A stretch of 64,000 nucleotides of DNA from Candidatus Parcubacteria bacterium (GTDB taxonomy: Bacteria; Patescibacteriota; Minisyncoccia; Phycocordibacterales; JAKAEA01). The notes under the pieces are model-generated. The model worked only from the letters and a program-made list of their open reading frames with translations, ran no database searches and had not been told where the DNA came from. This document shows, in pieces, positions 1 to 64,000 of this stretch (positions are counted from its first letter, which is position 1; each line of letters begins with the position of its first letter). Position numbers and translations under genes: made by a program. The stretch is taken from assembly GCA_963806325.1 (NCBI GenBank), contig CAWDXL010000016.1, positions 4,043 to 68,042 on the forward strand. Reading direction: 5' to 3'.

Positions 1-363
1 AACGCGTTTGCCGGCATGCTTGCCTGGGAACCCACACTCAGTGCCGACATGTCGAGACTTGCACTTAAAAGCGAGAATGCCGGCACAGTGTCTATGGCTG
101 CTCCAACAAGCCAGCCCACAAGCGCCTCAAGCACTCAAAATATCTCATCATCCACCCCTAAAAATATATTGCTCAATACCCCTCTAACGTTTCAAGATGG
201 TATTGTAGATAATATAAATGTACGAATTTTAAAAAGGACTGATGGTACACCTAGTGTTGTGTATGCGCTGCCTGATTCATCAACAATCATCATTACCACC
301 AATGAGACTACGATGAAAGCAATTCTCATTCGCCTTTCAGCACGGCCTTTCACCCAGCAATAA
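1..363 (+). CDS. C-terminal end of a hypothetical protein whose start lies upstream of the window
   Basis: Frame 1 is open from base 1 to the TAA at 361-363; the ORF track lists only the part after the first Met (16..363). A Ser/Thr/Pro-rich stretch is followed by a compact C-terminal region. No motif recognised. Confidence 0.4.
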   Translation, partial: NAFAGMLAWEPTLSADMSRLALKSENAGTVSMAAPTSQPTSASSTQNISSSTPKNILLNTPLTFQDGIVDNINVRILKRTDGTPSVVYALPDSSTIIITTNETTMKAILIRLSARPFTQQ

Positions 364-453
364 AAACAAAGAAGGAAGATGGAATATTCGGTAGGTATAT
401 GTATGTAAGTAGCGCCTTGCCGATACAGCTTATAATTTGGTAAACTTCATAAT

Positions 454-816
454 ATGAAAGATTTAAATTACTACAAGGAAAAACTTGAGATGGAGCGCGC
501 AAAAATTGTCGCTGAACTCGAAGACATTGGTTCAGTGCCAGACAACCGCTCAAAAGATGAATGGCAGGCTACACCAGGAGATATTGATACAACACGCGCT
601 GATTGCAATGAAGTCGCAGATAAGATCGAAACATTTGAGGAAAATAATGACCTTGTTGGAAAATTTGAAACAGATCTTGCTGAAATAGATCAAGCCCTTG
701 AACATATTAAAAACAAAACGTACGGTATCTGTACTGTGTGCGGAAAACAAATTGAGGATGACCGCCTCGAGGCAAACCCGGAAGCAACAACATGTGAAGC
801 GCACATGAATTCATAA
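454..816 (+). CDS. DksA/TraR-family zinc-finger protein
   Basis: 120 aa with an acidic coiled-coil N-terminus, then CTVCGKQIEDDRLEANPEATTCEAH (Cys-x2-Cys ... Cys-x2-His). This is the DksA/TraR C4-type finger layout. Confidence 0.7.
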   Translation: MKDLNYYKEKLEMERAKIVAELEDIGSVPDNRSKDEWQATPGDIDTTRADCNEVADKIETFEENNDLVGKFETDLAEIDQALEHIKNKTYGICTVCGKQIEDDRLEANPEATTCEAHMNS

Positions 817-869
817 TTAGTTTATTTTTTCTTGAGCTTCATTTCATAAAGAATCAGTAGAATGGAGGG

Positions 870-2472
870 ATGAGTTTTGCAAAAGTTTCAAGCGCACAAG
901 CAAATCTCGTGCGCGCAACTATTATTTCTGTCGAAGTGGACCTTTCAAAAGGCTTGCATGCGTTTGCGATAGTTGGCTTGCCCGATAAAGGGGTAGAGGA
1001 ATCAAAAGATAGAATTTGTGCGGCAATAAAAAATTCCGGCTTCACTTCGCCAAAAAGTAAGAATCAAAAAGTTGTTATATCACTTGCACCTGCTGATATC
1101 AAAAAAGAAGGACCGAGTTTTGATGTGCCCATGGCTCTTGCGTATCTTTTGGCATCTGATGAAATCAGGTTTGATCCGGATAAAAAATTATTTCTTGGCG
1201 AACTATCCCTTGATGGAGAACTGCGGCCAGTGTCGGGTGTTTTGCCGCTCGCGCGAGAAGCTAGTCTTGCCGGTTTCACTGAAATTTACGTACCAGAAGC
1301 CAACGCCCGAGAAGCTGCACTCATTTCGACAATCACGGTATATGGAGTAAAAACTCTTCGAGATCTTATCCGTCATATAAATGAAAAGAAGTCCGCTCAG
1401 AATGAAGATCAACAAATGGGGGAAAGTAGTGAGGAAATGGGTGAAAAAGTACTGAGGATAAAAAGACTCGCTGTTCAACCGCCGACAAAAATTATAAAGG
1501 CACCCAGAGTGCCAGATGTAGATTTTTCTGATATCCATGGACAAGAAGGGGCAAAACGAGGGCTCGAGATTGCTGCTGCGGGAGGACACAATATTGCCAT
1601 GTATGGACCTCCCGGCACCGGCAAGACCATGCTTGCGAAAGCCTTCTCACACCTTCTGCCATCATTATCTTTTGAAGATATGCTTGAAGTAACTTCGATT
1701 CATTCGGTAGCAGGGATCGGCGGCGGAGATATTATTTCAGAGGCACCATTTCGAGCGCCGCATCACACGGCTTTATATATTTCAATTGTCGGCGGAGGTT
1801 CGATTTCCAAAACCGGGAGAAATTACGCTTGCTCATCGAGGCGTCCTATTTATGGATGAATTCCCCGAGTTTGATCGCAATGTAATTGATGCACTGCGCC
1901 AGCCGCTTGAGGATCATGTTATAACTATTTCCAGGGCTAGCGGTACAAGCACATTTCCCGCCCAGGTCATTCTTGTGGTCGCGATGAATCCCTGCCCATG
2001 CGGTAATTACGGCGTTGCCGGACGAAGCTGTTCATGTACACCGCTCTCGCTCGGCCGCTATCAGCGAAAAATTTCCGGCCCTATCATTGATCGGATCGAT
2101 CTGTGGACTGAGGTTTCTATCATTAATCACGCCATGCTCGCCGAGCGTACTCAAAAAACAGAAACGACCGAAATAATAAAAAACCGCGTCAAAAAAGCTC
2201 GCGATATTCAGGCTATGCGCTATAAAAACCATCCGCGCAACATTTCTATGAATGGAGAAATGAATGCCCGAGATATTCCGATATATGCAAATATTGAGCC
2301 CGAAGCGAAAAAGATCCTGTCATCATCAGCTGAACGCATGAATCTATCAGCTCGTGCGCATCATCGGCTCATTAAGCTTGCTCGAACCATCGCCGATCTT
2401 AGCAACAAAGAAAAAACCGATACTGAAGCAGTGCTCGAAGCGTTGCAATATCGGCCAAAAAGACTTGCCTAA
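870..2472 (+). CDS. comM: ComM/YifB-family Mg-chelatase-like AAA+ ATPase, reading frame broken once
   Basis: ORFs 870..1859 and 1786..2472 are two halves of one protein: the N-terminal Lon-like domain (VVISLAPADIKKEGPSFDVPMALAYLLA), Walker A GPPGTGKT, then PKPGEITLAHRGVLFMDEFPEF in the other frame. The frames join at the T-run 1804-1806 (VGGGSI / PKPGE). GGAGGG Shine-Dalgarno upstream of the ATG at 870. Confidence 0.85.
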
Positions 2473-2495
2473 AAAATTTAACTAAATTGACTAAG

Positions 2496-3593
2496 TTAAA
2501 AAGGATTGACTGGACCGTTGCGTATCTCAAAATGCACATGGCAGCCAGTCGCTTCGCCTGTTTCGCCCATAAGTCCAATTTGCTGGCCTTGAGCAACCGT
2601 ATCCCCTTCAGATACTGTGGGGTGCTCCATGTGAGCATAGAGTGTCTGCGAGCCGTTATTGTGGCTGATAACAACATAATTGCCGTAACCGCCGTTCCAG
2701 TCATTATCATCTTTACTGACAGTTACTGTACCTGCGGCAGAAGCATAAATAGAGGTGCCACACGAATCAGCTAGGTCGACGGCATTTTTACCGTGAATAC
2801 CCTGGGTTCTTTCGCCTCCTTTTATAGGCCTCATATAATATCCGTCAGCAAGCCCTGATACAACTATTTTAGAGGGAGCAGTTGAATCTTCAATAGAATT
2901 AGAACTTGAGGAAGATGAACCTGAAAATTCACCGTTTGGAACAACAATCACATCGCCAATGCTGAGTGTAGAATCCGGCATATTGTTGTATGCCATAATT
3001 TCCTGAACATCGCCCTTATATGTTGAAGCGATGCTCTGAAGAGTGTCGCCTTTTACCACCGTATGAGAAACTCCTGTAATAGGAAGGATTGTGAGTTTCT
3101 TGCCGGCCTTAAGAATACTTGTTTTGCGCAAATTATTTGCCCACAAGACAGTATTCACCGAAATTCCAAACTTTTGAGCTATACCGCTCACCGTATCGCC
3201 AGACACTACCGTATATGTTGAGATCTCATTATTTTGTGATAATGCACTTGTTTCATCTGAAGTTGTATCTGTAGAAGAAATGACTGTAGCAGCCTGAACA
3301 GTAGGTGCAACAGAAGGGGATGGAGATGTTTTTGGCAAAAGACCAGTAATTGCATTTATTGCATCAGCGGTATCCGTTGTTTGAGTAGATGTGGCAGTGG
3401 AAGACCCAAGAGGGTTGGCTGGTGCCTGAAGAAGCGGCATTTCTTGGGAATTTGGAGCAGAATCATCTGAAAAGGCGAGTACTGGAGTAACGCTAGAACC
3501 AAGCATTGAAGCCACATTTGAGAGAATGCTCGCTTCGGTAATATGAACACCATTAAGTATCGGCAATGGCACAACGAGCTGCACTGCAAGCAT
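2496..3593 (-). CDS. Secreted LysM-domain M23 (LytM-type) peptidoglycan endopeptidase
   Basis: Two LysM repeats (YTVVSGDTVSGIAQKFGISVNTVLWANNL; HTVVKGDTLQSIASTYKGDVQEIMAYNNM). C-terminal M23 signature GIHGKNAVDL ... YGNYVVISH ... TGEATGCHVHFEI. The N-terminal TM helix continues in frame upstream of the listed Met, so the start is uncertain. Confidence 0.85.
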   Translation of the reverse strand: MLAVQLVVPLPILNGVHITEASILSNVASMLGSSVTPVLAFSDDSAPNSQEMPLLQAPANPLGSSTATSTQTTDTADAINAITGLLPKTSPSPSVAPTVQAATVISSTDTTSDETSALSQNNEISTYTVVSGDTVSGIAQKFGISVNTVLWANNLRKTSILKAGKKLTILPITGVSHTVVKGDTLQSIASTYKGDVQEIMAYNNMPDSTLSIGDVIVVPNGEFSGSSSSSSNSIEDSTAPSKIVVSGLADGYYMRPIKGGERTQGIHGKNAVDLADSCGTSIYASAAGTVTVSKDDNDWNGGYGNYVVISHNNGSQTLYAHMEHPTVSEGDTVAQGQQIGLMGETGEATGCHVHFEIRNGPVNPF

Positions 3594-3847
3594 ACCGACG
3601 ATAACAAACTTTGTTGCCGTGCTACCGACTCGATGATGAATACTATGCTGAGGTTCCTGAGAAAAGGGTAAAATAAGCCTAGGATTAAAGGATAATCAGT
3701 TGTTCGGTAAAATATGGCCTTAATTAGCCATATATCTGGAGTTTCAGAAAGAGAATTGAGCACTAAAAACCGTGCCAGCCGTAACTATAGACTATCCGTT
3801 GAGGCACTGCAACCACTTATCCACACCCTTCCCAGGCATGCTATAGT

Positions 3848-5804
3848 GTGTCGATGAAATATCTTGAAGGCTTGAACGCCGCCCAACGAGAAGCAGTGCT
3901 GACACGCGAAGGACCGCTGCTTATTTTAGCGGGCGCCGGATCAGGAAAAACTAAAACAGTCACCTACAGAATTCTCCATCTCATCAAGGAAGGAGTGTCA
4001 CCGAAAAACATTCTTGCTATTACATTCACCAACAAAGCAGCAAAAGAGATGAGGGAACGAATCGAGAAGCTTATCGCTGAAAATGCCATTCTCAATCTAC
4101 CCACCTCATTTTCTGAGAAGCCGTTCATGAGTACGTTTCACTCTCTCGGCGTCCACATCATCAAAGAAAACGCCAAGCTTCTCAATCTGCCGCGGCATTT
4201 TGGTATTTTTGATAAATCAGATTCCAAAAGAGCCATAAAAGAAGCCTTGGAACAAGCAGGGCTCGATCCGAAACAATTTGATCCCGGGAAAATAATGAAT
4301 GCCATCTCGCGCGCCAAGGGAAATCTTGAAACGGTTGAGTCGTACAGCGCGAAAGCCGGCAATCAATATCTTCCGAGAATTGTAGCGGACATCTGGAAAA
4401 AATATGAAGATCTTCTTCAAAAAGAAAAGGCTCTTGATTTTGACGACCTTCTGTCAAAAACAGTATTCATTCTTCGCAATCATAAAGAGGTGCTCGAGCA
4501 TTATCAAAACATTTGGACATATATTCATATTGATGAGTATCAGGATACCAATATGGTCCAGTACACAATTGCAAAACTTTTGGCACAAAAAAACAGAAAT
4601 ATCTGCGTCGTGGGCGACATTGATCAAATGATTTATTCATGGCGTGGTGCAAATATTGAAAATATCCTGAATTTTGAGGAAGATTATCCGGATGCAAAGG
4701 TCACAATTCTGGAGGAAAACTACCGATCAACACAAACAATTCTTACCGCCGCAAATAGGGTGATTCAAAAAAATAAGAACCGACGTGAAAAGAATCTTTT
4801 CACAAAAAATGATCCTGGCGAGCCGATTGGCATTTTTGGCGGCTATGATGAGGCAGAAGAAGCTGATTTTATTGCCGAACGCTCGAAAGAACTCATCCGA
4901 TCAGGCGTTCCAGCCAAAGAAATAGCCGTTTTATACCGCGCTAATTTTCAATCTCGGGTCCTTGAGGAGGCATTTTTGGCGCATGACGTCCAGTATCAGG
5001 TGCTTGGTACTAAATTTTTTGAGCGAAAAGAGGTTAAAGACATATTATCCTACCTTCGAGCCGCTCTTAATCCAGAAAGTCTGACCGATATAAAGAGAGT
5101 GATAAACGTGCCGGCGCGCGGCATCGGCAAGGTAACGCTTCTTAAGGTGCTTTCAAATCAGACGGACACGCTGCCTGCTGCAACAAGAGCAAAAATAAAC
5201 GAATTTTAATGCATTGCTTACCGAGATAGCCAAAAAAGCAATGGAAGAAAAACCAAGCGAAACCTTAAAATTTATCGTTAAAGCATCCGGCATTGAAGAT
5301 TTTTTCAAAACAAGCGGCACAGAGGATGATCTTGAACGGCTTGAGAATACAAAAGAGCTTGTCACCCTTGCCACAAAATACGACGGACTTACGGCAGAAG
5401 AGGGAATCGAAAGTTTGCTTGCCGATGCCGCACTCGCATCAGACCAAGATAGCATGATTAAAGAACAGGAAGCAGTAAAGCTCCTGACGGTGCACGCGTC
5501 TAAAGGTCTTGAATTTGATTATGTATTTATTACTGGTCTTGAGGAGAATCTTTTTCCTCACACACGCATGAATGAAGACAAGAACGATAAAGATACCGAG
5601 GAGGAGCGGCGGCTTTTTTATGTCGCACTGACGCGAGCTCGAAAAAAATTATTCCTGACATATGCCGGCACGCGAACAATTTTCGGATCAAAACAGATGA
5701 ATATTCCTTCTGAATTTATTGTTGAGATGGATGATGATATTATCAAGGCCGAAACACGCACCGGATCGAGAAGGACGGGAATTAAGACGGTTTATTTTGA
5801 TTAA
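3848..5804 (+). CDS. pcrA: UvrD/PcrA-type superfamily 1 DNA helicase, reading frame broken once
   Basis: ORFs 3848..5209 and 5214..5804 are contiguous helicase parts: Walker A AGAGSGKT, DEYQDT, YRS..TIL, and the C-terminal VHASKGLEFDYVFI and RRLFYVALTRARKKL. The frames join at the T-run 5204-5207 (..KINEF / NALLTEIAKK..). Confidence 0.9.
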
Positions 5805-5844
5805 CCTCCCTTAACTCTTCCTTGGCAAGGAGGGGAACAAAAAT

Positions 5845-6657
5845 ATGGCATTCTTCGCAAAAAAATCTCTCGGTCAAAATTTTCTCAAATCTCAGGCTGC
5901 CCTCAACAGTATTGTAACGGCCGGGAAAATTGTAAACACTGATATCGTGCTTGAAGTCGGACCGGGGAAGGGAGCGCTGACTGAAAAAATTCTCCCTTAC
6001 GCGCAAAAAATAATTGCCATCGAAAAAGACGACAGGCTCATTGAATTGCTCAATGAAAAATTTTCACACGATATCTCCTCAAAAAAACTGGAAATCATTC
6101 ATCAGGATATTCTTGAGTTTGATCCAGAAGAAATGAAAAAATACGGCTCAGAGTATAAGCTCATCGCCAATATTCCGTACTACATCACCGGTGCATTACT
6201 GCGAAAATTTTTAACGACATATCACCAGCCCACATGCATGGTTCTTTTACTTCAAAAAGAAGTCGCCAAAAGAATAGTGGCTCGGGATGAAAAAGAGAGC
6301 CTTCTTTCTATCAGCGTCAAGGCATATGGAACACCAAAATATATAGAGACCGTTAAGGCAAAATATTTTTCACCGGAGCCAAAAGTAGACTCGGCCATAT
6401 TACTCATAGAAAATATCTCCACAAAATTTTTTACAGAGAATAATATTAATGAAGAATTATTTTTTAAAATTCTGCATGCTGGCTTTGTTCACAAAAGAAA
6501 AGTGCTTGTCAGCAATCTAAAGGGGATGCTGCCTGAGGATAATCAAGGGAAAGACCTTAGAGAAATTTTTAGTGAATTAGGAATTCCGGAAAAGGCCCGG
6601 GCAGAAGATATTACCCTTAAGCAATGGAAAATGCTTGCAGAAAAAATTAGGGCGTAA
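5845..6657 (+). CDS. rsmA: 16S rRNA (adenine1518/1519-N6)-dimethyltransferase
   Basis: KKSLGQNFL near the N-terminus and the SAM-binding VLEVGPGKGALT. At 270 aa it is the typical RsmA/KsgA length. Confidence 0.9.
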   Translation: MAFFAKKSLGQNFLKSQAALNSIVTAGKIVNTDIVLEVGPGKGALTEKILPYAQKIIAIEKDDRLIELLNEKFSHDISSKKLEIIHQDILEFDPEEMKKYGSEYKLIANIPYYITGALLRKFLTTYHQPTCMVLLLQKEVAKRIVARDEKESLLSISVKAYGTPKYIETVKAKYFSPEPKVDSAILLIENISTKFFTENNINEELFFKILHAGFVHKRKVLVSNLKGMLPEDNQGKDLREIFSELGIPEKARAEDITLKQWKMLAEKIRA

Positions 6658-6675
6658 AAATTTTATCCCATCTAA

Positions 6676-7083
6676 CTAAGGAGCCCCTGTCGGAGAAACA
6701 CCAGTAAAGGGTTCGATGAGACCGAGATTTGGAACGGGAACGCAGTAGGGTTCAACACCAACAAGACAACCCGTACCGCCTCCAGGTAATTCAATTCCTA
6801 GTGCCCATGATTCAGGGTGCAGATAATAAACCGAAAAAGCTACTGGAGCCGACGGGGCAGCCAAAACCCCCTCAACAGGGAGTTCGTTGAAAAACAAAGG
6901 GACAAAAAGGTGAAAGAACAGGGCACCAGCAGTGCATGTACATGGAAATTCCCAAAGATCATAACCTCCGAATGGTATGCCAGTAGCCGCGGAAACGGTC
7001 TGCGGTATAGGGAATAGTGTGGTAAAAATTAAGAACGAGGTAATGGTAATGATTGCAAGAAAACGTTTCATATTAATAATCAA
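6676..7083 (-). CDS. Small secreted hypothetical protein
   Basis: Signal-peptide-like MKRFLAIITITSFLIFTTLFPIPQTVSA followed by a Gly/Pro/Cys-containing domain. Overlaps the stop of the upstream gene by 11 nt. No motif recognised. Confidence 0.45.
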   Translation of the reverse strand: MIINMKRFLAIITITSFLIFTTLFPIPQTVSAATGIPFGGYDLWEFPCTCTAGALFFHLFVPLFFNELPVEGVLAAPSAPVAFSVYYLHPESWALGIELPGGGTGCLVGVEPYCVPVPNLGLIEPFTGVSPTGAP

Positions 7084-8230
7084 ATGTTAGAATATTTTGA
7101 GCTGAAGCATAGCCATTATCATTTACCACCATGAGCGGAACAGGGTAACTCTTATTCTGATCACCAAGTGTTGATATGACCGCAAATGCCTCAGGTTTGA
7201 ATGTAAATGTCAGACTTGTTCCGTCAGACGAAGACACACCGTCTATTGTAGCAAATTGGGTAATAATTTGATTGTTTGTTTGTGTAAAACCAGTGCCATA
7301 AATTGTAACGGTACCGCCATACGTGACAGTAGAGGGTGTTGCTCCTGAAACAGTAACTTGAGGCGACGTAGTGGAAGTTACGATAAAAATCTGACTATTG
7401 CTGATACCTGAAATATTTTTAACCACGATATCATAGCGACCGGGAGGAATTGCTGGTACAGCAAATGTGAGTGTTCCTACTCCGGATACATGCCGCACAA
7501 CATATGAGCTGCCAAAATAAACTGTATTATCGGAATCAAAACCAGATCCAGTTAAAGAAAGAGTGACGCCGGGCATACCAGTATGACTTGATAGAGAATA
7601 GATGAGAACAAGACTTGGCGCAGAATTGAAAAGATTTGTAGGTATAACTGGCTTTTCGCCCTTTGCCAGAGCCGTATTCACAAGATTTGTAAAACTCTCC
7701 TGAAGCGCAGCTGTTTTTTTATCAGTAGTATAAATATCAATTTTTTCAGAAGGCAACACCGCAAAAGACTGCGCTGAGACGACTGGATTTAAATTTTGAC
7801 CTGCCCGACTATCATTCTGAGCATCCGCCGACAAATCTGCGTTGTCTGCAGAGAGGGTATTTAGTTTTTGTATAGTGCGTTGTCCAACGAATCCGGTTCC
7901 GGACGAGAGTCCTGCAGGAACTAAAATATCAGCACTATATTTATTTTGAAACCGAATAACCGCTTGCTGGGTTAAAACCCCAAAATAGGATGTTTCCTGG
8001 CCAGGCGAGCCTGCTCCGCTTGTCGCAACCATTGTATCTGGATCAGAATTTAAAATTTTTTGGAGAGATATCACGCTCGGATCAGTATCACCAAGTTTTA
8101 AGGATATAGAAAATGGGGAAGAGAAGGATGGAGAAAGAATTGAACTAGATGTATCAGCAGCCACAACCGCAGAAACAAAGAAAATCAATATGGACGCTGA
8201 AAAAACAGTAATTTTCTTTAACACACTCAT
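7073..8230 (-). CDS. Secreted PG_binding_1-domain protein with C-terminal Ig-like (IPT/TIG-like) repeats
   Basis: N-terminal signal/TM segment. Peptidoglycan-binding-domain pattern LQKILNSDPD ... YFGVLTQQAVIRFQNKY. Two beta-rich repeats carry the TLSLTGSGF and VTIYGTGF patterns. Confidence 0.6.
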   Translation of the reverse strand: MSVLKKITVFSASILIFFVSAVVAADTSSSILSPSFSSPFSISLKLGDTDPSVISLQKILNSDPDTMVATSGAGSPGQETSYFGVLTQQAVIRFQNKYSADILVPAGLSSGTGFVGQRTIQKLNTLSADNADLSADAQNDSRAGQNLNPVVSAQSFAVLPSEKIDIYTTDKKTAALQESFTNLVNTALAKGEKPVIPTNLFNSAPSLVLIYSLSSHTGMPGVTLSLTGSGFDSDNTVYFGSSYVVRHVSGVGTLTFAVPAIPPGRYDIVVKNISGISNSQIFIVTSTTSPQVTVSGATPSTVTYGGTVTIYGTGFTQTNNQIITQFATIDGVSSSDGTSLTFTFKPEAFAVISTLGDQNKSYPVPLMVVNDNGYASAQNILTFDY

Positions 8231-8331
8231 GCCAAAAGTATATCATATTAACTTATCCCCACATGACTCATAGTGCTTCAACATTTAACCCAAGAATATT
8301 GATATAATGGTTTAAATATTAGGCCAATCGC

Positions 8332-9219
8332 GTGCAACTTCCATCAAAAAAAATACTACCGGTTTTCCTAGCTTGCGTCATCGCCGGCGGAGGCGTTGCT
8401 GTCGCGGCTGCATACAAGACGCCAGCTCAGCCAGATCCTCGTTTAATTGTTGAAACACCACAAACTCAGACACCAACATTTCCAAACGATGACAGCTGGA
8501 AAAAAACACTTGCTGTCGTTGCAACAAGCACTGACGCAAGCACAGATGATGCTTCGAGTACCGACTCAGCCGCAAGCACAACTCTCACAGAATCGATCAG
8601 CAAGGAGCTTTTGTCATCATATCTTGAACAAACTCAGAATGGGGGACAGGTAACGGATGATTTTGAAAACAATCTTGTTAATAAATTGGTAGACGACAGC
8701 AGCAATAGTGTGGCAGCGACCAATGCAAAAGTATATACCGCAGATGATATAAAAGTATCGAACAATAATAGTATTGCTGCAATCCGACTCTATGGCAACG
8801 CCCTTGGCGAGGCAATAATAAAAAATACCTCTGCAACAACAACCAATGAACTTCTCATTTATGATAATGCTGCCAATAATAACGATCCGGGATCTGTTAG
8901 CGCGATAATACCGATTATAGAGTCATATCAAAAAACACTTACGGCATTTCTTTCTATAACGGTTCCATCAAATGCTGTTAATTTGCACATCAATCTCATC
9001 AACAGCTATAGCCAGATTATTGCGGCTGATGAAATGCTTATAAAATATCCGACTGATCCTGTATTGAGTATGTATGGACTTAAGCAATATGATGATGCGT
9101 CAAAAATGCTTTACAGTAGTATTCAGGCATACCCAGTTTTTTTCACGACACAAGGTGCGCTTTTTTCTCCAAATGAAGCTGGTTATATGTTGAGTAGTTT
9201 AAACAGCGGGAGCAATTAG
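8332..9219 (+). CDS. Membrane-anchored hypothetical protein, first gene of the T4SS-like operon
   Basis: GTG start, one N-terminal TM helix (ILPVFLACVIAGGGVAVAAAY), a Thr/Ser/Asp-rich linker and a globular C-terminus. No motif recognised. Confidence 0.5.
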   Translation: MQLPSKKILPVFLACVIAGGGVAVAAAYKTPAQPDPRLIVETPQTQTPTFPNDDSWKKTLAVVATSTDASTDDASSTDSAASTTLTESISKELLSSYLEQTQNGGQVTDDFENNLVNKLVDDSSNSVAATNAKVYTADDIKVSNNNSIAAIRLYGNALGEAIIKNTSATTTNELLIYDNAANNNDPGSVSAIIPIIESYQKTLTAFLSITVPSNAVNLHINLINSYSQIIAADEMLIKYPTDPVLSMYGLKQYDDASKMLYSSIQAYPVFFTTQGALFSPNEAGYMLSSLNSGSN

Positions 9220-9225
9220 AAATTT

Positions 9226-11079
9226 ATGAAAATAAGTTTACTCTATAAAAAAATAATAGCCGCCACACTTATTTTAGCTTTTATTGTGCCTGCCACTTTA
9301 GGCTACAAACCAGCAGATGTTGCTCATGCTGATATAAGTACATGTGCCGTTAAAATATTAGCGGCCATTGGAATAGTGACAACAGCTCAAGGGATTGCTG
9401 CACCAATAACAGTTCCTGTTAGTATCCCCGGCTATACAGCGGCAGCACCTATTGTAGCAGCCGATTCCACAAGTCAAACTATTGTGGAGTGTATTGAACA
9501 CGAGGTAGCTCTTGCTGCCGGCAAATATCTTCTTTCGATGATGACAAGCGAACTCGTCAATTGGATTAACTCCGGCTTCAGAGGGGCGCCATTATTTGCT
9601 ACCGACCCTGTAGGATTCTTCGAGGATGTTGCCGAAGGTGTCGCTAATACACTTCTCAATCAGCTGGGTTTATGTAAGGATTTTGGGCTCAACATTCAAA
9701 TGATGCTATCGCTTAATATGCCAAATACCGGAGACAATTTTAAACCGGCAAAATGTAAAATGAGCTTCAGCTTAAATTTAAGCTTTGGTATCAATTTCGC
9801 CAAGAGTCCTGCGTCCTGGAACAATTTACTTACGGCCACGCAAGTTATACCTAACAATCCTATGGGAGCATACCTTCAGGGGCAGGACGATATACAAACA
9901 CAGGTAAGCAAAACTAAAGCCATAGAGACTCTTAAGCTCAATTGGGGCTCAGGCTTCTTTTCCCAGGGAAAGAATTGTACCGGCAGTGTCTGCACCGTTA
10001 ATACGCCGGGGCACACAATTGCTGCCCAGCTCGATGCTTCACTTGGAGTTCCTTTTACTCAAATGGGCGCGGCTGATGATCTTGATAAGATTTTCAATGC
10101 GCTCGAAGGACAATTGTTTAAAACTATATTTGCAAGTGCTGTTGGCCTTCTCGGCTCAAATAGCGCCACATACCACGCCGGTGTCAGTACAAGCTCAAAT
10201 GGTCCGCTGGCCGATTTGGTTGCAGATGCTAAAAAAGGATCTGATACTGCAGCAGCCGGAGCTACGACACAATCAAATCAGCTTTCAACCGCAGCTGCTG
10301 GTGCATCTTCGTCAACAGGTGGTCCTCAATCATCGGCTCAGAATATTGCAATCGGAAATGGAGCATTACCTACTGCTTCCCACGCTACAAGCGGTCATCC
10401 AGCAACAGCGCTTACAGACGGGGATGAAAATCATGAATCTGACACTGGATATACCGGCTCCATATCAGCCCCTGGAGCAGGCTGCAACGCAACCACAGGC
10501 ACCGCAAATTGTGCTTCAGTAGAAGTAACCTTGGGAACACCGACTGTTCTTGGAGAGATACGGATATACCAACGTTCGAGCGTACCGAGTGTTTCAGACA
10601 ACGGAGTGCAATTCCATGTCGTTGTGCTTGATAAAAACGGCGCGGTCGTATGGACAGGCCCAGAGGTCACTCAAGATTTTTCAACGAATCCATTCCGATA
10701 TCAGGTAGGGGATAGTTCATTGCCTCCAAAAATATCCGGCGCGGTTGTGAAGGTCCAAGCCGACACTCCTGGTCTTTTGGAAATATCGCAAATTGAAGTA
10801 TATCCGGCAGTACCACCCACAATTACACTTAACGGAGGAGCAGCCATAAACCTCCAAATCAACCAGCCATATAATGAATCAAACTATGGTTTCACTGCTA
10901 CCGACGCATTCGGCAACGACCTTACAAGCAAGGTGATGGAAAAACCAAGCACGATTAACACAAGTACCGCTGGTTCATATACGATTAGTTACAGTGTTAC
11001 TGATATGAATGGTCTGACCGCCACAGCACAGCGCGAAGTGGTTGTTGCCCCGCCCTACACGACACCAGTAGGACAATAA
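9226..11079 (+). CDS. Secreted 617-aa protein with a C-terminal discoidin-like region and an Ig-like domain
   Basis: Signal/TM at the N-terminus. The C-terminal third reads LTDGDENHESD ... VEVTLGTPTVLGEIRIYQRS (galactose-binding-like pattern). It is followed by PPTITLNGGAAINLQINQPYNE ... YTISYSVTDMNGLTATAQREVVV (bacterial Ig-like, DUF5011-type pattern). The function call is weak. Confidence 0.5.
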   Translation: MKISLLYKKIIAATLILAFIVPATLGYKPADVAHADISTCAVKILAAIGIVTTAQGIAAPITVPVSIPGYTAAAPIVAADSTSQTIVECIEHEVALAAGKYLLSMMTSELVNWINSGFRGAPLFATDPVGFFEDVAEGVANTLLNQLGLCKDFGLNIQMMLSLNMPNTGDNFKPAKCKMSFSLNLSFGINFAKSPASWNNLLTATQVIPNNPMGAYLQGQDDIQTQVSKTKAIETLKLNWGSGFFSQGKNCTGSVCTVNTPGHTIAAQLDASLGVPFTQMGAADDLDKIFNALEGQLFKTIFASAVGLLGSNSATYHAGVSTSSNGPLADLVADAKKGSDTAAAGATTQSNQLSTAAAGASSSTGGPQSSAQNIAIGNGALPTASHATSGHPATALTDGDENHESDTGYTGSISAPGAGCNATTGTANCASVEVTLGTPTVLGEIRIYQRSSVPSVSDNGVQFHVVVLDKNGAVVWTGPEVTQDFSTNPFRYQVGDSSLPPKISGAVVKVQADTPGLLEISQIEVYPAVPPTITLNGGAAINLQINQPYNESNYGFTATDAFGNDLTSKVMEKPSTINTSTAGSYTISYSVTDMNGLTATAQREVVVAPPYTTPVGQ

Positions 11080-11085
11080 AGACGT

Positions 11086-13305
11086 ATGAATAACATTAAA
11101 AAAATCATCCGAATATTTCTACCTCTGCTCACTATTGCAATATTCGTATTGATTTTTACCGTGTCTCCTTTCGGGGGGCATGTGGCGCATGCAGCAAGCT
11201 CATGTACCCTAAACCCTTTCAGCGATGATTCATTCTCTATGCAAGCCTGTATATTTCAAGGGGTATCCTGGATTGCTTTCTATATTCTTACGGTCTGCAA
11301 CTGGCTTGTGACGATAGCAGGCTTGCTCCTTGATTCTGCCATTAGATACGGAATTCTTTACATGCAGGCGGAGATTTCTCAAATCACAACCATTAATACC
11401 GCCTGGACAATATTCCGTGACCTCGGCAATATGGTCTTTATTTTCATCATCCTCTATGTTGCAGTTGCTACCATTCTCGATCTTGGCGGAATTGATACAA
11501 AGCGTGTCATCAGAAACATTATTATTGTCGGCCTTCTGGTAAATTTCAGCCTCTTTTTTACAAAAGTCCTTATTGATGCTTCAAACATTGTTACAATCAA
11601 TTTTTACAATCTGATCGTGCCGCCGGGATCAACTATAAAATCTCTCTCGGCAAGTTTTGCTGGACCATTAGGTGTAGGCGGTAATCAAGATATTACAAAC
11701 TTTCAGAATTCCGTTGGCACTGATGGTGATTCCAACACTGCGCTTCTCAGTTTGGCCGAGCAGGGAATTGGTGGATCAGTATTTCTCATCATGGTCGCTG
11801 TTTCATTTACATTCGCTTCGATTCTCATCATTGCGCGTTTTGTTATTCTTCTCGTGCTCATGATGCTATCGCCATTCGCTTTCTTTATGTTTATTTTGCC
11901 GCAAACAAAAGACTACGCTATGAAGTGGTGGAATCAGCTCCGCAATCAGCTTATATTTGCCCCGCTTTTTATGCTGCTCTTATATATTGTAAGCCAGCTC
12001 AATGGTAATGGCAGCAGCGGCACACTTAAGCTTACTGATGGATCTGTAGCTGCTGCTTCAGATACTAATCCATTAAAAAGTCTCCCGACTATCACGAATA
12101 CTTTACCGGGAAATCCGAACCCGCTTGATATTATGTTGCATTTTCTCATTATGATTTTCTTTCTCAACCTTGCCATAATTCTTGCATTGAGTGCAGCATC
12201 GGGCTCCGGCGGTATCGTTGCAGGCGCGGTTGATCGCGTCCGCAACGGCATGGTAAGCCTCGGCAAGAAGACGGTCACTACAGCAGGGAAAGTTGCTGCT
12301 ACTGGTGCATCAGCAACGGCAGGTGCAGCAGGTTATGTAGCAGGAGGAACATTCCGCAACACTATCGGCAGAGCTGCATACAATTTTAATAGAAATAATA
12401 AAGATGCGCTGCAAGATACAGCCGCTCAAGGTGGTCTTGGCGGCTGGGCAGCAAGGACAACACTCAAAGCTTCTACTGCGCTTACAAAAACAGGTGGAAA
12501 AGGTGGGTACCAGGGTGTGGTGGATGCACAAAAGGATGCTGATAAAAAACGTTCAAAGGCTCTTGGCGATAAAGGAGAACTATTCAGACAGACTACCAAA
12601 GATGCGAAGGGTAATGATGTACACACTTACACGAGCGGTGGTAAATTAATGAAAGAAGCCCGCGCACAGGCAGTAGCAAAATTAGGACCAAATGCCGATA
12701 TACTTAAAGTAGATGAGGAAGCAAAGAAACTATACAAAGCAAACACAGACAAACTCGTTAAAGAACAAGGTCATCAAAAAGTGTCTCGACAAGAAGTGTT
12801 TGCAGAAGAAGTGTTGCGCAAAGGAAATTGGCTTGAACGCACATATTCAAGAGCCAAGCAAAAAGTGCCTATACTGGGCAGTGCTTCAAATGTTGCAACA
12901 TACCAGAATACATTTAGCGGACATGTAGAAGCAGCACAGGAAATACTTAAAGAGGCTAGCAAGAAAAAGAATAAGGATCAGCTTCCACGACTCAAACGAG
13001 AGAGAGATCAGCTAAAGAAAGAAGCTGATGCTATCAAGAAAGAGATGGATGGTCTTAAACAAAATGCTGATGAGCAGCAGAAAAAAATCGATGAACTATC
13101 ACGGATTAATCCCGATGATCCTGAGTTCCCAAAAATCATGGCAGCTCATGCTCAAACCATGAACACCTACAATGATAAGAAAGCTGAGTATGACAAGAAG
13201 ATAGAAGAGCATGACAAGAAGGATAATGATGTTCGAGAAGCAGGCGAGAAAGAGAAGAAGGATGATGATAAAAAGGGTGATGACGGTAAAAAATCAACAA
13301 CATAA
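11086..13305 (+). CDS. Polytopic VirB6/TrbL-like membrane protein with a Lys/Glu-rich coiled-coil tail
   Basis: About eight predicted TM helices in the first 400 aa, followed by a long charged C-terminus (KKEADAIKKEMDGLKQNADEQQKKIDE ... KKDDDKKGDDGKK). Its position directly upstream of the PrgI-like and VirB4-like genes matches VirB6/TrbL placement. Confidence 0.5.
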   Translation: MNNIKKIIRIFLPLLTIAIFVLIFTVSPFGGHVAHAASSCTLNPFSDDSFSMQACIFQGVSWIAFYILTVCNWLVTIAGLLLDSAIRYGILYMQAEISQITTINTAWTIFRDLGNMVFIFIILYVAVATILDLGGIDTKRVIRNIIIVGLLVNFSLFFTKVLIDASNIVTINFYNLIVPPGSTIKSLSASFAGPLGVGGNQDITNFQNSVGTDGDSNTALLSLAEQGIGGSVFLIMVAVSFTFASILIIARFVILLVLMMLSPFAFFMFILPQTKDYAMKWWNQLRNQLIFAPLFMLLLYIVSQLNGNGSSGTLKLTDGSVAAASDTNPLKSLPTITNTLPGNPNPLDIMLHFLIMIFFLNLAIILALSAASGSGGIVAGAVDRVRNGMVSLGKKTVTTAGKVAATGASATAGAAGYVAGGTFRNTIGRAAYNFNRNNKDALQDTAAQGGLGGWAARTTLKASTALTKTGGKGGYQGVVDAQKDADKKRSKALGDKGELFRQTTKDAKGNDVHTYTSGGKLMKEARAQAVAKLGPNADILKVDEEAKKLYKANTDKLVKEQGHQKVSRQEVFAEEVLRKGNWLERTYSRAKQKVPILGSASNVATYQNTFSGHVEAAQEILKEASKKKNKDQLPRLKRERDQLKKEADAIKKEMDGLKQNADEQQKKIDELSRINPDDPEFPKIMAAHAQTMNTYNDKKAEYDKKIEEHDKKDNDVREAGEKEKKDDDKKGDDGKKSTT

Positions 13306-13307
13306 TT

Positions 13308-14018
13308 ATGAACGACGATAAAGAATTACAAGATATTTTTGAAGAACTTCCTGATGCCATGGTCTCGCGGCTCATTTCCACTGACATGGTTGAAAGGGTA
13401 AAAAAAATAGGAGAAGCACACAAGCTTCCCGATGATCAAATTGAAATTCTTCAAACCATACTGTCTCTTGTGTTCCTAGATAAAATATCTTTTGATGATA
13501 TTGATGCGGAGATTGATGATGATATTGATGCCGACGATATTCAATTGGCAGGCCTTAAAAAAGATATTGATGAACAAATCATTGCTCCTTTTATCAACGA
13601 ACTTAAGGAAAATTTAAACGAAGCATCGACCGCTACACACCCAGATAGACCTACATCAAGAAAACCTCTAGGTGAAGAGGTTTCAGAAACACAGCCTAAG
13701 CCGGCGAATCTTCCCGTAGCTTCACACGAAGAAGCAATTATGCCGCTTGTAGTATCGCAGAATGTATCAACTGCAGCCACTACCCCCGTCGTACCAGTAA
13801 AACCTTCTGTGTCTGTGTCGGTATCTATTCCCGCAACTCCTGTCAACCCTCCTATCCCTCCTACTCCAACCAAACCTTCTTCAGAAACTATTATAGATTC
13901 GCGCCTTAATAATTCCGCGAGTCTGCCAAAAGAAGATATCGTGATCAAAGAAAAAACTGACGTGCCGCAGAAGAAAACATACGATGGGCAAGACCCGTAC
14001 CGCGAACCGATTGAGTAG
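13308..14018 (+). CDS. Hypothetical protein with an acidic N-terminus and Pro/Thr/Val-rich C-terminus
   Basis: Starts 2 nt after the VirB6-like gene. Contains DIDAEIDDDIDADD and PVVPVKPSVSVSVSIPATPVNPPIPPTPTKP. No motif recognised. Confidence 0.5.
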   Translation: MNDDKELQDIFEELPDAMVSRLISTDMVERVKKIGEAHKLPDDQIEILQTILSLVFLDKISFDDIDAEIDDDIDADDIQLAGLKKDIDEQIIAPFINELKENLNEASTATHPDRPTSRKPLGEEVSETQPKPANLPVASHEEAIMPLVVSQNVSTAATTPVVPVKPSVSVSVSIPATPVNPPIPPTPTKPSSETIIDSRLNNSASLPKEDIVIKEKTDVPQKKTYDGQDPYREPIE

Positions 14019-14059
14019 CACCAGGAGAGGGGGGGTGATGTGATATACTTTCACTAAGT

Positions 14060-14536
14060 ATGAAGTTCCAAGTTCCTCAATTTATCGAGGTTGAAGACAA
14101 AATCTTCGGGCCGCTTACGCTCAAGCAATTTATCTATCTTGCCGGAGGTGTTGGTGTATCGGTGATATTGTATTTTGCGCTGCCAATTTACTTGAGCATT
14201 ATTCCGATCCTATTCTTTCTATCATTCGGTATCGCGTTGGCTTTTTACAAGGTCAATAGCAAGCCCTTCATCAGTTTTTTGGAATCGCTGTTTATGTACA
14301 TGTTCCAGCCGAAGCTCTATATATGGAAGCAGGAACAAAAAGTTGCAGCGTCGGAAAATATAACAGCTTCATCCACAAAACTTAAAGATGACACAATAAT
14401 TACAGACGAAAAACCCGCCACAAACTTTATTCCAAAACTCTCAGAGAGCAAGCTTCGAGATATGACATGGAATCTAGATACCAGAAGTTCGCTCAATGCC
14501 GAAGAAAATGGCACAGATCAAACTGATAAAAATTAA
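14060..14536 (+). CDS. PrgI-family / VirB3-like small T4SS membrane protein
   Basis: N-terminus MKFQVPQFIEVEDKIFGPLTLKQFIYLAGG followed by two TM helices. This is the pattern of PrgI-family proteins that precede VirB4 in Gram-positive-type T4SS loci. Confidence 0.6.
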   Translation: MKFQVPQFIEVEDKIFGPLTLKQFIYLAGGVGVSVILYFALPIYLSIIPILFFLSFGIALAFYKVNSKPFISFLESLFMYMFQPKLYIWKQEQKVAASENITASSTKLKDDTIITDEKPATNFIPKLSESKLRDMTWNLDTRSSLNAEENGTDQTDKN

Positions 14537-14558
14537 TCTATAGATCACGAAGTAAATC

Positions 14559-17056
14559 GTGATACACTACACTACAATGGCTTCTCAATCAGACAGGGCA
14601 ACTCAGGATTTTGTACCTTTGAAAGAGGTGCGTAACGGCTATGCAATCTTAAAGGACGACTCGATGCGTGCGATCGTGATGGCTTCATCAATCAACTTCG
14701 CTTTGAAATCAGAGGAGGAACAGAATGCCATTCTGTTCCAATTCCAGGATCTTCTCAACTCCATTGATTTTACCGTCCAAATCTTCGTCCAATCGCGCAA
14801 GCTTGATATACGGCCGTATATGGCGCTTCTTGATGATCGCATCAAAAAGCAGATGAATGACCTTATGAAGATTCAGACTCAGGAATATATCGGCTTCATA
14901 AAAAATTTCACCGAGACAACAAATATTATGACGAAAACATTTTTTATCGTCATTCCATATTCACCGGCCGTGCTTCAAAAAGGCAATCCGTTCAAAAATC
15001 TCTTTGCTCACCGGTCGACTGAGGAAGTAAAAAAAGATAATCAGGAACTTTTCGAAGAAAATCGGGCTCAAATTGAAGAACGTGTCTCGGTCATAGAGCA
15101 GGGATTGATGCGCTGCGGCGTGCGCGTGGCCGAGCTTGGCACTGAAGAAATCATCGAGCTTTTTTATAAAATATTCAATCCGGGAGAAACCGAAAAACCA
15201 ATTAAACTTACATAAAATAATATGGCACTTTTTGGACTCATAAAAGATACAAAGGAAGACCCGAAGCTCAGCACTATTTTGCCGCAGCAAGTATCGGCGG
15301 CAGCCGCTCTTGAGCTTAAAGATATTATCGCCCCATCGGCGCTAAAAGTTTCACCGCGTTCGCTCAATTTAGGCGATAAAATTGTCAGAACATTCTTTGT
15401 CATTTCATATCCGCGTTTCCTTTCCGAAAACTGGTTTGCACCAATTATCAACCTCGATCGCATTTTCGATATTTCTATTTTTATTCACCCCATCGAGACA
15501 GCTACCATTTTAAGACATTTCCAAAAGAAGGTCGCTGAGGTTCAAAGCCAAATAAATATTAGGGAAGAGAAGGGGCTGGTGCGCGATCCCGTCCTTGATA
15601 CCGCCTATCAAGACCTTGAACAATTGCGCGATAGTCTCCAGCAGGCTCAAGAAAAACTCTTTGATGTCGGCTTATATATGTCCATTTACGGAGAAACTGA
15701 CGCTGAACTAGATAAAATAGAGTCAGAAATAAAATCTATCCTTGAAGCGAAGATGGTGTATGTCAAACCTGCCCTTTTCCAGCAAATGGAAGGTTTTCGA
15801 AGTATTCTGCCGCTCGGAAATGATGAAATAGTAGTCAACTCAAAGATAAACTCTACGCCGCTTTCAAGCATTTTCCCGTTTGTCTCTTTTGATCTTACTT
15901 CTGATAAAGGAATTTTGTACGGCATCAACAGACACAATTCATCATTAGTATTGTTCGATAGATTTACTCTTGAAAACTATAACTCTATTACATTCGCAAA
16001 ATCCGGTTCAGGAAAATCATACACAACCAAGCTCGAAATCTTGAGAACGCTCATGTTTGACACCGACGTCATCGTTATCGACCCTGAGCGTGAGTATGAA
16101 TATCTTGCCGAAGCGACTGGCGGCCGGTATTTTAATATTTCCCTCAACTCCGAGCACCATATCAACCCATTCGACCTGCCTCCAGTAGGGGAAGATGAGT
16201 CGCCGGCCCAAGTATTACGCTCAAATATTATCAACCTTGTTGGCCTTTTCCGCCTCATGATGGGAGGCCTCACACCTGAAGAAGATGCAGTGATAGATCG
16301 TGCCATCAGCGAGACATACGCTCTTAAAGACATCACTCCCGATTCAAATTTTACCGACGTTGAACCGCCGCTTCTCTCCGATTTTGAACTCGTGCTCGCC
16401 GGCATGGAAGGAGGGGAGTCGCTCGCTCAGCGATTGACCAAATACACCCGCGGCACCTGGGCTGGCTTCATCAACCGACCTACCAACGTTGATATGAATA
16501 AAAAGTTCATCGTCTTTTCCGTGCGCGATATGGAAGACGAGCTCAAGCCGATTGCTATGTATATTGTCATGCACTATATATGGAACACGATTCGCAAAAC
16601 AATCAAAAAAGATTGCTCGTCATCGACGAGGCATGGTGGATGATGAAATCTGATGATACGGCTTCATTTCTTCTTTCTTTAGCAAAACGAGGCCGCAAAT
16701 ATTATCTTGGACTCGCCACAATCACTCAAGATGTGGATGATTTTATGAAATCGAGCTACGGCTTACCGATTATTACCAACTCTTCCATTCAAATCCTTCT
16801 CAAACAATCACCAACATCAATAGACAAGCTTCAGCAAACATTCAATCTCACTGACGAAGAAAAATATCTCCTTCTTGAGTCAGGGGTAGGGGAAGGAATC
16901 TTCTTTGCCGGGGTAAAGCATGTTGCCATTAAAATCATTGCTTCATACACCGAAGACCAAATCATTACCTCCGACCCATCGCAGATATTATCTATCAAAA
17001 AAGCCAAGGATGATTTGAAAAATGGAGCAGGAGTTGCTGGCACTGAAAAGAAATAG
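14559..17056 (+). CDS. virB4: VirB4/TraE/PrgJ-type T4SS ATPase, split into three ORFs (one in-frame TAA, one frameshift)
   Basis: 14559..15215 holds the N-terminal VirB4 region (TQDFVPLKEVRNGYAILKDDSMRAIVMASSINFALKSEEEQ). 15222..16643 is in the same frame after the TAA at 15213-15215 (APSALKVSPRSLNLGDKIVRTFFVISYPRFL, Walker A KSGSGKSYT). 16580..17056 has Walker B LLVIDEAWWMM in another frame, joined at the A-run 16605-16610. The combined length of about 830 aa equals a full VirB4. Confidence 0.8.
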
Positions 17057-17074
17057 CATACCTAAATAATAAAA

Positions 17075-17452
17075 ATGGCAGACGGAGCATTTAAACCAAG
17101 AAACAGAATGCCTTTATGGCTTTCAACGATTCTTATCGTCATGGGCGTTGCGTTGGCATTTATCGGACTCATTCCTATAGTAGGGGATATTATCGACCCG
17201 GTCAGCGAGGCATTTTTTGATATGATATTTTACATGCGGCGTGCTCCGATGACTCAAAATACAAAGCTTATTATCACATCGCTTGTTGGCGTTATACTCG
17301 GCTTTATACCAGAAATTGGTGATTTTATATCAGATATTGGAGAATTGGCCTTAAAAATATACATTATTAGAAAGGATGATACATTATTTAACAAGCAGCA
17401 GATAGCGCTGCAAAAACAAAGAGATAGGATGCGAAAAATGAGTTCAGCCTAA
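17075..17452 (+). CDS. Small membrane protein (2-3 TM) in the T4SS-like operon
   Basis: 125 aa with hydrophobic helices (LWLSTILIVMGVALAFIGLIPIV; LIITSLVGVILGFIP) and a basic C-terminus. No motif recognised. Confidence 0.5.
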   Translation: MADGAFKPRNRMPLWLSTILIVMGVALAFIGLIPIVGDIIDPVSEAFFDMIFYMRRAPMTQNTKLIITSLVGVILGFIPEIGDFISDIGELALKIYIIRKDDTLFNKQQIALQKQRDRMRKMSSA

Positions 17453-17516
17453 TGATAGACCTTTTTATATTGAAGTGAATATCACACAGCAGCTTGAAAT
17501 ATTTTATAGTATACTA

Positions 17517-18566
17517 ATGAGTATGGTGCGCAAACTATTTACGTTTTCATACGTACTCTCTGTCGTAGGTATTATTTCTTTCAGTGTTATTTTCTTTAGT
17601 AGTAAAGAAGTTCATGCTATTTCATCATCTGTTTACACTTCTCCTACAGCCCTTGACTCCACAAATCTTACAGCTTCAGACTCTACGCCCAGACCTTTTG
17701 AAAGTGAGACGCTTACGCTCACAAGCTATTCGACTGATTTGACGCGGGCAGCTATCACATGGACCATAAATGGAAAAAAGGTCGCGAGCGGCATTGATGA
17801 CACCACGTATACCATGACAATGGGAGATATTGGCAGTGTCGCAAATATTAATGTTTCAGTAGTTGGTTATGATGGCACAACCGTTGATCAAACTATGATT
17901 TTAAAGCCCGCAACAGTTACTATGCTATGGCAGGCAAATTCATATACTCCGCCGTTTTATAAAGGCAAAGCCCTTTTGCCAAACCAGGGTGATGTAACTA
18001 TTGTCGCTATACCTCAGTTTGATACTGCCGGCCTGAGTGTTACAAATCCTAAAGACTTTATCTACACCTGGGACAAAGGGGATATGCTTATTCAGGGAGC
18101 TTCTGGCTATGGACGTGATTCAGTTACAATTCCAGGGGAACTCGTGCAGTCTTCTTTTACAATTAATGTGGTTGTCTCAACAATCGATGGTACATCCGTA
18201 GGTTCAGGCAGTATTGACATAGACTATGGACAACCAAAACTAACTTTATATAAATATAGTCCTCTGTATGGAACACTCTACAATCAAGCACTTCAATCTT
18301 CATATACCTTAACTGATAGCGATCTCACTGTGGAAGCTGTCCCTTATTATTTCAGCACACCATATCCGCACAGCATGTCGCCGTTGAGCTTCAGCTGGCA
18401 AGTCAACGGCACCCAGGCATCTGCTCAAGCAGGGAACAGCCTCACGGTAAAGCCGCCGGCAAATGTATCCGGTCAGTCGATATTGTCGGTAAGTGCAAGT
18501 AATGCTGATAAACTGCTCCAATTAAGTACAGCAAGTGTTAATGTAAACTTTGGTTCCGGACAATAA
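17517..18566 (+). CDS. Secreted hypothetical protein in the T4SS-like operon
   Basis: The internal Met at 17517 gives a signal peptide, MSMVRKLFTFSYVLSVVGIISFSVIFFSSKEVHA; the ORF track starts at a GTG at 17475. The body is beta-rich. No motif recognised. Confidence 0.5.
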   Translation: MSMVRKLFTFSYVLSVVGIISFSVIFFSSKEVHAISSSVYTSPTALDSTNLTASDSTPRPFESETLTLTSYSTDLTRAAITWTINGKKVASGIDDTTYTMTMGDIGSVANINVSVVGYDGTTVDQTMILKPATVTMLWQANSYTPPFYKGKALLPNQGDVTIVAIPQFDTAGLSVTNPKDFIYTWDKGDMLIQGASGYGRDSVTIPGELVQSSFTINVVVSTIDGTSVGSGSIDIDYGQPKLTLYKYSPLYGTLYNQALQSSYTLTDSDLTVEAVPYYFSTPYPHSMSPLSFSWQVNGTQASAQAGNSLTVKPPANVSGQSILSVSASNADKLLQLSTASVNVNFGSGQ

Positions 18567-18571
18567 ACACA

Positions 18572-19630
18572 ATGAAACGCACATTTTTATTTTCTCTTCT
18601 GTTTGTACTCATCTTAACGTCTGGATTTTTTACCTTTGGTTCCTTCAACATGCACTATGCTCATGCTGACACATGTTCAGACGACGAAGGCTGTCAAAAT
18701 GGCTACCATTGCGATGTAGGGAATACAAATACTTGCATTCAAAATCCAACATCAAGCGGATATCGAAGTGGTAGCACTGACAATTATGAGTTATTGGTGC
18801 CATTACCGATTGGAAATAATAGTCTGACCCTTGGTTCACTTCCTACAGGATCAAACGGCACAGCAGTAAGTCCAGGTTTGGCTACATATATAGCTGGTAT
18901 GTATAAGCTGTTTATTGCTCTCTCTGCAGTGATTGCTGTCGTTATGATTGTATATGGAGGTATTCTTTATATGTCGACTGATGCTATTTATAATAAAACG
19001 GAAGGGAAAACTATTATTATACGTACATTGTGGGGGCTGCTTCTTATTATCGGTTCGTATGTTATTTTAAATACGATCAATCCGACACTTTTAAGCTTGT
19101 CGGGGACAAGTGTGCCAGCGTCGACACTTAGCACAACAAGTCCAGCAGTTTCGGCAACTTCAGTTTCAAATACAAGTAATGTATGTATCGATGTTCCGAG
19201 TACCGGTCTTTGGAATCTCAGACAAAGATGTTTAGGAAATACATGCTATGGGCCTTCATATATAGCTACTGATGCTTCAAATTATAATCAATTTATTAGT
19301 TATAAAAACTGTCTTTCAACGTTACAAACATGTCTTTCTTCTGGCAGCAACCCAAATACCTGTCAATCAGCTTGTAGCAGTGATGGAACAGGACACCAAT
19401 TTCAAGCAGGATTTACTTTTAGAGATGCGGATGGCACTCATTCAAATTCTATTGCTGGTGTTAATTATGACAATGCTAGCTACGAAGTTGATATCTATTC
19501 TTCAAGCGGTCTTTTTATTGCAGCAGAATATCCTGCACCAGCATTCACAACTCCTGGTCCTGGATGGACGGCATGCGACGATGCAATGAAAGCACTTACC
19601 TCATCAGCAGATACTGGCTCGGATAATTAA
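18572..19630 (+). CDS. T4SS pilin-like protein (VirB2/TrbC analogue of the Pfam T4SS_pilin type) with a Cys-rich C-terminal domain
   Basis: A signal peptide is followed by GLATYIAGMYKLFIALSAVIAVVMIVYGGILYMSTDAIYNKTEGKTIIIRTLWGLLLIIGSYVILNTINPTLL. This two-helix hairpin ending in ..TINP.L is what I associate with CPR T4SS pilins. About 170 extra residues contain about 10 Cys. Confidence 0.55.
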   Translation: MKRTFLFSLLFVLILTSGFFTFGSFNMHYAHADTCSDDEGCQNGYHCDVGNTNTCIQNPTSSGYRSGSTDNYELLVPLPIGNNSLTLGSLPTGSNGTAVSPGLATYIAGMYKLFIALSAVIAVVMIVYGGILYMSTDAIYNKTEGKTIIIRTLWGLLLIIGSYVILNTINPTLLSLSGTSVPASTLSTTSPAVSATSVSNTSNVCIDVPSTGLWNLRQRCLGNTCYGPSYIATDASNYNQFISYKNCLSTLQTCLSSGSNPNTCQSACSSDGTGHQFQAGFTFRDADGTHSNSIAGVNYDNASYEVDIYSSSGLFIAAEYPAPAFTTPGPGWTACDDAMKALTSSADTGSDN

Positions 19631-19636
19631 AATTAT

Positions 19637-20899
19637 ATGAAAAAAACTTTTATTGCTTCAATAATATTCTTCCTCATCGCTATTTTGGCTTTGGGCTACT
19701 TTATTTTCATACGAAAAAGTTCAACCACATCTTCTTCACATTCACAGATCGGCAGCAGTCTGCCATTTGGTACACCTTCAAGTATTGGCCTCAATCAGCA
19801 AGAGGGCGGGGGAGAGACTAATGGACCAGGCTCGCCAGGATCAGGCAGAGTGGTACTCGCTCGCCTCATGCAACTCTCAAATGGGCCCGTTGCCGGAGCA
19901 GGATCATTTACCATCGGCAGCACTACCATTGTGCGCTATGCAGCAAAAGGCACAGGATATGTAACTGAAGTAAATCTCACCTATGGTACGACCTCCGAAC
20001 TCGTCAATACCACCTTTTCAAAAATCTATGAATCAATATGGGGAAACAACGCTACTACGGTTCTTTTACGCTCGGCTGATGAATCAAATGCGGATACTAT
20101 CACTTCCTACAGTGCTGTTTTGACGCCCTCATACAGCAGCGGCAATGGCACAAGCTCTCAGACATCATTTGCACTCCTGGGAACATACCTGCCAACCAAT
20201 ATCGAATCACTTGCTGTCTCACCCGACACAAAAAAAATAGCGTATGCTGTGCCGACTACCGCAAGCGGAGAAGAGATACAAACCTCTAATACTGATGGCA
20301 GCAAAGCATCAACCCTCTTTAATTCTTCATTTGGTGAGTGGACAATAGGCTGGCCGCAGGCAAACATAATTGCTCTCACCACAAAACCATCTTCTGGCGT
20401 TGCTGGCTACATGTTTTTCGTCAACCTAAAAACAAATCTCATGAAAAAAGTGTTGGATGGCATTACAGGCCTTGTCGCGGTTGCAAATCCAACAGCCGAT
20501 CATGTTGCATACAGCGACGACGGACTCAACCTGCAAATAGAAGCACTTAATACAAAAACAGCGACAAGCACAAATCTGAATACTCATCTCCAAACATTAG
20601 CCGATAAATGTGCGTGGTCATATATCACTACTACGATGCTTTACTGCGGAGTTCCGATTTCTCTTCAACCTACAAGCTACCCAGACAGCTGGTACCAGGG
20701 TCTTGTCTCATTTACCGACTCTATATATGAAATCAATGGCACCACGGGCACCTCAACACTTTTAGCCGACATACACAATTTATACAAGAAAGATTTAGAT
20801 ATTATGAGTCCATTTGTAACATCCGACGGTAAATACATCATTTTCACCAATAAAAATGATTACACGCTATGGTCGTTTAGAATTTCGGCCACAGACTAA
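19637..20899 (+). CDS. Secreted beta-propeller-like hypothetical protein, last gene of the T4SS-like operon
   Basis: N-terminal TM/signal, a Gly-rich linker, then repeated beta-strand-rich segments reminiscent of TolB/PD40-like propellers (weak call). Confidence 0.45.
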   Translation: MKKTFIASIIFFLIAILALGYFIFIRKSSTTSSSHSQIGSSLPFGTPSSIGLNQQEGGGETNGPGSPGSGRVVLARLMQLSNGPVAGAGSFTIGSTTIVRYAAKGTGYVTEVNLTYGTTSELVNTTFSKIYESIWGNNATTVLLRSADESNADTITSYSAVLTPSYSSGNGTSSQTSFALLGTYLPTNIESLAVSPDTKKIAYAVPTTASGEEIQTSNTDGSKASTLFNSSFGEWTIGWPQANIIALTTKPSSGVAGYMFFVNLKTNLMKKVLDGITGLVAVANPTADHVAYSDDGLNLQIEALNTKTATSTNLNTHLQTLADKCAWSYITTTMLYCGVPISLQPTSYPDSWYQGLVSFTDSIYEINGTTGTSTLLADIHNLYKKDLDIMSPFVTSDGKYIIFTNKNDYTLWSFRISATD

Positions 20900-20910
20900 G
20901 AAAAGGGTAT

Positions 20911-21654
20911 TTATTTGATTTTGAGTTTAGCATCAAACTGCCTCTGCATTCTGCGGCGTACAAAAAGTTCTTGGAGTATGGTAAAGATATTTCCGGCAGT
21001 AATATAGAGACCAACGACAGCCGAGATGTAGGCGATAGGGAACATGACAAGCGGCATGATATAGCGCATCTGCATATTCATATTGTACGCCAGATCATCC
21101 TGAAGTGATGATGGCTTGCCGTGTTCTTTTTTCTTTTTTTCAACCTTGGGAAGCGCGAGATTTATCTGAATGAATTGAGTAATCACCGCAAGAAGCGCGA
21201 GAATAATGCTGCCTTTAATAAGATTGATGCCAACGATAGTCATGGCTACGTATGCAGGAGTATGCACGAAACTATAGAGTGTAGCAGAATTAATTTTGGG
21301 TAATCCGCTGCGAAACACTGAGTAGAGCTCAATGAGAATTGGCAGCTGAATAAGAAGGAGCAAGAAACTTGCAAATGGATTAATTCCATTATCCTTGTAG
21401 AGTTTCATGAGGGCTTGAGCCTGCTCCTGTTTGTCTTTAATAGTCGACTGAAGCCTTTTAACTTCCGGATCAATCTGGCGCATTAGAATTTGTGTCTTAA
21501 TAGCCATGCGGGAAAGAGGAAACAGGATGAGCCGGATAATGATCGTAAGTGCGACAACGGCGAGTGCTGCGCTGTGCCCCGGCATAATATCCACAAGAAA
21601 AACAAAGGCATTGTACAGCGGAGTATAAAAAACTATCGAAAAGAAAGAAGACAT
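20911..21654 (-). CDS. yidC: Membrane protein insertase YidC (short Gram-positive/CPR type)
   Basis: 247 aa and polytopic, with ALAVVALTIIIRLILFPLS and KLYKDNGINPFASFLLLLIQLPILIELY. Conserved synteny directly downstream of rnpA. Confidence 0.9.
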   Translation of the reverse strand: MSSFFSIVFYTPLYNAFVFLVDIMPGHSAALAVVALTIIIRLILFPLSRMAIKTQILMRQIDPEVKRLQSTIKDKQEQAQALMKLYKDNGINPFASFLLLLIQLPILIELYSVFRSGLPKINSATLYSFVHTPAYVAMTIVGINLIKGSIILALLAVITQFIQINLALPKVEKKKKEHGKPSSLQDDLAYNMNMQMRYIMPLVMFPIAYISAVVGLYITAGNIFTILQELFVRRRMQRQFDAKLKIK

Positions 21655-21667
21655 GAGGAAATATTTT

Positions 21668-22015
21668 TTATTTTACCAGATTTTTGTTAAAAGCCTTAGC
21701 AAGTAGAGAAGAAATCTCGAGATCGAAATCTTTATAACTTAATTCCAACACCCCTTTTTTAGCAGAGAAAATGCAGATTAGCCCAGCAGGCAGGGAAGCG
21801 ATCTTGGGTCGCAAGCAGTTCATACAGCGACGACGAACCACATTGCGTTTTACGGCCCTTGTATCTATTTTTTTTGATACAACACAGGCAAACCGGCTCG
21901 GAATACTGTCGGAAACCCGGCTCACTTTAAGGGTAAAGTGAGCCGCATGGTAGAAAGTACCGCGTGAAGCAGAAGCAAATGCTGAAGAGGAGAGTCTTCG
22001 AGCTTTAGGCAGCAT
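21668..22015 (-). CDS. rnpA: Ribonuclease P protein component
   Basis: 115 aa and basic, with ACVVSKKIDTRAVKRNVVRRR (RNase P protein RNR-like motif). Sits between rpmH and yidC. Confidence 0.85.
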   Translation of the reverse strand: MLPKARRLSSSAFASASRGTFYHAAHFTLKVSRVSDSIPSRFACVVSKKIDTRAVKRNVVRRRCMNCLRPKIASLPAGLICIFSAKKGVLELSYKDFDLEISSLLAKAFNKNLVK

Positions 22016-22017
22016 AA

Positions 22018-22149
22018 TTACACAGAAAGCTTGGCACGACCCTTGGCACGGCGGCGCTTGATGGTGTTTCTGCCGGCGCGCGTTGCTTGGCGGACAAGAA
22101 AACCATGGGTCTTCATCCGCTTGCCTTTCTTAGGTTTGATGATCTTCAT
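22018..22149 (-). CDS. rpmH: 50S ribosomal protein L34
   Basis: [43 protein letters not shown] is the canonical L34. The ORF-track start at 22212 is an unlikely 21-aa extension. Confidence 0.9.
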
Positions 22150-22221
22150 AGGTATCGAGTATATGTCAAGATGCTTAAAAAGTAAAGATTCACATTTTTT
22201 AAGACAGAACATAATTTATAG

Positions 22222-22241
22222 TTGTCCACAAGTTCTCCACA
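22222..22241. promoter_or_regulatory. Two DnaA-box-like 9-mers in the rpmH-dnaA intergenic region
   Basis: TTGTCCACA (22222-22230) and TTCTCCACA (22233-22241) each match the TTATCCACA consensus at 8 of 9 positions. They lie 27-46 nt upstream of the dnaA ATG. Confidence 0.55.
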
Positions 22242-22267
22242 GCCCGCAAGCGTATATAATAGTGCGC

Positions 22268-23614
22268 ATGGATACGAAAAAAATGTGGGAAACTGTTCTT
22301 GCCGAAGCCGAGCTTGAAGTTTCAAAAGGTAATTTCTCCATGTGGTTTAAAGAAACCTATATTATCCGCATTGAGGACGGGACAGTATATGTGAGCGTTC
22401 CAAACATCTTCGCCAAAGACTGGCTCCTTAAGAAATTCCATATTTTTATTCTTCATTCACTTCGTGCGCAGGCAGACGTGCGCGCAGTAGAGTATGTGGT
22501 CTCAAAAGAACCAGGTAAACAGGTACAGACACAATCCAAACCCGCTCAAAATCATAATTCTACCAGCGAATTACCGCTCAGTGAACACTATATAAACAGA
22601 GAAGACAACCTAAATCCTCGGTATACTTTTGACTCTTTTGTGGTCGGACCATTTAACGAGCTTGCCTATGCTGCAAGCCAGGCTGTCATTAAAAAACCAG
22701 GCACAACATACAACCCTCTCTTCATTTATGGCGAAACAGGCCGTGGCAAGACTCATCTTATTCAAGCTATCGGCAACCACCTCAAACACACCACGTCGAA
22801 AAAGGTTTTTTATGTCACCTCAGAAAAATTCGCTACAGATTATATAAATTCAATCCAAAACGACAAAGTAAACCTCTTCAAAGAAAGGTATCGAAAGTAT
22901 GATGTACTTATCATGGATGATATTCAGTTCTTTTCCCGTACCGAAAAAACACAGGATGAGTTGTTTCATATGTTTAACAGCCTTTACGATGACAATAAAC
23001 AGATTATTTTCTCATCCGATCAGCATCCAAACTTCATTCCAAACCTTGAAAACCGCTTAAAATCACGCTTTAGCGCCGGTATGATCGTGGATATTCCTCA
23101 TCCTGACCAGGAATCGCGTGCAGCTATTCTGCGTGCGAAAGCCGCGATGCAGCATATGGAATTTACGCCGGAAATTATTGATTTCTTAGCCTCTACTATA
23201 GAAGGAAATATTCGCGAGCTTGAAGGAATTTTAAATTCTATCATCATACAGTCCCAATTGCGGGGAAGGGAACTGAATATTATCGAGATTAAAAATCTTA
23301 TCAAAGATACAAGCAAGCCAAAGCGCGCTGTTTCAGTAAAAGATGTTATTAAAACTATTGCTGAATTTTACAACATTGAAGAATCGAGTATTTATGAAAA
23401 AACCCGTCGAAAGGAGATAGTTCGGCCACGCCAGCTTATTATGTATGTATTACGAGAGGAGTTTAACGTCTCATACCCATCTATTGGTCAAAAACTCGGC
23501 GGACGCGATCATACCACCGTCATTCACTCATGCGAAAAAATAAAAGGCGAATTAAAAGTAAACCCTATTTTGGCCCAAGAATTGAAACAGATCAGATCAA
23601 TATTCAGTGGATAA
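22268..23614 (+). CDS. dnaA: Chromosomal replication initiator protein DnaA
   Basis: Start chosen at MDTKKMWETVLAEAELEV (22268); the longer ORF from 22031 is antisense to rpmH. Walker A GETGRGKTHL, MDDIQF, the sensor region, and C-terminal domain IV HTTVIHSCEKI. Confidence 0.9.
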   Translation: MDTKKMWETVLAEAELEVSKGNFSMWFKETYIIRIEDGTVYVSVPNIFAKDWLLKKFHIFILHSLRAQADVRAVEYVVSKEPGKQVQTQSKPAQNHNSTSELPLSEHYINREDNLNPRYTFDSFVVGPFNELAYAASQAVIKKPGTTYNPLFIYGETGRGKTHLIQAIGNHLKHTTSKKVFYVTSEKFATDYINSIQNDKVNLFKERYRKYDVLIMDDIQFFSRTEKTQDELFHMFNSLYDDNKQIIFSSDQHPNFIPNLENRLKSRFSAGMIVDIPHPDQESRAAILRAKAAMQHMEFTPEIIDFLASTIEGNIRELEGILNSIIIQSQLRGRELNIIEIKNLIKDTSKPKRAVSVKDVIKTIAEFYNIEESSIYEKTRRKEIVRPRQLIMYVLREEFNVSYPSIGQKLGGRDHTTVIHSCEKIKGELKVNPILAQELKQIRSIFSG

Positions 23615-23863
23615 CCTGTGGATAAGATTGGGGATAAGCTGCGTATAACATGAGGATAGGGGGTGAATAGTCTTATAATAATCTGGGTATAAAAAATAGA
23701 GGCTGAAAAGAAGTTCTCTTGATCCACAAATTAATCAACACGTTCTTCTAAAAAATATTTCCGTAGAGGGTTTAAAAATAAGGAGATAATAGTGACTGTC
23801 CACATATCCACAGGGCTAATAGTAGTAATAGGTATTTAAGGATAAAATATATAAGAAAAGACA
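23606..23863. promoter_or_regulatory. Candidate oriC: DnaA-box cluster and AT-rich tracts in the dnaA-dnaN spacer
   Basis: Boxes against TTATCCACA: AGTGGATAA 23606-23614 (8/9), TGTGGATAA 23617-23625 (9/9), TGGGGATAA 23629-23637 (8/9), TGATCCACA 23720-23728 (8/9), CTGTCCACA 23796-23804 (7/9), ATATCCACA 23804-23812 (8/9). AT-rich stretches at 23745-23760 and 23771-23782. Confidence 0.7.
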
Positions 23864-24964
23864 ATGAAGATAGAATGCTCCACAGAAAGGCTTGTCGCAG
23901 CGGTAGCACGAACCGAAAAAATAACCGGTAAAAATTTAACGTTGCCAGTTTTGGGTTGTATCCTTTTTGAGGCACATGGAAAAATGCTCATATTACGGGC
24001 AACAAATCTCGATCTTGGTATTGAGATAGAAATACCAGTTAAGGTGGAGAGTGAAGGAAAGCTGGCTATACCAGGAGGGATAATGGCTAATTTTCTTTCA
24101 ATAATTCATAGTGGCGATACTGTTCGTATAGAAGATGTTGAAGGAAATGCAAAAATTTCAGTTGGCGGCACAACTACCGTTATTAAAGCTATTCCTCATG
24201 ACGATTTTCCTTCAATCCCTCACATTGAAGGCGAAAAAATAACTACACTTGATGCTAAGGATTTTATTAAAGGAATTAAGGCTGTGTGGTACAGTTCTGC
24301 GGTTTCAAGCATGAAGCCAGAGCTTTCGAGTGTGTATATCCACAACGACGGTGATACTATGTATTTCGTTGCCACGGACTCTTTTCGTCTTGCTGAAAAG
24401 AAAATAAAACTTAAGAAAACAAACGAAATCTCCTCACTGCTTATTCCTGTTAAGAATATTCCGGAAATATTAAGAATTCTTGATATAGCTGACACTCTCG
24501 TTGATATGACAGTCGCAAAAAATCAAATTTCTTTTAATTATAGCGGAGTGTATCTCACATCACGTGTTGTTGACGGTGTATTTCCTGATTATCGTCAGAT
24601 AATTCCAAAAGAACACACCACCACAGTCACTATTCTCAAGCAGGATCTGGCAAATTCCTTGCGCTTAGCGACTATTTTTTCAGACAAATTCAATAAGCTG
24701 AATATAAAGGCTCATCCAAGCGATAAATTATTTCAAATATCAACAAAAAATGCTGATGTGGGTGAAACTGCCAGTACACTCGAGGCTGTCACCGAAGGTG
24801 ACGATATTGATATAAATTTTAATCATAAATATATTACCGACAGCTTTCAGTCTGTAGAATCTGATAGCCTCGAGCTTGAATTTAATGGTCTTACAAAACC
24901 TCTTGTGATTAGAGGGGTCAATGATCATTCTTTTCTCTATTTAGTAATGCCTATTAATAAGTAA
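23864..24964 (+). CDS. dnaN: DNA polymerase III beta sliding clamp
   Basis: 366 aa immediately after dnaA, with a three-domain beta-clamp pattern (KFEC/IECSTERL start, LKATNLD-like RATNLDLGIE, VATDSFRLAE). Confidence 0.9.
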   Translation: MKIECSTERLVAAVARTEKITGKNLTLPVLGCILFEAHGKMLILRATNLDLGIEIEIPVKVESEGKLAIPGGIMANFLSIIHSGDTVRIEDVEGNAKISVGGTTTVIKAIPHDDFPSIPHIEGEKITTLDAKDFIKGIKAVWYSSAVSSMKPELSSVYIHNDGDTMYFVATDSFRLAEKKIKLKKTNEISSLLIPVKNIPEILRILDIADTLVDMTVAKNQISFNYSGVYLTSRVVDGVFPDYRQIIPKEHTTTVTILKQDLANSLRLATIFSDKFNKLNIKAHPSDKLFQISTKNADVGETASTLEAVTEGDDIDINFNHKYITDSFQSVESDSLELEFNGLTKPLVIRGVNDHSFLYLVMPINK

Positions 24965-24967
24965 GTC

Positions 24968-25225
24968 ATGAATAACTTGCAGGGTCTTCTAGAACGCTTC
25001 AAGGCGCTCATTAATAGCTCTAAAGACATACAGACCCAGATTAAAGAAATTATCGCGCGAGAGGCTCGTATAGAGCTTGAGGAAGGGCAGATAGACATCC
25101 GCGATGCGACACTTTTCGTAAAAGTCAGCCCGGCCATGAAAAATTCTTTGTTTATGTACAAGAAAAAGATTCTTGAGGCACTCCAAAAGGAAATGGGTAC
25201 GAAAGCACCGAAGGATATGAGGTAA
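24968..25225 (+). CDS. Small DUF721/DciA-like protein
   Basis: 85 aa starting 3 nt after dnaN. The pattern ..DATLFVKVSPAMKNSLFMYKKKILEAL.. resembles DUF721-family proteins often encoded next to dnaN/recF. Weak call. Confidence 0.4.
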   Translation: MNNLQGLLERFKALINSSKDIQTQIKEIIAREARIELEEGQIDIRDATLFVKVSPAMKNSLFMYKKKILEALQKEMGTKAPKDMR

Positions 25226-25232
25226 AAATAAA

Positions 25233-25262
25233 AAGAGTCACCCTTGTGGAGGAGACTCTTTT
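25233..25262 (+). terminator. Rho-independent terminator after the dnaN operon
   Basis: Stem AAGAGTC (25233-25239) pairs with GACTCTT (25254-25260), followed by a TTTT run. Confidence 0.6.
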
Positions 25263-25288
25263 ACCCAGCACCTTTTGATCAATAATTT

Positions 25289-25755
25289 CTAGTCATCAAA
25301 TGCGATCACTAGAAAAAAGACCATATCAAGCACAAGTCCGATAAGAAAGGCTGCGGTATTGCATACCAGTGATGCAATATGGTGATGAGGAATGTTCCAG
25401 AGCATGATGAGAGAGGCCGCCGGCAGGCTTGTTCCCAGGAACACAAGAGAGAGGAAGAGGGGCCTGAGATGTGATCAATAAATTCAAGTATTTTACTGTT
25501 GCACTGTCCATCCTCATCATATCGGTCGATCACAAGGCCGCCCAAACAAAGTGTGAGAACAAAAAGAAACATTCCAAACCCGAAGAAGCCCCACACAAGC
25601 CCCATCCTTGCTATGCCGAAGATCTTTTCGGCGCTGGCTTCAATCATGAAGCCAAGCATTCCGGCAAAAATTGCGAAGGCCGCAATAATACCTAGAACTA
25701 CCAACAAAAACCGCCGATGACCCGCGCTCTCGGTCTTACTAGACATACAACACAT
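25289..25755 (-). CDS. Polytopic membrane protein, reading frame broken once
   Basis: ORF 25309..25755 has good TM helices up to ..KILEFIDH. A second minus-strand frame then reads RPLFLSLVFLGTSLPAASLIMLWNIPHHHIASLVCNTAAFLIGLVLDMVFFLVIAFDD, stopping at 25289-25291. The junction lies near 25455-25474 (GGGG/CC runs). Confidence 0.5.
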
Positions 25756-25847
25756 CCTTTCGGTTAAGTGTTTCTGGATGAGATAATACTCAGGAAATGT
25801 TAAAAAGCAAGAGGTTTATCTTTTATGTTTCATCAGAGTATCGGTCT

Positions 25848-25901
25848 GTTTACAATTACTTGACAATTGAATATGGATTGGTTTACAATTAGTTTACAAT
25901 G
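25848..25901. promoter_or_regulatory. Direct repeats GTTTACAAT(T) upstream of and overlapping the start of the 25899 gene
   Basis: GTTTACAATT at 25848-25857 and 25881-25890, and GTTTACAAT at 25892-25900 (overlapping the ATG at 25899). A one-mismatch copy, CTTGACAATT, lies at about 25859-25868. Confidence 0.45.
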
Positions 25902-26954
25902 CAAACACTGAATAAGGATAAAATACTAGAAATGGCTAAAAATAATGGTAAAATCTATACTAGGGATTTTACCAACTCTTTCAGTGTCTCCAGACAATAT
26001 GTAAGTGTCCTTATAGCACAATTGGTAGAGGTAAAGCAGCTTATAAGAATTGGGTCCACAAAGAATGCTTTCTATGTATTGCCAGAATATATAAAAGAGC
26101 ATCCGGATGTTTTGCCAAGTAAATTTTTTAAAAGGCTGTCCAATTTTCATTTAGAAGAGCATAAGATTTTAATGGAAATCGAGGAGAAATTTCCTCAAAT
26201 TTCTGAATTAAAAGAACATATCCGAAATATTTTTACATTTGCATTTTCAGAGATGTTAAATAATGCAATTGAGCATTCAAAATCGAAAACAATATCGATT
26301 GAGTTATCAATAAATGACGATGAGTTGTGGTTTATCATAAATGACGTCGGTGTGGGTGTTTTTAGAAATGTAATGGAAAAGAAGAAACTTAAATCAGAGC
26401 TCGAGGCTATTCAAGACATCCTTAAAGGCAAAACCACAACAATTCCAAAATCTCACACAGGACAGGGAATTTTCTTCACTTCCAAAGCCTCAGATGTTTT
26501 TATTCTGGACAGTTTCGGGTATCTTATGACTGTTAATAATAAGACACAAGATATTGCTGCGCGAAAAATAGGAGCAACAAAGAGAGGTACCCGCGTCATA
26601 TTTAGAATCAAAACAAATTCACACAGGCATTTAAGTGATGTGTTTAAAAAATACACAAATCTTAGTGAGGAAAGTGATTATGGTTTTGATAAAACTGAAA
26701 TTCAGGTCAAATTATATACAACAAGCGGAATTAATATTTCTCGTTCGCAGGCAAGAAGGATTCTTCACGGTCTCGAAAAATTTAAAGTCATATCATTTGA
26801 TTTTGATAAAGTTCCGATGGTAGGCCAGGCATTTGCTGATGAAATATATCGAGTATTCCACAACAAATATCCCACTATTGAGCTTCAAGAGGTTAATACA
26901 AACGAAGCCGTTAAATTTATGATCGAACGCGCAAAGACTGATGCTTACCGGTAG
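25899..26954 (+). CDS. wHTH + histidine-kinase-like ATPase + DUF4325 (STAS-like) protein
   Basis: N-terminal winged-helix-like region. N-box-like SEMLNNAIEHSKSK and G-box-like IINDVGVGVF. C-terminal RSQARRILHGLEKFKVISFDFDKVPMVGQAFADEIYRVF is typical of DUF4325. Confidence 0.55.
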   Translation: MQTLNKDKILEMAKNNGKIYTRDFTNSFSVSRQYVSVLIAQLVEVKQLIRIGSTKNAFYVLPEYIKEHPDVLPSKFFKRLSNFHLEEHKILMEIEEKFPQISELKEHIRNIFTFAFSEMLNNAIEHSKSKTISIELSINDDELWFIINDVGVGVFRNVMEKKKLKSELEAIQDILKGKTTTIPKSHTGQGIFFTSKASDVFILDSFGYLMTVNNKTQDIAARKIGATKRGTRVIFRIKTNSHRHLSDVFKKYTNLSEESDYGFDKTEIQVKLYTTSGINISRSQARRILHGLEKFKVISFDFDKVPMVGQAFADEIYRVFHNKYPTIELQEVNTNEAVKFMIERAKTDAYR

Positions 26955-29505
26955 CTACTGTGTTACTTCAAAATTTACTGTCGAGCTCGCAGTATTTTGG
27001 TACTGGTCGTACGCGATGACTTTGAGGGTGTTTGAACCTGTTTGAATGCTTGGCACATCGCTTGGCACGAATGAAAATGTATAAGGAGCGGTATTGCTGC
27101 TGCCCACCAAACTATCATTTACATAATAATCAGCGCGGGCAATCGGGTATGTGCTGTTGTACTGCAGCATTACAAGCACCTTAGCAGAAGAAGGGAAGAT
27201 GGGATCCTTCTGTCGGCTGAGTAATATTGAGAACGGAAATTGAATTTGGATTATTGACAGTATCAACTTGTGTCGGCTCGGTGTAATTTAAAAGAGAACT
27301 GCTTCCATTCGCTGCAACCCATGCCTCCACACCAGGCTCCCACAAGCTGTATTGAGGATCACTAGCAGGGTTGGTTGGTGCTGGTCCTGTTGGGTCATCC
27401 TTATTAACCCAATAAAGAATCGAATGAACATTTGGAATGGCTTTTTCAACACGTAAATTTGCCGGTGTCTGATCGGTAGCAAGCAGGCCTGTAGATGAAT
27501 CAATAGTGTACGTTTGATTACCCTGCCAAATGCCGCGAAGTACCGGTTTTAAATTTGGATCAGTTGGTGCAGGCTTCAAAAAAGTGACTGGAGGATAATC
27601 TGCCAGAGCTACATCCATAAACGCGCGCCACATTGGGGCGACGATAAGGCCGGACGTTGAATGGGTCATTGGGGTATCGTCATTATTGCCAGCCCATGCA
27701 CCAACAACGATTTGCGGTGTATATCCAATTGTCCACACATCGCGGTAGTTGTTGGTTGTACCAGTTTTTAAAGCGACATCACGGTCAGGAAAATCAGTAG
27801 ATGAACCAGGGCCGTTGAGAGGGAGGCGGGCAGTGTTGTCGCTTAATACATCATTGATAAGGAGGGCGCTTTGCGTAGGCAATACTTGCTGAGGATTTGC
27901 AGTGTATTGTTCTAGCACATTGTCGTTTGCATCGGTTACGCTCAGGATGCCTGTGTATGGATTGCGGATGCCGTTGTCAGCAAATACTCCATAGGCACTT
28001 GTCATTTCGAGCGGTGATACTTCTCCTCCTCCGAGTACCAGTGTTAATCCGTACTGATTTGCGTCTCCAAGGCTCGTAATACCCATATCTTGAGCCGTAG
28101 TAATACTATTTTGTATGCCAGCAAGATAGAGTACTTTGATTGACGGAACGTTGCGTGACTGAGCCAATGCATCACGGAAGCTAATAGGTCCTACAAATTT
28201 ATTATCATAATTTTGAGGCGTGTAGCAATCTGCTCCTGGAGAAAGAGGGTTGCCGTAGGCGTCGCACGCGGTTGAAAATTGAGTAGGAACATCAAATACG
28301 ACAGTATCCGGCGTGTAGCCCTCATTGAAAGCGGTGGCATATACAAATGGTTTGAATGCCGAGCCTGGCTGACGGTGGGCAAGCGTTACGTTGAAATTGC
28401 CGTCAATTGTTGTATCAAAATAATCGCGCGAACCGACCATGACAAGAATCTGTCCTGTTGTCGGATCAATTGCGGTCATTGCTGCATTTGAAGCATTGAA
28501 CTTTTTCTGGTTTGAGAGCGCATACTGCTTTACGATTGCTTCGGCTTTTGCCTGCAATGTATAGTCAAGAGTTGTGATAACTTTCAAATTGCCATTTTTA
28601 ACCATATCATCGCCGTATTTTGCTTCGAGATAATTTTCAATAAACATTACAAAGTGCGGAGCTTTAATACTGTTGTCCTGCTGCTGTAAAAATGTAACTT
28701 TTTCAGCTTTGGCGCTATCGTACTGTGCCTGAGTGATAAAATTATTGCTTAGCATTTTCTCAAGTACAAGATTTTTACGGTCATCGAGAGCGGATCGGTT
28801 GTTGCCGAACGGAGAGTAGTAGCTTGGCGCCTGGGGGAGAGCGGCGAGGTACGCAGATTGTGCGATATCGAGATTTTTTGATGAAGTACCAAAAAAATTT
28901 TCACTTGCTTCTTCCACACCATAATAATTTCCGCCATATGATGTGCCGTTGAGATAGAGGTTTAAAATCTGGTCTTTTGTCATGACCTGCTCGAGTTTCA
29001 TCGACAACACCCATTCTTTTATTTTTCGTGAAATAGTCTTATCAGTCGTCAAAAGCGAATTTTTAACAACTTGTTGAGTGATAGTTGAGCCGCCTTGGGT
29101 GAAGTGAAGAGTAATAATGTCTGCCAAAAGCGCGCGTATTATTGAGGTGACTTCGATACCACTGTGCTGGTAGAATTTCTCATCCTCGATAGCGATGGTG
29201 GCATTTTTCATGTTTTGAGAGATGTCGTCGTAAGGCACCACCTGCTGTCGGACGTTTTGACCAAGATCATACAGGAGAATTGTGCCGGTTCTGTCGTATA
29301 TTTTTGTCGATCCGGCGAGAAATCTGTCTTGAATTGAATTTACATCAGGCAATTTTAGGGTTGTGATCCAGATTGCAAGGAAACCAGCGAGGATAAAGAC
29401 AGCAATAATGGCAACCATAATAACCCGTTTCCAGAAATGGACTTTTAAATATTGGCGAGTCCGAAACCAGTGCCTGATTTTTGCCTTCATAGTGGGTGTT
29501 TGCAC
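26955..29505 (-). CDS. Class A penicillin-binding protein (PBP1A-type transglycosylase/transpeptidase) with a C-terminal Ig-like extension, reading frame broken once
   Basis: N-terminal TM. Glycosyltransferase motifs IAIEDEKFYQHSGI and GGSTITQQ. Transpeptidase motifs SAFKPF (SxxK), SRN and KTGTT. ORF 26955..27266 (..YYVNDSLVGSSNTAPYTFSFVPSD..) continues the protein in another frame, with the junction near 27205-27215. Confidence 0.85.
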
Positions 29506-29556
29506 AGTCTAATAATCGTATCACAGTCGGGTATTTTGTGATACAGTAAGACTGTT

Positions 29557-30773
29557 ATGTTTGGAAAGAAAGAAGTAAAAATAGATACATCTTCTGAGAA
29601 GATACAAGCTTTTAACACGCGGAGTCGAAGATATTTTTGTTAAAGAAAATCTTGAAAAAAACTCGCATCAGGCAAACAGCTGCGTGTAAAGCTTGGTTTT
29701 AGATCCTAACTTCCCCTTATATCCATATTGGCCGTGCAATTGTTCTGTAGGAAATTACGAGAATTCCAAAACCTAGGGCACGCTATTGTTTTTATTGTTG
29801 GTGATTTTACTGCACAAGTCGGGGACCCTTCTGATAAAGTTCTGAAAAACGCCCCATGCTTACATCTGAAGCAATTAAAAAAAATCTAACAACATACAAA
29901 AATCAGGTCGGTAAAATTTTAGATATGTCCAAGGTTGAATTTCACCACAATAGCACATGGCTTTCCAAGCTTGGTTTCCAAGAAATCGCTGAATTGGCGG
30001 AAAGCTTCAGTGTCCAGCAGATGTCAAATCGCAGAAATTTCAAAGAACGTTTCGATAAAGGCGAAGAAGTTTCATTGCGGGAATTTTTATACCCACTCAT
30101 GCAGGGTTATGATTCTGTCGCGGTAAAAGCTGATGTTGAGCTTGGAGGGTTCGACCAATTGTTTAATGTAAAGGCCGGACGCATCATCCAGAAACATTAT
30201 GGCCAGCCTGAGCAAGATGTTCTCACGATTCAAATGCTCGAAGGTACCGATGGGCGGAAAATGTCATCGAGCTGGGGCAATGTAATTACACTTGTTGATG
30301 AACCAGACAATATGTATGGAAAAATCATGTCAGTGCGCGATGAATTACTGGAAAAATACTTCTTGCTTTGCACCGATCTCTCGCTTGAAGATATAGAATC
30401 AATCAAAAAAGAGCTTGCGAACGGAGCAAATCCGAAAGATTTGAAGATGCGCTTGGCGCGGGAAATTGTCACGCTCTACCACGGCGCGGATGCTGCAAAA
30501 AAAGCTGAAGAAAATTTCATTAATACGTTTAAAAAAGGCGGCCTGCCAGAAGATACTCCTGAAGTTGAGGTAATTAAGGACACTCTGCTTGTGGATGTTT
30601 TTCTTCAAAATAAAATAATCAGCTCAAAAACAGAATTTAGAACATTGATTAATGACGGTGCTGTTTCTATTGTTGGTACCGAAGAAAAAATTGTTGATCC
30701 GTTTGCGAAAATTGAAAAAAGTGCGGATTATAAAATAGGGAAGAGAAGGTTCATCAGAGTACTTGTGAAATAA
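29557..30773 (+). pseudogene. tyrS: Tyrosyl-tRNA synthetase with about six frame disruptions in the first 290 nt
   Basis: 29856..30773 encodes the intact body: KMSSS motif (GRKMSSSWGN) and a C-terminal S4-like domain. Upstream, the expected N-terminus appears only by hopping frames: [93 protein letters not shown]. The hops are at about 29614, 29655-29661, 29701, 29720, 29748 and 29839. Confidence 0.8.
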
Positions 30774-30813
30774 GGACTTGCGGTGACTCATATATAGCAA
30801 CATAAAAATAAAA

Positions 30814-30846
30814 ACTGCACCATAGAAGATACAGTGCAGTTTTTAT
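30814..30846. terminator. Bidirectional rho-independent terminator between tyrS and the convergent acidic-protein gene
   Basis: Stem ACTGCAC (30814-30820) pairs with GTGCAGT (30834-30840). It is flanked by an A-run upstream and a T-run downstream. Confidence 0.7.
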
Positions 30847-30878
30847 TTAATGAGAAAGTAAAATATACTGGTAGATGA

Positions 30879-31070
30879 TTACATCATATCTCCATCGAGC
30901 AGATCGTTGGTATCGAGCTCTTCATCCTCGCCATCGTCTTTTGGATCCTGATCATCGTCAAAATCATCATCATCTCCTCCAACCTCAGCGCTTTCATCCT
31001 CGTCCTCTTCGACTTCTTCTGTATCCAAATCCGCATTGCCAAATTTTTGGAAATTATCGTCGTCTTGCAT
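30879..31070 (-). CDS. 63-aa extremely acidic protein
   Basis: MQDDDNFQKFGNADLDTEEVEEDEDESAEVGGDDDDFDDDQDPKDDGEDEELDTNDLLDGDMM. More than half the residues are Asp/Glu. Same strand as ruvC and downstream of it. Confidence 0.5.
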   Translation of the reverse strand: MQDDDNFQKFGNADLDTEEVEEDEDESAEVGGDDDDFDDDQDPKDDGEDEELDTNDLLDGDMM

Positions 31071-31149
31071 GGTGTTAAACGTTGCTTACATTAAATCTTA
31101 TAAATTTGTTCCCTATTTTTATCAGATTATTATTTTTTTGCAACAATCT

Positions 31150-31643
31150 CTATATTATCGTGTGGATAACGTTGCTAATGTGGCAAAAAAAAGCCAACCC
31201 TATCGCTATCGCATCATACTCGTCATCAAATTTAATCTTCTTTTTGATTGCGATAAGTTTTGGAACCATGCCGATAATCTGGTGTTTATCGCTTTGTCCG
31301 TGGCCGGTAACCGCTATTTTAATAGCGCCCGGCTCATCTCATGCACGGCAAGGTGTTGCAATGATGCGGTAGCAAGAATTGCCCCGCGCGCTTCGGCGAC
31401 AAGCATGGCCGTCTTCTGATTTTTGCTGAAAAAAAGCGTTTCTATCGCAAGCGCTTCCGGTGCAAATTCTGCAATAAGCCGCAGCACCTCGCTTGAGACA
31501 TGCGCCAATCGCTCATGGTGGGGAAGATTTTTTGAAGTTTGAATGCAGGCGGAGTATATGAGCTGCTCTTTACCTTTTTTTTCTTTCTCCAAAATCGCGA
31601 CGCCAAGGCGCTCATACCCCGGATCAATTGCAATAATTCTCAT
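31150..31643 (-). CDS. ruvC: Holliday junction resolvase RuvC, reading frame broken once
   Basis: MRIIAIDPGYERLGVAIL (catalytic Asp), then EALAIETLFFSKNQKTAMLVAEARG. After ..AVHEMS the protein continues in another frame as PGAIKIAVTGHGQSDKHQIIGMV ... DEYDAIAIGLAF, stopping at 31150-31152. The junction is at the CCCGG run 31328-31332. Confidence 0.8.
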
Positions 31644-32174
31644 TATTCGGCATTCGTAAAATACTTCCTGTACCTCATCATTTGCTTCGAGGTCTTCTAT
31701 GACTTCATTGAGCTTTTGCCCGTCTTCATCGGAAATCTCTGCTTTTGTCTGCGCTATCCAGCCTTCGTGGGTTTTTTCAAATGCCCAGGTAGCCGCGCCC
31801 ATTGCAGCGAGTGTAAATCCATGATTTGAGAGAATATGTTTTATTTCCTGTGCCGCTTTATTTCTGTTATCGGTCAATGCTTCAATGACGAGTGCACAGC
31901 CGCCAGGACCGTAGGCTTCGTAGGTAATATTTTCCATCTGCGCGGAATTGTCGGTCGTGGCTTTTTTAATGGCACGGTTGATGGTGTCATTCGGCATATT
32001 TTCTTCCTTTGCTTTTTTAATGGCTGCGGCCAAGCCGGGGGAAGTGACATTGCCCCCAGATTTCTTTGCTTCAACGGTAATATAACGGACTATTTTTCCA
32101 AATGCCTTACTTTTCTCAGCGTCTGACGAACCCTTTTGCCGCTTAATCTTTGACCATTTGTTGTGTCCTGACAT
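31644..32174 (-). CDS. yebC: YebC/PmpR-family transcriptional regulator, read as an in-frame fusion to ruvC in the sequence as given
   Basis: MSGHNKWSKIKRQKG .. NMPNDTINRAIKK .. YEAYGPGG. As written, the frame runs without a stop into the ruvC ATG (..EVFYECRIMRIIAIDPG). Removing one A from the run 31658-31661 gives ..EVFTNAE-stop, with TAATG overlap on the ruvC start. Confidence 0.8.
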
Positions 32175-32192
32175 GGTGGTATAAATTACTTC

Positions 32193-33237
32193 TTATAAAA
32201 ACCTCTCCTGCCTTTCCGGAATCTTCAACCCCAAATGCGAGTACCCTTTATCGGTCACGGCTCGGCCGCGGGATGTGCGCTCGAGCATGCCACACTGGAT
32301 GAGGTATGGCTCATTAAATTCTTCAATAGTGGCCTGCTCTTCCGAGAGGGAAGCAGCGATGGTATTGAGGCCGACCGGTCCGCCTTTATATTTTGTGATG
32401 ATAGTTTCAAGAATTGAGCGATCAGCCTGAGTTAATCCTTCCGAATCAATACCTAAAAGTGTGAGTGCTTTGCTTACGGATTCTTTTGTCAGCGATGTTT
32501 TGTGTACCTGTGCGTAGTCGCGGCAGCGTTTTAAAAAGTAATTTGCGGTGCGGGGTGTGGAGCGGCTGCGCATGGCGATTTCCTCCGCTGCACTTTGTTC
32601 GATGGTAATACTTAAAATTTTTGCCGAGCGCTTAATAATTTCTTCTATTTCTTCTTTTGTATAAAACTCAAGTTTGAAAACACCGCCGGAGAAGCGTGAA
32701 CGAAGCGGGGAAGAGATCATGGCAATGCGCGTGGTGGCGGCGATGAGCGTGAATGGCGGCAGATCGAGCTGAATGGTGCGTGCCGACGGACCTTTGCCGA
32801 TAATGATATCGAGCTTGCCAGATTCCATGGCCGGATACAGCACCTCCTCAATAGCTTTATTCAAACGATGAATTTCATCGATAAAAAGAATATCTCCAGG
32901 TGAAAGGTTGGTAAGAACGGAGGCAAGATCTCCCACTTTCTCAATAGCTGGGCCGGAAGTGACTTTTATCTGCGCATTCATCTCTTTGGCAATGAGGTGG
33001 GCGGAGAGAGTTGTTATTCCCTAAGCCTGGCGGCCCGTAAAAAAGGATGTGTTCAGGTACGGTTTTTCGCTCCTCCGCGGCGGTGAGGAGAATATGAAGG
33101 TTATCTTTTATGATTTTTTGGCCGATATAATCGTCCCAGCGGCTCGGCCGGAGTGCTGTATCGAGAAAAATTTCTTCTTCCGCAGGCGGAACCTGAGGTT
33201 CAAAACCTTGATTTTGAACGGGAGAAGGGGTTGACAT
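32193..33237 (-). CDS. ruvB: Holliday junction branch-migration ATPase RuvB, reading frame broken once
   Basis: 32941..33237 ends ..ILFYGPPGLG. 32193..32981 continues with ..MNAQIKVTSGPAIEK, DILFIDEIHRL, and the arginine finger/winged helix. Deleting the base at 33016 restores GPPGLGKTTLSAHLIAKEMNA. Confidence 0.9.
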
Positions 33238-33553
33238 TAAAATTGTTTTATGCTAGTATACAAACATCGCTCAACAGGGCATTATATGCCCCGCTGAGCT
33301 CGCTTTTTTCCGCTTTATAGTTCTCTAGGCAAACGGCCCCAAAGCTCTATAGCATTTTATCGAGGATGGTATGGTTGCCACTCCGGTGTGCGTACTGTTC
33401 CAGCACCTTAGAAAAATGTTTAACTTTTAATCCAGTATTAAAAGTATTGCCTAGAGAATTATGCAGCGGATTTTTGCTATCTGCTGCCTCTCCATACTAT
33501 GCTTTCCCTTGAAAGACACAACTCCACGAAGGGGATATTTTGTTTTGTGGTAT

Positions 33554-33596
33554 AAAAAAATTGGATATCACAATTTTCGATATCCAATTTTTTATA
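33554..33596 (-). terminator. Rho-independent terminator downstream of pilB
   Basis: Perfect 11-bp stem AATTGGATATC (33559-33569) pairing with GATATCCAATT (33579-33589). It is flanked by A7 and T6 runs, so it could work in both directions. Confidence 0.75.
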
Positions 33597-33631
33597 TTAT
33601 CCCTCCAAATCAACAACGCGCTCAAGCTCGC

Positions 33632-35275
33632 TCACCGCAGTGATTTTTTGGAGGACTTCAGGATGCCGTCCTGGCGGAGATTTAATAATCCCTGATCAGA
33701 TGCAGCTTTCCAGATTTCGCGTTCACTCGGATTATTCATGACGGCTTCTTCAATGGCTTGGCTTCGGAGTATTGCTTCGTAGAGGCCGATACGGCCGCGG
33801 TAGCCTGACATGTTGCACTTAGGACAGCCTTGAGGCTCGCAAATGGTTGTTGGAATTTCACTAATGTATTCAAGTCGATTTACTTCGGGAATAGTTGAAA
33901 GAATAAGATCAATTAATTTTTTGTTTCGTCCCTCGATTGGTACTTCTTTTCGGCAGTCGGGGCACAATTTTCGAACGAGACGCTGAGCCATTGAAACTGA
34001 GAGTGCGGACGTTAGTACTTTTGGATTGACGCCGAGATCGATGAGGCGGGGGAATGTGCCGGCGGCATTATTTGTGTGGAGGGTTGAAAATACCAAGTGG
34101 CCAGTCAAGGCAGAATTGACGGCAATTTCGGCTGTTTCATTATCGCGGATTTCACCAACCATGATAATGTCGGGATCCTGGCGGAGAGCGGCGCGCAAGC
34201 CCTCAAGAAAGGTATAGCCATTTTCGGCATTTGTCTGCGTTTGAACGATACCGTTTAAATGATATTCAATCGGATTTTCAATGGTGAGGATTTTAATTTC
34301 GGGCGTATAGACTTTTCGCAAAAACGCGTAGAGAGTTGTTGTTTTTCCCGAGCCGGTCGGCCCCGTGGTGAGAATCATTCCTTCCGGCTTGTTAACCTCG
34401 CGCTCGAGGATGGCGAGCAAACGCTTTGGAATACCCATGTCCTCGAGTGATACGGCAATCGAATTTGGATTAAGCACACGCATGACGATCGATTCATCGT
34501 AGGCGCTCGGCAAAATAGACGAGCGGATTTCAATTTCCATATTTTCCAAAATAATACTGAAGCGTCCATCTTGAGCACCTTTGGAATTAAGCTTCATTCC
34601 TGAGAGAAGCTTGATACGCGACAAAATAAGGCGGAATGTCTCATTATCAAATTGCAGAATGTCGCTCAAAACTCCGTCCAAGCGATAGCGGATACGCACG
34701 GAATTTTCTTCAGGCTCAATGTGAACATCAGAAGCTTTGAGGGCTAATGCTCCGGCAATTATGATTTCCAGAAGCCGCGAAATGCGGTAGCTTTTTTTCT
34801 GGGCGAGCGTAGTTGTGATAAGGTTTTTGACATCATTTACACCATGTACCGCGTGTAAAAATCCGGTGATCTCATCGTTTGAAATATCGAGTGCGCCGCC
34901 TTTTGTTTCAAATGAAAATGATAAGTCTTTGTAGCGTGCCCAGACCTTATTTAAGCTCTGGAGCGACGCGACATATATGGTAGGGATATATCCTTTGGCT
35001 TCAAGCGATGCGATGAGCTCTTTTGTTGCATCACTCTCGGGAGCAAGTACCGCCATTTTTATTTTCTTGGCGACAATATCAAAGACGGCAGTATTTGTTT
35101 TTCGCCCCTCTTCTTCAGAGATGACTCGCAGAGCATCGCTATTAATAGCGACTGTAGTGAGATCGATATAGCTGATGCCGAGTTTTGCCGAGATAGCCTG
35201 AGCCAAATCCTCCTCCTGCGACTTTCGAAGCTCACCGAGTTTTTTATCTTGTGCATCTTCATTAAATACAACCAT
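33632..35275 (-). CDS. pilB: GspE/PilB-family type II/IV secretion (type IV pilus assembly) ATPase
   Basis: Walker A GPTGSGKTTTLYA, Walker B IIMVGEIRD, His box TGHLVFSTLHTN, and tetracysteine CPDC...CPKC. No other pilus genes lie adjacent in this window. Confidence 0.85.
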   Translation of the reverse strand: MVVFNEDAQDKKLGELRKSQEEDLAQAISAKLGISYIDLTTVAINSDALRVISEEEGRKTNTAVFDIVAKKIKMAVLAPESDATKELIASLEAKGYIPTIYVASLQSLNKVWARYKDLSFSFETKGGALDISNDEITGFLHAVHGVNDVKNLITTTLAQKKSYRISRLLEIIIAGALALKASDVHIEPEENSVRIRYRLDGVLSDILQFDNETFRLILSRIKLLSGMKLNSKGAQDGRFSIILENMEIEIRSSILPSAYDESIVMRVLNPNSIAVSLEDMGIPKRLLAILEREVNKPEGMILTTGPTGSGKTTTLYAFLRKVYTPEIKILTIENPIEYHLNGIVQTQTNAENGYTFLEGLRAALRQDPDIIMVGEIRDNETAEIAVNSALTGHLVFSTLHTNNAAGTFPRLIDLGVNPKVLTSALSVSMAQRLVRKLCPDCRKEVPIEGRNKKLIDLILSTIPEVNRLEYISEIPTTICEPQGCPKCNMSGYRGRIGLYEAILRSQAIEEAVMNNPSEREIWKAASDQGLLNLRQDGILKSSKKSLR

Positions 35276-35417
35276 GTACTTATCATATCAAACGCTCTCC
35301 CTTTGGCCTACTGGCTTATGCACGCTGTGCTTGACTTATTGCATATAAATGTGCTATAATGTACCCAGTGCCAAAGCAGTTTTCGTTCGCTTCAACTCAT
35401 TCAGAAAAGAGGTTTTT

Positions 35418-35654
35418 ATGAAATTGCTGGTGTTGCCGATCGTGGCGTTGGTGTTCTGCGGCGGATGCAAGGTGGATGTCCCGTTTCTGTATATTGACGT
35501 TCCCGTGCCCAGGGTTTTCTTGCCCGGCGGGTACAACAATCCTCCCGAGTCGCCGGCGGTGATCTACGATGATGGTGTGGTAATCTGGTACGACCAATAC
35601 CACCATCGTCATGAAGACCGCGGCGGCCATGAGGGGCATCATTATGGAAAATAA
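35418..35654 (+). CDS. Small His-rich putative lipoprotein in a GC-rich islet
   Basis: MKLLVLPIVALVFCGGC (signal peptide plus lipobox-like Cys) ... YDQYHHRHEDRGGHEGHHYGK. The local sequence is visibly GC-richer than its flanks, which creates three overlapping spurious ORFs. Confidence 0.5.
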   Translation: MKLLVLPIVALVFCGGCKVDVPFLYIDVPVPRVFLPGGYNNPPESPAVIYDDGVVIWYDQYHHRHEDRGGHEGHHYGK

Positions 35655-35767
35655 AACTAGGGAACATTCCCGGCGCAGTTGATCATCCGATCGGCTGCGC
35701 TTTTCTCATATTTGCATGATTTATATCACAGACATTTTATTTCAGTTCTATATGTTAAAATTGCCTC

Positions 35768-36217
35768 ATGACTGAAATAAGCCGAAGCCTTGGAGATACT
35801 CAAAAAATTGCGGAAAAATTTTTGAATTCGCTGCATCCATATGCGGATAAGGCCTGTGTTGTCGGACTTTCCGGAGAATTGGGTGCCGGTAAAACTGCGT
35901 TTACTCAGGGTGTTGCTCACGCTCTGGGAATAGAAAACACTGTTACGAGTCCTACATTTGTCATAGAAAAAATATACGCGATTTCTGAAGCGGCAGTAAA
36001 AAAACACACATTCACTCATCTCATACATATAGATGCATACAGGTTAGAATCGGGAAAAGAATTAGAAAAGCTTAGCTGGCAGGATATTGTGTCCGATCCG
36101 AAAAATCTCATTCTGCTTGAGTGGCCGGAAAAAGTGGCTGATTGTCTGCCATCTGATATGCTTACGCTAATATTTACTCATATTGATGAAAAAACAAGAG
36201 AAATCAAAATTAAATAA
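35768..36217 (+). CDS. tsaE: tRNA t6A37 biosynthesis ATPase TsaE
   Basis: GLSGELGAGKTAFTQGVAHALGI ... VTSPTFVI ... HIDAYRL are canonical TsaE/YjeE motifs. Confidence 0.85.
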   Translation: MTEISRSLGDTQKIAEKFLNSLHPYADKACVVGLSGELGAGKTAFTQGVAHALGIENTVTSPTFVIEKIYAISEAAVKKHTFTHLIHIDAYRLESGKELEKLSWQDIVSDPKNLILLEWPEKVADCLPSDMLTLIFTHIDEKTREIKIK

Positions 36218-38579
36218 ACGCCTCATCCTGCTTGATGCTCACGCGATTTTGCACCGCGCCTATCATGCGCTGCCCGACTTCATGTCTTCAAAAGGCGAGC
36301 CGACGGGTGCTATCTATGGATTGGCAACGATGATACTGAAAATTATTGAAGAGCTTAAGCCACATTATGTCGTGGCCTGCTACGATTTGCCGCAGGCGAC
36401 GTATCGCCATGAAGCGTATAAAGAGTACAAGGCTGGCCGGAAGAAAGCTGATGGGGAATTGGTGTCGCAAATGATCCGTTCGCGCGATCTTTTTACTGCT
36501 TTTTCCATTCCGATGTATGACAAGCCGGGATTTGAAGCTGATGATATGCTTGGCACAATTTGTGAACAGCTGAAAAAAAATAAGGATATAGATATCATTA
36601 TTGCTTCGGGTGATATGGACACGATGCAGCTCGTCAGCGATGATAAGGTTCAGGTGTATACGCTCAAAAAAGGAATTAAGGACACTATTTTATATAATGA
36701 AGATGCGGTCAATGAGCGCTATGGTTTTGGGCCTTTGCTTCTACCGGATTTTAAGGGTCTTCGCGGCGACCCGTCGGATAATATTATCGGCATTAAAGGC
36801 ATTGGCGAGAAAACAGCCACCATTCTCATTCAGAAATTTGGAACGATTGAAGAAATGTATAAGGCGCTCAAGAAAAATAAAGCCGCATTCAAAAAAGAAT
36901 CAGGACTTACCGATAGAATTGTGGAACTCTTGGAAAACGGAGAGGAAGAAGCGCTCTTTTCAAAAATGCTCGCGACGATTCGCCGTGATGCGCCGATTGA
37001 TTTTGTGATTCCCGAAAAAGAATGGAAAGAATCGGTAGATATTAAAAAAGTCGAAGAATTTTTTAAGGAGCTTGAATTTCGAGCGCTCAGTGTGCGGGTA
37101 AAAGAGGTGATAGGTACGACGGATGCGTTTGGTATGGATATTGCTGCAGAACCCGAGAAAATAAAGGAAGTTATAGACGAGGAAAAGCTGCGGGAAACGG
37201 CTATTGGACTCTGGGTGCTTGATTCTAACATCACCAATCCTCAGCTTGAAGATATTTTGGCGTACGCCAAAACGGAAAGCTTTTCCAAAGCACGCGAAAT
37301 TATTTTGAGCGATATAGAGAAAAGAAATTTAAAAAATATTTATGCAACTATCGAGCTGCCGCTCATTCCTATTATCAGTGCAATGCATGAGCGGGGGATT
37401 AAAATTGATGCAGAATATCTCAAAACGCTGAGCGAGGAATACCATGTCGAGCTCGATAAGCTCCAGAAAAATATCTGGGCGGAGGCAGGCGAAGAATTCA
37501 ATATCAATTCGCCGAAACAGCTCGGCTCCGTACTTTTTGACAAGCTCGGCCTCAAAGCTAAAGGCATGAAAAAAACCGCCGGCGGAGCGCAATCGACGCG
37601 CGAATCAGAGCTCGATAAGCTTAAAGATTTGCATCCCATTATCCCTCATATTCTTGAACATCGCGAGCTTCAAAAACTTCTTTCGACCTATATAGATACA
37701 ATTCCAACGCTTCTCGAAGCTGACGGCAGACTGCATACCAGTTTTATTCAGACAGGCACCACGACTGGCCGCATGTCGTCGCAAAATCCCAACCTCCAAA
37801 ATATTCCTGTGAAATCGGAGCTTGGAAGAAGAATCAGAAAGGGATTTGTGGCTGAAGAAGGCTTTGAGCTTGCCGCTTTTGACTATTCGCAGATAGAATT
37901 GCGCCTCGCTTCAATTCTTTCGGATGATGAGAAACTCATGAATATCTTCAAGTCTGGTCGCGATGTTCATGCTGAAGTCGCTTCACAGGTTTTTAAAGTG
38001 GATATACAAGATGTCGATAAAGAAATGAGAAGAAAGGCTAAAGTTATCAACTTCGGCATTCTATACGGCATGGGAGTCAATGCGCTCAAGCAAAATCTCG
38101 GCAGCACGCGCGAAGAAGCTCAAAAGTTTCTCAATGATTATTTTGAAAATTTCTCGGGCCTTGCAGTATATCTCGATCGTGTAAAATCAGAAGCTGCCCG
38201 CAATGGCTATACCGAAACTCTGTTTGGCCGCCGCCGATATTTTGAGGGTATCAATTCTCATATCTCATTTATTAAAGCTGCCGCCGAACGCATGGCGATC
38301 AATGCGCCGATTCAGGGTACGCAAGCGGACATAATCAAGATTGCGATGATTGCGATTGATGCACACATAAAAAAGATACAGCAGGAAAACAATGTACACC
38401 TCCTGCTTCAGGTTCATGACGAACTTATTTATGAAATTAAAAAAGAACTTCTGCCGGAGCTTTCAAAACATATCAAAGATATCATGCAAAATGCGCTGTC
38501 TGACGACAAAACAAAAGGTGTTCCCATTATTGCCAATGAAAATATTGGCCGAAGCTGGGGTGAGATGAGCGAGGCATAA
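36183..38579 (+). CDS. polA: DNA polymerase I
   Basis: 5'-nuclease domain (LLDAHAILHRAYHA, ASGDMDTMQL, GIKGIGEKTA). Polymerase motif A DYSQIELR, motif B RRKAKVINFGILYG and motif C LLQVHDELI. The start overlaps the tsaE 3' end. Confidence 0.9.
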   Translation: MMKKQEKSKLNKRLILLDAHAILHRAYHALPDFMSSKGEPTGAIYGLATMILKIIEELKPHYVVACYDLPQATYRHEAYKEYKAGRKKADGELVSQMIRSRDLFTAFSIPMYDKPGFEADDMLGTICEQLKKNKDIDIIIASGDMDTMQLVSDDKVQVYTLKKGIKDTILYNEDAVNERYGFGPLLLPDFKGLRGDPSDNIIGIKGIGEKTATILIQKFGTIEEMYKALKKNKAAFKKESGLTDRIVELLENGEEEALFSKMLATIRRDAPIDFVIPEKEWKESVDIKKVEEFFKELEFRALSVRVKEVIGTTDAFGMDIAAEPEKIKEVIDEEKLRETAIGLWVLDSNITNPQLEDILAYAKTESFSKAREIILSDIEKRNLKNIYATIELPLIPIISAMHERGIKIDAEYLKTLSEEYHVELDKLQKNIWAEAGEEFNINSPKQLGSVLFDKLGLKAKGMKKTAGGAQSTRESELDKLKDLHPIIPHILEHRELQKLLSTYIDTIPTLLEADGRLHTSFIQTGTTTGRMSSQNPNLQNIPVKSELGRRIRKGFVAEEGFELAAFDYSQIELRLASILSDDEKLMNIFKSGRDVHAEVASQVFKVDIQDVDKEMRRKAKVINFGILYGMGVNALKQNLGSTREEAQKFLNDYFENFSGLAVYLDRVKSEAARNGYTETLFGRRRYFEGINSHISFIKAAAERMAINAPIQGTQADIIKIAMIAIDAHIKKIQQENNVHLLLQVHDELIYEIKKELLPELSKHIKDIMQNALSDDKTKGVPIIANENIGRSWGEMSEA

Positions 38580-38641
38580 AGAGGTGATATAGTTTCTGCA
38601 GAATTAGCACACCCCTGTACTCAATACTAAAGGAGAAAATC

Positions 38642-39025
38642 GTGGAAGTGGAGACAGAAAAATTTGAGCCGCGTCTCGTGTGGAGTTCGAGCTCTTCGGA
38701 GCCGGTATTCAAGGTATTTTCTCTGCATTTACCTGAGGAAAAGATGATTATTCTCAAGCGAGTGACAGAGCGTCTGCCTGCACAAGGTACTGCCGCACAG
38801 CTTGCTCATAGCGCGGCAGCATGTGCCGAAGAGATGCTTAATCATTGCCGGCCGGCATGCCTCGAAGGAATGCAGATTGTCTTTTGGGAAACATTTGTTC
38901 CAAATGACCATGCCGGCGCATGGGAATATCTTAAGCTGAAAAATGGCACATGGCGCCATTGTCGGGGAGAAATCCTTCTCGATGCGTTTGACCGCTCCGT
39001 TCTTTTTGCGGTTGTTGCGACCTGA
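38642..39025 (+). CDS. Hypothetical protein (GC-rich, GTG start)
   Basis: 127-aa ORF in a segment visibly GC-richer than its surroundings, with antisense ORFs of similar size present. No motif recognised. Confidence 0.3.
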   Translation: MEVETEKFEPRLVWSSSSSEPVFKVFSLHLPEEKMIILKRVTERLPAQGTAAQLAHSAAACAEEMLNHCRPACLEGMQIVFWETFVPNDHAGAWEYLKLKNGTWRHCRGEILLDAFDRSVLFAVVAT

Positions 39026-39085
39026 GCCGTGTCGGAGGACGCGGCTTTCTTTGTGATGCCGTCGTAGAGATCTCTCGGAGAGAGT

Positions 39086-39676
39086 TCATTTCCAATCCCA
39101 ATCACTCACAACTTTAGGTATATAATCTCCGTTTTCTTTTTTTACAATCCGATAAAACATCACTTTCATTTGTTTGCTTTCACCTCTAATGGCTATCCCA
39201 AATAAATAAGGCTTATCACCAGGGATTAGACCGGTTTTTAAATTTTCAATTGCTTGTTCTATATCGGTTATCGATGGATGCCACGGGTCTCTTCCCAATT
39301 CTTCCTTTGTGTAAGGATGGGTGTGCACTTCACCCAAAATAACCTTTTCTCTCAAGTCAGGGTTTTGAGATTTTAAGTTATCAAATAATGCGTTGACTTT
39401 TTGCATATCCACCCTAATTTCATGACCGGCTTGATCAGTGAAATAATGTTTTTATTTTCAATTTCTAATATATGGTCGAATGCTGATCCACCCCACAATC
39501 ACTTCCACTTCCCATATACCAATGATATTTGAATATTTTTCAATATGAGTTTTCATATCTTCATCAGATATATGTGGCATATGCTCAGCAACTTCTTTTC
39601 CTATCTGCATTTTAAAATTTACCTTCTCAGAGAGAAAATCAACGTTTTTTGACGGGCTTTCAAATGATTCTTTCAT
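39086..39676 (-). pseudogene. JAB/MPN-like metallopeptidase-domain protein interrupted by two in-frame stops
   Basis: ORFs 39458..39676 and 39086..39412 are in the same frame, separated by TGA (39458-39460) and TAA (39452-39454). The downstream part has ILGEVHTHPYTKEELGRDPWHPSITD, resembling the JAMM HxH...S..D motif with a longer spacer. Weak call. Confidence 0.35.
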
Positions 39677-39830
39677 ATTTTAAATTATATGGCGACAATT
39701 CGATCTGTTATCTGTAAGGAGATGTTTCATAGTCAAATTCTTGTTCATCGGGATAATGTTCTTTTCTGTATGCTTTAATAGTATCCATGATTCTCCCTAA
39801 GCCTTTCTATTTCCTCTGATTGTTCTGCTT

Positions 39831-40028
39831 TTACAGTATCTCTCTTTTTCTATCTGACCACACAGCAGCATCATACTGAACTTCTCCACAGCTATCTACA
39901 GCTCCTTGCACATTGGCTAAATAATGATCGATATCTTCAAGAGACATTGCAGACTCGCTTCGATTTTTCCATAAATTTTCAAGTTGCTCATTCGTCTTAA
40001 ACCCCTCCATATTATTTTGTGTAATCAT
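39831..40028 (-). CDS. 65-aa hypothetical protein, first of a string of tiny minus-strand ORFs
   Basis: ORF only. It is followed on the same strand by a 26-aa ORF (39708..39788, MDTIKAYRKEHYPDEQEFDYETSPYR) and the JAB-like ORFs. Confidence 0.3.
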   Translation of the reverse strand: MITQNNMEGFKTNEQLENLWKNRSESAMSLEDIDHYLANVQGAVDSCGEVQYDAAVWSDRKREIL

Positions 40029-40142
40029 ATGTTCTAAATTATCTCACAATATTTTCTTATCATCAAAAAGCCTGCCACAAAGTATCTAGTCAGTATACTC
40101 CGGATAACTTTTTAAATGCCGGAAAGCGTGTAGAATGGAGGC

Positions 40143-40881
40143 ATGATTTATCTTTTGCATGGTTCCGATACCAATAAAGCCCGCGCTAAGCTCCACGAAC
40201 TTGTGGCGGGCCTTGTTAAAAAGAAGCCTGATGCATCGCACGTGCGGATGAATGACGAGACTTTCAATACTGCACAGATTGACGAATATATTTCCAGCAG
40301 CGGGCTTTTTTCGCTCAAAACCATTGTTGAATTTGATTTTGTTTTTAGAAATAAAGAAGCGAAAGATGTTATTTTTGAAAAGATAAAACAAATTTCCGAA
40401 TCGGAAAATATTTTCGTGTTTTTGGAGGGTGAACTGACTAAGGCTGATTTCTAAGAAATTTGAAAAAAATTCTGAAAAAATTCAAGAGTTTGTCGATGTA
40501 TCTCTTGCGAAAAATGGTGGAACCGGAAAAGATAAGGGTGCTTTTAATATGTTTAGCCTGACGGACGCTCTCGGAAGGCGGGATAAGAAGCAGCTTTTTG
40601 TCCTCTATCAAAAAGCAAAGATGAATAAAAGCGCAGCCGAAGAAATTCACGGCATTCTTTTTTGGCAGATAAAAGCGATGCTTCAGGCGGCAGCGGCAAA
40701 AAATGCACAGGACTCGGGACTCAATCCGTATGTGTATCAAAAATCTTTGGCGTCTTTAAAAAACTTTTCAGAACAGGAGCTTAAGGCTATTTCATCTCGT
40801 CTCGTATCTATATATCACGAAGCCCGGCGGGGAATGGTTGATTTTGATGTCGCGCTTGAGAAATTTATACTAGAGGTATAG
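40143..40881 (+). CDS. holA: DNA polymerase III delta subunit (HolA), reading frame broken once
   Basis: MIYLLHGSDTNKARAKL.. (typical HolA start) in 40143..40454, and ..FSLTDALGRRDKKQLFVLYQK ... LFWQIKAML in 40549..40881. The connecting segment LKKFEKNSEKIQEFV.. is open in the second frame, with the junction near 40448-40453. Confidence 0.7.
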
Positions 40882-40919
40882 AGTGGTGAGAGATTTTTTG
40901 GAAAGAAGATTTTCAGGAG

Positions 40920-41246
40920 GTGATTATGAGCGCTCTTGCTATATGGGGCATTATATTTGCAATCTGGGGTAGTGCCTATGTTCGTGTGTGTATATTTGGA
41001 AAGAGCAGGCTCCCGGAAGCAAACTTTGCGAGAGGAGAAACTCTCGTATGGTGCATTGGACCAGAGCATGCCCGAAAAATATGGGGATCTCAACTTCCTG
41101 ATTTCCCCGAAGTTGCACGCGTGCGCGTTGATCGGCACGGCAATGAGTTTGTTGTGATTTATATTCAGGATGGGGAAAGAGAGATGGAATTTCTGGCTTC
41201 AAACTTCTGTTATCCTCATCAATACGCCAGCCCCCGTGCGCCATAG
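40920..41246 (+). CDS. Hypothetical protein with one N-terminal TM helix
   Basis: 108-aa ORF with a GTG start, in a relatively GC-rich segment. Its stop lies inside the terminator hairpin. No motif recognised. Confidence 0.35.
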   Translation: MIMSALAIWGIIFAIWGSAYVRVCIFGKSRLPEANFARGETLVWCIGPEHARKIWGSQLPDFPEVARVRVDRHGNEFVVIYIQDGEREMEFLASNFCYPHQYASPRAP

Positions 41247-41267
41247 TGGCACAGCGGGGGCTTTATT
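41230..41267 (+). terminator. Rho-independent terminator
   Basis: GCCCCCG (41230-41236) pairs with CGGGGGC (41255-41261). An inner GCCA/TGGC pair is present, and TTTATTAT follows. Confidence 0.6.
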
Positions 41268-41272
41268 ATATG

Positions 41273-41344
41273 TGCTCCCAGCAGGAATCGAACCTGCATC
41301 ACGAGCTTCGGAGGCCCGTACTCGATCCATTAAGCTATGAGAGC
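41273..41344 (-). tRNA. tRNA-Arg (anticodon CCG)
   Basis: Manual cloverleaf: GCTCTCA TA GCTT AATGGATC GAGT A CGGGC CTCCGAA GCTCG TGAT GCAGG TTCGATT CCTGC TGGGAGC A. 72 nt; CCA is not encoded. Confidence 0.85.
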
Positions 41345-41458
41345 ATCCTTAACCTTTGTATCTGTTTGTGTCCCAGTAACACACATTAAAACATCCTGCT
41401 AAACATTTAGTAATGTATCAACCTTATCTTGTCTACATGGATATTCAGGAATCAGTAG

Positions 41459-41638
41459 CTATGTTCCTTCCTGGTACTCAGCATCATCACGGACCGACTT
41501 CTCTGGAAAGCCTAAAATGAGAATGATAATTCCGACAATGATCAGATTCGTCATTATCATTGGATGAGGCATGTCGAGAAATGCTGATACAATAGTCCAT
41601 ATTCCTACAACACCATGTGCCCAGCGGCGCGCATGCAT
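41459..41638 (-). CDS. 59-aa small membrane protein
   Basis: MHARRWAHGVVGIWTIVSAFLDMPHPMIMTNLIIVGIIILILGFPEKSVRDDAEYQEGT has two hydrophobic helices. It is below the ORF-track length cut-off and was found by hand translation. Confidence 0.35.
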   Translation of the reverse strand: MHARRWAHGVVGIWTIVSAFLDMPHPMIMTNLIIVGIIILILGFPEKSVRDDAEYQEGT

Positions 41639-41888
41639 GATTTTAGATCAAGTATTAGATGAATAATCGAGACAAATATCGACCGGGATTTTGCCCCGTG
41701 TACTGTATCTCTAAAATATTCGTAATCTGGCTGCAGTATACACCCAAAATAGGGGAAAGACTACTAAAATTAAATGCATGGCTCGACAGAAAATGTGATA
41801 TAATTATGCTGATAAAAGCTCAGTCTGCCGGATGTGTGCACCATCTTTTATGTTGTGTTCGTAGTATTAGAAGATAATCTATATTTTT

Positions 41889-43433
41889 ATGAAAATATAT
41901 ACAAAATTTTTATGCGGTGGTATAGCAATAGTTGCTGCTGGAATAGCTGTTCATGCGAGCGCTGCTTTAACTCCTGTTATTTATTTCTCGAATATTAATA
42001 CAAGTTCATATACGCTTGGTGTATCAGGTGATGCAAATTCGTCGGTTACTCTCTACAATTCCAATCCGTCGGGCGGTACTACTGGAATTCCAACAAATAT
42101 AGGTACGACTGATCAGAATGGCAATTTTTCGACAACGGTAACTTCTGGAAGCTATGGCATCTCAAATGGGTCGTCGGTATATGTTGTTGTAGATGGTGTT
42201 CAGTCAAACGCAGTCGGGTGGCCGTCATTCGGTTCTTCGTCATCTGCAAATTCTTCCGGCTCTCTTTCACTGAGCCAGACAAATGTAACAGTATCTTTTG
42301 GACAGAGCACCACAATTACTGCCGCGACCTCAAACGGTCTCTACGTTTCAGGCAATACGAATCCTTCAAGTGTAGGTGTTTCTGTTAATGGAAGTCAGAT
42401 TACTATTACTGCCTTCAATTATGGAACATCAAATTTAACAATTTGTGCGACCGATACGGGCTGTCAAACTGTCTACGTGACGGTAGGTGCTGTTTCTTCT
42501 AATAACACAACATCAGGTATTTCGTTTAGTCAAAGCAATATCACATTGAGTGTCGGGCAAGCAAATTCCATTTCAATATATGGCAGCGGCGGATATTATG
42601 TTTCCAGTAATTCAAATTCCGGCGTGGCCTCAGGTGTAATTAATGGCACAGGACTTTATATTACCGGCACAGGATATGGATCTTCAAATATCACAGTGTG
42701 CCAAAATGGGGGACAGTGCGGAGTGGTATATGTCTCTGTAAACAGTTTAAATTCAATATACTCAACAAACTCATCCGCCGCAGCCCTGACATCATTTACT
42801 GTTTCCTCAAATGATGCAAACAGTGCATTTATGAACGGAGGGGATATGCTTACGATAAGCTTTACGGCCAATCAATCTATCAATAATCCTTCGATAACTA
42901 TAGCGGGTACACGGCTCAGTGTCGGCGGCAGCGGTAATGGCCCATATACCATGACCTACAATATGACCGGCAGTGAAGCTCTGCCAATGCCGCTCATTAT
43001 CGGCTTCGATGATCTGTCAGGAAATTATCATCAGTTTGTTATGTCGCTCGGCGGTGTATCCAGTTTATCAAACGTTGCTGTTTCTGCTCCGGCGGTTACC
43101 ACAACAGTAGGCTGCCCTGCGGGCAACGTGTACAGTACAATAAATGGTGAGTTATGCGCCCCTACATCAACAATTTCAGTTGCGGCCTCAGCTTCAAATG
43201 TTTCATCATCAACATACCAATTTGCAAATCCTTTAAGCCTGGGTTCCACTGGCGCAGACGTTACTGCGCTTCAACAGCGATTGACCGCCGATGGGATATA
43301 TTCCGGTCCGATAACTGGATACTACGGAGATCTGACGGAGAGTGCTGTAATGGCGTATCAAAGTAAGCATGGTATTGATCCTATAGGCAGGGTGGGGCCA
43401 AGTACGCGAGCGCTTCTCAATCAAGGCATATAA
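41889..43433 (+). CDS. Secreted surface protein with tandem Ig-like repeats and a C-terminal PG_binding_1 domain
   Basis: Signal peptide. Two clear repeats follow (SLSQTNVTVSFGQSTTITA...TICATDTGCQTVYVTV and SFSQSNITLSVGQANSISI...TVCQNGGQCGVVYVSV). The C-terminus is LGSTGADVTALQQRLTADGIYSGPITGYYGDLTESAVMAYQSKHGI. Confidence 0.65.
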   Translation: MKIYTKFLCGGIAIVAAGIAVHASAALTPVIYFSNINTSSYTLGVSGDANSSVTLYNSNPSGGTTGIPTNIGTTDQNGNFSTTVTSGSYGISNGSSVYVVVDGVQSNAVGWPSFGSSSSANSSGSLSLSQTNVTVSFGQSTTITAATSNGLYVSGNTNPSSVGVSVNGSQITITAFNYGTSNLTICATDTGCQTVYVTVGAVSSNNTTSGISFSQSNITLSVGQANSISIYGSGGYYVSSNSNSGVASGVINGTGLYITGTGYGSSNITVCQNGGQCGVVYVSVNSLNSIYSTNSSAAALTSFTVSSNDANSAFMNGGDMLTISFTANQSINNPSITIAGTRLSVGGSGNGPYTMTYNMTGSEALPMPLIIGFDDLSGNYHQFVMSLGGVSSLSNVAVSAPAVTTTVGCPAGNVYSTINGELCAPTSTISVAASASNVSSSTYQFANPLSLGSTGADVTALQQRLTADGIYSGPITGYYGDLTESAVMAYQSKHGIDPIGRVGPSTRALLNQGI

Positions 43434-43441
43434 ACTACTGC

Positions 43442-44041
43442 CTATTCCTTAAATAATTTTCGGAAGTATATTTTATTGGCCGCAAAAGCGAGTATTACAA
43501 TCACAAGTCCCGCACTCACAAGCTCGATAGTCACGGTCATATTCTGCCATTCATCTCCTAAAATATAACCCGCCAAGCCCAATGCGAGAGTATCTACACA
43601 TGCTCCTGTTGATTCATAAACAAAAAATTTTCTAAACGTCATTTCTGACAGGCCTCCTAAAATATTAACTAATGGTCCAAGCGAACCAATAAAACGGGTG
43701 ATAAAAATAGTTGGTCCAGGATTATTGCCGATGAATTTTTCGAGATTGGTAAAGATCTTCGAGTGAATCATTTTTCGCAATCCTATTTTTACTAAAAATT
43801 CTTTACCATACCGGCGGGCGATAACAAATCCAGTCAGGTCGCCGAGAATATTTCCGGCAAGTGATACTGCGAGTACAAAATAAATATTCAGGTATCCTTG
43901 GCTTGCAAAAGCTCCTGCCGCGAGAAGCGCCGAGTCTGAAGGGATGGGAAGAAAGAGGGAAGCTAAATATGCTATAAAAAAAAGAGCTATATATTTATAG
44001 AGGAGGATATATGAGAGCGTGGCAGAAAGAATCGCGTTCAT
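43442..44041 (-). CDS. DedA/VTT-family membrane protein
   Basis: 199 aa and polytopic, with the pattern ..LPIPSDSALLAAGAFASQGYLN .. GDLTGFVIARRYGKEFL.. typical of DedA (SNARE-associated) proteins. Confidence 0.7.
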   Translation of the reverse strand: MNAILSATLSYILLYKYIALFFIAYLASLFLPIPSDSALLAAGAFASQGYLNIYFVLAVSLAGNILGDLTGFVIARRYGKEFLVKIGLRKMIHSKIFTNLEKFIGNNPGPTIFITRFIGSLGPLVNILGGLSEMTFRKFFVYESTGACVDTLALGLAGYILGDEWQNMTVTIELVSAGLVIVILAFAANKIYFRKLFKE

Positions 44042-44043
44042 CT

Positions 44044-44430
44044 CTATTGTGGTGTTGAAGAAGCTAAGAATTGTTTAACAGAATTCTGTGTGTTCCGAGT
44101 AAGTGTTAAAACATTCAGATGCTCTTGTTTTGCATATTGCTGAAGAGTTATAAAAGGGTAATTTGAAGCTTTCACATTAAGTGTCTGTTTTAAATACAAT
44201 GGTGGCAGATGAAAAACTTTGGTGATGTAGTCAAAAGTCATCCACGAGGATATGTAATGGATATCTGCTATTGAAGCAGGTTGATGCCGGTGAAGAGTGA
44301 GATGATACTGGGAAGAAGAAATGTAGGTATGAATATTAAATCTATATATTCTAAAGGCTATATATATCCACGATAAAATCCCGGCGAGCAGTATTGCAAT
44401 GATTATTGTTCTTTTATATGCAGAGTTCAT
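44044..44430 (-). CDS. Membrane-anchored hypothetical protein
   Basis: 128 aa with an N-terminal TM (IIIAILLAGILSWIYIAF). It ends 2 nt before the DedA start. No motif recognised. Confidence 0.45.
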   Translation of the reverse strand: MNSAYKRTIIIAILLAGILSWIYIAFRIYRFNIHTYISSSQYHLTLHRHQPASIADIHYISSWMTFDYITKVFHLPPLYLKQTLNVKASNYPFITLQQYAKQEHLNVLTLTRNTQNSVKQFLASSTPQ

Positions 44431-44575
44431 AGGTGATTTTTATATAATTATGTAAGTAGTACGTGCGTGCACATAATTATACACGATTTTTCAACAATGG
44501 TTTCTTGCTGTTAATGCAAAGCATTGTATTATGGTGGAGTATCTTACTAACATAATCGATACTGCATTTAATCTT

Positions 44576-47368
44576 ATGAAGAAATTATTATCATGTGGGC
44601 TGGCGCTTCTCGCATTTTTTGTTGCACTGGGGACAGTGGCTTCTGTTCCTGTTCAAACAGTATCAGCAAGTACTCCGACAATATCTATTGTGGCAAATCC
44701 GGCGTCAGTAGTTCAGGGAACCGCCTCAACATTACAGTGGAATTTTAATGGTGAAGGTAATACATCAACTTTCTGCCAGGCTAGCGGTAATAATGGCACA
44801 GATGGTGCTCACTTTAGCGGCGGTCCTATCGGCGGTGGTACATCGAGCAGTGATTTTTCAACAGGTAACCTCGGTAATGTTGGAACATATACGTATACAA
44901 TAGTTTGCTACAGTTCAATAAATGGTCCGCAAGTCGCTGCCGCACAGGCTACCGTAACAGTTACCCCTCGGCCTGTTACGTTTCCTTCAATGACGATTAC
45001 TGCAAGTCCTGCTTCGGTCAGTTACAACATGGGTTCGACAATCTCTTGGACAGTAAATAATGGAGGAGATGCAAACGCAACATGTAGCGTGGATGGTGTT
45101 AATGGCGCTAGTTTCCCGAGTGGCACAGGCGGTTCAGTTCCGGCGACTAGCGGCTCTCTGTCAACTGGTCCGCTTATGCACACTTCCGAATATCAAATTA
45201 CGTGCACAAATTCATTCGCAACGCAGTATGCATATACGACTGTGGGAGTAGCTCCTGCTACTTACACGTTACCGACGGTGAGTTTAAGTGCAAGTCCAAC
45301 CTCAATAAGTCCAGCTTCACTCAATCCGTCTGCCGCTTCAACCCTTACATGGGATATAAGCGGCGGCGGAGACCCGACAGCAACATGTACTCTGTACAAC
45401 AGTAATTATGGAAATGGGGACGGTGAAAAGTTTTATCCGTATGAATTTGGTTCCGGTAGCGGAACTACAGGAGCCATTAATGCAGCGACAACATGGACTA
45501 TGAGCTGTACAAACTCAGTCGGTACAGAAAGTGCTACTGCTACAGTTACCACTGATTCTACATTGCCACATCCTTATCTGTTACACTTAAATCTTACTGC
45601 TAGTCCGACCACGGTAAATTATGGTGGATCGTCAACTCTTACATGGACTACTTCCGGTGCTTCTGTCCCAGCAGACACAATATGTTATCCAAGCAGTGCG
45701 TTGAGTACCAATGCTGGTAGCAACTGGGATACCGCATCGCTTTTATCAAACGGTACTTTCTCAACAGGTCCGCTGTATACTACAGCTACATACTACATGA
45801 TGTGTTCAAGCGATGGAGCCGGCACAGCCGGTAGTGCCACTATCACTGTGACCCCTCAAGGAACAACATCAGGCATTGTTGCTCCGAAAGTAACTCTTAC
45901 AGCCACTCCGACATTAGTAGACTCTGGATCCTCTTCAGCACTGCAATGGACTGTTAATAATGGCGGTGATTCGAGTACTACCTGTACTGCAGGTAGTGGC
46001 TGGAGCGGTTCGCCTTCGGCTGCAGGCGGTACTCAATCAACAGGTAGTATCACTGCCACAACAGTGTATACGTTGACGTGTACAAACTCAGCGGGTCAGG
46101 GCAGTGCTCAAGCTACGGTTGGCGTAGACAATCCTCAAACTGTTCAGCCGACAAATGCACCAATCATAGAGAATTTTATAGCAAACCCTACTACCATAAA
46201 TTATGGTTCGGCCTCAACATTAACGTGGACTATTGACAATGGAGGTGCGGACTATTCCTCAACCTCGTGCGTCGGGACCGGCGGTTGGAGCGGTCCATTT
46301 TCAGCTGTTGGTGGTTATTGGTCAACAGGTCCACTTACAGCAACAGCTTCATATACTCTAACCTGCACCAACCCCGCCGGCTCAGCCACTGCTAGCGTCA
46401 CGGTTATTGTTAATCCTCAGTCTGCATCAGGTAATAATATTGTTGCCTCCCCCTCCACCATCTACACCACCCCCACCGTCCACCTCACTGCTACTCCAAC
46501 GTCAGTAAGCTATGGTATGGGCTCTACCCTCACCTGGGCAGTCTCAAACGGCGGTGATCCCTCAACTTCTTGTAATGGAACAGGCGGCTGGAATGGTTCA
46601 CTCTCAGCCACGGGTGCCTCCTGGTCTACCGGCGCGCTCACCACGACCACGACCTACACCCTAACCTGCACCAATACTGCTGGCCAAAATAGCGCAAACG
46701 TCACGGTGACGGTTGCCCCTCAAACTATCCAATCAAATGTAATCACTGCTACTCCTCAGTCATCCACCTATGCTCTGCCAACAGCTACTATCCACGCCAC
46801 ACCGCTCTCGGTTATGGCTGGTCAATCATCCACCCTCACCTGGACAGTCAATACCGGCGGTGATTCAGGAACAACCTGTACTCTCAGTGACTCCAACAAC
46901 AACTCTGCCCAGGTCTCAGCCGGCACCAGCCAATCAACCACCGGCCCTCTCTCTACTACTACCACCTATACCTTCGACTGCACCAACTCCGCTGGTCAAG
47001 GCTATCCAGTGAGTGCTACCGTCGTCGTTGTTGGAACTGCTGCCGCTGCCACACCCGTAATCACTCCTACGACATCCGCGACTGCTTCAGGTACGTCAAC
47101 TTCTACCGCAACCTCTTCATCGTGCCTCAACTTCACCGAAAACTTTGGCCGTGGTTCCCTCGACGCTTCAACAAACGGCGATGTCACCCTTCTCCAAAAC
47201 TTCCTTGCTTCGGAAGGCTACTTCACTCAAGCATCTACAGGTTACTATGGTTCAATTACCCAGGCTGCTGTCAGTGCGTTCCAGATCAAGAATGGCATCA
47301 AACCTGTCTCAGGCTATGTCGGTCCGCTTACCCGGGCGGCGATTAAGGGGGAGACGTGTGGGGGGTAG
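44576..47368 (+). CDS. Large secreted protein with eight tandem ~90-100-aa two-Cys Ig-like repeats and a C-terminal PG_binding_1 domain
   Basis: Start at MKKLLSCGLALLAFFVALGTVASVPVQTVSA (the ORF track starts 15 codons earlier). The repeat pattern is ..(L/I)TA(S/T)P..V..G..STL.W.V.NGGD...TC...G.......G..STG.L..T..YTLTCTN..G.....V.V. The C-terminus is GDVTLLQNFLASEGYFTQASTGYYGSITQAAVSAFQIKNGI. Confidence 0.7.
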   Translation: MKKLLSCGLALLAFFVALGTVASVPVQTVSASTPTISIVANPASVVQGTASTLQWNFNGEGNTSTFCQASGNNGTDGAHFSGGPIGGGTSSSDFSTGNLGNVGTYTYTIVCYSSINGPQVAAAQATVTVTPRPVTFPSMTITASPASVSYNMGSTISWTVNNGGDANATCSVDGVNGASFPSGTGGSVPATSGSLSTGPLMHTSEYQITCTNSFATQYAYTTVGVAPATYTLPTVSLSASPTSISPASLNPSAASTLTWDISGGGDPTATCTLYNSNYGNGDGEKFYPYEFGSGSGTTGAINAATTWTMSCTNSVGTESATATVTTDSTLPHPYLLHLNLTASPTTVNYGGSSTLTWTTSGASVPADTICYPSSALSTNAGSNWDTASLLSNGTFSTGPLYTTATYYMMCSSDGAGTAGSATITVTPQGTTSGIVAPKVTLTATPTLVDSGSSSALQWTVNNGGDSSTTCTAGSGWSGSPSAAGGTQSTGSITATTVYTLTCTNSAGQGSAQATVGVDNPQTVQPTNAPIIENFIANPTTINYGSASTLTWTIDNGGADYSSTSCVGTGGWSGPFSAVGGYWSTGPLTATASYTLTCTNPAGSATASVTVIVNPQSASGNNIVASPSTIYTTPTVHLTATPTSVSYGMGSTLTWAVSNGGDPSTSCNGTGGWNGSLSATGASWSTGALTTTTTYTLTCTNTAGQNSANVTVTVAPQTIQSNVITATPQSSTYALPTATIHATPLSVMAGQSSTLTWTVNTGGDSGTTCTLSDSNNNSAQVSAGTSQSTTGPLSTTTTYTFDCTNSAGQGYPVSATVVVVGTAAAATPVITPTTSATASGTSTSTATSSSCLNFTENFGRGSLDASTNGDVTLLQNFLASEGYFTQASTGYYGSITQAAVSAFQIKNGIKPVSGYVGPLTRAAIKGETCGG

Positions 47369-47370
47369 AA

Positions 47371-47405
47371 TTGACAAATATCTCGTTTGAAATAGTATTT
47401 CAAAC
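47371..47405 (+). promoter_or_regulatory. Promoter-like element overlapped by a perfect 10-1-10 palindrome
   Basis: TTGACA (47371-47376), a 16-nt spacer, then TAGTAT (47393-47398). The palindrome GTTTGAAATA-G-TATTTCAAAC (47385-47405) lies 36 nt upstream of the ATG at 47441, with no T-run after it. Confidence 0.4.
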
Positions 47406-47440
47406 AGAACAGTATATTTCCTTTTACTACGAGGTGATTT

Positions 47441-47824
47441 ATGGAAGCTAATCTGAGGATTAATCCCCCTGCCGACCCGCTATTACGAAGCCGGCTTGAT
47501 GAAAAGCTTCAGGAGTACAAGGGCCGGATAGCCGGCAAGGGAAAAAAGTGGGAATCAGATCCCCCGGAGGTTGCTCACAAACTCTACAGAAGTTTCAGAG
47601 ATGCGTGCTACAAAGCCGATATTTTAGAAGCTGTGCTATCGAGCCAGTCGGTGCTCGATACTCATAAACTCTCGTTAGAGATGCAGGTTAAGTATGGCGA
47701 AGATTTTATGATTGAACAGTTCTGCTCCGCTTGTCAGATCATTGCCTACTATTGCGGAGATACAGTTGGCAAAAAATTGAGCCACGGAACAGGCTTGTCC
47801 CAACCGCAACAGATTTCCGTCTAA
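47441..47824 (+). CDS. Hypothetical protein
   Basis: 127-aa ORF with GAGGTGA Shine-Dalgarno upstream, followed by a good terminator. No motif recognised. Confidence 0.5.
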   Translation: MEANLRINPPADPLLRSRLDEKLQEYKGRIAGKGKKWESDPPEVAHKLYRSFRDACYKADILEAVLSSQSVLDTHKLSLEMQVKYGEDFMIEQFCSACQIIAYYCGDTVGKKLSHGTGLSQPQQISV

Positions 47825-47839
47825 CTGTCTCAACAGATC

Positions 47840-47876
47840 AAGCCGCTTATTTTTGCAGAAAACAAGCGGCTTTTTG
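47840..47876. terminator. Bidirectional rho-independent terminator between convergent genes
   Basis: AAGCCGCTT (47840-47848) pairs with AAGCGGCTT (47864-47872), followed by TTTTT. Confidence 0.7.
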
Positions 47877-47896
47877 TTTGATTTGATTGAAAACAG

Positions 47897-48343
47897 CTAA
47901 GAAGTTTTAAGTGCGTAGATATCTTTGAGAATTTCAGCACTGTGATGAGTAGGGTCAACTTTTGGATATGCTTTTAAAATCACACCGTCGGGACTTATAA
48001 GGTATGAAATGCGCTTTGTGAAGGGAACACTGTTTGCGCCGTAAGCCCCAATAGTTTCCTTCTTAGGATCAGATAAAAGAGTGAAAGGGAGCTGATATTT
48101 TTCGGCAAATTTTTTATGGCTTTCCACCGAATCAGCGCTGATGCCAAAAACTTTTACACCATTACTTTCAAAATCTTTATATATATCGCGGATGGCACAC
48201 GCCTCCTGCGTACAGCCGGGTGCATCATCTTTTGGATAGAAATAAATGAGCACGTAGCTATTGCGATGATAGGAAAGTGAATGCTCTTTGTTGTTCTGAT
48301 CCAGAAGCTTAAAATCAGGTGCGGTTGTGTTTATAGTCAGCAT
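47897..48343 (-). CDS. bcp: Thiol peroxidase Bcp (peroxiredoxin)
   Basis: FYPKDDAPGCTQEACAIRD (peroxidatic Cys motif PxDxxPGCTxE), 148 aa. Confidence 0.85.
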   Translation of the reverse strand: MLTINTTAPDFKLLDQNNKEHSLSYHRNSYVLIYFYPKDDAPGCTQEACAIRDIYKDFESNGVKVFGISADSVESHKKFAEKYQLPFTLLSDPKKETIGAYGANSVPFTKRISYLISPDGVILKAYPKVDPTHHSAEILKDIYALKTS

Positions 48344-48364
48344 ATAGAGGTGGGTGGATTATAA

Positions 48365-49300
48365 TTAATTTTTTCCTCCAAATTTTTTAAAGAGTCTTTG
48401 TACAAGACTACCCCTTGATTTTTGACTGATCTCTTTCATGCGCTGTACTATATATTCAATAGCATATTCCTGCTCCCTTTTCATTTTTTTGAGTCGGGGC
48501 AACGCAGAAGTGAGTGATGGATCTTTTGTTGCCGTTTCCACCATCGTTTCAAGTTCATGAAGAGCTGTACGGCGGGTGTCTATATTCTGCTGAAGCTCAG
48601 TAATCGATGTCGAGGCAGGCAGCCATTCTTTAAGCTTATCAGCAGACGATAAGCCTGTCTCAAAAGTGAGATATGTCTTAAGGAGCGGGGAAGGAGGATT
48701 GCTTTCTTGTCTGCCAAATTGCGGACTAGTCACGTCCGGCTGATCTCGGTGTCGCTGTTCCCTCTGTTCTGTAAAATATCCTCTTGCGTCTCTTTGCTCG
48801 TAGATTGGCTCCATAGCCTTTCGCTGGCGCTTGAGGCGGGCATTTTCGGCATCCTGTTTTTCATCAATATTTGTAACACTTTTCACCCACTGATTTACCT
48901 GATCGATAAATGGCTGTTCGCGTTCGCTTTTTGCACGATCATATGTCGCTATTGCTGCATCAACTTCTCTTTGTTGTTCGGGAGTCTGTGCAATTCTATA
49001 CTTTCCAGGGTTCTCTTCGCGGCTTTTCTTGATTTGTCCTTGAGCCATATCAACTGCCTCTTGCGACGCTCGCTCGATGATCTTATCGAGCTCCTCAACT
49101 CTTTGTTTTAATACTCTGGCTTCTTTATATTTTCCTGCTTTGGTGAGGCTGCCAATTTCATTGTAGAGTTCGTGCTGTTCTTTAATTGTATCGAGTACTG
49201 TATTAGCTTCTGCGACCATAGCATCACCCTCATCGACGTTTTCTGTAGCTAATTCTTGCGAAGATTTTTCCTGTTCAGGTTCAAATGTAAGAGTTTCCAT
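48365..49300 (-). CDS. Charged coiled-coil hypothetical protein
   Basis: 311 aa, rich in Glu/Lys/Arg/Gln, with no TM helix. No motif recognised. Confidence 0.5.
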   Translation of the reverse strand: METLTFEPEQEKSSQELATENVDEGDAMVAEANTVLDTIKEQHELYNEIGSLTKAGKYKEARVLKQRVEELDKIIERASQEAVDMAQGQIKKSREENPGKYRIAQTPEQQREVDAAIATYDRAKSEREQPFIDQVNQWVKSVTNIDEKQDAENARLKRQRKAMEPIYEQRDARGYFTEQREQRHRDQPDVTSPQFGRQESNPPSPLLKTYLTFETGLSSADKLKEWLPASTSITELQQNIDTRRTALHELETMVETATKDPSLTSALPRLKKMKREQEYAIEYIVQRMKEISQKSRGSLVQRLFKKFGGKN

Positions 49301-49396
49301 ATAATAAATGTTATTTTAATTTGCTCACAGTATTTTAGGTTTAAAAATGGCGGATGTAAATGGGTCCTGTATCAGAAATTGAGAGCTGATCTAAAT

Positions 49397-49435
49397 AAAA
49401 AAAGAAGACATCGGCTTTCTGGGCTCGATGTCTTC
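49397..49435 (-). terminator. Rho-independent terminator (minus strand), second of a tandem pair
   Basis: GAAGACATCG (49404-49413) pairs with CGATGTCTTC (49426-49435). On the minus strand a run of 7 U follows (A-run 49397-49403). Confidence 0.65.
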
Positions 49436-49506
49436 CGGAGGGGAGAAAATGCATCACGACTGTTCTGCCTGTAATGCTACAGCTTTCAATATTTAAATGC
49501 AAGCAA

Positions 49507-49537
49507 TGAAAAGCCGCCCTGATTTCTCGGGCGGCTT
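49507..49537 (-). terminator. Rho-independent terminator (minus strand) after the 49563..50009 gene
   Basis: AAGCCGCCC (49511-49519) pairs with GGGCGGCTT (49529-49537). On the minus strand TTTTC follows. Confidence 0.6.
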
Positions 49538-49562
49538 GAGGATACATTTGCTGCTGGCAAAA

Positions 49563-50009
49563 CTATTCTCCCGCCACAAGCTCATTGAAGGGGGTGAGGT
49601 CATTTTCACCATCGAATACTACACCCTTGAAATCGATGATGACGGTGAAAATTAGTCTATAGTTGCCCTGGATACTCCGTTTGAACTTTTTAAGATGCGA
49701 CTCGAGGTCGCTCATCAACGAGGTTGCCTCGGTGCGGTCGAATTCGTCGAAGGTTGAGAGTTCCCCGCTGACCTTAAAAAGTCCCCGCTTCATGTCAATC
49801 GTGATTGCACCACGACAACCGATGTGGCTAAAAGTTTTCAGAAAAGCTTCGGTGAGATAGATGAATTTGTAATATTCGATTCCCATGTGAGAACAAATAC
49901 TAAACATTTCTTCATTCTCTCTGCGTACCCCAACAACGCATTCCGGTCGGGAAGAATTGTTGTAATATCGCCCAGACAGACGCACGGTAGTGAAATTGAT
50001 GCCCAGCAT
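49563..50009 (-). CDS. 148-aa hypothetical protein, last gene of the putative Zur-controlled operon
   Basis: ORF only, 105 nt downstream of the HAD-like domain on the same strand, and followed by two terminators. No motif recognised. Confidence 0.45.
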   Translation of the reverse strand: MLGINFTTVRLSGRYYNNSSRPECVVGVRRENEEMFSICSHMGIEYYKFIYLTEAFLKTFSHIGCRGAITIDMKRGLFKVSGELSTFDEFDRTEATSLMSDLESHLKKFKRSIQGNYRLIFTVIIDFKGVVFDGENDLTPFNELVAGE

Positions 50010-50114
50010 ATAGGACCCTTCTTGTGTGTGATGGAACCTTTACTGCTCTCAACTATATCATTTTTAAAATAAAAGTCAATATATCTTGTGAGCTGTTAAA
50101 CATTTTGAGGCAGT

Positions 50115-51934
50115 TTAATTCTTTATTACCTGCCTATTTAGTTCTGAAACAACTGACAAAATTGTAGAATATTGTAGACATACACAATATTTTGATTCAT
50201 CTTCCGTAAAATTATGACTGCCATCAAGAAACGGGTTGAGAGAGAATTCGAATTTTGATGGGATAACCGTGCAAAAAGCAAGATTCTTGCCTTCTTCATT
50301 GTTTATAGCTTTGCAAAACTCAACATCGGTTGGTAGATCACCAAAATACGCTATCTTTTCTCCTTGTGGGACAAATTTTCTCAGAGTGTGTAATTTAGGC
50401 TTTCCACCGAGAATAGGGTCGGCACCGGTAATATATTGGCGAGGAATTAGATGTTCGCCAATAAAATTAAATCTTTCTAGAAGTTCAATCAGAGAATCCT
50501 CTGATCGGTTACTGATAATTCCAAAACGTTTATTCGTATTTCTACACAGGATATTTAACTGCTCGATTAAATCTTTCGCATAGGAAAGCGGATGAATTTC
50601 CTGATCAAATTTGCAGAAAAAATACCCAAATATATTTCAAAAACCATACGGGATGTTATACCACTAGTAATATAAGTTTCTCCTGAGAGGTTTGGCTGAT
50701 GTGACAACCATGCTTTGATGTTAGCTTCAAAAAGCTTCATGCATTCCATTGCACGGTGGGGATTATGGTCATAGTATTTATTATTTGAGAAAAATTCTTT
50801 TATCTTCTTAAGAATACTTTCAGCATCTATTTGTTTGTCATACAAAAATACGCCATACGTACGTGAACTCACCCTCAAAATATCGAATTCACTAATAAAG
50901 CTGTCTTCTCCTTCCTCGAGAAGTTCCTTTTCTAAAAGTTTCATTGACTGGGATGCTACCCAGGGAACTCGCTCGTATACCGCCGGATTTTCACGATAAA
51001 ATCTCTGCAGGTTTTCAAGAATTGGAACAACTATACCGCTTTCTTTGCGCACAAGATTTGTCCGGCCGCGACTAACAGAGTTTTCAATATTCGGATCTGC
51101 TGGATATATGGCAAGAACGGGATTTTTCCGCTTAAAGCCGCCTTTAGTTAATTTGAAACCAAGACAATTTGCATCGGCGGCAGTAGTCTCTGATTCGTAC
51201 ATAGTTTTTGTTTTCTCAAAGAATGCTCTGGCCATGAGGAAATCATTCTCTTTTTCTGAAGAATGCTCATTGGAAAATGTCTCGAATCGTTTTTTAGCTT
51301 TTCTAATAATTTCTTCTGAAAGATACGCGGTGTATTTTTCATGTGTTTTAAAATACGTAAATTGATGTAACATATCCCGTCTGTCTTTGAAAATATAGGT
51401 ATGCCAATCAATAAAAGAAACATGGGAGCACCTGTGTTTTTTGAGTAGCCGAGTCACATTTGCCATGTACAGATCAATCACTGAGTGGTCAATAACCTGA
51501 CTTAAGGTAAATACATCGCCATCAGAAAGAACAGTAAATTGCACTCCATATGGGTACAGTGTCTCTATTTTCTGTGCAATACGATCAAGATTTCTAACCA
51601 GAATTTCTTCTCCAAGGTCAACCGCCTGATCCAAACTGTCGGTCTTGATTGGCAGATCAAACAAATAGAAAGAAAGAGGTAGTTTTTTTGCGAATCGGCT
51701 CCGTGCAGAATGTATAAATTTTTCTTTTAGAATATTTTGTTCCTCTCGAGTGAGATAATTTCTTCGTTTAATTCTGTTAGATTGCAAAAAATACCAGATT
51801 GCTAATACAGGAGCATATTCTTGATTTTCTTCACGAGCCGCTTTTTTTACAGCTCTAGATAGCGCCCTCTCAAGAAGTCCATCGGTATACTCAAAATATT
51901 CTTTTTTTAACTTCTCTGGATTTTCTCTTTTCAT
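50115..51934 (-). CDS. DIT1/PvcA-like (isonitrile-synthase family) protein continuing into a HAD-IA-like hydrolase domain, reading frame broken once
   Basis: 455-aa ORF 50567..51934 contains LPLSFYLFDLPIKTDSLDQAVDLGEEILVRNLDRIAQKIETLYPYGVQFTVLSDGDVFTLSQVIDHSVIDLYMANV. This matches the remembered DIT1_PvcA core (LPAFPfKS...PDlGEE...L..L...I...YpPG....i.SDG.VF.d....D..v..Y). A Met-free open frame, 50115..50636 (not in the ORF track), encodes RFGIISNRS ... GGKPKL ... IAYFGDLPTDVE (HAD motifs II-IV). The frames can be joined at the A/T-run 50617-50622. Confidence 0.5.
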
Positions 51935-51989
51935 AAAATAAAATAGGGAGTCGAGTCTTTCAACATCGACCCCCTTGTGGTTTTTGTTT

Positions 51990-53558
51990 CTATAACGTTT
52001 CAGCCCACTCGCTTTCGTTATAGTCGGAGCGATGATCCCTGAAGAGCTGGTGTGCTCGCCGAAAGATGTCTAGAGCTTTCTTGTGTCCAAGCCCATGCTC
52101 CATGCCATATCGCAAGACGCGGTACACAGACTCGACCTTGAGATTTTCGGCGATCTCTGCTGGTTTGTGTGCCTCCATCCATTCCCAGCCGAGGAGTGTC
52201 AGTTCGGTAGTTGGGAGTGAATTGATCTCCTGTCGGATTTCCGCACTCATTAGGTCGTTCACCCAGTCGATCTGAAGGGTATTAATGAGCGCCTTGCCGA
52301 GGACGAAACAAGCACGATAGAAGGCGTAGTCGTCGGGCCAGACTTTGGTTTCCCACTGTCTGACGAGGTGACGGAATCCTGCAATTCGCCACTGTACGCT
52401 TTTTCGGTATGCGCGCTCATGAACTTCATGGGGGACACCGGGGCGACGCGCCAAATGCTTGGCCGGATCGGCATCGCAGTTGGTGAGGACGCGCCCATCC
52501 CGAGTAATCGGATTTGGGTATTGCGCCAACAGATAGTCGATCGCTTCGATGGTTTTCTCCACAGGCAAATTGCTGTCCGTGAATACGTCCATCTGCTCGA
52601 CCGCTTTTCTGTTGTTGTCGCAATATTTACACATGAATTTCAATAAGGGTCCCAAATCCTCCGAAGAGGAAATGAAGTTGCCTCCTGGGGTGCCGTCGGT
52701 TCTGGCTCCCCAGATAATGGAACCTTGGACAAAATCCCAGATGCGCAACCCTTCGTGCTCAATACCAATTATCTTGCAAATACCCTTGGCACGGACGAGT
52801 CCATGCTTTTGGTAGAGATTTACGAGGACCGGCACAAGTATCGTTTCATCAATACCTTCAGCAAATTCCACGCTCGTCGCGTGGATCGGCACATGATGAT
52901 GGTGATCATGGGTATAAGAATGCTTGTGGTCGGCGTGGCTATCATGGTCATGGGTGTGGCCACAAGTCTTGCAAACCTTATCACCACCTCCGTCTTCCAA
53001 AAGACTCTCCAGCCGCGGCATCTCATCTTCTAGGAGAATCTGAATTGGGGCTCCGGAAAAGCGTCCGATATACTCGAGCACTGGCGCAAGTTTGGAATCC
53101 GAGAGGCTGCTTACCCCTTCGGCCCACGTGAGCCCGATCCTTGTTGCCGCTGGGAGCTGGAACTGCTCCACTCCAATTGTCCGGTTGAGTTCAAAATGCT
53201 GGACGTCGATCAGGCACAGGCAGTGCCAGTCGAAACCAAGCTTTTTGGCCATGCTGCGGATCGTTGTGGCGTCAGCGATGCCGGTTGGCTCAATGATGAC
53301 GAAGCCAATCCCGGTCCTTTCGGCTACTTCTTCGAGCGTGCGCTTGAGCACTCCCGCTGACTCGCAACAGACACACCCCGTAGTAAGGGGAAGCACTTCT
53401 CCCACCGAACTGACGCGCGATGCGTCTATGTTGGTTGTCCCCACATCGTTTACGATGCAGAGAGCAGTAATATGCCTTGTGGCGACCTGATTTAGGATTT
53501 GGTTGAGACGCGTGGTTTTGCCTGAGCCAAGTGGCCCTGAAATCACCAAAATGCGCAT
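51990..53558 (-). CDS. COG0523/CobW-family G3E GTPase (putative zinc metallochaperone) with a ~220-aa uncharacterised C-terminal extension
   Basis: Start chosen at MRILVISGPLGSGKTT (AAGGAGAA Shine-Dalgarno upstream). CxCC motif TGCVCCES, and a His-rich linker HTHDHDSHADHKHSYTHDHHHHVP. The CobW_C-like segment is followed by about 220 further residues with no recognised motif. Confidence 0.75.
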   Translation of the reverse strand: MRILVISGPLGSGKTTRLNQILNQVATRHITALCIVNDVGTTNIDASRVSSVGEVLPLTTGCVCCESAGVLKRTLEEVAERTGIGFVIIEPTGIADATTIRSMAKKLGFDWHCLCLIDVQHFELNRTIGVEQFQLPAATRIGLTWAEGVSSLSDSKLAPVLEYIGRFSGAPIQILLEDEMPRLESLLEDGGGDKVCKTCGHTHDHDSHADHKHSYTHDHHHHVPIHATSVEFAEGIDETILVPVLVNLYQKHGLVRAKGICKIIGIEHEGLRIWDFVQGSIIWGARTDGTPGGNFISSSEDLGPLLKFMCKYCDNNRKAVEQMDVFTDSNLPVEKTIEAIDYLLAQYPNPITRDGRVLTNCDADPAKHLARRPGVPHEVHERAYRKSVQWRIAGFRHLVRQWETKVWPDDYAFYRACFVLGKALINTLQIDWVNDLMSAEIRQEINSLPTTELTLLGWEWMEAHKPAEIAENLKVESVYRVLRYGMEHGLGHKKALDIFRRAHQLFRDHRSDYNESEWAETL

Positions 53559-53598
53559 AGCATTCTCCTTCTTGCTGATCGTCTTTGCTTGAATGTAC

Positions 53599-53665
53599 AT
53601 GCAACTAAGTTGCATTCCTGGGGGATACTATACACCACCATATTCATAATTGCAAATTACTTGCA
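53599..53665. promoter_or_regulatory. Two TGCAA-N5-TTGCA palindromes in the divergent promoter region (candidate Fur/Zur-family operators)
   Basis: ATGCAACTAAGTTGCAT (53599-53615, a perfect 8-1-8 palindrome) and TGCAAATTACTTGCA (53651-53665). Both lie between the COG0523 start (53558) and the Fur-family start (53685). Confidence 0.55.
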
Positions 53666-53684
53666 CATGTGATAATTTAAAGAT

Positions 53685-54101
53685 ATGAAATTAGACTACC
53701 GAAAGATGCTTAAAGAAGCCGCATTGAAGGTGACTCCTGTCCGTCTCGCTATCCTCAATTTGTTTTCAGAAGAGTGCAGGCCGCTGGATGCAGAATTCAT
53801 CCATTCAAAGTTAAGGAATAAAAATACTAATCTCGTGACGGTGTACCGGACCTTGACTTCACTTGAACAGGCTGGAGTCTTGAAACGCGTTGATTTGCAC
53901 ACAGACTCAGTTCACTATGAATTGACTGCTCATCATCACCATCATATTGTCTGCATACAATGTGGTGACATAGAAAGTTTTGAAATGTGCGACCTCGATG
54001 CATTCTCAAAAAGTATTCTCAAAAAATCTTCTAAGTTTAAACAAATAAACAACCATTCTTTTGAATTGTTTGGCATTTGCAAAATGTGCGTAAAAAAATA
54101 A
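53685..54101 (+). CDS. Fur-family metalloregulator (Zur-like by context)
   Basis: LKVTPVRLAILNLF (DNA-binding helix region), VYRTLTSLEQAGVL, HHHHHIVCIQCG and CKMC (CxxC pairs). 138 aa. Confidence 0.8.
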   Translation: MKLDYRKMLKEAALKVTPVRLAILNLFSEECRPLDAEFIHSKLRNKNTNLVTVYRTLTSLEQAGVLKRVDLHTDSVHYELTAHHHHHIVCIQCGDIESFEMCDLDAFSKSILKKSSKFKQINNHSFELFGICKMCVKK

Positions 54102-54131
54102 GATGGCATCTTCAATAAAGTTCCATCTCTG

Positions 54132-54181
54132 TTTGGGTCAACTTAAAAGACGGCTCTAAGTAACACTTCTAAAATCTGTCC
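54132..54181. repeat. Imperfect direct repeat R1, copy a
   Basis: TTTGGGTCAACTTAAAAGACGGCTCTAAGTAACACTTCTAAAATCTGTCC matches 56636-56685 at 41 of 50 positions with no gaps (hand alignment). Confidence 0.7.
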
Positions 54182-54350
54182 CCCGACTATGAGATTATTA
54201 TAACTATCCTAGAGGATAGGGAATATATGAATGGGTTGGGAGTGAAAATGATGCAAATTAAGGAAATGAGCAATTCTTAGTTTTCAGTTTTTTAGTGTGT
54301 ATATGTGGTAAAAAACTAAAAACTGTAAAATAATTTCATGTCTGTTATAC

Positions 54351-56676
54351 TTGAGTCATATGAAAAACTCCCGAAAAGGATTTATCATCCCTCTCCTAAT
54401 AATTGCAATTACACTGCTTGCCATCGGTGTCGGGGTATATGAGTACCACAAGGGCAAGACTTCAGCTCCAACACCGACTCAAACAACTACTATAGCAACC
54501 GCTCCTGTCTCTAACCAAAAAGACATCCTCGCCATCCTCGTATCTTTTCAGGATTCTAAACCAAACGCTAGTTCCGATACATACGCTAGCGTAAAAGCTA
54601 AGCTTGATGCAGTCAGTGCTTTCTATATAGAAAATGATTTAACCGGAGCATTCAAAGGCTTTACGTATGATATAACCCCCGGCTATGTTTCTACAGATTT
54701 CCATCAAGGCACTACCATTAACGTTAAACTTTTTAACGCAGCGGTTCAAGATGTTGAAAAACAGGCACAAAAAAAATATGGGTTCAACCCCTTGAACTAC
54801 AAATATATATATTTTATTACCCCGAAAGAGGTAAATTGTGGAGGTATCCTGGGATACTGTGTACCATCTACTCCGTTGGGATTTGATGATACTGGCACCT
54901 ATAGTAATCAAGCACTCCATGCCATATTTATCAATGGCCCCCAACCTACTTTGGTATATGCTCATGAATTAGGTCATGCACTTCCACAAGGTCTTCACCA
55001 TTTCGGAAGTTTAACGTGCGGCAAGAAAGATATTGACATTCTAAAGAATTGTTCCGGAACTAATTACAGTTACACCGTGATGGGTAATTTAGGGCTGACG
55101 CACCTCAGTGCTTATCAAAAAGAACGTATGGGGTACATCATTCCTGCTATGGAGCAAACAGTACTCAAAGATGGTATATACACTCTCACTCCCATTGAAA
55201 CACGAGCCGAAGGGTTAAAAGATTTGGCGGTTCAGTCTCCATCTGGAGGTTTGTATTATGTAGAGTATCGAACGCTATCTGGATTTGATACTGATTTCGA
55301 TCAACAAACATGGATAACTGAACCATATACAGGACTTGCCTTTGATGCGAATGGGAAAGCTACAAAAAATGATTCTGCGAATGCTCCCGAAGCACTTTTC
55401 TTAAAAAATCTCATCGATAATGGGGATATATTTACCGACGACCTTGACCCGATTGATATTTTAAAGATAACTGAAATGGCAAGTAATCCTACCACTGATA
55501 CCGTGAGTGTCACATTCAACAAAATGACTATCTCCGCCACCACTACCAATCAGGAAGCAAATCCTGTGCCCAAAGTCAGCGTTGTCCTTACCGATACTTC
55601 ATCAAAGCCATCTGTTACGTATACTGGCACCACAGACTCCAATGGCAATGTCCTTTTCAAAGATCTTGCCATGCTTAAATTCAAGGATACCTTCACCCTC
55701 AAGGCTTTGACTCCAGACTCGACAAAATACAAAGATTCTGACCCTGTTATTGTCACTACCAATGAGGATACTGATGACTATTCAGCTACTCTGAAGCTTA
55801 AAAGATGTGGCGAGCAGCACGCCTCCAACATTTAGTTTGAGCGGAGATGTGTTTAATAATTCAGTTGGCGTTTCAACATGGGATCCTAATTGCATCCCCA
55901 ACACGCCATATTCTGCAATTCTTTCAGGTAAGAATATTCCAAGCGGTAATTATACCTACGCAATAACACTCTATGGTACAGCTCTTGATAATTACAATGA
56001 TAGCAATGATGTTCCCTTTGCTCCATCCTCCTTTAAAAATATACAGCTAGCAACCGCAAACACTAATTCAATGCCGTTCAATACAACAATAACGGTTAAA
56101 AGTATAGTCGCACCCAGAGATTTTGAATACGACATGTTTTCTAATGGGGTTGAGGAGTATGATAATCCATTTGCTGTCATAGACGCATTTATAGATGGCA
56201 AGGATACCGGTCATTTATCGCACTATCAACTTATATATGAAAATGCCTATGGAGTTATTGCGGTGTATGCCAAAATTGTCATGAAAGATTCAAAAGGAAA
56301 CATTATAGGTACCTTCTATACATCTAACCATAATATTGACACGAGCAATACACAATCCAATAAAGAGGCTACTTATATACCTACTCTTTATCCTGCAGAC
56401 GCCAAAATATGCGGCACTGCATTTGCTCCAACGCCCTTCGGTCCTGCTAACACTGATGGTTATGGATCAATCGATGCCACTACGATTTATTATGATTTAA
56501 ATCAGGCTCCCGGTGTTCTCCTCAAAACAACTCAGCAAACATGGTGTGCTGAGTACAGTGCTTTAATGGGAGGAATAAAAGGGGATTGGGTGTTAATTAA
56601 AAATAAACGTCATTTCTGTAAATGCTCGATTCCTGTTGGGGTCAATCCAAAACACGACTCTAGGCAACACTTCTGA
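54351..56676 (+). CDS. Secreted HExxH zinc-metalloprotease-like protein, probably one ~770-aa gene broken by one frameshift
   Basis: 54351..55835 has an N-terminal TM, VYAHELGHAL (HExxH), and a C-terminal carboxypeptidase-regulatory-like beta domain (VSVVLTD..TGTTDSNGNVLFKDL). 55807..56676 opens right after a TGA in the +1 frame. Removing one A from the run 55800-55803 reads ..ATLKLKDVASSTPPTFSLSG... Confidence 0.6.
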
Positions 56677-56685
56677 AATCTGTCC
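56636..56685. repeat. Imperfect direct repeat R1, copy b (covers the last codons and stop of the protease-like gene)
   Basis: TTGGGGTCAATCCAAAACACGACTCTAGGCAACACTTCTGAAATCTGTCC is 41/50 identical to 54132-54181. Confidence 0.7.
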
Positions 56686-56796
56686 GCTCTACAGAATGAT
56701 TTTCGAACTTTAGATTGGGCTCAGTATATACCTTTTCCTGATTTAGTACTAAGAGATATTGAGAATTTACATAGATAAAAGCTTAAATTAAATTAG

Positions 56797-56894
56797 AGAT
56801 GGTTTTTCGAGCAGAATCAGTCGGGATTCAGTGTTATTGTTTGTTATATACAAGGGTCGCTATACTACATTTTTGGCTCAAATTAATTTACCTC
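56797..56894. repeat. Imperfect direct repeat R2, copy a
   Basis: Starts with AGATGGTTTTTCGA (an exact 14-mer also at 58206-58219) and ends with ..CTCAAATTAATTTACCTC (compare TCCAACTTGATTTACCCT at 58276-58293). The middle part is roughly 65-70 percent identical by eye, with small gaps. Confidence 0.55.
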
Positions 56895-56907
56895 TCTACT
56901 GCTGGCG

Positions 56908-56935
56908 TTGACACACATGAGGCACCTGCTATAAT
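56908..56935 (+). promoter_or_regulatory. Consensus sigma-70-type promoter
   Basis: TTGACA (56908-56913), a 16-nt spacer, then TATAAT (56930-56935). Both hexamers are perfect. Confidence 0.65.
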
Positions 56936-56940
56936 AGTAC

Positions 56941-57425
56941 GGTGCTCATGTCCCTCGGAGCAGGAGAGATTTTAGAGGGAGACCGATGTATGTTAAGTGT
57001 TCGTGACAAAAGTTAATAGCGAAAGCAAAAAGCTCTAGTGACGGATGCTTGCAGGGTCGAAAGACTTTGCAGGTTGCAGGGTTGTAAGCGGGTAACCGTT
57101 TTCGACCTCAAGCATCGGTCAGTGGGGCTTTTTTAGTGCCTTGCCAACAGCACCTGATGCTATCGGTGATTGTGCGGAGGGCGCTTAGAATAATTCTCGT
57201 TGGTTAACCCCTCTGCAACGAGCAGTTACTGGTCTGCAAAATCAGGAACGCCATGTCAATAAAAAACATAGGCGGCTGTATCTCTCTCACATGTCGCCGA
57301 GTCAATGGACGATGGGTCTGTGAGCCGACATACAGACGAAGAAACCCTAGACCAATTAAAGTCTAAGGTTTCTAAATCCAGAGGAGACGGCCTTCTTGAA
57401 AGGGAGCCGTCTTTTCTGTTTTTGT
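56941..57425 (+). ncRNA. Candidate structured non-coding RNA of unknown class (~480 nt)
   Basis: Lies between a consensus promoter and a terminator (AGACGGC 57385-57391 pairing with GCCGTCT 57406-57412, then a T-run). Hairpins found by hand: 56952-56979 (CCCTC/GAGGG); 57039-57121 (TGACGGATGCTTG/CAAGCATCGGTCA plus an inner AGGGTCGAAA/TTTCGACCT); 57196-57222 (CTCGTTG/CAACGAG); 57249-57274; 57276-57335; 57341-57372 (12-bp stem, 1 mismatch). Only a 60-aa ORF is present, and it runs through the terminator. Confidence 0.5.
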
Positions 57426-57620
57426 GTATGGTAATTATATCAACTGTATCCGTATCCGCATTAATTTCTGGGGATAACTTACTATGAATCCACTATATTA
57501 ATCATGAATAAATAAAAGTCAACCTCTTACGAGTTTCTCCTTTAAATACCTACTTTTTTGTATAGTGTGCATAACTCTTCAATAAAGCAATAGTTGTTTG
57601 ACACGTCGTGATATATAATT

Positions 57621-58205
57621 ATGATAAAGATTCTAGAAATGTCCGGAAGCACCCCTATAATTTTTTATGTAGATGCCCGTGTCCTGCTTGTGGGCATGTC
57701 TGTCTTTTTTCTCGCACTTCTTGCTTTGGTTTGGAAGGGAAGAAAAGAAATAGAAGAAATTATTGATAATAAAATTGGTAACCTAAGCAACAGTGCTCCT
57801 AAATTAATCAGTGCCATTATTGAACTACAGGCCATTATATCCACAAAAGTAAAGGGTGTAATTGTTAGCCAATCTTTAGTAGAAACTACGGGTAGTCCGC
57901 TGGCCCCAACAGAGTTTGGTGCAGAGTTAATTAAAAAAAGTGGTTTGGAAAAAGTGCTTAACGAGAACAAGGAAGATTTTTGTATAAAACTGAGAGCAGT
58001 GTTGCCTAAAGAATATACAGAGTATGATGTTCAGGAACATGCTAGAAATTTGCTTGTCAATCTTAAAGATGATTCTATTATGAATCCTGTAAAAGAGTAT
58101 GTTTATAATAATCCAGTAGATATTGAAATTATTTTAAAAGCCGGAGGTCTTTGGTTGAGAGATGACTTCTTGAATAAGCCGAGACAAATTAATACTAATA
58201 AGTAA
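57621..58205 (+). CDS. Membrane-anchored hypothetical protein
   Basis: 194 aa with one N-terminal TM (LLVGMSVFFLALLALVW) and a soluble C-terminal domain. No motif recognised. Its stop abuts repeat R2b. Confidence 0.5.
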   Translation: MIKILEMSGSTPIIFYVDARVLLVGMSVFFLALLALVWKGRKEIEEIIDNKIGNLSNSAPKLISAIIELQAIISTKVKGVIVSQSLVETTGSPLAPTEFGAELIKKSGLEKVLNENKEDFCIKLRAVLPKEYTEYDVQEHARNLLVNLKDDSIMNPVKEYVYNNPVDIEIILKAGGLWLRDDFLNKPRQINTNK

Positions 58206-58293
58206 AAGATGGTTTTTCGATGAAGTTTTTATGTTGTTTTTGTTGTAATTGTATCATTATGCGACACTGATTTTGAGTCCAACTTGATTTACC
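58206..58293. repeat. Imperfect direct repeat R2, copy b
   Basis: See R2a. The exact 14-mer AGATGGTTTTTCGA is at 58206-58219, and the conserved distal block ends at 58293. Confidence 0.55.
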
Positions 58294-58714
58294 CTGTATT
58301 ATAGGCATATTTTTCCTAAACAATAGCAAAATTCTCTTATTTATAGGCCTATTTATATCAATAATACGTCTTTCTAATAAATGTAATTATAGAAATCAAT
58401 AGTATATAAAATTGAATAGTGTTTGAAGACTTTTTGTATAGTTTTTTGACTCTTTTTTCTCTACAATAATCCCTATAAATATAGCTTTTTGACACCTAAA
58501 AAAGCACTTTTTGTCTTTTCCGCAGGGAAAATAAGCCATAAAAACCCCGCTAATCAGTGTTTCTCTAGGGGAAAGTATAGATACACTATACAGGTTTAAC
58601 CAAGGCTCTATTCGTAGTAGAGGTATACTCAGAAGCGATATATTTTTTTAAGTTACTAACTGACTGGTAGTGTCGAGTCTGTGTTTTAAGATGGAGATTG
58701 TGTGTTTCTATTCT

Positions 58715-59188
58715 TTATCTGTTCCGGAAGAGACCGAGTAAAAGTAACGTTGCAATAATAGCTAAAAGAACCCCAATGCCTCCTCCGAGCGCATAGCCTA
58801 TCCATATAATCCCTATTACAGTTGCAGCCAATAATGAGACCCCGATTATTATCCCAACAATACCATCGACAACCCTCATTAGTGGACTCATTATTGGGTT
58901 GAGGATGAGCACTATTAAATTTATAGGTACAATCATGAGCCAAAGTAATACTGGTATAAGTAGAATAAATAAAATACTACCCAGGGTGGTGAGTGCAGTG
59001 ATGTATGCCCACTTGATTCCGCCAGTTAGTCCAAGCAAGAAAGCGCCTAGAACAATAAGACTTATTGAGGTTAAAATCCACTGTTTTATTCTGTAAAGCG
59101 TCCTGTATATATTAAGAAAATCTTTTATTGGAGAGAATGCCTCTGATAATATTTTTATTTGTCTCGAATTATGAGTTCTGTTTTCCAT
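58715..59188 (-). CDS. Polytopic membrane protein (4-5 TM)
   Basis: 157 aa and strongly hydrophobic (ISLIVLGAFLLGLTGG; LGSILFILLIPVLLWLMIV; GIVGIIIGVSLLAATVIGIIWIGYALGGGIGVLLAIIATLLLLGLF). No motif recognised. Confidence 0.5.
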   Translation of the reverse strand: MENRTHNSRQIKILSEAFSPIKDFLNIYRTLYRIKQWILTSISLIVLGAFLLGLTGGIKWAYITALTTLGSILFILLIPVLLWLMIVPINLIVLILNPIMSPLMRVVDGIVGIIIGVSLLAATVIGIIWIGYALGGGIGVLLAIIATLLLLGLFRNR

Positions 59189-59220
59189 AATTTATTTACA
59201 TGATAAATCGTCTAACAAAG

Positions 59221-60183
59221 CTATATTTGTTGGTTCCAGCAGCCAGAATTATTATTACTGCAGAGGTGTGACATGTAACTACTCGAGAAATTGCTGAGAG
59301 TATTGCTTGGCATGCTATTCTCTTGCAGAAATGAGGCAATGATATTGAAGGCGGTGATGGCACTCTGCATATCTCCGTTAGCATTATTATAGTGATATTC
59401 ACCGCTATTACCCTCAGTGCTATCATACCCGCTCTGATATTCAGAGGCTGCATTGTTAAAATTAGATGATGCAGTTATGAGGCTTTGAGTAATATTTTGA
59501 TACGCAGCGCCTTTATAATTGTACTCATTGGCTAGATTCGAAGCATCTGTATTTGCGGGAATCAAATCAAGGGCAGCAGCGCTATTATCGATAAAAGGGT
59601 CTGGAAATTTTTGAGTAAGACTTTCTCGAGCTTGTTCCATTTGGTCATAACCATCCATTATCTTGAAATAGATATTTTTTACCGCACTCTCAAAGGCAGC
59701 ATCATTAATTGGTGCCAGTACTGTTACAGAGGAGGTTGGAGTAGCAGTTCCAGGCCCAGAGTGACATGGTGCACCCGTAATCGTGTTATACATGTCTCCA
59801 GGCGAGGCACAAGGGGTAGAAGTAGTGGTTGTTTGTGTTGCGGGTATAGTGGTATCCATTGCACTAGTGGAACTTTGTATTGTTGAAGATGAAGTACTTG
59901 TGCCAAGATGCATATTGATATAAGCACGGGTAATTGCACCGAAGTATCCGGATGCAGGTGCAATGCCAGCAATGGTTTGATATACAGCTACGGCAGTTTG
60001 TGTTAATGCACCAAAATATCCTGTTGGTTGAGCATTAAGAAGACCTTTTGAGATTAAATATTGTTGAAGTTGTGTTACTTCCGGCCCAGAGCTTCCTGTA
60101 GAGAGATTTGTATTAAAATCCGCAAGAGTTACAAACGGAATAAATGCTACTACGGCTACTAGGAGAATAGCTAATTTTTTCAT
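59221..60183 (-). CDS. Secreted protein with tandem PG_binding_1-like segments
   Basis: Start chosen at MKKLAILLVAVVAFIPFVTLA (60183). Contains GPEVTQLQQYLISKGLLNAQPTGYFGALTQTAVAVYQTIAGI and a second GYFGAITRAYI. No catalytic motif recognised. Confidence 0.6.
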   Translation of the reverse strand: MKKLAILLVAVVAFIPFVTLADFNTNLSTGSSGPEVTQLQQYLISKGLLNAQPTGYFGALTQTAVAVYQTIAGIAPASGYFGAITRAYINMHLGTSTSSSTIQSSTSAMDTTIPATQTTTTSTPCASPGDMYNTITGAPCHSGPGTATPTSSVTVLAPINDAAFESAVKNIYFKIMDGYDQMEQARESLTQKFPDPFIDNSAAALDLIPANTDASNLANEYNYKGAAYQNITQSLITASSNFNNAASEYQSGYDSTEGNSGEYHYNNANGDMQSAITAFNIIASFLQENSMPSNTLSNFSSSYMSHLCSNNNSGCWNQQI

Positions 60184-60417
60184 GGAAATTATTTTTTCTA
60201 ATAATCCCAGTGATGGAGTACAAAAAGCCCACCACATGAGTAGAGGCCGAAGCCTCTCATACCAGTTTCCTAGTATGGCCAAGCAGGACACCCCATATGA
60301 TGGGTTTTTTATCCTGCTTGGACTCTTTTCACCATGCCAGCAATTGCTTACTGGTTTAGGCTACTTACTTATTAAATTGTCATTTGACTATACAACAGAA
60401 AGAGTATAATCACAACC

Positions 60418-61083
60418 ATGAACGCCACATCTGAAGAGGTAGATTTTCTTGATGAGATATTCTTTGAGGTACAAAAAATAAGTAAAGAAAAACTCACCGA
60501 AGAATATGAAAAGAAATTCACTTTTGAGCTATCTTTTGAAGAAATTAATCGAAAACCGTTTCCGTGCTCCCTTTTGGCAGATAGCTATAGACATATTGCA
60601 AAAAGGCTAGAAAGAAAAGGGGTAGTTCAGTTTGTCGGCTTAGATAACTACTATCCAGAAAAAATTTCCTTTTCCATCTGCCTAATTCCACAGGATTTTC
60701 TCAAATTCTATTATCAGAAAAAAGGTATGATAAATAATCTTGAGGTAAAAGATTTCTCCGTATCTTTAAAGGATTGTAAAATCAGATTCGATGATGAGAG
60801 AGCAATTATTTTTATCAACGAAATACCTTGTCAACTAGCGCCACATTCACACGAGCATTGTCTTGCTAGAATGATGCTTACTCAGGAATCAAATGCCCCT
60901 GTCCAGGCGGTAGATATATATGAAGAAATAACGGGTGTTGAAATGGGAATGAGAGGGATTAAGAAAAAATTAAAACTCGTGCAAGATGCGATGTATTCTA
61001 TAAATGGCAAAGTTAAAGAAATAATTAATACGAAAGATATCCTATTTAGCTCGAAGAATAAGCTTATAATAAGGAATTTTTAA
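60418..61083 (+). CDS. Hypothetical protein
   Basis: 221-aa ORF preceded by TTGACT..TATAAT-like hexamers that end 7 nt before the ATG (possibly leaderless). No motif recognised. Confidence 0.45.
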   Translation: MNATSEEVDFLDEIFFEVQKISKEKLTEEYEKKFTFELSFEEINRKPFPCSLLADSYRHIAKRLERKGVVQFVGLDNYYPEKISFSICLIPQDFLKFYYQKKGMINNLEVKDFSVSLKDCKIRFDDERAIIFINEIPCQLAPHSHEHCLARMMLTQESNAPVQAVDIYEEITGVEMGMRGIKKKLKLVQDAMYSINGKVKEIINTKDILFSSKNKLIIRNF

Positions 61084-61385
61084 TCCGAGTCGGAAGTGAG
61101 TCGGCAGCAGAAAAGCTACGCTTATGACAGCCTGTTTTTTATTTGGAGAAATGTGAACACCAACAAGAAAGCCTGTTGCTCTCTTGGCAGATGCCTTTTG
61201 GCGTTCACAGTCTGCCAAGTGAGGAGCGGGCTTCTTTGTGTCAGAAGAAGCTCAAAATCAACAGAATAAAGATGAACAGTCTCTTAGTCGAGAAGAGATT
61301 ATTCATCTTGCAAAGATTTTTGATTTGTTGGCTTTGGCTGAGAGAGAATTAGAAGCAAATAACAAGAAGTCTAACGATATATAAA

Positions 61386-61793
61386 ATGGATATTATTTCA
61401 CAAGATTGGTTTCAGGCTCTCGTTGAAGAAATGTCTGCGACCATAACAGAGCGAAGTTTTAACGCTCGATGGGAGACAGTACAGTGCTATCACGAGATTG
61501 GAACAGCAATTCTTAAAGAAAATGACAACTTTGAGAGATGTAAAATTTATGGTCAACAGATTGTGCAGACCGTTGCAGAGTTTTTGAATAAAAAACCGCG
61601 AGTCATATACTATGCCGTACAATTTGCAAAGATGTTTCCGGACATAGATTCTCTGAAGGAAGGGAAAAATGTTAGCTGGTCAAAAATATGCAAAGAGATA
61701 TTGCCTCGTCATTCTACAGATTGCTCCCATGCAGAGCGTGAAAAAGTGACGATTGAAATATGCAAGAAATGTAAAAAGAAAATAATAGAATAA
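61386..61793 (+). CDS. Hypothetical protein (weak resemblance to DUF1016 N-terminal-type phage/plasmid proteins)
   Basis: 135 aa: WFQALVEEMSATITERSFNARWETVQCYHEIGTAILKE ... YGQQIVQTVAEFL. A C-terminal Cys cluster CSHAE..CKKCKKK. Weak call. Confidence 0.4.
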   Translation: MDIISQDWFQALVEEMSATITERSFNARWETVQCYHEIGTAILKENDNFERCKIYGQQIVQTVAEFLNKKPRVIYYAVQFAKMFPDIDSLKEGKNVSWSKICKEILPRHSTDCSHAEREKVTIEICKKCKKKIIE

Positions 61794-61873
61794 TGTTATT
61801 TATAGCCATATTATTGTGAGTAAAAATATGGAAAACCACAAGAATAAATGGTACAATTTTAATGAAATAGCCT

Positions 61874-63463
61874 ATGGAAATAAAACCTAAATCAATCATA
61901 TATGCCCGTGTCTCTTCACGGGAACAGGAATCCGGATACTCACTAGATTCTCAGAAAAAATTATTGAATGAGTATGCTGAGACTCATCGCCTTAAGGTTG
62001 TCAAAGTGTTTTCCGTGTCTGAATCTGCAAATGGGAAAAAGCAACGAGAAACATTTACTGAAATGATGAGTTTTGCTGTTAAAAATGATATTAAACATAT
62101 CCTTTGTGAAAAAACAGACCGTCTTACCCGCAACTTTAAAGATGCGGTATCTGTTGATGAGTGGGTTAACTCTAACGGGGAAAGGAGAGTGCATTTCGTG
62201 AAAGAGAATATGATTCTGCACCGAGATGCAAAATCTAATGAGAAGTTTATATGGAGTATAAAAGTTTCTGTCGCGCAGTACTATATAAATAACTTATCTG
62301 AAGAGGTAAAAAAGGGTTTACTTGGAAAATTGGAAGCCGGTTATCTACCGTATCAACCAAAGTTTGGGTATAAGAGTGCTAAACAAGATGGTAAAAATAT
62401 CCATGTTATAGATGAAAATGAAGCCGTGTTTATTGTGCGCATATTTGATATGTATTCGACGGGCAATTATTCTATCAATATTCTTAGGAAGAAATTGTTT
62501 GATGAAGGGATGAGAACTCGTCACGGCAAGAACATGTCTATAAGTAGAATAGCGGCTATTCTTGGTGACCCTTTCTACTATGGAGCATTACCCTGGAAGG
62601 GTGGAATACATGAACAACCAGGTAAGCATACTCCACTGGTATCACGTGAGCTGTATGACAAGGTTCAACTTATTTTAAGTGGTAAGGGTGCACCTAAACA
62701 TAGCAAACATACCTTTCCTTTTAGAAAGCTTTTGTTGTGCGCGAATTGTGGCGGCACCATGACTGGTGAATTACAGAAAGGGAATATTTATTACAGATGC
62801 AAGGGTTACGGTGGTTGTATGGTAAAAAGCTCAATCCGAGAGGATGATATTGAAAAGCAGATATTGGCCTCCTTTGAAATTTTTAGGAAGCTGTCTGATA
62901 AGGAGAGGGAAGAAGTAAGACAAGCCGTCCTTGACCTGCATAAAGAAGATTCTCAGTTTCGTGAAAAGTCATTAGCGAAGCTAACAACCGAACGTCAGAC
63001 TCTTGAGAGTCAGCGTGATACTCTCTATGAAGATAGGTTAGCTCAGCGTATTTCTATTGAAAAATGGCAAGTTAAAGATATGGATTATGAGTTTCGTATC
63101 AAGCAAGTAGAAGCTGCTATTGCTAAGCAGAGTGATGAGCAGACCAAATATTTTAAAGTTGGCTCAAGTCTTGTTGATTTAGCATTTAAAGCCGAGAAAC
63201 TTTATAAAGCATTGAATCCCGAGAAGCGCCGAGAATTGCTCAAGCTAATTTTCGCGAACCTCAAAGTTAACGGTAAAAAAGTCATATTTAGCTTCGTAAA
63301 ACCAGTAGAGAAACTGGTTGAGCGTATTAAGGAACGATTACAGCTAGAATTCATTTCCGAACTCAAGAAAGATGTTGCAGTACCTACGCTAAATCAATTT
63401 CCAGAACTCTTTTATTCTATAGTGTCCGCCCAGCAGGAATCGAACCTGCGACCATCTCCTTAA
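61874..63463 (+). mobile_element. Large serine recombinase (integrase) gene
   Basis: Resolvase-type N-terminus IIYARVSSREQESGYSLDSQ (nucleophile Ser) ... EKTDRLTRN, then a recombinase domain. A zinc ribbon CANCGG..YYRCKGYGGC is followed by a long coiled coil. The last 39 nt of the ORF overlap the 3' end of tRNA-Lys on the opposite strand. Confidence 0.85.
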
Positions 63464-63497
63464 AAGGGAGCTGCTCTACCATCTGAGCTATGGGCGG
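63425..63497 (-). tRNA. tRNA-Lys (anticodon UUU)
   Basis: Manual cloverleaf: CCGCCCA TA GCTC AGATGGTA GAGC A GCTCC CTTTTAA GGAGA TGGTC GCAGG TTCGATT CCTGC TGGGCGG A. 73 nt. The C1-G72 pair and a G-A mismatch at the top of the anticodon stem are slightly unusual. Confidence 0.8.
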
Positions 63498-63590
63498 ATA
63501 TATACGTACCGACGTAAGAAGTTTATACCACAAAAAGTACTAAAATAAAAGCTGCATTGAAAAAAGACCGCTTTTGAGTATCATGCAGAC

Positions 63591-64000
63591 ATGCCTAGCA
63601 GCAAAAATTTTAAAAATAAAATTATAGACGATACGATAAGTGTGCCAAAAGTGTATGTCCTTCTGAACAATATCAGGAGCTTATATAATGTCGGTTCTAT
63701 ATTTAGGACTGCTGACGCGGCTGGGATATCTAAAATATATTTGACCGGCTATACGCCGACGCCCATTGATAAATTTGGCCGACCTGTGAAAGAGCTTGAG
63801 AAAGTCGCGTTAGGAGGGGAGAAGAGTGTCGGCTGGGAATATCATAAAAATCCAATAATTTTAATTAAGAAATTAAGACAAGAACAGCGGGAGCAAAAAG
63901 AAAAATTGCATATTGTGGCGGTGGAGCAGGATAAAAAATCGGTGGATTATAAAAAGGTAAAAATAAAATACCCCGTGCTTTTCGTTGTGGGGAATGAGGT
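63591..64000 (+). CDS. SpoU/TrmH-family RNA 2'-O-methyltransferase, 5' part (runs off the window)
   Basis: Hand translation from the ATG at 63591: MPSSKNFKNKIIDD..VYVLLNNIRSLYNVGSIFRTADAAGISKIYLTGYTPTP...LHIVAVEQD..KYPVLFVVGNE. These are SpoU methylase motifs. It is not in the ORF track because no stop is reached. Confidence 0.75.
   Translation, partial: MPSSKNFKNKIIDDTISVPKVYVLLNNIRSLYNVGSIFRTADAAGISKIYLTGYTPTPIDKFGRPVKELEKVALGGEKSVGWEYHKNPIILIKKLRQEQREQKEKLHIVAVEQDKKSVDYKKVKIKYPVLFVVGNE

Follow-up and report, generated by a model that had tools for sequence, protein, structure and literature searches.

A PvcA-like gene and a truncated HAD phosphatase-type gene, very probably joined by a deletion, in a 64-kb bacterial contig segment

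In the standard mechanism of HAD enzymes, the aspartate of motif I forms an aspartyl-phosphate intermediate. The described system nearest to the HAD-like protein discussed here is that of the HAD subfamily IA/C1-cap phosphatases (phosphoglycolate phosphatase-like, beta-phosphoglucomutase and pyrimidine 5'-nucleotidase III types; HAD_2, PF13419). Intact orthologues share with these enzymes the DxDG sequence of motif I, the serine in ISNRS (motif II), the lysine in GGKPK (motif III) and the GDxxxD sequence of motif IV. The neighbouring gene belongs with the DIT1_PvcA family, which includes the isonitrile synthases PvcA/IsnA and the yeast protein Dit1. PvcA/IsnA isonitrile synthases use ribulose-5-phosphate. 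In this work we compare both genes, as they occur in a stretch of 64,000 nucleotides (the window), with their homologs in related bacteria.

The gene row in the window and in related bacteria

The locus is composed of a row of genes on the minus strand and a divergently oriented regulator:

53685..54101, plus strand: Fur-family regulator, divergent from the operon (Pfam FUR, 88 bits)
53599..53615, unstranded: 17-bp inverted repeat ATGCAACTAAGTTGCAT, with a second related copy at 53651-53665
51990..53615, minus strand: cobW-like (COG0523-type) GTPase, first gene of the row (Pfam cobW, 85 bits)
50567..51934, minus strand: ORF of 455 amino acids (Pfam DIT1_PvcA, PF05141)
51017..51934, minus strand: PvcA-like coding part of this ORF (residues 1-306), lacking only its last ca. 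8 codons and the stop codon

The 455-aa ORF matches DIT1_PvcA with 51 bits (gathering score 26.4), the match being confined to ORF residues 101-222 and profile positions 29-152 of 273. The PvcA-like part shows weak sequence similarity to the solved isonitrile synthases 9dhm/9dh4 (E 4e-5) and to PvcA 3e59 (E 0.002). Against the NCBIfam equivalog model for L-tyrosine isonitrile synthase PvcA (NF045653) the score is 30.3 bits for a cut-off of 600, and by this sequence criterion the protein in the window is not a PvcA orthologue. Stand-alone PvcA-like homologs have 302-334 amino acids and 42-51% identity. A search with the PvcA-like half alone gave 10 homologs besides the ORF of the window itself, the longest of 334 amino acids and none of them fused.

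In all relatives that were found (L001, L002/L003, L005-L010 and L011), the genes occur in the order cobW-like, PvcA-like (302-334 aa) and HAD-like (347-361 aa). These relatives are Saccharibacteria-type contigs, and L011 is part of an uncultured Candidatus Saccharibacteria MAG. At all orthologous loci PvcA-like and HAD-like form two genes of their own, which overlap by 4 nt (ATGA) or lie 1-4 nt apart. A PvcA-HAD fusion is absent at L001, L002, L005-L010 and L011, and no PvcA-like protein other than the ORF in the window exceeds 334 amino acids. A first-pass annotation of this DNA had considered a PvcA-like/HAD fusion protein and named two separate orthologous genes with an intact DxD motif as evidence against it; all orthologous loci do carry two genes with a stop codon between them and an intact DxDG sequence, which argues against that reading.

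The cobW-like gene holds the same position in L001, L002, L005 and L011. Its product possesses a CxCC motif and a His-rich stretch and passes the Pfam cobW threshold, but matches to models of COG0523-type metallochaperones (ZigA, CobW) are weak and far below the cut-offs. The true start is probably the internal sequence MRILVISG. A Fur-family gene is located near the operon in L001, L002 and L005/L006, often together with YibE_F or ZIP membrane proteins. The conserved 17-bp inverted repeat, ATGCAAnnnnnTTGCAT, precedes the cobW-like gene in the window and in L001, L002 and L005; all but L002 have two copies. It is a likely operator of the adjacent Fur-family regulator.

Because of the COG0523-type protein, the adjacent Fur-family gene and the conserved inverted repeat, the gene row is probably an operon induced by metal limitation. 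In such a pathway a distant DIT1/PvcA-type enzyme and a large-cap HAD phosphatase would probably act on a phosphorylated small molecule, and the phosphatase step appears to have been lost in the organism from which the window derives. Among the papers listed in a literature search for a connection between isonitrile synthases and COG0523 proteins or Zur, none made this connection or contained the term 'isonitrile synthase'. The row is very rare and its context mildly interesting; it could represent an uncharacterised response to metal limitation in Saccharibacteria.

Intact HAD-like homologs and the copy in the window

A homologue search of 5.8 billion protein clusters with the fused product (see below) retrieved only seven proteins. 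These are the 455-aa ORF of the window (P0001), five proteins of 356-359 amino acids (P0002-P0006) that share 59-61% identity with the second half of the query, and a PvcA-like protein of 334 amino acids (P0007) with 42% identity to the first half. Among 1.84 billion representatives, a profile search recovered eight members of the HAD-like family. Scanning of genome contigs revealed one locus only (L011), a profile scan of metagenome contigs with the HAD alignment gave no confirmed locus, and a profile search of the family against PDB sequences gave no meaningful match. The orthologue P0003 scores 24.4 bits against HAD_2 (cut-off 23.8). The family is thus extremely rare and barely exceeds the Pfam threshold. 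An AlphaFold model of P0003 (pLDDT 71.7) places the DxDG sequence at the end of a strand formed by residues 20-24, and a Foldseek search with this model matched exclusively HAD C1-cap phosphatases (best E 7e-4; 2hi0, 4fe3, 2go7, 9m7l, 3qu4 and others).

The intact HAD-like homologs all have 347-361 amino acids. Those of 356 amino acids begin with ..NIFLDNDGFLFDNT.., a textbook HAD motif I that is followed by a long helical insert. In every full-length member the DxDG sequence is located around residues 20-27, as FLDNDGF, YTDCDGM or YVDCDGT; the true motif I near the N-terminus reads IFLDNDGFLFDN, YTDCDGMVF or YVDCDGTIF in the different relatives.

In the window, the sequences homologous to these proteins are distributed over two reading frames:

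51016..51017, minus strand: deletion junction GIVVP/ILENLQRFY, at which about 200 nt of the relatives are absent
50618..51016, minus strand: remnant of the HAD-like cap domain, in frame with the PvcA-like part (ORF residues 307-439) and including NLSGETYITS
50617..50622, minus strand: T6 run (A6 on the plus strand) at the frame break, one base short of the Phe-Phe codons of relatives
50567..50617, minus strand: out-of-frame tail of the 455-aa ORF, SANLIRKFIRFPMRKI and a stop codon, non-homologous and with a counterpart in no relative
50115..50636, minus strand: remnant of the HAD core in the -1 frame, homologous over 50139..50617 and lacking a usable start codon

The core frame comprises 173 sense codons (minus strand, 50636..50118) followed by a stop codon at 50115-50117. 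The probability of such an open frame by chance is about 3e-4, calculated from the stop-codon frequency of the whole window. Independent translation of this frame was considered and rejected, as ATG and GTG codons are absent and the sole TTG is codon 159. The frame encodes FGIISNRS, GGKPKL and YFGDLPTDVE, in agreement with the first-pass description of a Met-less HAD-like frame carrying motifs II-IV, and motifs II (ISNRS), III (GGKPK) and IV (YFGDLPTD) are invariant throughout the alignment of the relatives and the window. Its score against HAD_2 is 22.9 bits, just below the cut-off of 23.8, and the match covers profile positions 76-172 of 178, i.e. the C-terminal half only.

Comparison by tblastn with P0003 and P0004 showed that residues 61-196 of these proteins align in the frame of the 455-aa ORF (51019..50618; cap remnant, 56-60% identity) and residues 189-356 in the other frame (50642..50139; core remnant, 61-64% identity). 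Relatives share 56-61% identity with the window before the break and 62-65% after it. This homology across the break implies that the HAD-like open frame is more than a product of chance. Residues 1-60 of P0003 and P0004 have a tblastn match nowhere in the window, and a counterpart of the segment that carries motif I, hhhhDxDx(T/V) at the end of strand beta1 (orthologue residues 1-59/60, IFLDNDGFLFDN), is absent from all of its frames.

The position of the junction was defined by protein and DNA alignments to L001, L002 and L005. The window follows the PvcA-like gene of L001 and L002 up to ..KESGIVVP and resumes at residue 60-61 of the HAD-like protein (ILENLQRFY as compared to ALDNLKRFY). The missing stretch corresponds to the last ca. 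8 codons and the stop codon of the PvcA-like gene and to codons 1-59 of the HAD-like gene, including beta1 and the DxDG sequence. In the P0003 model, the part that is lost consists of the N-terminal helix, the strand of residues 20-24 that ends in the nucleophilic aspartate, the first cap helix and a short strand. The immediate ancestor and the exact breakpoints are deduced from these comparisons, since even the closest intact relative shares only about 60% identity with the window. An independent second assembly has both lesions: over positions 49200-54510 of the window (5311 bp), Logan contig L004 matches it with 100% identity, deletion junction and T6 run included. Since L004 carries the identical junction, the deletion is not an assembler artefact.

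In the first-pass annotation, NLSGETYITS was taken for a degenerate motif I with Asn and Ser in place of the two catalytic aspartates. This assignment did not hold: the sequence aligns to NLPSLSNEKYIVGG of the relatives, some 150 residues downstream of their true DxDG, and in the P0003 model this segment is a low-confidence loop (residues 169-182) inside the cap. This cap-domain loop is conserved, the relatives having it besides their DxDG sequence, and the motif had been sought in the wrong place. Because the motif I aspartate that carries the phosphoryl group in the catalytic cycle is missing, we infer that the HAD copy in the window is catalytically dead and has lost phosphotransferase activity. 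It is probably also unable to fold properly, since the central strand is gone.

The age of the lesion and the constraint acting on the remnant were approached by comparison with L001, to which the window shows identities of 67% (cobW), 51% (PvcA-like), 56% (HAD cap) and 65% (HAD core). Tajima relative-rate tests with L002 as the outgroup gave the following numbers of unique changes, window versus L001:

cobW: 23 versus 31
PvcA-like: 36 versus 23
HAD cap: 12 versus 5
HAD core: 15 versus 8

No single segment reached significance in these tests, and the acceleration is weak. When the two HAD segments are pooled, the counts are 27 versus 13 against L001 (p ca. 0.03) and 28 versus 16 against L005 (p ca. 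0.07). The HAD remnant retains all residues of motifs II-IV and stays open over about 300 codons. In view of this limited decay, the deletion must have happened recently, or else some constraint still acts on the remnant.

The deletion is in frame and yields an ORF in which the PvcA-like protein continues into an N-terminally truncated HAD part, PvcA-like::HAD(delta-N). Could this be a functional protein of 606 amino acids, with the T6 break as a sequence error and the HAD cap and half-core as a non-catalytic module for binding or scaffolding? The in-frame deletion, the fully conserved and stop-free cap and motifs II-IV, and the weakness of the relative-rate acceleration would fit such a protein, but a deletion has a one-in-three chance of preserving the frame anyway. 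The arrangement is absent from relatives and is represented by one such sequence in the 5.8 billion protein clusters and 1.84 billion representatives. Moreover, the central beta strand of the Rossmannoid core is deleted, which makes correct folding of the domain doubtful. An AlphaFold run on the single sequence of the 606-aa fusion gave a pLDDT of 36.5, too low for the model to be informative. We consider a functional fusion improbable. If it did exist, its nucleophile-less HAD cap and half-core would serve as a non-catalytic module that binds a substrate or partner in a pathway induced by metal starvation.

The frame break at the T6 run and other single-base breaks

At the break the window reads GGTATTTTTTCTGCAAA and the relatives read GGTATTTTCTTTTGTAAA. 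The codons of the relatives are GGT ATT TTC TTT TGT AAA, and the window is one base short within the two Phe codons. The relatives encode ..ETYLGIFFCKFD.. in one unbroken frame. Insertion of one T in the window restores GIFFCKFD and gives the 606-aa product with the sequence ..EIYLGIFFCKFDQEIHP.., and the first-pass proposal that a one-base change in the run at 50617-50622 joins the two frames was thereby confirmed.

A T-rich run exactly at a frame junction, together with a required shift of -1, could point to programmed -1 ribosomal frameshifting or to transcriptional slippage, by which the HAD product would be formed at a set ratio. The zero-frame codons GGT ATT TTT TCT contain no X XXY YYZ slippery heptamer, however, and six T are few for transcriptional slippage to be efficient. 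Shuffled sequences fold as well as the 97 nt downstream (z = +0.5), relatives are in frame at the same site (TTC TTT), and breaks of the same kind occur in unrelated genes. Recoding at the T6 run was rejected on these grounds and is exceedingly improbable.

Single-base indels, one per gene, also interrupt at least four further conserved genes of the window:

870-1859 and 1786-2472: ComM/Mg-chelatase-like, break near position 1800
3848-5209 and 5214-5804: UvrD/PcrA, split at a T4 run near position 5205
15222-16643 and 16580-17056: VirB4/TraC-like, with A6 where A7 is needed, near position 16605
33237-32941 and 32981-32193: RuvB, with one T too many within the AAAA of its Walker-A GKT codons, near position 33040

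The C-terminal Ig domain (tail) of PBP1 is probably broken as well, near position 27230, and there is possibly a further frame break at 55.8 kb. A one-base correction restores RuvB to 347 amino acids (GPPGLGKTTL) and VirB4 to 611 amino acids; 99% of the length of the repaired VirB4 aligns to relatives, at 89% identity, and none above 89% occurs among its best 120 matches. Single-base frame breaks thus occur in this contig at a density of roughly one per 10-13 kb, and single lesions in well-conserved genes of the essential type are a signature of consensus indel errors. At this density, other findings of frameshifts, split genes or recoding in the 64-kb window are therefore suspect until reads are checked.

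One sister contig from the same sample gives direct evidence of a consensus indel error and with it a calibration case, the sole one of its kind. Six exact-protein look-ups of ORFs of the window, aimed at the presence of the other frame breaks in Logan contigs, gave no record. The cobW-like gene of L002 is split by a 1-nt deletion that is not present in Logan contig L003, which reads through. L002 originates from ENA assembly ERZ25039472, which has Flye-style contig names, and L003 is a Logan contig of run ERR10755936, which is also the run of the sequence of the window (L004). The long-read origin of the data is taken from two indications, the Flye-style contig name of the ENA assembly of L002 and the indel density; a paper search for the run accession yielded nothing. 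Logan agrees with the window at the T6 run but corrected the error in L002, and the T6 sequence may be real in the reads.

Since L004 also reads T6, the missing base reflects a real mutation or a homopolymer miscall made systematically. Probably the long-read-style assembly contains a homopolymer or consensus indel error at this site, and a real, second and recent inactivating mutation is a possibility of lower probability; any origin that is neither technical nor mutational is hardly credible. If the mutation is real, both the deletion of about 200 nt and the T6 frameshift would be biological and the gene would be a pseudogene in the full sense, with the PvcA-like protein ending in a cap remnant of 133 residues and a nonsense tail of 16 residues. 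The presence of two independent lesions within one gene is consistent with this, as are the slight excess of lineage-specific substitutions in the HAD-like and PvcA-like segments, which is not seen in cobW, and the reproduction of T6 by L004, whereas Logan corrected the consensus indel of the sister contig. The four or more single-base breaks in highly conserved housekeeping-type genes, with their assembly-error signature, speak against it; the A6-for-A7 break in VirB4 is of exactly the same type as T6, and the 173 codons downstream of T6 contain no further stops or indels. On balance we regard such a wholly biological pseudogene as a tentative alternative.

Origin of the locus and comparison with known systems

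Very likely, the locus represents a truncated HAD phosphatase-type gene that was fused to a PvcA-like gene by a deletion of about 200 nt and that additionally carries a single-base indel. The comparisons show the two-gene ancestry, the missing N-terminus, the one-base deficit and the abundance of other single-base breaks, from which the loss of activity and the technical or biological origin of the T6 break are deduced. In the ancestral state, genes for a cobW-like GTPase, a PvcA-like protein and a HAD-like protein were arranged in a row beside a Fur-family regulator, in a Saccharibacteria-like lineage. A deletion of ca. 200 nt over the boundary of the last two genes would then have removed the stop codon and about 8 codons of the PvcA-like gene together with HAD codons 1-59. 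With the loss of the N-terminal helix, beta1 and motif I (the DxD nucleophile and general acid), the HAD part would no longer function as a phosphotransferase; the deletion would by chance have been in frame and have created the PvcA-like::HAD(delta-N) ORF. The loss of one base in the two Phe codons at T6 would most likely be a consensus error and otherwise a second mutation, in neither case a recoding signal.

The locus is a case of ordinary gene damage and not a re-purposed enzyme. The first-pass annotation had put forward two readings. That of a decayed phosphatase gene stands, with 59 codons and the DxD sequence lost and the frame broken, and that of a PvcA-like/HAD fusion with a re-purposed domain does not. 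As a damaged gene copy, the finding in itself is of little consequence.

Several known phenomena and protein families resemble what is seen here. The single-base breaks, which affect many genes of the contig at homopolymers of short or long extent, are similar to the homopolymer indel errors of long-read assemblies. The clean loss of an intergenic stop codon and of the 5' end of the downstream gene corresponds to gene-boundary deletions that produce in-frame fusion ORFs and pseudogenes. The PvcA-like part resembles the DIT1_PvcA family in that it passes the gathering score and weakly matches solved isonitrile synthases, but the locus differs in its context, which consists of a cobW-like GTPase and a Fur-family regulator and contains no PvcB-type oxygenase. 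As compared to the HAD C1-cap phosphatases, the copy in the window retains motifs II-IV and is devoid of motif I and beta1, whereas the HAD-like family to which it belongs is set apart by its cap insert, which at about 170 residues is unusually large and contains an internal repeat.

Single-base frame breaks across the window

Besides the HAD-like remnant, several genes in the window are split, or appear to be split, by single-base indels:

870-2472 (+): ComM-like gene, split by one single-base indel
3848-5804 (+): UvrD/PcrA gene, split by one single-base indel
15222-17056 (+): VirB4/TraC-like gene, one single-base indel (A6 where A7 is required)
26955-29505 (-): PBP1, C-terminal Ig domain probably split by one single-base indel
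32193-33237 (-): RuvB gene, one single-base indel (additional T within the Walker-A GKT codons)
54351-56676 (+): possible further split gene, possibly one single-base indel

This corresponds to a density of about one frame break per 10-13 kb, and therefore contig CAWDXL010000016.1 probably contains consensus indel errors. Split-gene and frameshift findings from the window thus require read-level checks. A comparable case is found in L002, an ENA contig with a Flye-style name from a relative, in which the cobW-like gene is split by a 1-nt deletion. Comparison of L002 (6360-6418) with the Logan contig L003 of run ERR10755936, from the same sample (601-660), located the deletion (GTGTAC-GAATG); L003 has the additional A and an unbroken cobW-like frame of 427 aa.

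The window also harbors RNA features. The LOOT RNA match scores 85 bits in Rfam, where the gathering score is 46; it lies partly over the 5' end of a peptidoglycan-binding-domain ORF (59221-60291) and partly upstream of that ORF.

41273-41344: tRNA
60242-60362 (-): LOOT RNA (RF03000)
63425-63497: tRNA

The conserved gene row and the HAD-like family

A conserved but exceedingly rare gene row encodes a cobW-like GTPase, a distant DIT1/PvcA-like enzyme and a large-cap HAD-like enzyme; only 8 HAD-like family members occur among 1.84 billion representatives.

50115-53615 (-): gene row, also present at loci L001, L002, L005 and L011, the last from a Candidatus Saccharibacteria

The cap insert of the HAD-like protein shows a weak internal repeat (residues ca. 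58-95 vs 128-163 of P0003, the intact protein of a relative; 39% identity over 36 residues, E 0.003, tblastn, window 50618-51028, minus strand). This sequence similarity suggests that the large cap arose through duplication of a helical unit. Another family member from outside the window, P0013 (246 aa), matches only with its C-terminal half (profile positions 182-355), its 73 N-terminal residues being unrelated to the family. P0013 could reflect either another truncation, independent of the one in the window, or an error in gene calling.

Inverted repeat and Fur-family regulator

The inverted repeat ATGCAAnnnnnTTGCAT occurs 5' of the cobW-like gene in the window, L001, L002 and L005, with two copies each in the window, L001 and L005, and not two in L002.

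53599-53615 and 53651-53665: inverted-repeat copies upstream of the cobW-like gene
53685-54101: Fur-family regulator gene, adjoining the inverted repeat

One copy overlaps the start of the longest ORF for the cobW-like gene, so translation of this gene probably begins further in, at MRILVISG. In the literature, no link of isonitrile synthases to COG0523 or Zur was found. The inverted repeat, conserved upstream of the cobW-like gene, is likely a metal-responsive operator.

Follow-up and report, generated by a model that had tools for sequence, protein, structure and literature searches.

The segment between positions 56908 and 57425 is best explained as a stand-alone gene for a structured non-coding RNA of ~480 nt, encoded on the + strand in the chromosome of a member of the Parcubacteria (Patescibacteria/CPR), and we put the probability of this reading at roughly 55%. 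Here, the window means the whole 64-kb stretch of DNA that was analysed, itself part of a 142,907-bp MAG contig, and the unit means the segment from promoter to terminator. The unit is genuine and not the product of chance, and as an unclassified structured ncRNA gene it is a reasonable candidate. The first-pass annotation had described a promoter-to-terminator unit packed with hairpins and lacking coding capacity, and by computation the unit indeed proved discrete and highly structured. In the model that we favor, an extended -10 consensus promoter would drive production of the RNA in large amounts. A helix of about 23 bp (P1), together with a second long-range helix (P2), is predicted to tie the ends of the RNA together, with two hairpins and the terminator following this core. 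The RNA would be stable owing to its paired ends. It would probably act in trans, in a structural or protein-binding capacity and in the manner of a scaffold or sponge, being neither an mRNA nor a cis-regulator of the next gene. We picture it as a lineage-specific, accessory RNA that would stand outside the universal housekeeping RNAs. Four rival readings, each weighed below where the evidence bears on it, are less likely.

The boundaries of the unit are set by the following elements:

56908-56935, + strand: sigma-70-type consensus promoter with an extended -10 (scan score 12/12 plus TG; sole perfect match in the window)
56942-57425, + strand: putative non-coding transcript of ~484 nt (from MFE, GC island, broken frames and lack of an Rfam family)
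57379-57425, + strand: predicted intrinsic terminator, with a hairpin of 17 pairs (57379-57418, -23.3 kcal/mol) and then UUUUCUGUUUUUG up to 57425

The promoter consists of TTGACA (56908-56913), a 16-nt spacer and TATAAT (56930-56935), thus confirming the perfect hexamers noticed on first reading, and carries in addition a TG at 56927-56928, one base 5' of TATAAT. A pattern search of both strands of the 64-kb window returned this site as the single perfect TTGACA-N16-18-TATAAT, where shuffled sequences lead one to expect 0.06. It looks to be the strongest promoter of the window. Transcription would start near G56941/56942. Upstream, an AT-rich spacer separates the promoter from the stop codon of the preceding ORF (56676). 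An AT-rich, UP-like tract lies immediately 5' of the promoter. At the other end, the hairpin and T-run proposed to close the unit were recovered as a terminator, although a consensus terminator scanner made no call at 57379-57425. We attribute the miss to the bulged stem and to the limits that the scanner places on stem and loop.

Folding of the 484-nt unit gave an MFE of -193.2 kcal/mol, compared to -145 +/- 6 kcal/mol for dinucleotide shuffles (z = -7.68), and none of the 100 shuffles folded as well. The comparison with shuffled controls proposed in the first-pass annotation thus places the unit far below random expectation. The unit is also a GC island, with a GC content of 47.9% compared to 34% and 30% in its flanks and 42% in the window. 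When the window was tiled at 200 nt, the mean z was -0.2 +/- 1.2 and the lowest-energy tile lay inside the unit. Another tile (31842-32041) had z -6.7 with 20 shuffles, which fell to -1.1 with 100 shuffles, and was dismissed as noise within the YebC/RuvC coding region. Among the other intergenic gaps, z was -5 or lower on at least one strand in 3 of the 11 that were scored (about 30%), a set that leaves out two gaps of more than 600 nt, that of the unit included. Since structured gaps are common in this genome, a high z by itself does not mark any special function.

The internal architecture of the unit was derived from ensemble pair probabilities (p), and the helices described here are purely thermodynamic predictions. 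The predicted core (56946-57315) is closed by P1 plus the long-range P2:

56946-56969, + strand: 5' strand of P1, paired over three segments to 57281-57315, ~23 bp in total (p 0.89, 0.93 and 0.57)
57281-57315, + strand: 3' strand of P1 (from pair probabilities)
56973-56988, + strand: 5' strand of P2, UAGAGGG.GACCGAUG, pairing with 57198-57215 (p 0.90 and 0.99)
57198-57215, + strand: 3' strand of P2 (from pair probabilities)
57027-57133, + strand: long branched hairpin of 107 nt (-59 kcal/mol, p~0.95)
57135-57185, + strand: hairpin domain holding AGCACC, with inner helix 57147-57158:57162-57173 (p 0.97 and 0.92)
57249-57274, + strand: hairpin between the 3' strands of P2 and P1, burying the ATG at 57253 (p 0.97)
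57316-57337, + strand: first hairpin 3' of P1 (p 0.89)
57340-57373, + strand: 12-pair hairpin with one C/A mismatch (p 0.98)

Co-folding of the 5' and 3' parts yielded a gain of -32 kcal/mol compared to -17 +/- 6 kcal/mol for shuffles (about 2.6 sd); the complementarity of P1 and P2 is only moderately above that of shuffles. Enclosed by P1 and P2 are a small hairpin (56997-57026), the branched hairpin and the hairpin domain 57135-57185. The segment CUCGUUG (57196-57202), which overlaps the 3' strand of P2, could form an alternative local hairpin or a pseudoknot with CAACGAG (57217-57223). The branched hairpin contains three UGCAGG repeats (57050-55, 57068-73 and 57075-80) and a hairpin with a GUAA tetraloop (57087-57100). 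The repeats and the GNRA loops are the only features that hint, faintly, at a structural or protein-binding role.

At least six stem-loops had been proposed from inspection of the sequence, and every hairpin named there was recovered by the pair probabilities. An 83-nt hairpin (57039-57121) reappeared as the inner part of the branched hairpin, and a 12-bp stem (57341-57372) as the hairpin 57340-57373. The proposed closure of a ~215-nt 5' domain by GGTGCT (56941-46) and AGCACC (57150-55) fared less well. The two segments are complementary, however AGCACC pairs locally, in a predicted hairpin (57147-58:57162-73, p 0.92) that out-competes the closing helix, and the ends are closed by P1 and P2 instead.

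At its base, the branched hairpin has an A5/U5 helix, with a U-run (57129-57134) at the 3' side, and this arrangement might serve as a partial terminator inside the unit. It raises the question of two nested products, namely an sRNA of ~190 nt (56942 to ~57134) ending at the internal terminator, and the 480-nt form as its read-through. The 107-nt hairpin, with AAAAA before it and UUUUUU directly after it, resembles a bidirectional terminator, and the promoter scan predicted no + strand promoter between 56935 and 57598. However, a branched stem of 45 bp with ~100 nt between its arms is a non-canonical terminator. For the first 48 nt, the best partner is 57198-57315 (p 0.57-0.99 in five segments), a pairing that requires the full-length RNA, and the GC island and strong structure run on to 57425. 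With nested products, the 3' half would lie outside any single functional fold. We regard nested products as unlikely and favor the single structured RNA.

Structure of this kind might also reside in the DNA. The unit could serve as a site of recombination or as a single-strand origin, or it could represent a MITE-like insertion of palindromic sequence or the border of an integrated element. Consistent with this, the - strand of the unit also beats its shuffles (-156 kcal/mol, z -5.2), a large serine recombinase gene abutting tRNA-Lys is located 4.4 kb away, and other intergenic gaps of the genome are palindrome-rich on both strands too. The - strand value is explained by the fact that any set of inverted repeats folds on both strands. 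The + strand, however, is more stable by 37 kcal/mol, and its fold contains 25 G-U pairs as against 10 on the - strand, which favors structure at the RNA rather than the DNA level. As read from the sequence, 3 of the 8 pairs in the inner segment of P2 are G-U, which become C/A mismatches on the opposite strand, hence that helix is possible in the + strand RNA only. The unit runs exactly from a perfect promoter to a terminator, and their orientation together with the strand asymmetry favors a + strand RNA over a DNA-level palindrome. There was no second copy of the unit in the 64-kb window, no match among 50,697 phage records and 72,556 plasmids (BLASTN, distant mode), and no MITE-type terminal inverted repeats were detected. 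We therefore give a DNA element little credence compared to an RNA gene.

The unit lacks credible coding capacity, a conclusion that the reading frames support. All six frames are broken, and the longest stop-free run is 78 codons. The 60-aa ORF at 57305-57487 has no Shine-Dalgarno sequence and reads through the terminator, as had been remarked on first reading, ending 62 nt beyond it. It is not the sole ORF, contrary to what was stated there; a 37-aa ORF (57253-57366), basic and Cys-containing, carries AGGA 5 nt 5' of its ATG, and several further ORFs of 32-33 aa are present. The public MAG annotation lists a 55-aa hypothetical protein at 57320-57487 (P0066), which is a shorter form of the 60-aa ORF, while a gene caller run on an independent Logan assembly found no gene at the unit. 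Pfam searches with six small ORFs gave nothing significant (best E 0.064). The region of the 37-aa ORF had no match among 1.84 billion representative proteins, and a search of 5.8 billion clusters with that of the 60-aa ORF recovered the query alone. The 37-aa ORF was seen to resemble ribosomal protein L36, but Pfam gave this no support and the idea was set aside.

These ORFs bear on the reading of the unit as a structured mRNA for a small protein, either the 37-aa ORF behind a leader or attenuator of ~310 nt, or the 55/60-aa ORF in a type I toxin mRNA of the hok kind. In hok/sok-like systems, a hydrophobic toxin ORF lies wholly within the transcript and is overlapped by an antisense RNA that has a promoter and a terminator of its own; hok mRNA is subject to fold-back inhibition. 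Like these mRNAs, the unit is ~400-500 nt long and extremely structured. The predicted pairing of its 5' end with the 3' region recalls the fold-back inhibition, and the ATG following the SD-like AGGA is hidden in a hairpin, as in silenced toxin mRNAs. The 55-aa ORF, moreover, was called in the MAG annotation. Unlike in the toxin mRNAs, however, the 55/60-aa ORF overruns the terminator, and its hydrophobic C-terminal part is read from the U-run of the terminator and from the AT-rich spacer. The 37-aa ORF overlaps both the 12-bp hairpin and the 3' strand of P1. Neither ORF has homologues or a Pfam match in the searches described above, nor any homology to toxin families. Antisense promoter-like sites in the unit are only weak (9-10/12) and the scan found no terminator to match them; no convincing antisense gene was recognized. 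A small-protein mRNA is thus very unlikely.

The unit was compared to known RNA families with cmscan and Rfam 15 (4227 families), using the gathering threshold for the window and E <= 10 for a 1.1-kb stretch and the 495-nt unit. At the gathering threshold, the whole window contained LOOT (60242-60362, - strand) and two tRNAs only, none of them in the unit. At E <= 10, both the 1.1-kb and the 495-nt sequence gave chance-level matches only, to Spy1186876, NsiR9 and mir-2007, the first of these with 23.8 bits compared to a gathering score of 208. ARAGORN detected no tmRNA in the window. The unit thus matches no Rfam 15 family, in agreement with its first-pass description as unclassified.

Individual families were rejected as follows. 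RNase P RNA is marked by a P4 helix with conserved GGAAAGUCC and ACAGAA...GGCUUA strands. There was no match to its models (RF00010/RF00011) at E <= 10, the GGAAAGUCC/ACAGAA P4 motifs are absent from the unit, and the helix order of the predicted fold, with two hairpins between the 3' strands of P2 and P1, is incompatible with RNase P RNA. The marks of tmRNA are a 7-bp acceptor stem, a GGUUCGAAUCC-like T-arm and a tag reading frame; besides the empty ARAGORN and Rfam searches, the unit has no T-loop in its sequence, and a P1 of about 24 bp is unlike an acceptor stem. 6S RNA is a rod of ~180-200 nt in which a large central bubble lies between a closing and a terminal stem, whereas the unit is predicted to fold into a multi-branch core of 370 nt and matches no 6S model of Rfam. 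ROOL, GOLLD, OLE, raiA and HEARO had no match at the gathering threshold or at E <= 10 in the search of all 4227 families. A riboswitch or attenuator leader was rejected too, as there was no aptamer match and a strong terminator, 215 unstructured nt and a separate promoter precede the next gene. Guide and template RNAs (retron msr-msd, IS110 bridge RNA, TnpB/IscB omega RNA, tracrRNA) adjoin the gene of their partner protein, and Pfam analysis of the ORFs between 33.6 and 63.5 kb revealed no RT, Cas, TnpB/IscB or IS110-type gene, the large serine recombinase being the sole recombinase among them.

It is conceivable that a universal or known RNA (RNase P RNA, tmRNA, 6S, SRP or an RNA of the ROOL/GOLLD/OLE type) has diverged in CPR so far that the Rfam models miss it. 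CPR sequences are diverged, and a strong promoter, a length of 370-480 nt, paired 5' and 3' ends and GNRA loops are typical of housekeeping and ornate RNAs. On the other hand, even at E <= 10 the 495-nt stretch matched just three unrelated families at chance level, and the signatures and helix arrangements discussed above differ from those of RNase P RNA and tmRNA. We consider it scarcely probable that the unit is such a disguised relative, and retain the structured RNA without a known family.

Relatives of the unit were sought by several routes. BLASTN and nhmmer comparison with seven distinct genomic contexts of the 188-aa protein family encoded downstream found no sequence similar to the unit, and a search for synteny through the upstream 289-aa protein returned no homologue besides that protein itself. 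Exact-word scans, which detect near-identical relatives only, gave 9 matches for an 18-mer in GTDB representative genomes, 21 for a 17-mer in JGI metagenomes and 0-4 for each of seven 16-18-mers in IMG/VR, all of them limited to the seed. A covariance model of 57027-57185, run against the window and seven Parcubacteria loci, recovered only itself. In IMG/VR, relatives of the recombinase were likewise not found. The homologues for which the first-pass annotation had hoped were hence not obtained by BLASTN, nhmmer, synteny, k-mer scans or the covariance model. The Fur regulator, the recombinase and both local ORFs form singleton clusters at 90% identity in a collection of 15 billion proteins, suggesting that this lineage has been sampled essentially once. 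The Logan assembly of ERR10755936 carries the same sequence, 100% identical over the unit. That these methods can detect RNA homology at such evolutionary distance is indicated by another element of the window, upstream of ruvB (~33270-33500), for which a 56-nt match of 77% identity was found at the corresponding syntenic position of L004, another contig from Parcubacteria.

A positional pairing of the RNA with the 188-aa protein family was also considered. The gaps upstream of several homologues are strongly structured (z -6.1 in L004, -4.0 in L003, -8.2 in L006 and -8.1 in L048). However, these gaps share no sequence with the unit, the element in L004 is homologous to the ruvB-upstream element, the gap in L052 is without structure, and the base rate of structured gaps in the genome is already about 30%. 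The pairing was rejected. The 188-aa protein was also tried as a partner of the RNA. Its AlphaFold model (pLDDT 81) consists of a TM helix and an all-alpha domain and gives no hint of RNA binding; it has no fold match in the PDB, and NCBIfam, PADLOC and PHROGs returned nothing for it.

The genomic neighborhood of the unit is mixed. Two secreted-looking proteins are encoded upstream, of which at least the 289-aa one is an orphan that matches itself only. Further upstream lies a gene for a Fur-family regulator, with CobW- and DIT1/PvcA-like genes running divergently from it on the other strand. Downstream, the gene of the 188-aa membrane-anchored protein has its own promoter (57598-57625, 11/12). 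The 215 nt from the terminator to this gene are unstructured (z +0.1), which, together with the separate promoter, sets the unit apart from the downstream gene. Beyond it follow genes for a membrane protein and a PG_binding protein, the latter with a LOOT leader, then two unknown ORFs, a DUF1016 fragment and finally the gene of the large serine recombinase, whose 3' end overlaps tRNA-Lys. Among the neighbors, PADLOC gave a weak candidate-defence match (PDC-S02) to the DUF1016 fragment (61386-61793) only, and PHROGs gave endolysin-like matches to the PG_binding protein only; NCBIfam, PADLOC and PHROGs yielded nothing that bears on the unit.

The first-pass annotation had placed the RNA next to a recombinase-bearing element and suggested a guide-like or element-maintenance role. 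Neither suggestion found support. The 188-aa protein has 64 homologues, which, where names are given, belong to Parcubacteria or Komeilibacteria, and in other Parcubacteria genomes the family sits among housekeeping genes. The RNA is thus not obviously inside the recombinase-bearing element, and no link between the unit and the recombinase was found. For a guide-like or element-maintenance role, the neighborhood offers no gene of the RT, Cas, TnpB/IscB or IS110 type, and PADLOC and PHROGs nothing relevant.

ROOL, GOLLD, OLE and raiA are large 'ornate' bacterial ncRNAs of unknown function (PMC12286853, PMC5737381). Like these, the unit appears to be a stand-alone, non-coding gene of several hundred nt, with a predicted multi-helix junction, many hairpins and GNRA-type loops, in a variable neighborhood near a tRNA and an integrase. 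Unlike them, it matches none of their covariance models and has no family of homologues, hence no conserved core. The unit might found a new class of large ornate RNAs with tertiary structure, specific to a Patescibacteria lineage and of a standing comparable to ROOL, GOLLD and OLE. It would then form a very highly made RNA-protein or RNA-only assembly, whose relatives are too diverged or too poorly sampled for exact-word scans. We hold this extension of the main reading to be distinctly unlikely. With 6S RNA and sponges of the CsrB/RsmZ type the unit shares a strong, apparently constitutive promoter, predicted paired ends and, in the UGCAGG sequence that occurs three times in one hairpin, a possible protein site. 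It differs from 6S RNA, as its predicted fold is no rod with a central bubble and it has no Rfam match, and from CsrB, whose array of GGA motifs in hairpin loops it lacks.

CPR/Patescibacteria genomes are tiny and contain little non-coding DNA. In such a genome, a non-coding unit of ~0.5 kb behind the strongest-looking promoter of the 64-kb window represents a real investment. To our knowledge, almost no ncRNAs have been described in the phylum. The unit probably marks a function overlooked by protein-centred annotation, the public record having a 55-aa hypothetical protein in its place. Should it be conserved, a phylum poor in described ncRNAs would gain a class of large structured RNA; if truly an orphan, it would be an example of lineage-specific RNA innovation, though one that is hard to study. 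Several other intergenic elements of the genome are structured and at least one is conserved, which suggests that a systematic survey of Parcubacteria for ncRNAs is likely to be productive. The conserved one is the RNA upstream of ruvB. At ~190 nt it is shorter than the unit, has a syntenic homologue in L004 and shows no sequence similarity to the unit. Like the unit, it belongs to no Rfam family, and the two share, in the same genome, the promoter style TTGACA ... TGC-TAnnAT and a long predicted helix closing the 5' and 3' ends.

A second unclassified structured RNA is predicted in the window, upstream of ruvB, and a structured counterpart lies at the syntenic position in L004, a locus fetched from another Parcubacteria contig.

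The ruvB-upstream element and its counterpart
Window ~33270-33500 (+), in the gap 33238-33631: structured RNA element upstream of ruvB, with predicted fold and promoter-like site
L004 3640-3860: syntenic counterpart, upstream of ruvB

The gap folds far better than shuffled sequences on both strands (z = -7.1 on the plus and -6.0 on the minus strand). A promoter-like site (TTGACA...TGCTAGTAT) precedes the element of ~190 nt, which is predicted to be closed by a helix of ~22 bp. A 56-nt core shares 77% identity with the L004 element (E = 4e-5), and the latter is equally structured (z = -6.1). The element is without an Rfam family. For covariation analysis, it is a better candidate than the main RNA (56942-57425).

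Directly downstream of the main RNA lies the gene for a 188-aa protein with 64 homologues (P0001-P0064). The family, of ~190 aa and conserved Parcubacteria-wide, has 20 invariant residues and a predicted architecture of an N-terminal TM helix followed by an all-alpha domain. No match was found in Pfam, NCBIfam, PADLOC or PHROG, and no fold match in the PDB. Very strongly structured intergenic elements precede family genes at three loci fetched from other Parcubacteria contigs.

The 188-aa family gene and further structured intergenic regions
Window 57639-58205 (+): 188-aa family gene
L006 960-1175: element upstream of a family gene, z = -8.2
L048 1777-2013: element upstream of a family gene, z = -8.1
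L003 3240-3500: element upstream of a family gene, z = -4.0
Window 61084-61385: intergenic gap between a 221-aa ORF and a DUF1016 fragment, with strong structure on each of the two strands (z = -5.6 and -5.0)

The L006, L048 and L003 elements had no Rfam matches, and no sequence similarity was detected among them or to the main RNA.

Copies of the LOOT RNA (RF03000) were matched by Rfam in the window and in L006, with scores of 85 and 80 bits, respectively.

LOOT RNA copies
Window 60242-60362 (-)
L006 2413-2533 (+)

In both genomes LOOT stands directly upstream of a gene, which in the window encodes a PG_binding_1 protein (59221-60183, -). Such a placement fits a cis-acting 5' leader better than a free sRNA.

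Other genes and apparent gene remnants of the window
61874-63497: large serine recombinase gene and tRNA-Lys(UUU) region
41272-41344: tRNA-Arg(CCG) region
51990-54101: Fur-family regulator gene with CobW/COG0523-like GTPase and DIT1/PvcA-like genes

The recombinase gene and tRNA-Lys overlap by 40 nt, at the 3' end of the former and in the 3' part of the latter. The two tRNAs have 21 identical nucleotides in common in the T-arm/acceptor region (63429-63449 and 41277-41297), which could reflect ordinary tRNA similarity or an integration trace. Apparent gene decay or fusion events were seen at two sites. Window 39000-41250 holds only ORF fragments of ~100 aa, on both strands, and a 286-aa ORF (31314-32174) joins YebC/TACO1 domains to a RuvC domain, unlike in L004, where these are encoded by separate genes. 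A few kb upstream of the main RNA, the GTPase and DIT1/PvcA-like genes lie on the strand opposite to the divergent Fur-family gene, an arrangement that suggests a putative Zur-type metal-starvation cluster.

Follow-up and report, generated by a model that had tools for sequence, protein, structure and literature searches.

Transfer RNA genes are the sites at which tyrosine integrases classically insert. Serine integrases are not known to target them (PMC4383910). The "suicidal" integrases of the SSV type (SSV1, pTN3, and pT26-2) are tyrosine recombinases that carry attP in the integrase gene, target tRNA genes, and have their gene split to opposite ends; self-splitting integrase genes of this kind are said to be exclusive to archaea (PMC8371274). 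In BPs and the cluster G, N, and P mycobacteriophages, attP is located in the 3' part of a gene, and the integrated and free proteins differ in their C termini and behavior (PMC4557955).

The DNA analyzed here was a 64,000-nucleotide stretch from a Candidatus Parcubacteria bacterium (the window). Window positions 56,686 to 63,427 very probably represent an integrative element that was inserted by a large serine integrase at the extreme 3' end of a chromosomal tRNA-Lys(UUU) gene. As in the SSV-type systems, attP was located in the integrase open reading frame (ORF), the target was a tRNA gene, and the integrase gene was partitioned upon integration; here, the two parts could be rejoined without loss of the reading frame in each of 10 loci. 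However, SSV-type integration removes a large part of a tyrosine recombinase, whereas the enzyme described here was a serine recombinase of bacteria (Patescibacteria) in which 30 of 548 codons were swapped for a tRNA-encoded tail. Because only these last 30 codons were removed, the catalytic and DNA-binding domains stayed intact. The locus also resembled mycobacteriophage integration-dependent immunity in that the integrated and free proteins are predicted to have different C termini. In the mycobacteriophages, the repressor is cut and the integrase is a tyrosine recombinase, whereas here the serine integrase gene itself was cut.

A large serine recombinase gene that reads into tRNA-Lys

The ORF at 61874..63463 (+ strand) encoded a 529-amino-acid (aa) protein, the integrated form of a large serine recombinase (LSR), with matches to the Pfam families Resolvase (E = 6.8e-21), Recombinase, and Zn_ribbon_recom and to the PHROG integrase family phrog_95 (E = 1.4e-80). 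All 55 invariant columns of a 36-sequence family alignment, including R12, S14, D82, R83, and R86, were kept in this protein. The integrase was therefore a serine recombinase and not a member of the tyrosine family; no Phage_integrase domain was found within the element in the Pfam search. The AF2 model of P0120, a homolog with an uninterrupted gene, had the LSR architecture; long helices (positions 340 to 457) inside the zinc ribbon formed an embedded coiled coil, and a disordered linker was followed by three C-terminal helices (pLDDT 75 to 85). When this model was used in a Foldseek search, the best PDB matches were the SPbeta, Bxb1, PhiC31, and LI integrases, with E values of 9e-20 to 2e-10. 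The order Resolvase, Recombinase, and zinc ribbon with an embedded coiled coil was the same as that of the LI/A118, Bxb1, PhiC31, SPbeta, and TP901-1 integrases. The targets of these enzymes are protein-coding or intergenic, whereas the target here was the acceptor end and T-loop of a tRNA gene.

The tRNA-Lys(UUU) gene was located on the - strand at 63424..63497, as called by ARAGORN (ttt), and the Rfam tRNA model matched 63425..63497 with 69.8 bits. As noted in the initial annotation and confirmed by ARAGORN, Rfam, and the ORF call, the LSR ORF overlapped the 3' portion of this gene on the opposite strand. The overlap (63424..63463) was 40 nt including the stop codon, or 39 nt by Rfam coordinates. 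Specifically, codons 519 to 529 and the stop codon of the integrated LSR were read from the antisense strand of the tRNA-Lys gene, and the ORF terminated in ..SAQQESNLRPSP and the stop. An opposite-strand tRNA called by ARAGORN overlapped the LSR stop codon in 41 of about 80 homologous loci, and a T-arm hairpin was present at the LSR stop in 69 of 82. Because the overlap recurred across homologous loci in this manner, it was not due to chance. The overlapping tRNAs in the LSR family were those for Asn, Gln, Asp, Leu, and Lys, and many seeming exceptions were tRNAs interrupted by group I introns.

Boundaries of the element and its att sites

The element was 6,742 bp in length, with attL at about 56,682-56,685 and attR at 63,424-63,427. 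The 7-nt sequence TGTCCGC at 56681..56687 was identical to that at 63423-63429, and the 4-nt core that contained the crossover, GTCC, was shared by both ends (56682-56685 in attL and 63424-63427 in attR). No tRNA-Lys fragment longer than TGTCCGC was found at attL. These boundaries supported the earlier view that this was a small integrated, LSR-driven element whose right end was the tRNA-Lys junction and for which long flanking repeats were not expected. The start proposed previously, 57450, fell about 770 nt short of the actual left end at 56,686. Three candidates for the left end had also been listed, and the right edge of R2 copy 2 was the correct one, rather than 57.5 kb or 54.1 kb. The AT-richness that had drawn attention to the region was real, as the GC content of 56686..63427 was 0.375 versus 0.426 in the rest of the window, but the difference was modest and other stretches of the window were equally AT-rich.

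The host side of attL (56621..56685) consisted of the B arm and the native tRNA-Lys 3' trailer, which ended in ..TTCTGAAATCTGTCC. This segment was R2 copy 2, a direct repeat of 54117-54181 (78% identity) that adjoined a conserved block, P', in the element. In L139, a relative whose tRNA had an identical 3' end, the trailer read ..TGAAATTT followed by GTCCGCCC. The conserved P' block was found in 10 loci (this window, L003, L006, L008, L009, L010, L015, L020, L040, and L044), and in these 10 loci the 4 nt to the left of the block were the first 4 nt of the locus's own tRNA 3' end. The 10 elements delimited in this way were 6.7 to 11.2 kb in size. At attR (63400..63450), the P arm (..ATTCTATAGT) was followed by the core at 63424-63427 and by B', which was formed by the acceptor and T-arm of the tRNA and had ATCGAAC at +12.

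The attB site was made up of the acceptor 3' strand and T-arm of the tRNA together with some 20 nt of the 3' trailer, and the core GTCC, with the crossover inside it, extended over the final two pairs of the acceptor stem, the discriminator, and the first base of the trailer. The crossover was placed to the 4-nt core and not to a dinucleotide; in L003, the symmetric center would be the palindrome GC. Since the crossover fell within these terminal 4 nt, the final 11 codons and the stop codon of the ORF came from the host tRNA. This reversed the earlier proposal that the LSR coding sequence supplies the tRNA-Lys 3' end, as 36 of the 40 overlapping nt were host tRNA DNA. The mature tRNA-Lys sequence was unaltered by integration, and only the 3' trailer differed.

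The reconstructed attB junction was ..TTCTGAAATCTGTCC joined to GCCCAGCAGGAATCG.., and the reconstructed attP junction (P to P') was ..ATTCTATAGTGTCC joined to GCTCTACAGAATGATTTTCGAAC... The attP contained a 9-nt inverted repeat, ATTCTATAG N8 CTACAGAAT, and lay within the ORF of the integrase itself, some 30 codons ahead of the stop. In B', the T-loop motif (A/T)TCGAAC was positioned at +12 from the core and matched in 7 of 10 loci; L040 and L044 had CTCGAAC, likewise at +12. In P', TTCGAAC was positioned at +17 and matched in 9 of 10 loci, the motif in L020 being degenerate (TTTAGAAC). In LI integrase, the ZD motif is shifted by 5 bp and lies farther out in attP than in attB (PMC3783163). The +12 versus +17 spacing of TCGAAC equaled the 5-bp shift that the zinc-ribbon-domain motif of a serine integrase should show, and solved LSR-DNA complexes have the motif displaced in the same way.

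As in phage large serine integrases, the att sites were short and imperfectly palindromic, with a minimal core and (here) only a 7-nt repeat, the ZD motif was 5 bp farther out in attP, and the integrase gene was at the edge of the element. Unlike in those systems, attP was inside the integrase ORF, so integration altered the C terminus of the enzyme, and the hosts of the related LSRs were mainly Patescibacteria. The product of 61874..63463 had features that define an LSR, namely, a catalytic domain, the Recombinase, zinc-ribbon, and coiled-coil regions, short att sites, and the 5-bp ZD shift.

The locus also resembled Islander-type tyrosine-integrase islands, in which there is an intact tRNA at one end with the integrase gene adjoining, tRNA function is preserved after integration, and site occupancy is sporadic across relatives. 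Here, the intact tRNA-Lys was at attR and the displaced fragment, TGTCCGC, was at attL. In contrast to Islander-type islands, the recombinase was a serine rather than a tyrosine recombinase, and the displaced fragment was 4 to 7 nt instead of tens of nt.

Integration splits the integrase gene

Integration parted the final 30 codons of the LSR gene, which were left at attL, from the rest of the gene and substituted 11 codons read from the tRNA. The split-off 3' end was located at 56686..56778 (+ strand) and comprised the P' arm and the 30 codons (ALQNDFRTLDWAQYIPFPDLVLRDIENLHR and the stop), with TTCGAAC at +17. This block was conserved at the nucleotide level in L003 and L006, and its motif was present in the 10 loci. 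When P was joined to P', the reading frame ..AL(Q/V)DDFRT(I/L)DW..EYPFP..AL.EIKSLL.. and its stop codon were restored in each of them. Differences by codon position in the split-off 3' end were 0.37/0.26/0.54, which is a coding-type substitution pattern. Among the top 120 LSR homologs, about 20 had the uninterrupted tail and about 70 ended in tRNA-encoded tails. The DDFRT peptide coincided with the P' DNA half-site, and its apparent conservation may therefore reflect a constraint on the DNA site rather than on protein function.

The initial annotation had overlooked the position of attP within the LSR ORF, as well as the real 3' end of the gene at 56686..56778.

Related loci and the extent of the mobile unit

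If the recombinase had been domesticated and fixed beside tRNA-Lys for a host function, the overlap would be expected to be conserved with no empty sites, as the initial annotation pointed out. The closest relative, L003, is from a different species, and it did share the LSR-tRNA-Lys overlap and the PolA-holA flank; its LSR was 67% identical, and its element was likewise located between holA and tRNA-Lys. However, the cargo of the two elements was wholly different, and empty sites were abundant. About 95% of the related tRNA-Lys sites lacked an LSR. Among 80 related tRNA-Lys loci, L135 alone had an LSR that read into tRNA-Lys, and L133, L136, L138, and L155 had PolA, holA, tRNA-Lys, and SpoU on one contig. 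Relatives of the LSR targeted at least five different tRNAs and were also found in 28- to 49-kb viral contigs, and the databases held both uninterrupted (attP-state) and tRNA-fused (integrated) forms of the gene. We consider domestication extremely unlikely; because most related sites were LSR-free and several had the direct PolA-holA-tRNA-Lys-SpoU arrangement, the element was judged to be mobile. No excised circle, attP junction, or same-species empty site was seen in collections that contained only two contigs of the species.

The syntenic relatives also bore on the size of the mobile unit. In these relatives, no tRNA-Arg intervened between holA and tRNA-Lys, which were 20 to 250 nt (or about 2 kb) apart. 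This would fit a unit that comprised the whole 22.5-kb interval from holA to tRNA-Lys (40.9 to 63.4 kb), or tandem islands, with the 6.7-kb LSR segment as the latest or rightmost module. Moreover, the R2 pair (54117-54181 and 56621-56685) flanked a 2.5-kb two-gene segment, with both copies ending in ..AAATCTGTCC, and the tRNA-Arg at 41272 had a 21-nt T-arm in common with tRNA-Lys. Yet the attL at 56.68 kb, with the LSR's own 3' exon, yielded a self-consistent 6.74-kb element inside the size range of the family. The stretch from 41.3 to 56.7 kb had a host-like GC content (0.433) and encoded cellular genes (peroxiredoxin, a DedA/VTT protein, CobW, Fur, and a PvcA-like protein), and the tRNA-Arg was complete, having an acceptor stem of its own whose strands matched. 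Because the relatives were distant (PolA was 55 to 61% identical), lineage-specific gene gain is plausible. The larger unit is thus very unlikely, and we continue to regard the 6.7-kb segment as the element. The 15.8 kb from holA to attL (40,881-56,681), which was likewise missing from the syntenic relatives, lies outside what this element accounts for.

Cargo of the element

The cargo proteins listed in the initial annotation (two membrane-type proteins, a PG_binding_1 protein, and 221-aa and 135-aa proteins) were correct. A 194-aa protein whose N terminus carried a hydrophobic segment was encoded at 57621..58205 (+ strand; 188 aa from 57639 in the gene call of a Logan contig), and a 157-aa multi-pass membrane protein, supported by an ORF and a gene call, was encoded at 58715..59188 (- strand). 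Neither protein had a match in Pfam, PHROG, or PADLOC. A 320-aa secreted protein (59221..60183, - strand; start taken from the L001 gene call) contained a PG_binding_1 domain (PF01471, E = 1.8e-10), and PHROG endolysin families matched this binding domain only. The 221-aa protein (60418..61083, + strand) belonged to an element-associated family, with homologs 0.9 to 2.5 kb upstream of the LSR in L037, L026, and L064.

A LOOT RNA (Rfam RF03000) was located at 60242..60362 (- strand), upstream of the gene for the PG_binding_1 protein and in antisense orientation relative to the LSR. It scored 85.4 bits (gathering score, 46.4) and covered model positions 1 to 121 of 121. The LOOT family was present in 7 of 7 LSR loci tested, and an nhmmer search found matches in about 19 LSR loci and in 0 of 80 LSR-free tRNA-Lys loci. 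Compensatory changes were visible in the stems in an 8-sequence alignment. LOOT RNA is a recurrent cargo of this LSR element family. A second, candidate structured noncoding RNA of about 470 nt was located at 56908..57415 (+ strand). Its putative σ70 promoter (56908-56935) matched 12 of 12 consensus positions and had an extended -10, a hairpin with a T-run was present at about 57385-57415, and the MFE z-score was -8.25. This candidate had no Rfam match and no homolog in the other LSR loci.

A 47-aa ORF (..SREEIIHLAKIFDLLALAERE..; 61238..61381, + strand) was conserved a short distance upstream of LSRs. It was 60% identical to L003 9527-9718, was conserved at the nucleotide level, and had a motif in common with a cluster whose members lay some 0.5 kb upstream of the LSR in 15 loci. 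This ORF is a candidate directionality factor or regulator. The adjacent 135-aa protein (61386..61793, + strand) resembled the N-terminal domain of DUF1016 only; its PF17761 match was 28.5 bits, which is under the 32.8 cut-off, and its PADLOC PDC-S02 matches were weak.

The Pfam, PHROG, and PADLOC searches revealed no recognizable replication, transfer, or packaging gene in the element. No PHROG structural or packaging family was found, and the integrase and the PG-binding domain were the only PHROG matches, which is not the gene content of a prophage. The lack of capsid, terminase, replication, and transfer genes might suggest a decayed, immobile prophage or plasmid remnant in which the integrase persists and excision or propagation has been lost; a prophage remnant had in fact been proposed earlier. 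The Prim-Pol, AAA_25, and HTH_36 genes of related elements were missing from this copy, and the 135-aa protein looked like a truncated DUF1016 protein. On the other hand, the LSR was full length and had lost none of the invariant positions of its family, the two att sites and the split-off exon of 30 codons were intact and in frame, and the conserved 47-aa ORF and the LOOT RNA were also intact. We therefore do not favor a remnant and consider it unlikely.

Implications of tRNA targeting and of a proposed C-terminus switch

Neither tRNA targeting by a serine integrase nor a bacterial integrase gene that splits itself appears to have been reported in the literature searched, and both features are found together at hundreds of bacterial loci. 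The att sites are directly readable from genome sequences, from the core and the two half-sites to the 5-bp ZD shift. Programs that detect prophages and islands by long tRNA-fragment repeats or by tyrosine integrases would overlook these elements in Patescibacteria. The near-universal attB of these natural serine integrases (tRNA acceptor plus T-loop) is relevant to engineering the genomes of uncultivated lineages. In addition, the orphan LOOT RNA gains a genomic home as cargo of these LSR elements.

In the free circular form, a predicted 548-aa enzyme with the conserved helical C-terminal module would carry out integration. The 529-aa integrated form may have altered activity or stability, in which case the C-terminus switch would contribute to excision control, along with the conserved 47-aa ORF upstream. 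We tentatively propose that these enzymes may constitute a large, Patescibacteria-centered clade of bacterial serine integrases that uses the T-loop, which is universally conserved, as its zinc-ribbon recognition motif, has attP in its own gene, exists in two forms, and employs the C-terminus swap as a directionality or stability switch. Whether directionality is controlled by a change in the integrase C terminus upon integration becomes a testable question. If the proposal is true, this family would be a bacterial serine-recombinase counterpart of the archaeal "suicidal" integrases and of integration-dependent immunity.

The integrated recombinase gene ends in host tRNA DNA

The 529-aa large serine recombinase (LSR) ORF (61874..63463, +; C-terminus ..FYSIVSAQQESNLRPSP*) contained Resolvase, Recombinase, and Zn_ribbon_recom domains according to Pfam, and it matched the PHROG integrase phrog_95 at E = 1.4e-80. 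On the opposite strand, ARAGORN called a tRNA-Lys(ttt) at 63424..63497 (-), which scored 69.8 bits with the Rfam tRNA model. The overlap between the recombinase ORF and the tRNA-Lys 3' end, as described in the initial annotation, was borne out, with 40 nt shared when the stop codon was counted.

A displaced copy of the tRNA-Lys 3' half that could mark the left element end (attL) was not found in the window with a 26-mer, a 16-mer with at most three mismatches, or blastn-short; the sole match was the T-arm of an unrelated tRNA-Arg. These searches failed because the repeat was only 7 nt long. Instead, attL was located via conservation among relatives. Window positions 56682-56768 were 75% identical to positions 1950-2036 of L003, the locus of the closest homolog, and also matched positions 353-386 of locus L006. 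Ten loci (the window, L003, L006, L008, L009, L010, L015, L020, L040, and L044) carried a block, CTCTACAGRATGATTTTCGAAC, upstream of the LSR, and in all ten the 4 nt to its left were identical to the first 4 nt of the 3' end of that locus's own tRNA. The window had GTCC as this 4-nt core, L003 had GTGC, and the tRNA-Asn loci had GCTC. In the window, the direct repeat TGTCCGC at 56681-56687 and 63423-63429 delimited an element of 6,742 bp; the ten delimited elements ranged from 6.7 to 11.2 kb. The predicted attP and attB junctions were TTTTATTCTATAGTGTCC/GCTCTACAGAATGATTTTCGAACTTTAG and ACACTTCTGAAATCTGTCC/GCCCAGCAGGAATCGAACCTGC, respectively.

One of the left ends that had been considered, the second copy of the R2 repeat (56621-56685), agreed with this placement: the position of the core and conserved block fixes the left end at its right edge, which is the host side of attL. 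The proposal that the element supplies the 3' half of the tRNA did not hold. Host DNA accounted for 36 of the 40 overlapping nt; therefore, it is the tRNA gene that gives the integrated ORF its last 11 codons and stop codon. Because the crossover is within GTCC, the mature tRNA-Lys is the same before and after integration, and integration alters only the tRNA-Lys 3' trailer. The AT-richness of the element was real but modest (GC content of 0.375, compared to 0.426 in the remainder of the window), and other parts of the window were equally AT-rich.

Several other placements were considered and rejected. The tRNA-Arg at 41272-41344 was a candidate attL or chimeric att site, but this tRNA is complete, the two strands of its own acceptor stem are complementary, and a terminator is located on its 3' side. 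An inverted 14/15 match in R2 copy 2 (56626-56640) was replaced as the element-side arm (P') by the conserved block that starts at 56686. A family-wide repeat search yielded repeats of 14-19 nt in L007, L037, L066, and L071; a crossover in the T-loop was the first reading of these repeats and was given up, and they are now read as P' partly mimicking the tRNA-side arm (B') past a crossover near the tRNA 3' end. Finally, a Logan contig of the same element (L001) ended near the element ends (window 56553-63462). These ends were rejected as evidence of excision, as the offsets of 133 and 35 nt did not fit branching at k = 31; an indel near the contig end suggested low coverage.

attP is predicted to be within the integrase gene

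When the arm left of the attR core (P) was joined to P', the arm right of the attL core, the LSR reading frame was kept in all ten loci, and the protein gained a conserved tail, ..AL(Q/V)DDFRT(I/L)DW..EYPFP..AL.EIKSLL... The split-off tail in the window, SALQNDFRTLDWAQYIPFPDLVLRDIENLHR, was encoded at 56686-56778; the reconstituted LSR (61874-63427 joined to 56686-56778) had 548 aa, and the integrated form had 529 aa. Pairwise differences across 28 tail codons were 0.37 at the first, 0.26 at the second, and 0.54 at the third codon position, a coding pattern of substitution that was lost in the other frames. Among the best 120 homologs, about 20 had an uninterrupted tail (e.g., P0015, P0066, P0096, and P0120) and about 70 ended in tRNA-encoded tails; hence, the free and integrated states of the gene have both been sequenced. 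Taken together, the sequence data place the putative attP within the integrase gene.

In further support of this placement, the AlphaFold model of P0120 contained a disordered linker (residues 493-519) followed by three helices with a pLDDT of 75-85, and the whole model matched the structures of the SPbeta, Bxb1, PhiC31, and LI integrases. An uninterrupted (attP-state) integrase was also seen on an element in L195/L196 (contigs of 22-23.7 kb from three samples), with cargo that included DUF932, a DnaG-type zinc-ribbon primase, a HepT/MNT toxin-antitoxin pair, an ImmA-like peptidase, and a second integrase of the tyrosine type.

In the reconstructed attP, ATTCTATAG-TGTCCGCT-CTACAGAAT formed a 9-nt inverted repeat (8/9 matching) with an 8-nt spacer. 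On the tRNA side (B'), the first base of the T-loop motif (A/T)TCGAAC was 12 nt from the core; the pattern matched in 7 of 10 loci, always at +12. On the element side (P'), TTCGAAC began 17 nt from the core, and the pattern matched in 9 of 10 loci, always at +17. Inspection by eye added CTCGAAC at +12 in B' of L040 and L044 and a degenerate TTTAGAAC in P' of L020. Because of this +12/+17 spacing, the T-loop is probably the motif recognized by the zinc-ribbon domain. The tail codons F-R-T are under constraint both from the DNA site and from their coding role. In these features, the predicted attP and attB resemble serine-integrase sites.

tRNA targeting in the LSR family

More than 1,700 LSR homologs were identified at E < 1e-20, and the named sources were almost all Patescibacteria (Kaiserbacteria, Paceibacterota, Minisyncoccia, and Parcubacteria). 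Many C-termini in an alignment of 36 homologs read ..LLR(G/R/D)(Q[DEG]SNL..), which is the translated reverse complement of a tRNA acceptor stem and T-arm. A scan that covered a single genome for each GTDB species yielded 80 LSR loci. In 41 of these, ARAGORN placed an opposite-strand tRNA over the LSR stop codon; most were Asn(gtt), and the rest were Gln, Asp, Leu, and Lys. A T-arm hairpin was located at the LSR stop codon in 69 of 82 loci. Many loci that seemingly lacked a tRNA contained one that a group I intron interrupts downstream of the anticodon stem, and ARAGORN misses such tRNAs because of the intron. Rfam confirmed Intron_gpI in L004 (11700-11933), L009 (8638-8871), and L017 (11690-11990). 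The closest homolog, P0002 in L003, was 67% identical to the LSR in the window and likewise overlapped its own, different tRNA-Lys(ttt) by 40 nt. These findings show that the LSR/tRNA overlap is a family trait rather than a chance arrangement.

Group I introns directly after the anticodon stem were a feature of many LSR-targeted Patescibacteria tRNA genes, mostly tRNA-Asn. Another was located in L069 (13337-13609), and intron-split targets were recognized by eye in L010, L020, L021, L026, L030, L034, L040, L046, L058, L080, and L083.

LSR relatives were also present in IMG/VR contigs of 28-49 kb (L097 11447-11523, L098 11456-11531, and L095 1460-1530), where they were fused to tRNA-Asp or tRNA-Ala or had only a partial, attP-like tRNA-like tail. 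Since these contigs are viral and phage sized, tRNA targeting extends beyond small elements.

Relatives with and without the element

Scanning metagenomes for an exact 60-nt tRNA-Lys sequence produced no matches; a degenerate tRNA-Lys(UUU) pattern produced 80 usable loci. An LSR read into tRNA-Lys in only one of them (L135). L175 and L150 carried an LSR at an adjacent tRNA-Gln, and L171 carried one nearby. The order PolA-holA-tRNA-Lys-SpoU was kept in many relatives. In L133, L136, L138, and L155, the distance between the holA end and the tRNA T-loop was about 200-540 nt, with SpoU on the same contig, and in L119, L183, and L186 this distance was 20-40 nt. The L003 layout was PolA-holA-(133-aa ORF)-attL-9.6 kb-attR-tRNA-Lys, and comparison of its cargo with that of the window showed no similarity except for the LSR and a small ORF. 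The initial annotation had pointed to relatives as the place to look for empty tRNA-Lys sites and the att ends; LSR-free PolA-holA-tRNA-Lys-SpoU loci were found there, and attL and attR were defined. This comparison indicates that the element is mobile and not domesticated. Within the species itself, the element was seen on only two contigs, and neither a circular form nor an empty site was observed.

The orientation of tRNA-Lys between holA and SpoU in L160, L167, L123, L129, L149, L164, L139, and L143 was opposite to that in L155, L133, L136, and L138. In L165 and L171, the tRNA-Lys fragments ..ACCTGCGACCAT.. and ..GCTGCTCTACCGA.. were directly downstream of the intact gene; they resemble footprints left by other integrative elements with deeper crossover points.

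DNA between holA and attL

About 15.8 kb of the window (40881-56681, holA to attL) was absent from syntenic relatives, in which holA abuts tRNA-Lys. This stretch contained tRNA-Arg(CCG) and genes for 2-3 PG_binding_1 surface proteins, a DedA/VTT protein, a peroxiredoxin, and PvcA-like, CobW, and Fur proteins. Its GC content was host-like (0.433), rising to 0.49-0.56 over the CobW gene (52.0-53.5 kb). It may be an older accretion at tRNA-Lys or lineage-specific DNA. The stretch also holds a 2.5-kb segment, coding for two secreted proteins of 494 and 289 aa, that is flanked by the 65-nt direct repeat R2 (54117-54181 and 56621-56685; 78% identical). At the end of both R2 copies is ..AAATCTGTCC, made up of the tRNA-Lys trailer and the core, and the pair may record an earlier insertion at this same site. 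An identical 21-nt sequence, CCCAGCAGGAATCGAACCTGC, covering the acceptor stem end and T-arm, was shared by tRNA-Arg(CCG) (41277-41297) and tRNA-Lys(UUU) (63429-63449). The holA (DNA polymerase III delta) homolog was split between two reading frames (40143-40454 and 40549-40881); a sequencing error, a frameshift, or a pseudogene could account for this.

Cargo of the elements

The recurrent neighbors of family LSRs were small same-strand ORFs (DUF5659, HTH_17 excisionase-like, HTH_36, AAA_25, and Prim-Pol); methyltransferase-like ORFs also recurred, as judged by eye only. Small plasmid-like integrative elements typically carry such ORFs. Three cargo items in the window were common to other elements: a 47-aa ORF (61238-61381) found in L003 and a 15-locus cluster, a 221-aa protein whose homologs precede the LSRs of L037, L026, and L064, and a full-length LOOT RNA (Rfam RF03000; 60242-60362, -; 85.4 bits). 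Rfam identified LOOT RNA in all seven LSR loci tested (L044 8673-8789, L004 4738-4851, L009 5333-5450, L006 8716-8831, L069 7476-7593, L014 6332-6460, and L017 8540-8661), and nhmmer identified it in about 19 LSR loci, compared to 0 of 80 tRNA-Lys loci that lacked an LSR. In every case it was antisense to the LSR, at a distance of 0.8-5.6 kb on the upstream side. LOOT RNA recurs as cargo of the serine-integrase elements.

Pfam, PHROG, and PADLOC, which returned almost nothing on the cargo overall, gave no informative family match for the remaining cargo: membrane-type proteins of 194 and 157 aa, a PG_binding_1 protein, and a 135-aa DUF1016_N-like protein. Close to attL, on the element side, a perfect sigma-70 promoter (TTGACA-16-TGnTATAAT; 56908-56935, +) preceded a GC-richer noncoding stretch of about 470 nt that ended in a hairpin and T-run (56908-57415, +, with the promoter). 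This stretch folded far better than shuffled sequence (MFE z = -8.25). The RNA candidate (56.8-57.4 kb) had no Rfam match, and nhmmer detected no homolog in the other loci.

Comparison with known systems

Every testable defining feature of a large serine integrase element was present, and mechanistically that is what this element is. It differs from described serine integrase elements in that its targets are tRNA genes and its attP is within the integrase ORF. In a literature search of incomplete coverage, serine integrases that target tRNA genes or split their own gene were not found to be described, which by itself does not prove novelty. After integration, the integrase gene runs antisense into an expressed tRNA gene. 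In the integration-dependent immunity of mycobacteriophage BPs, a C-terminus is changed by integration (PMC4557955), and by analogy this system would be the nearest functional counterpart of the integration-changed C-terminus described here.
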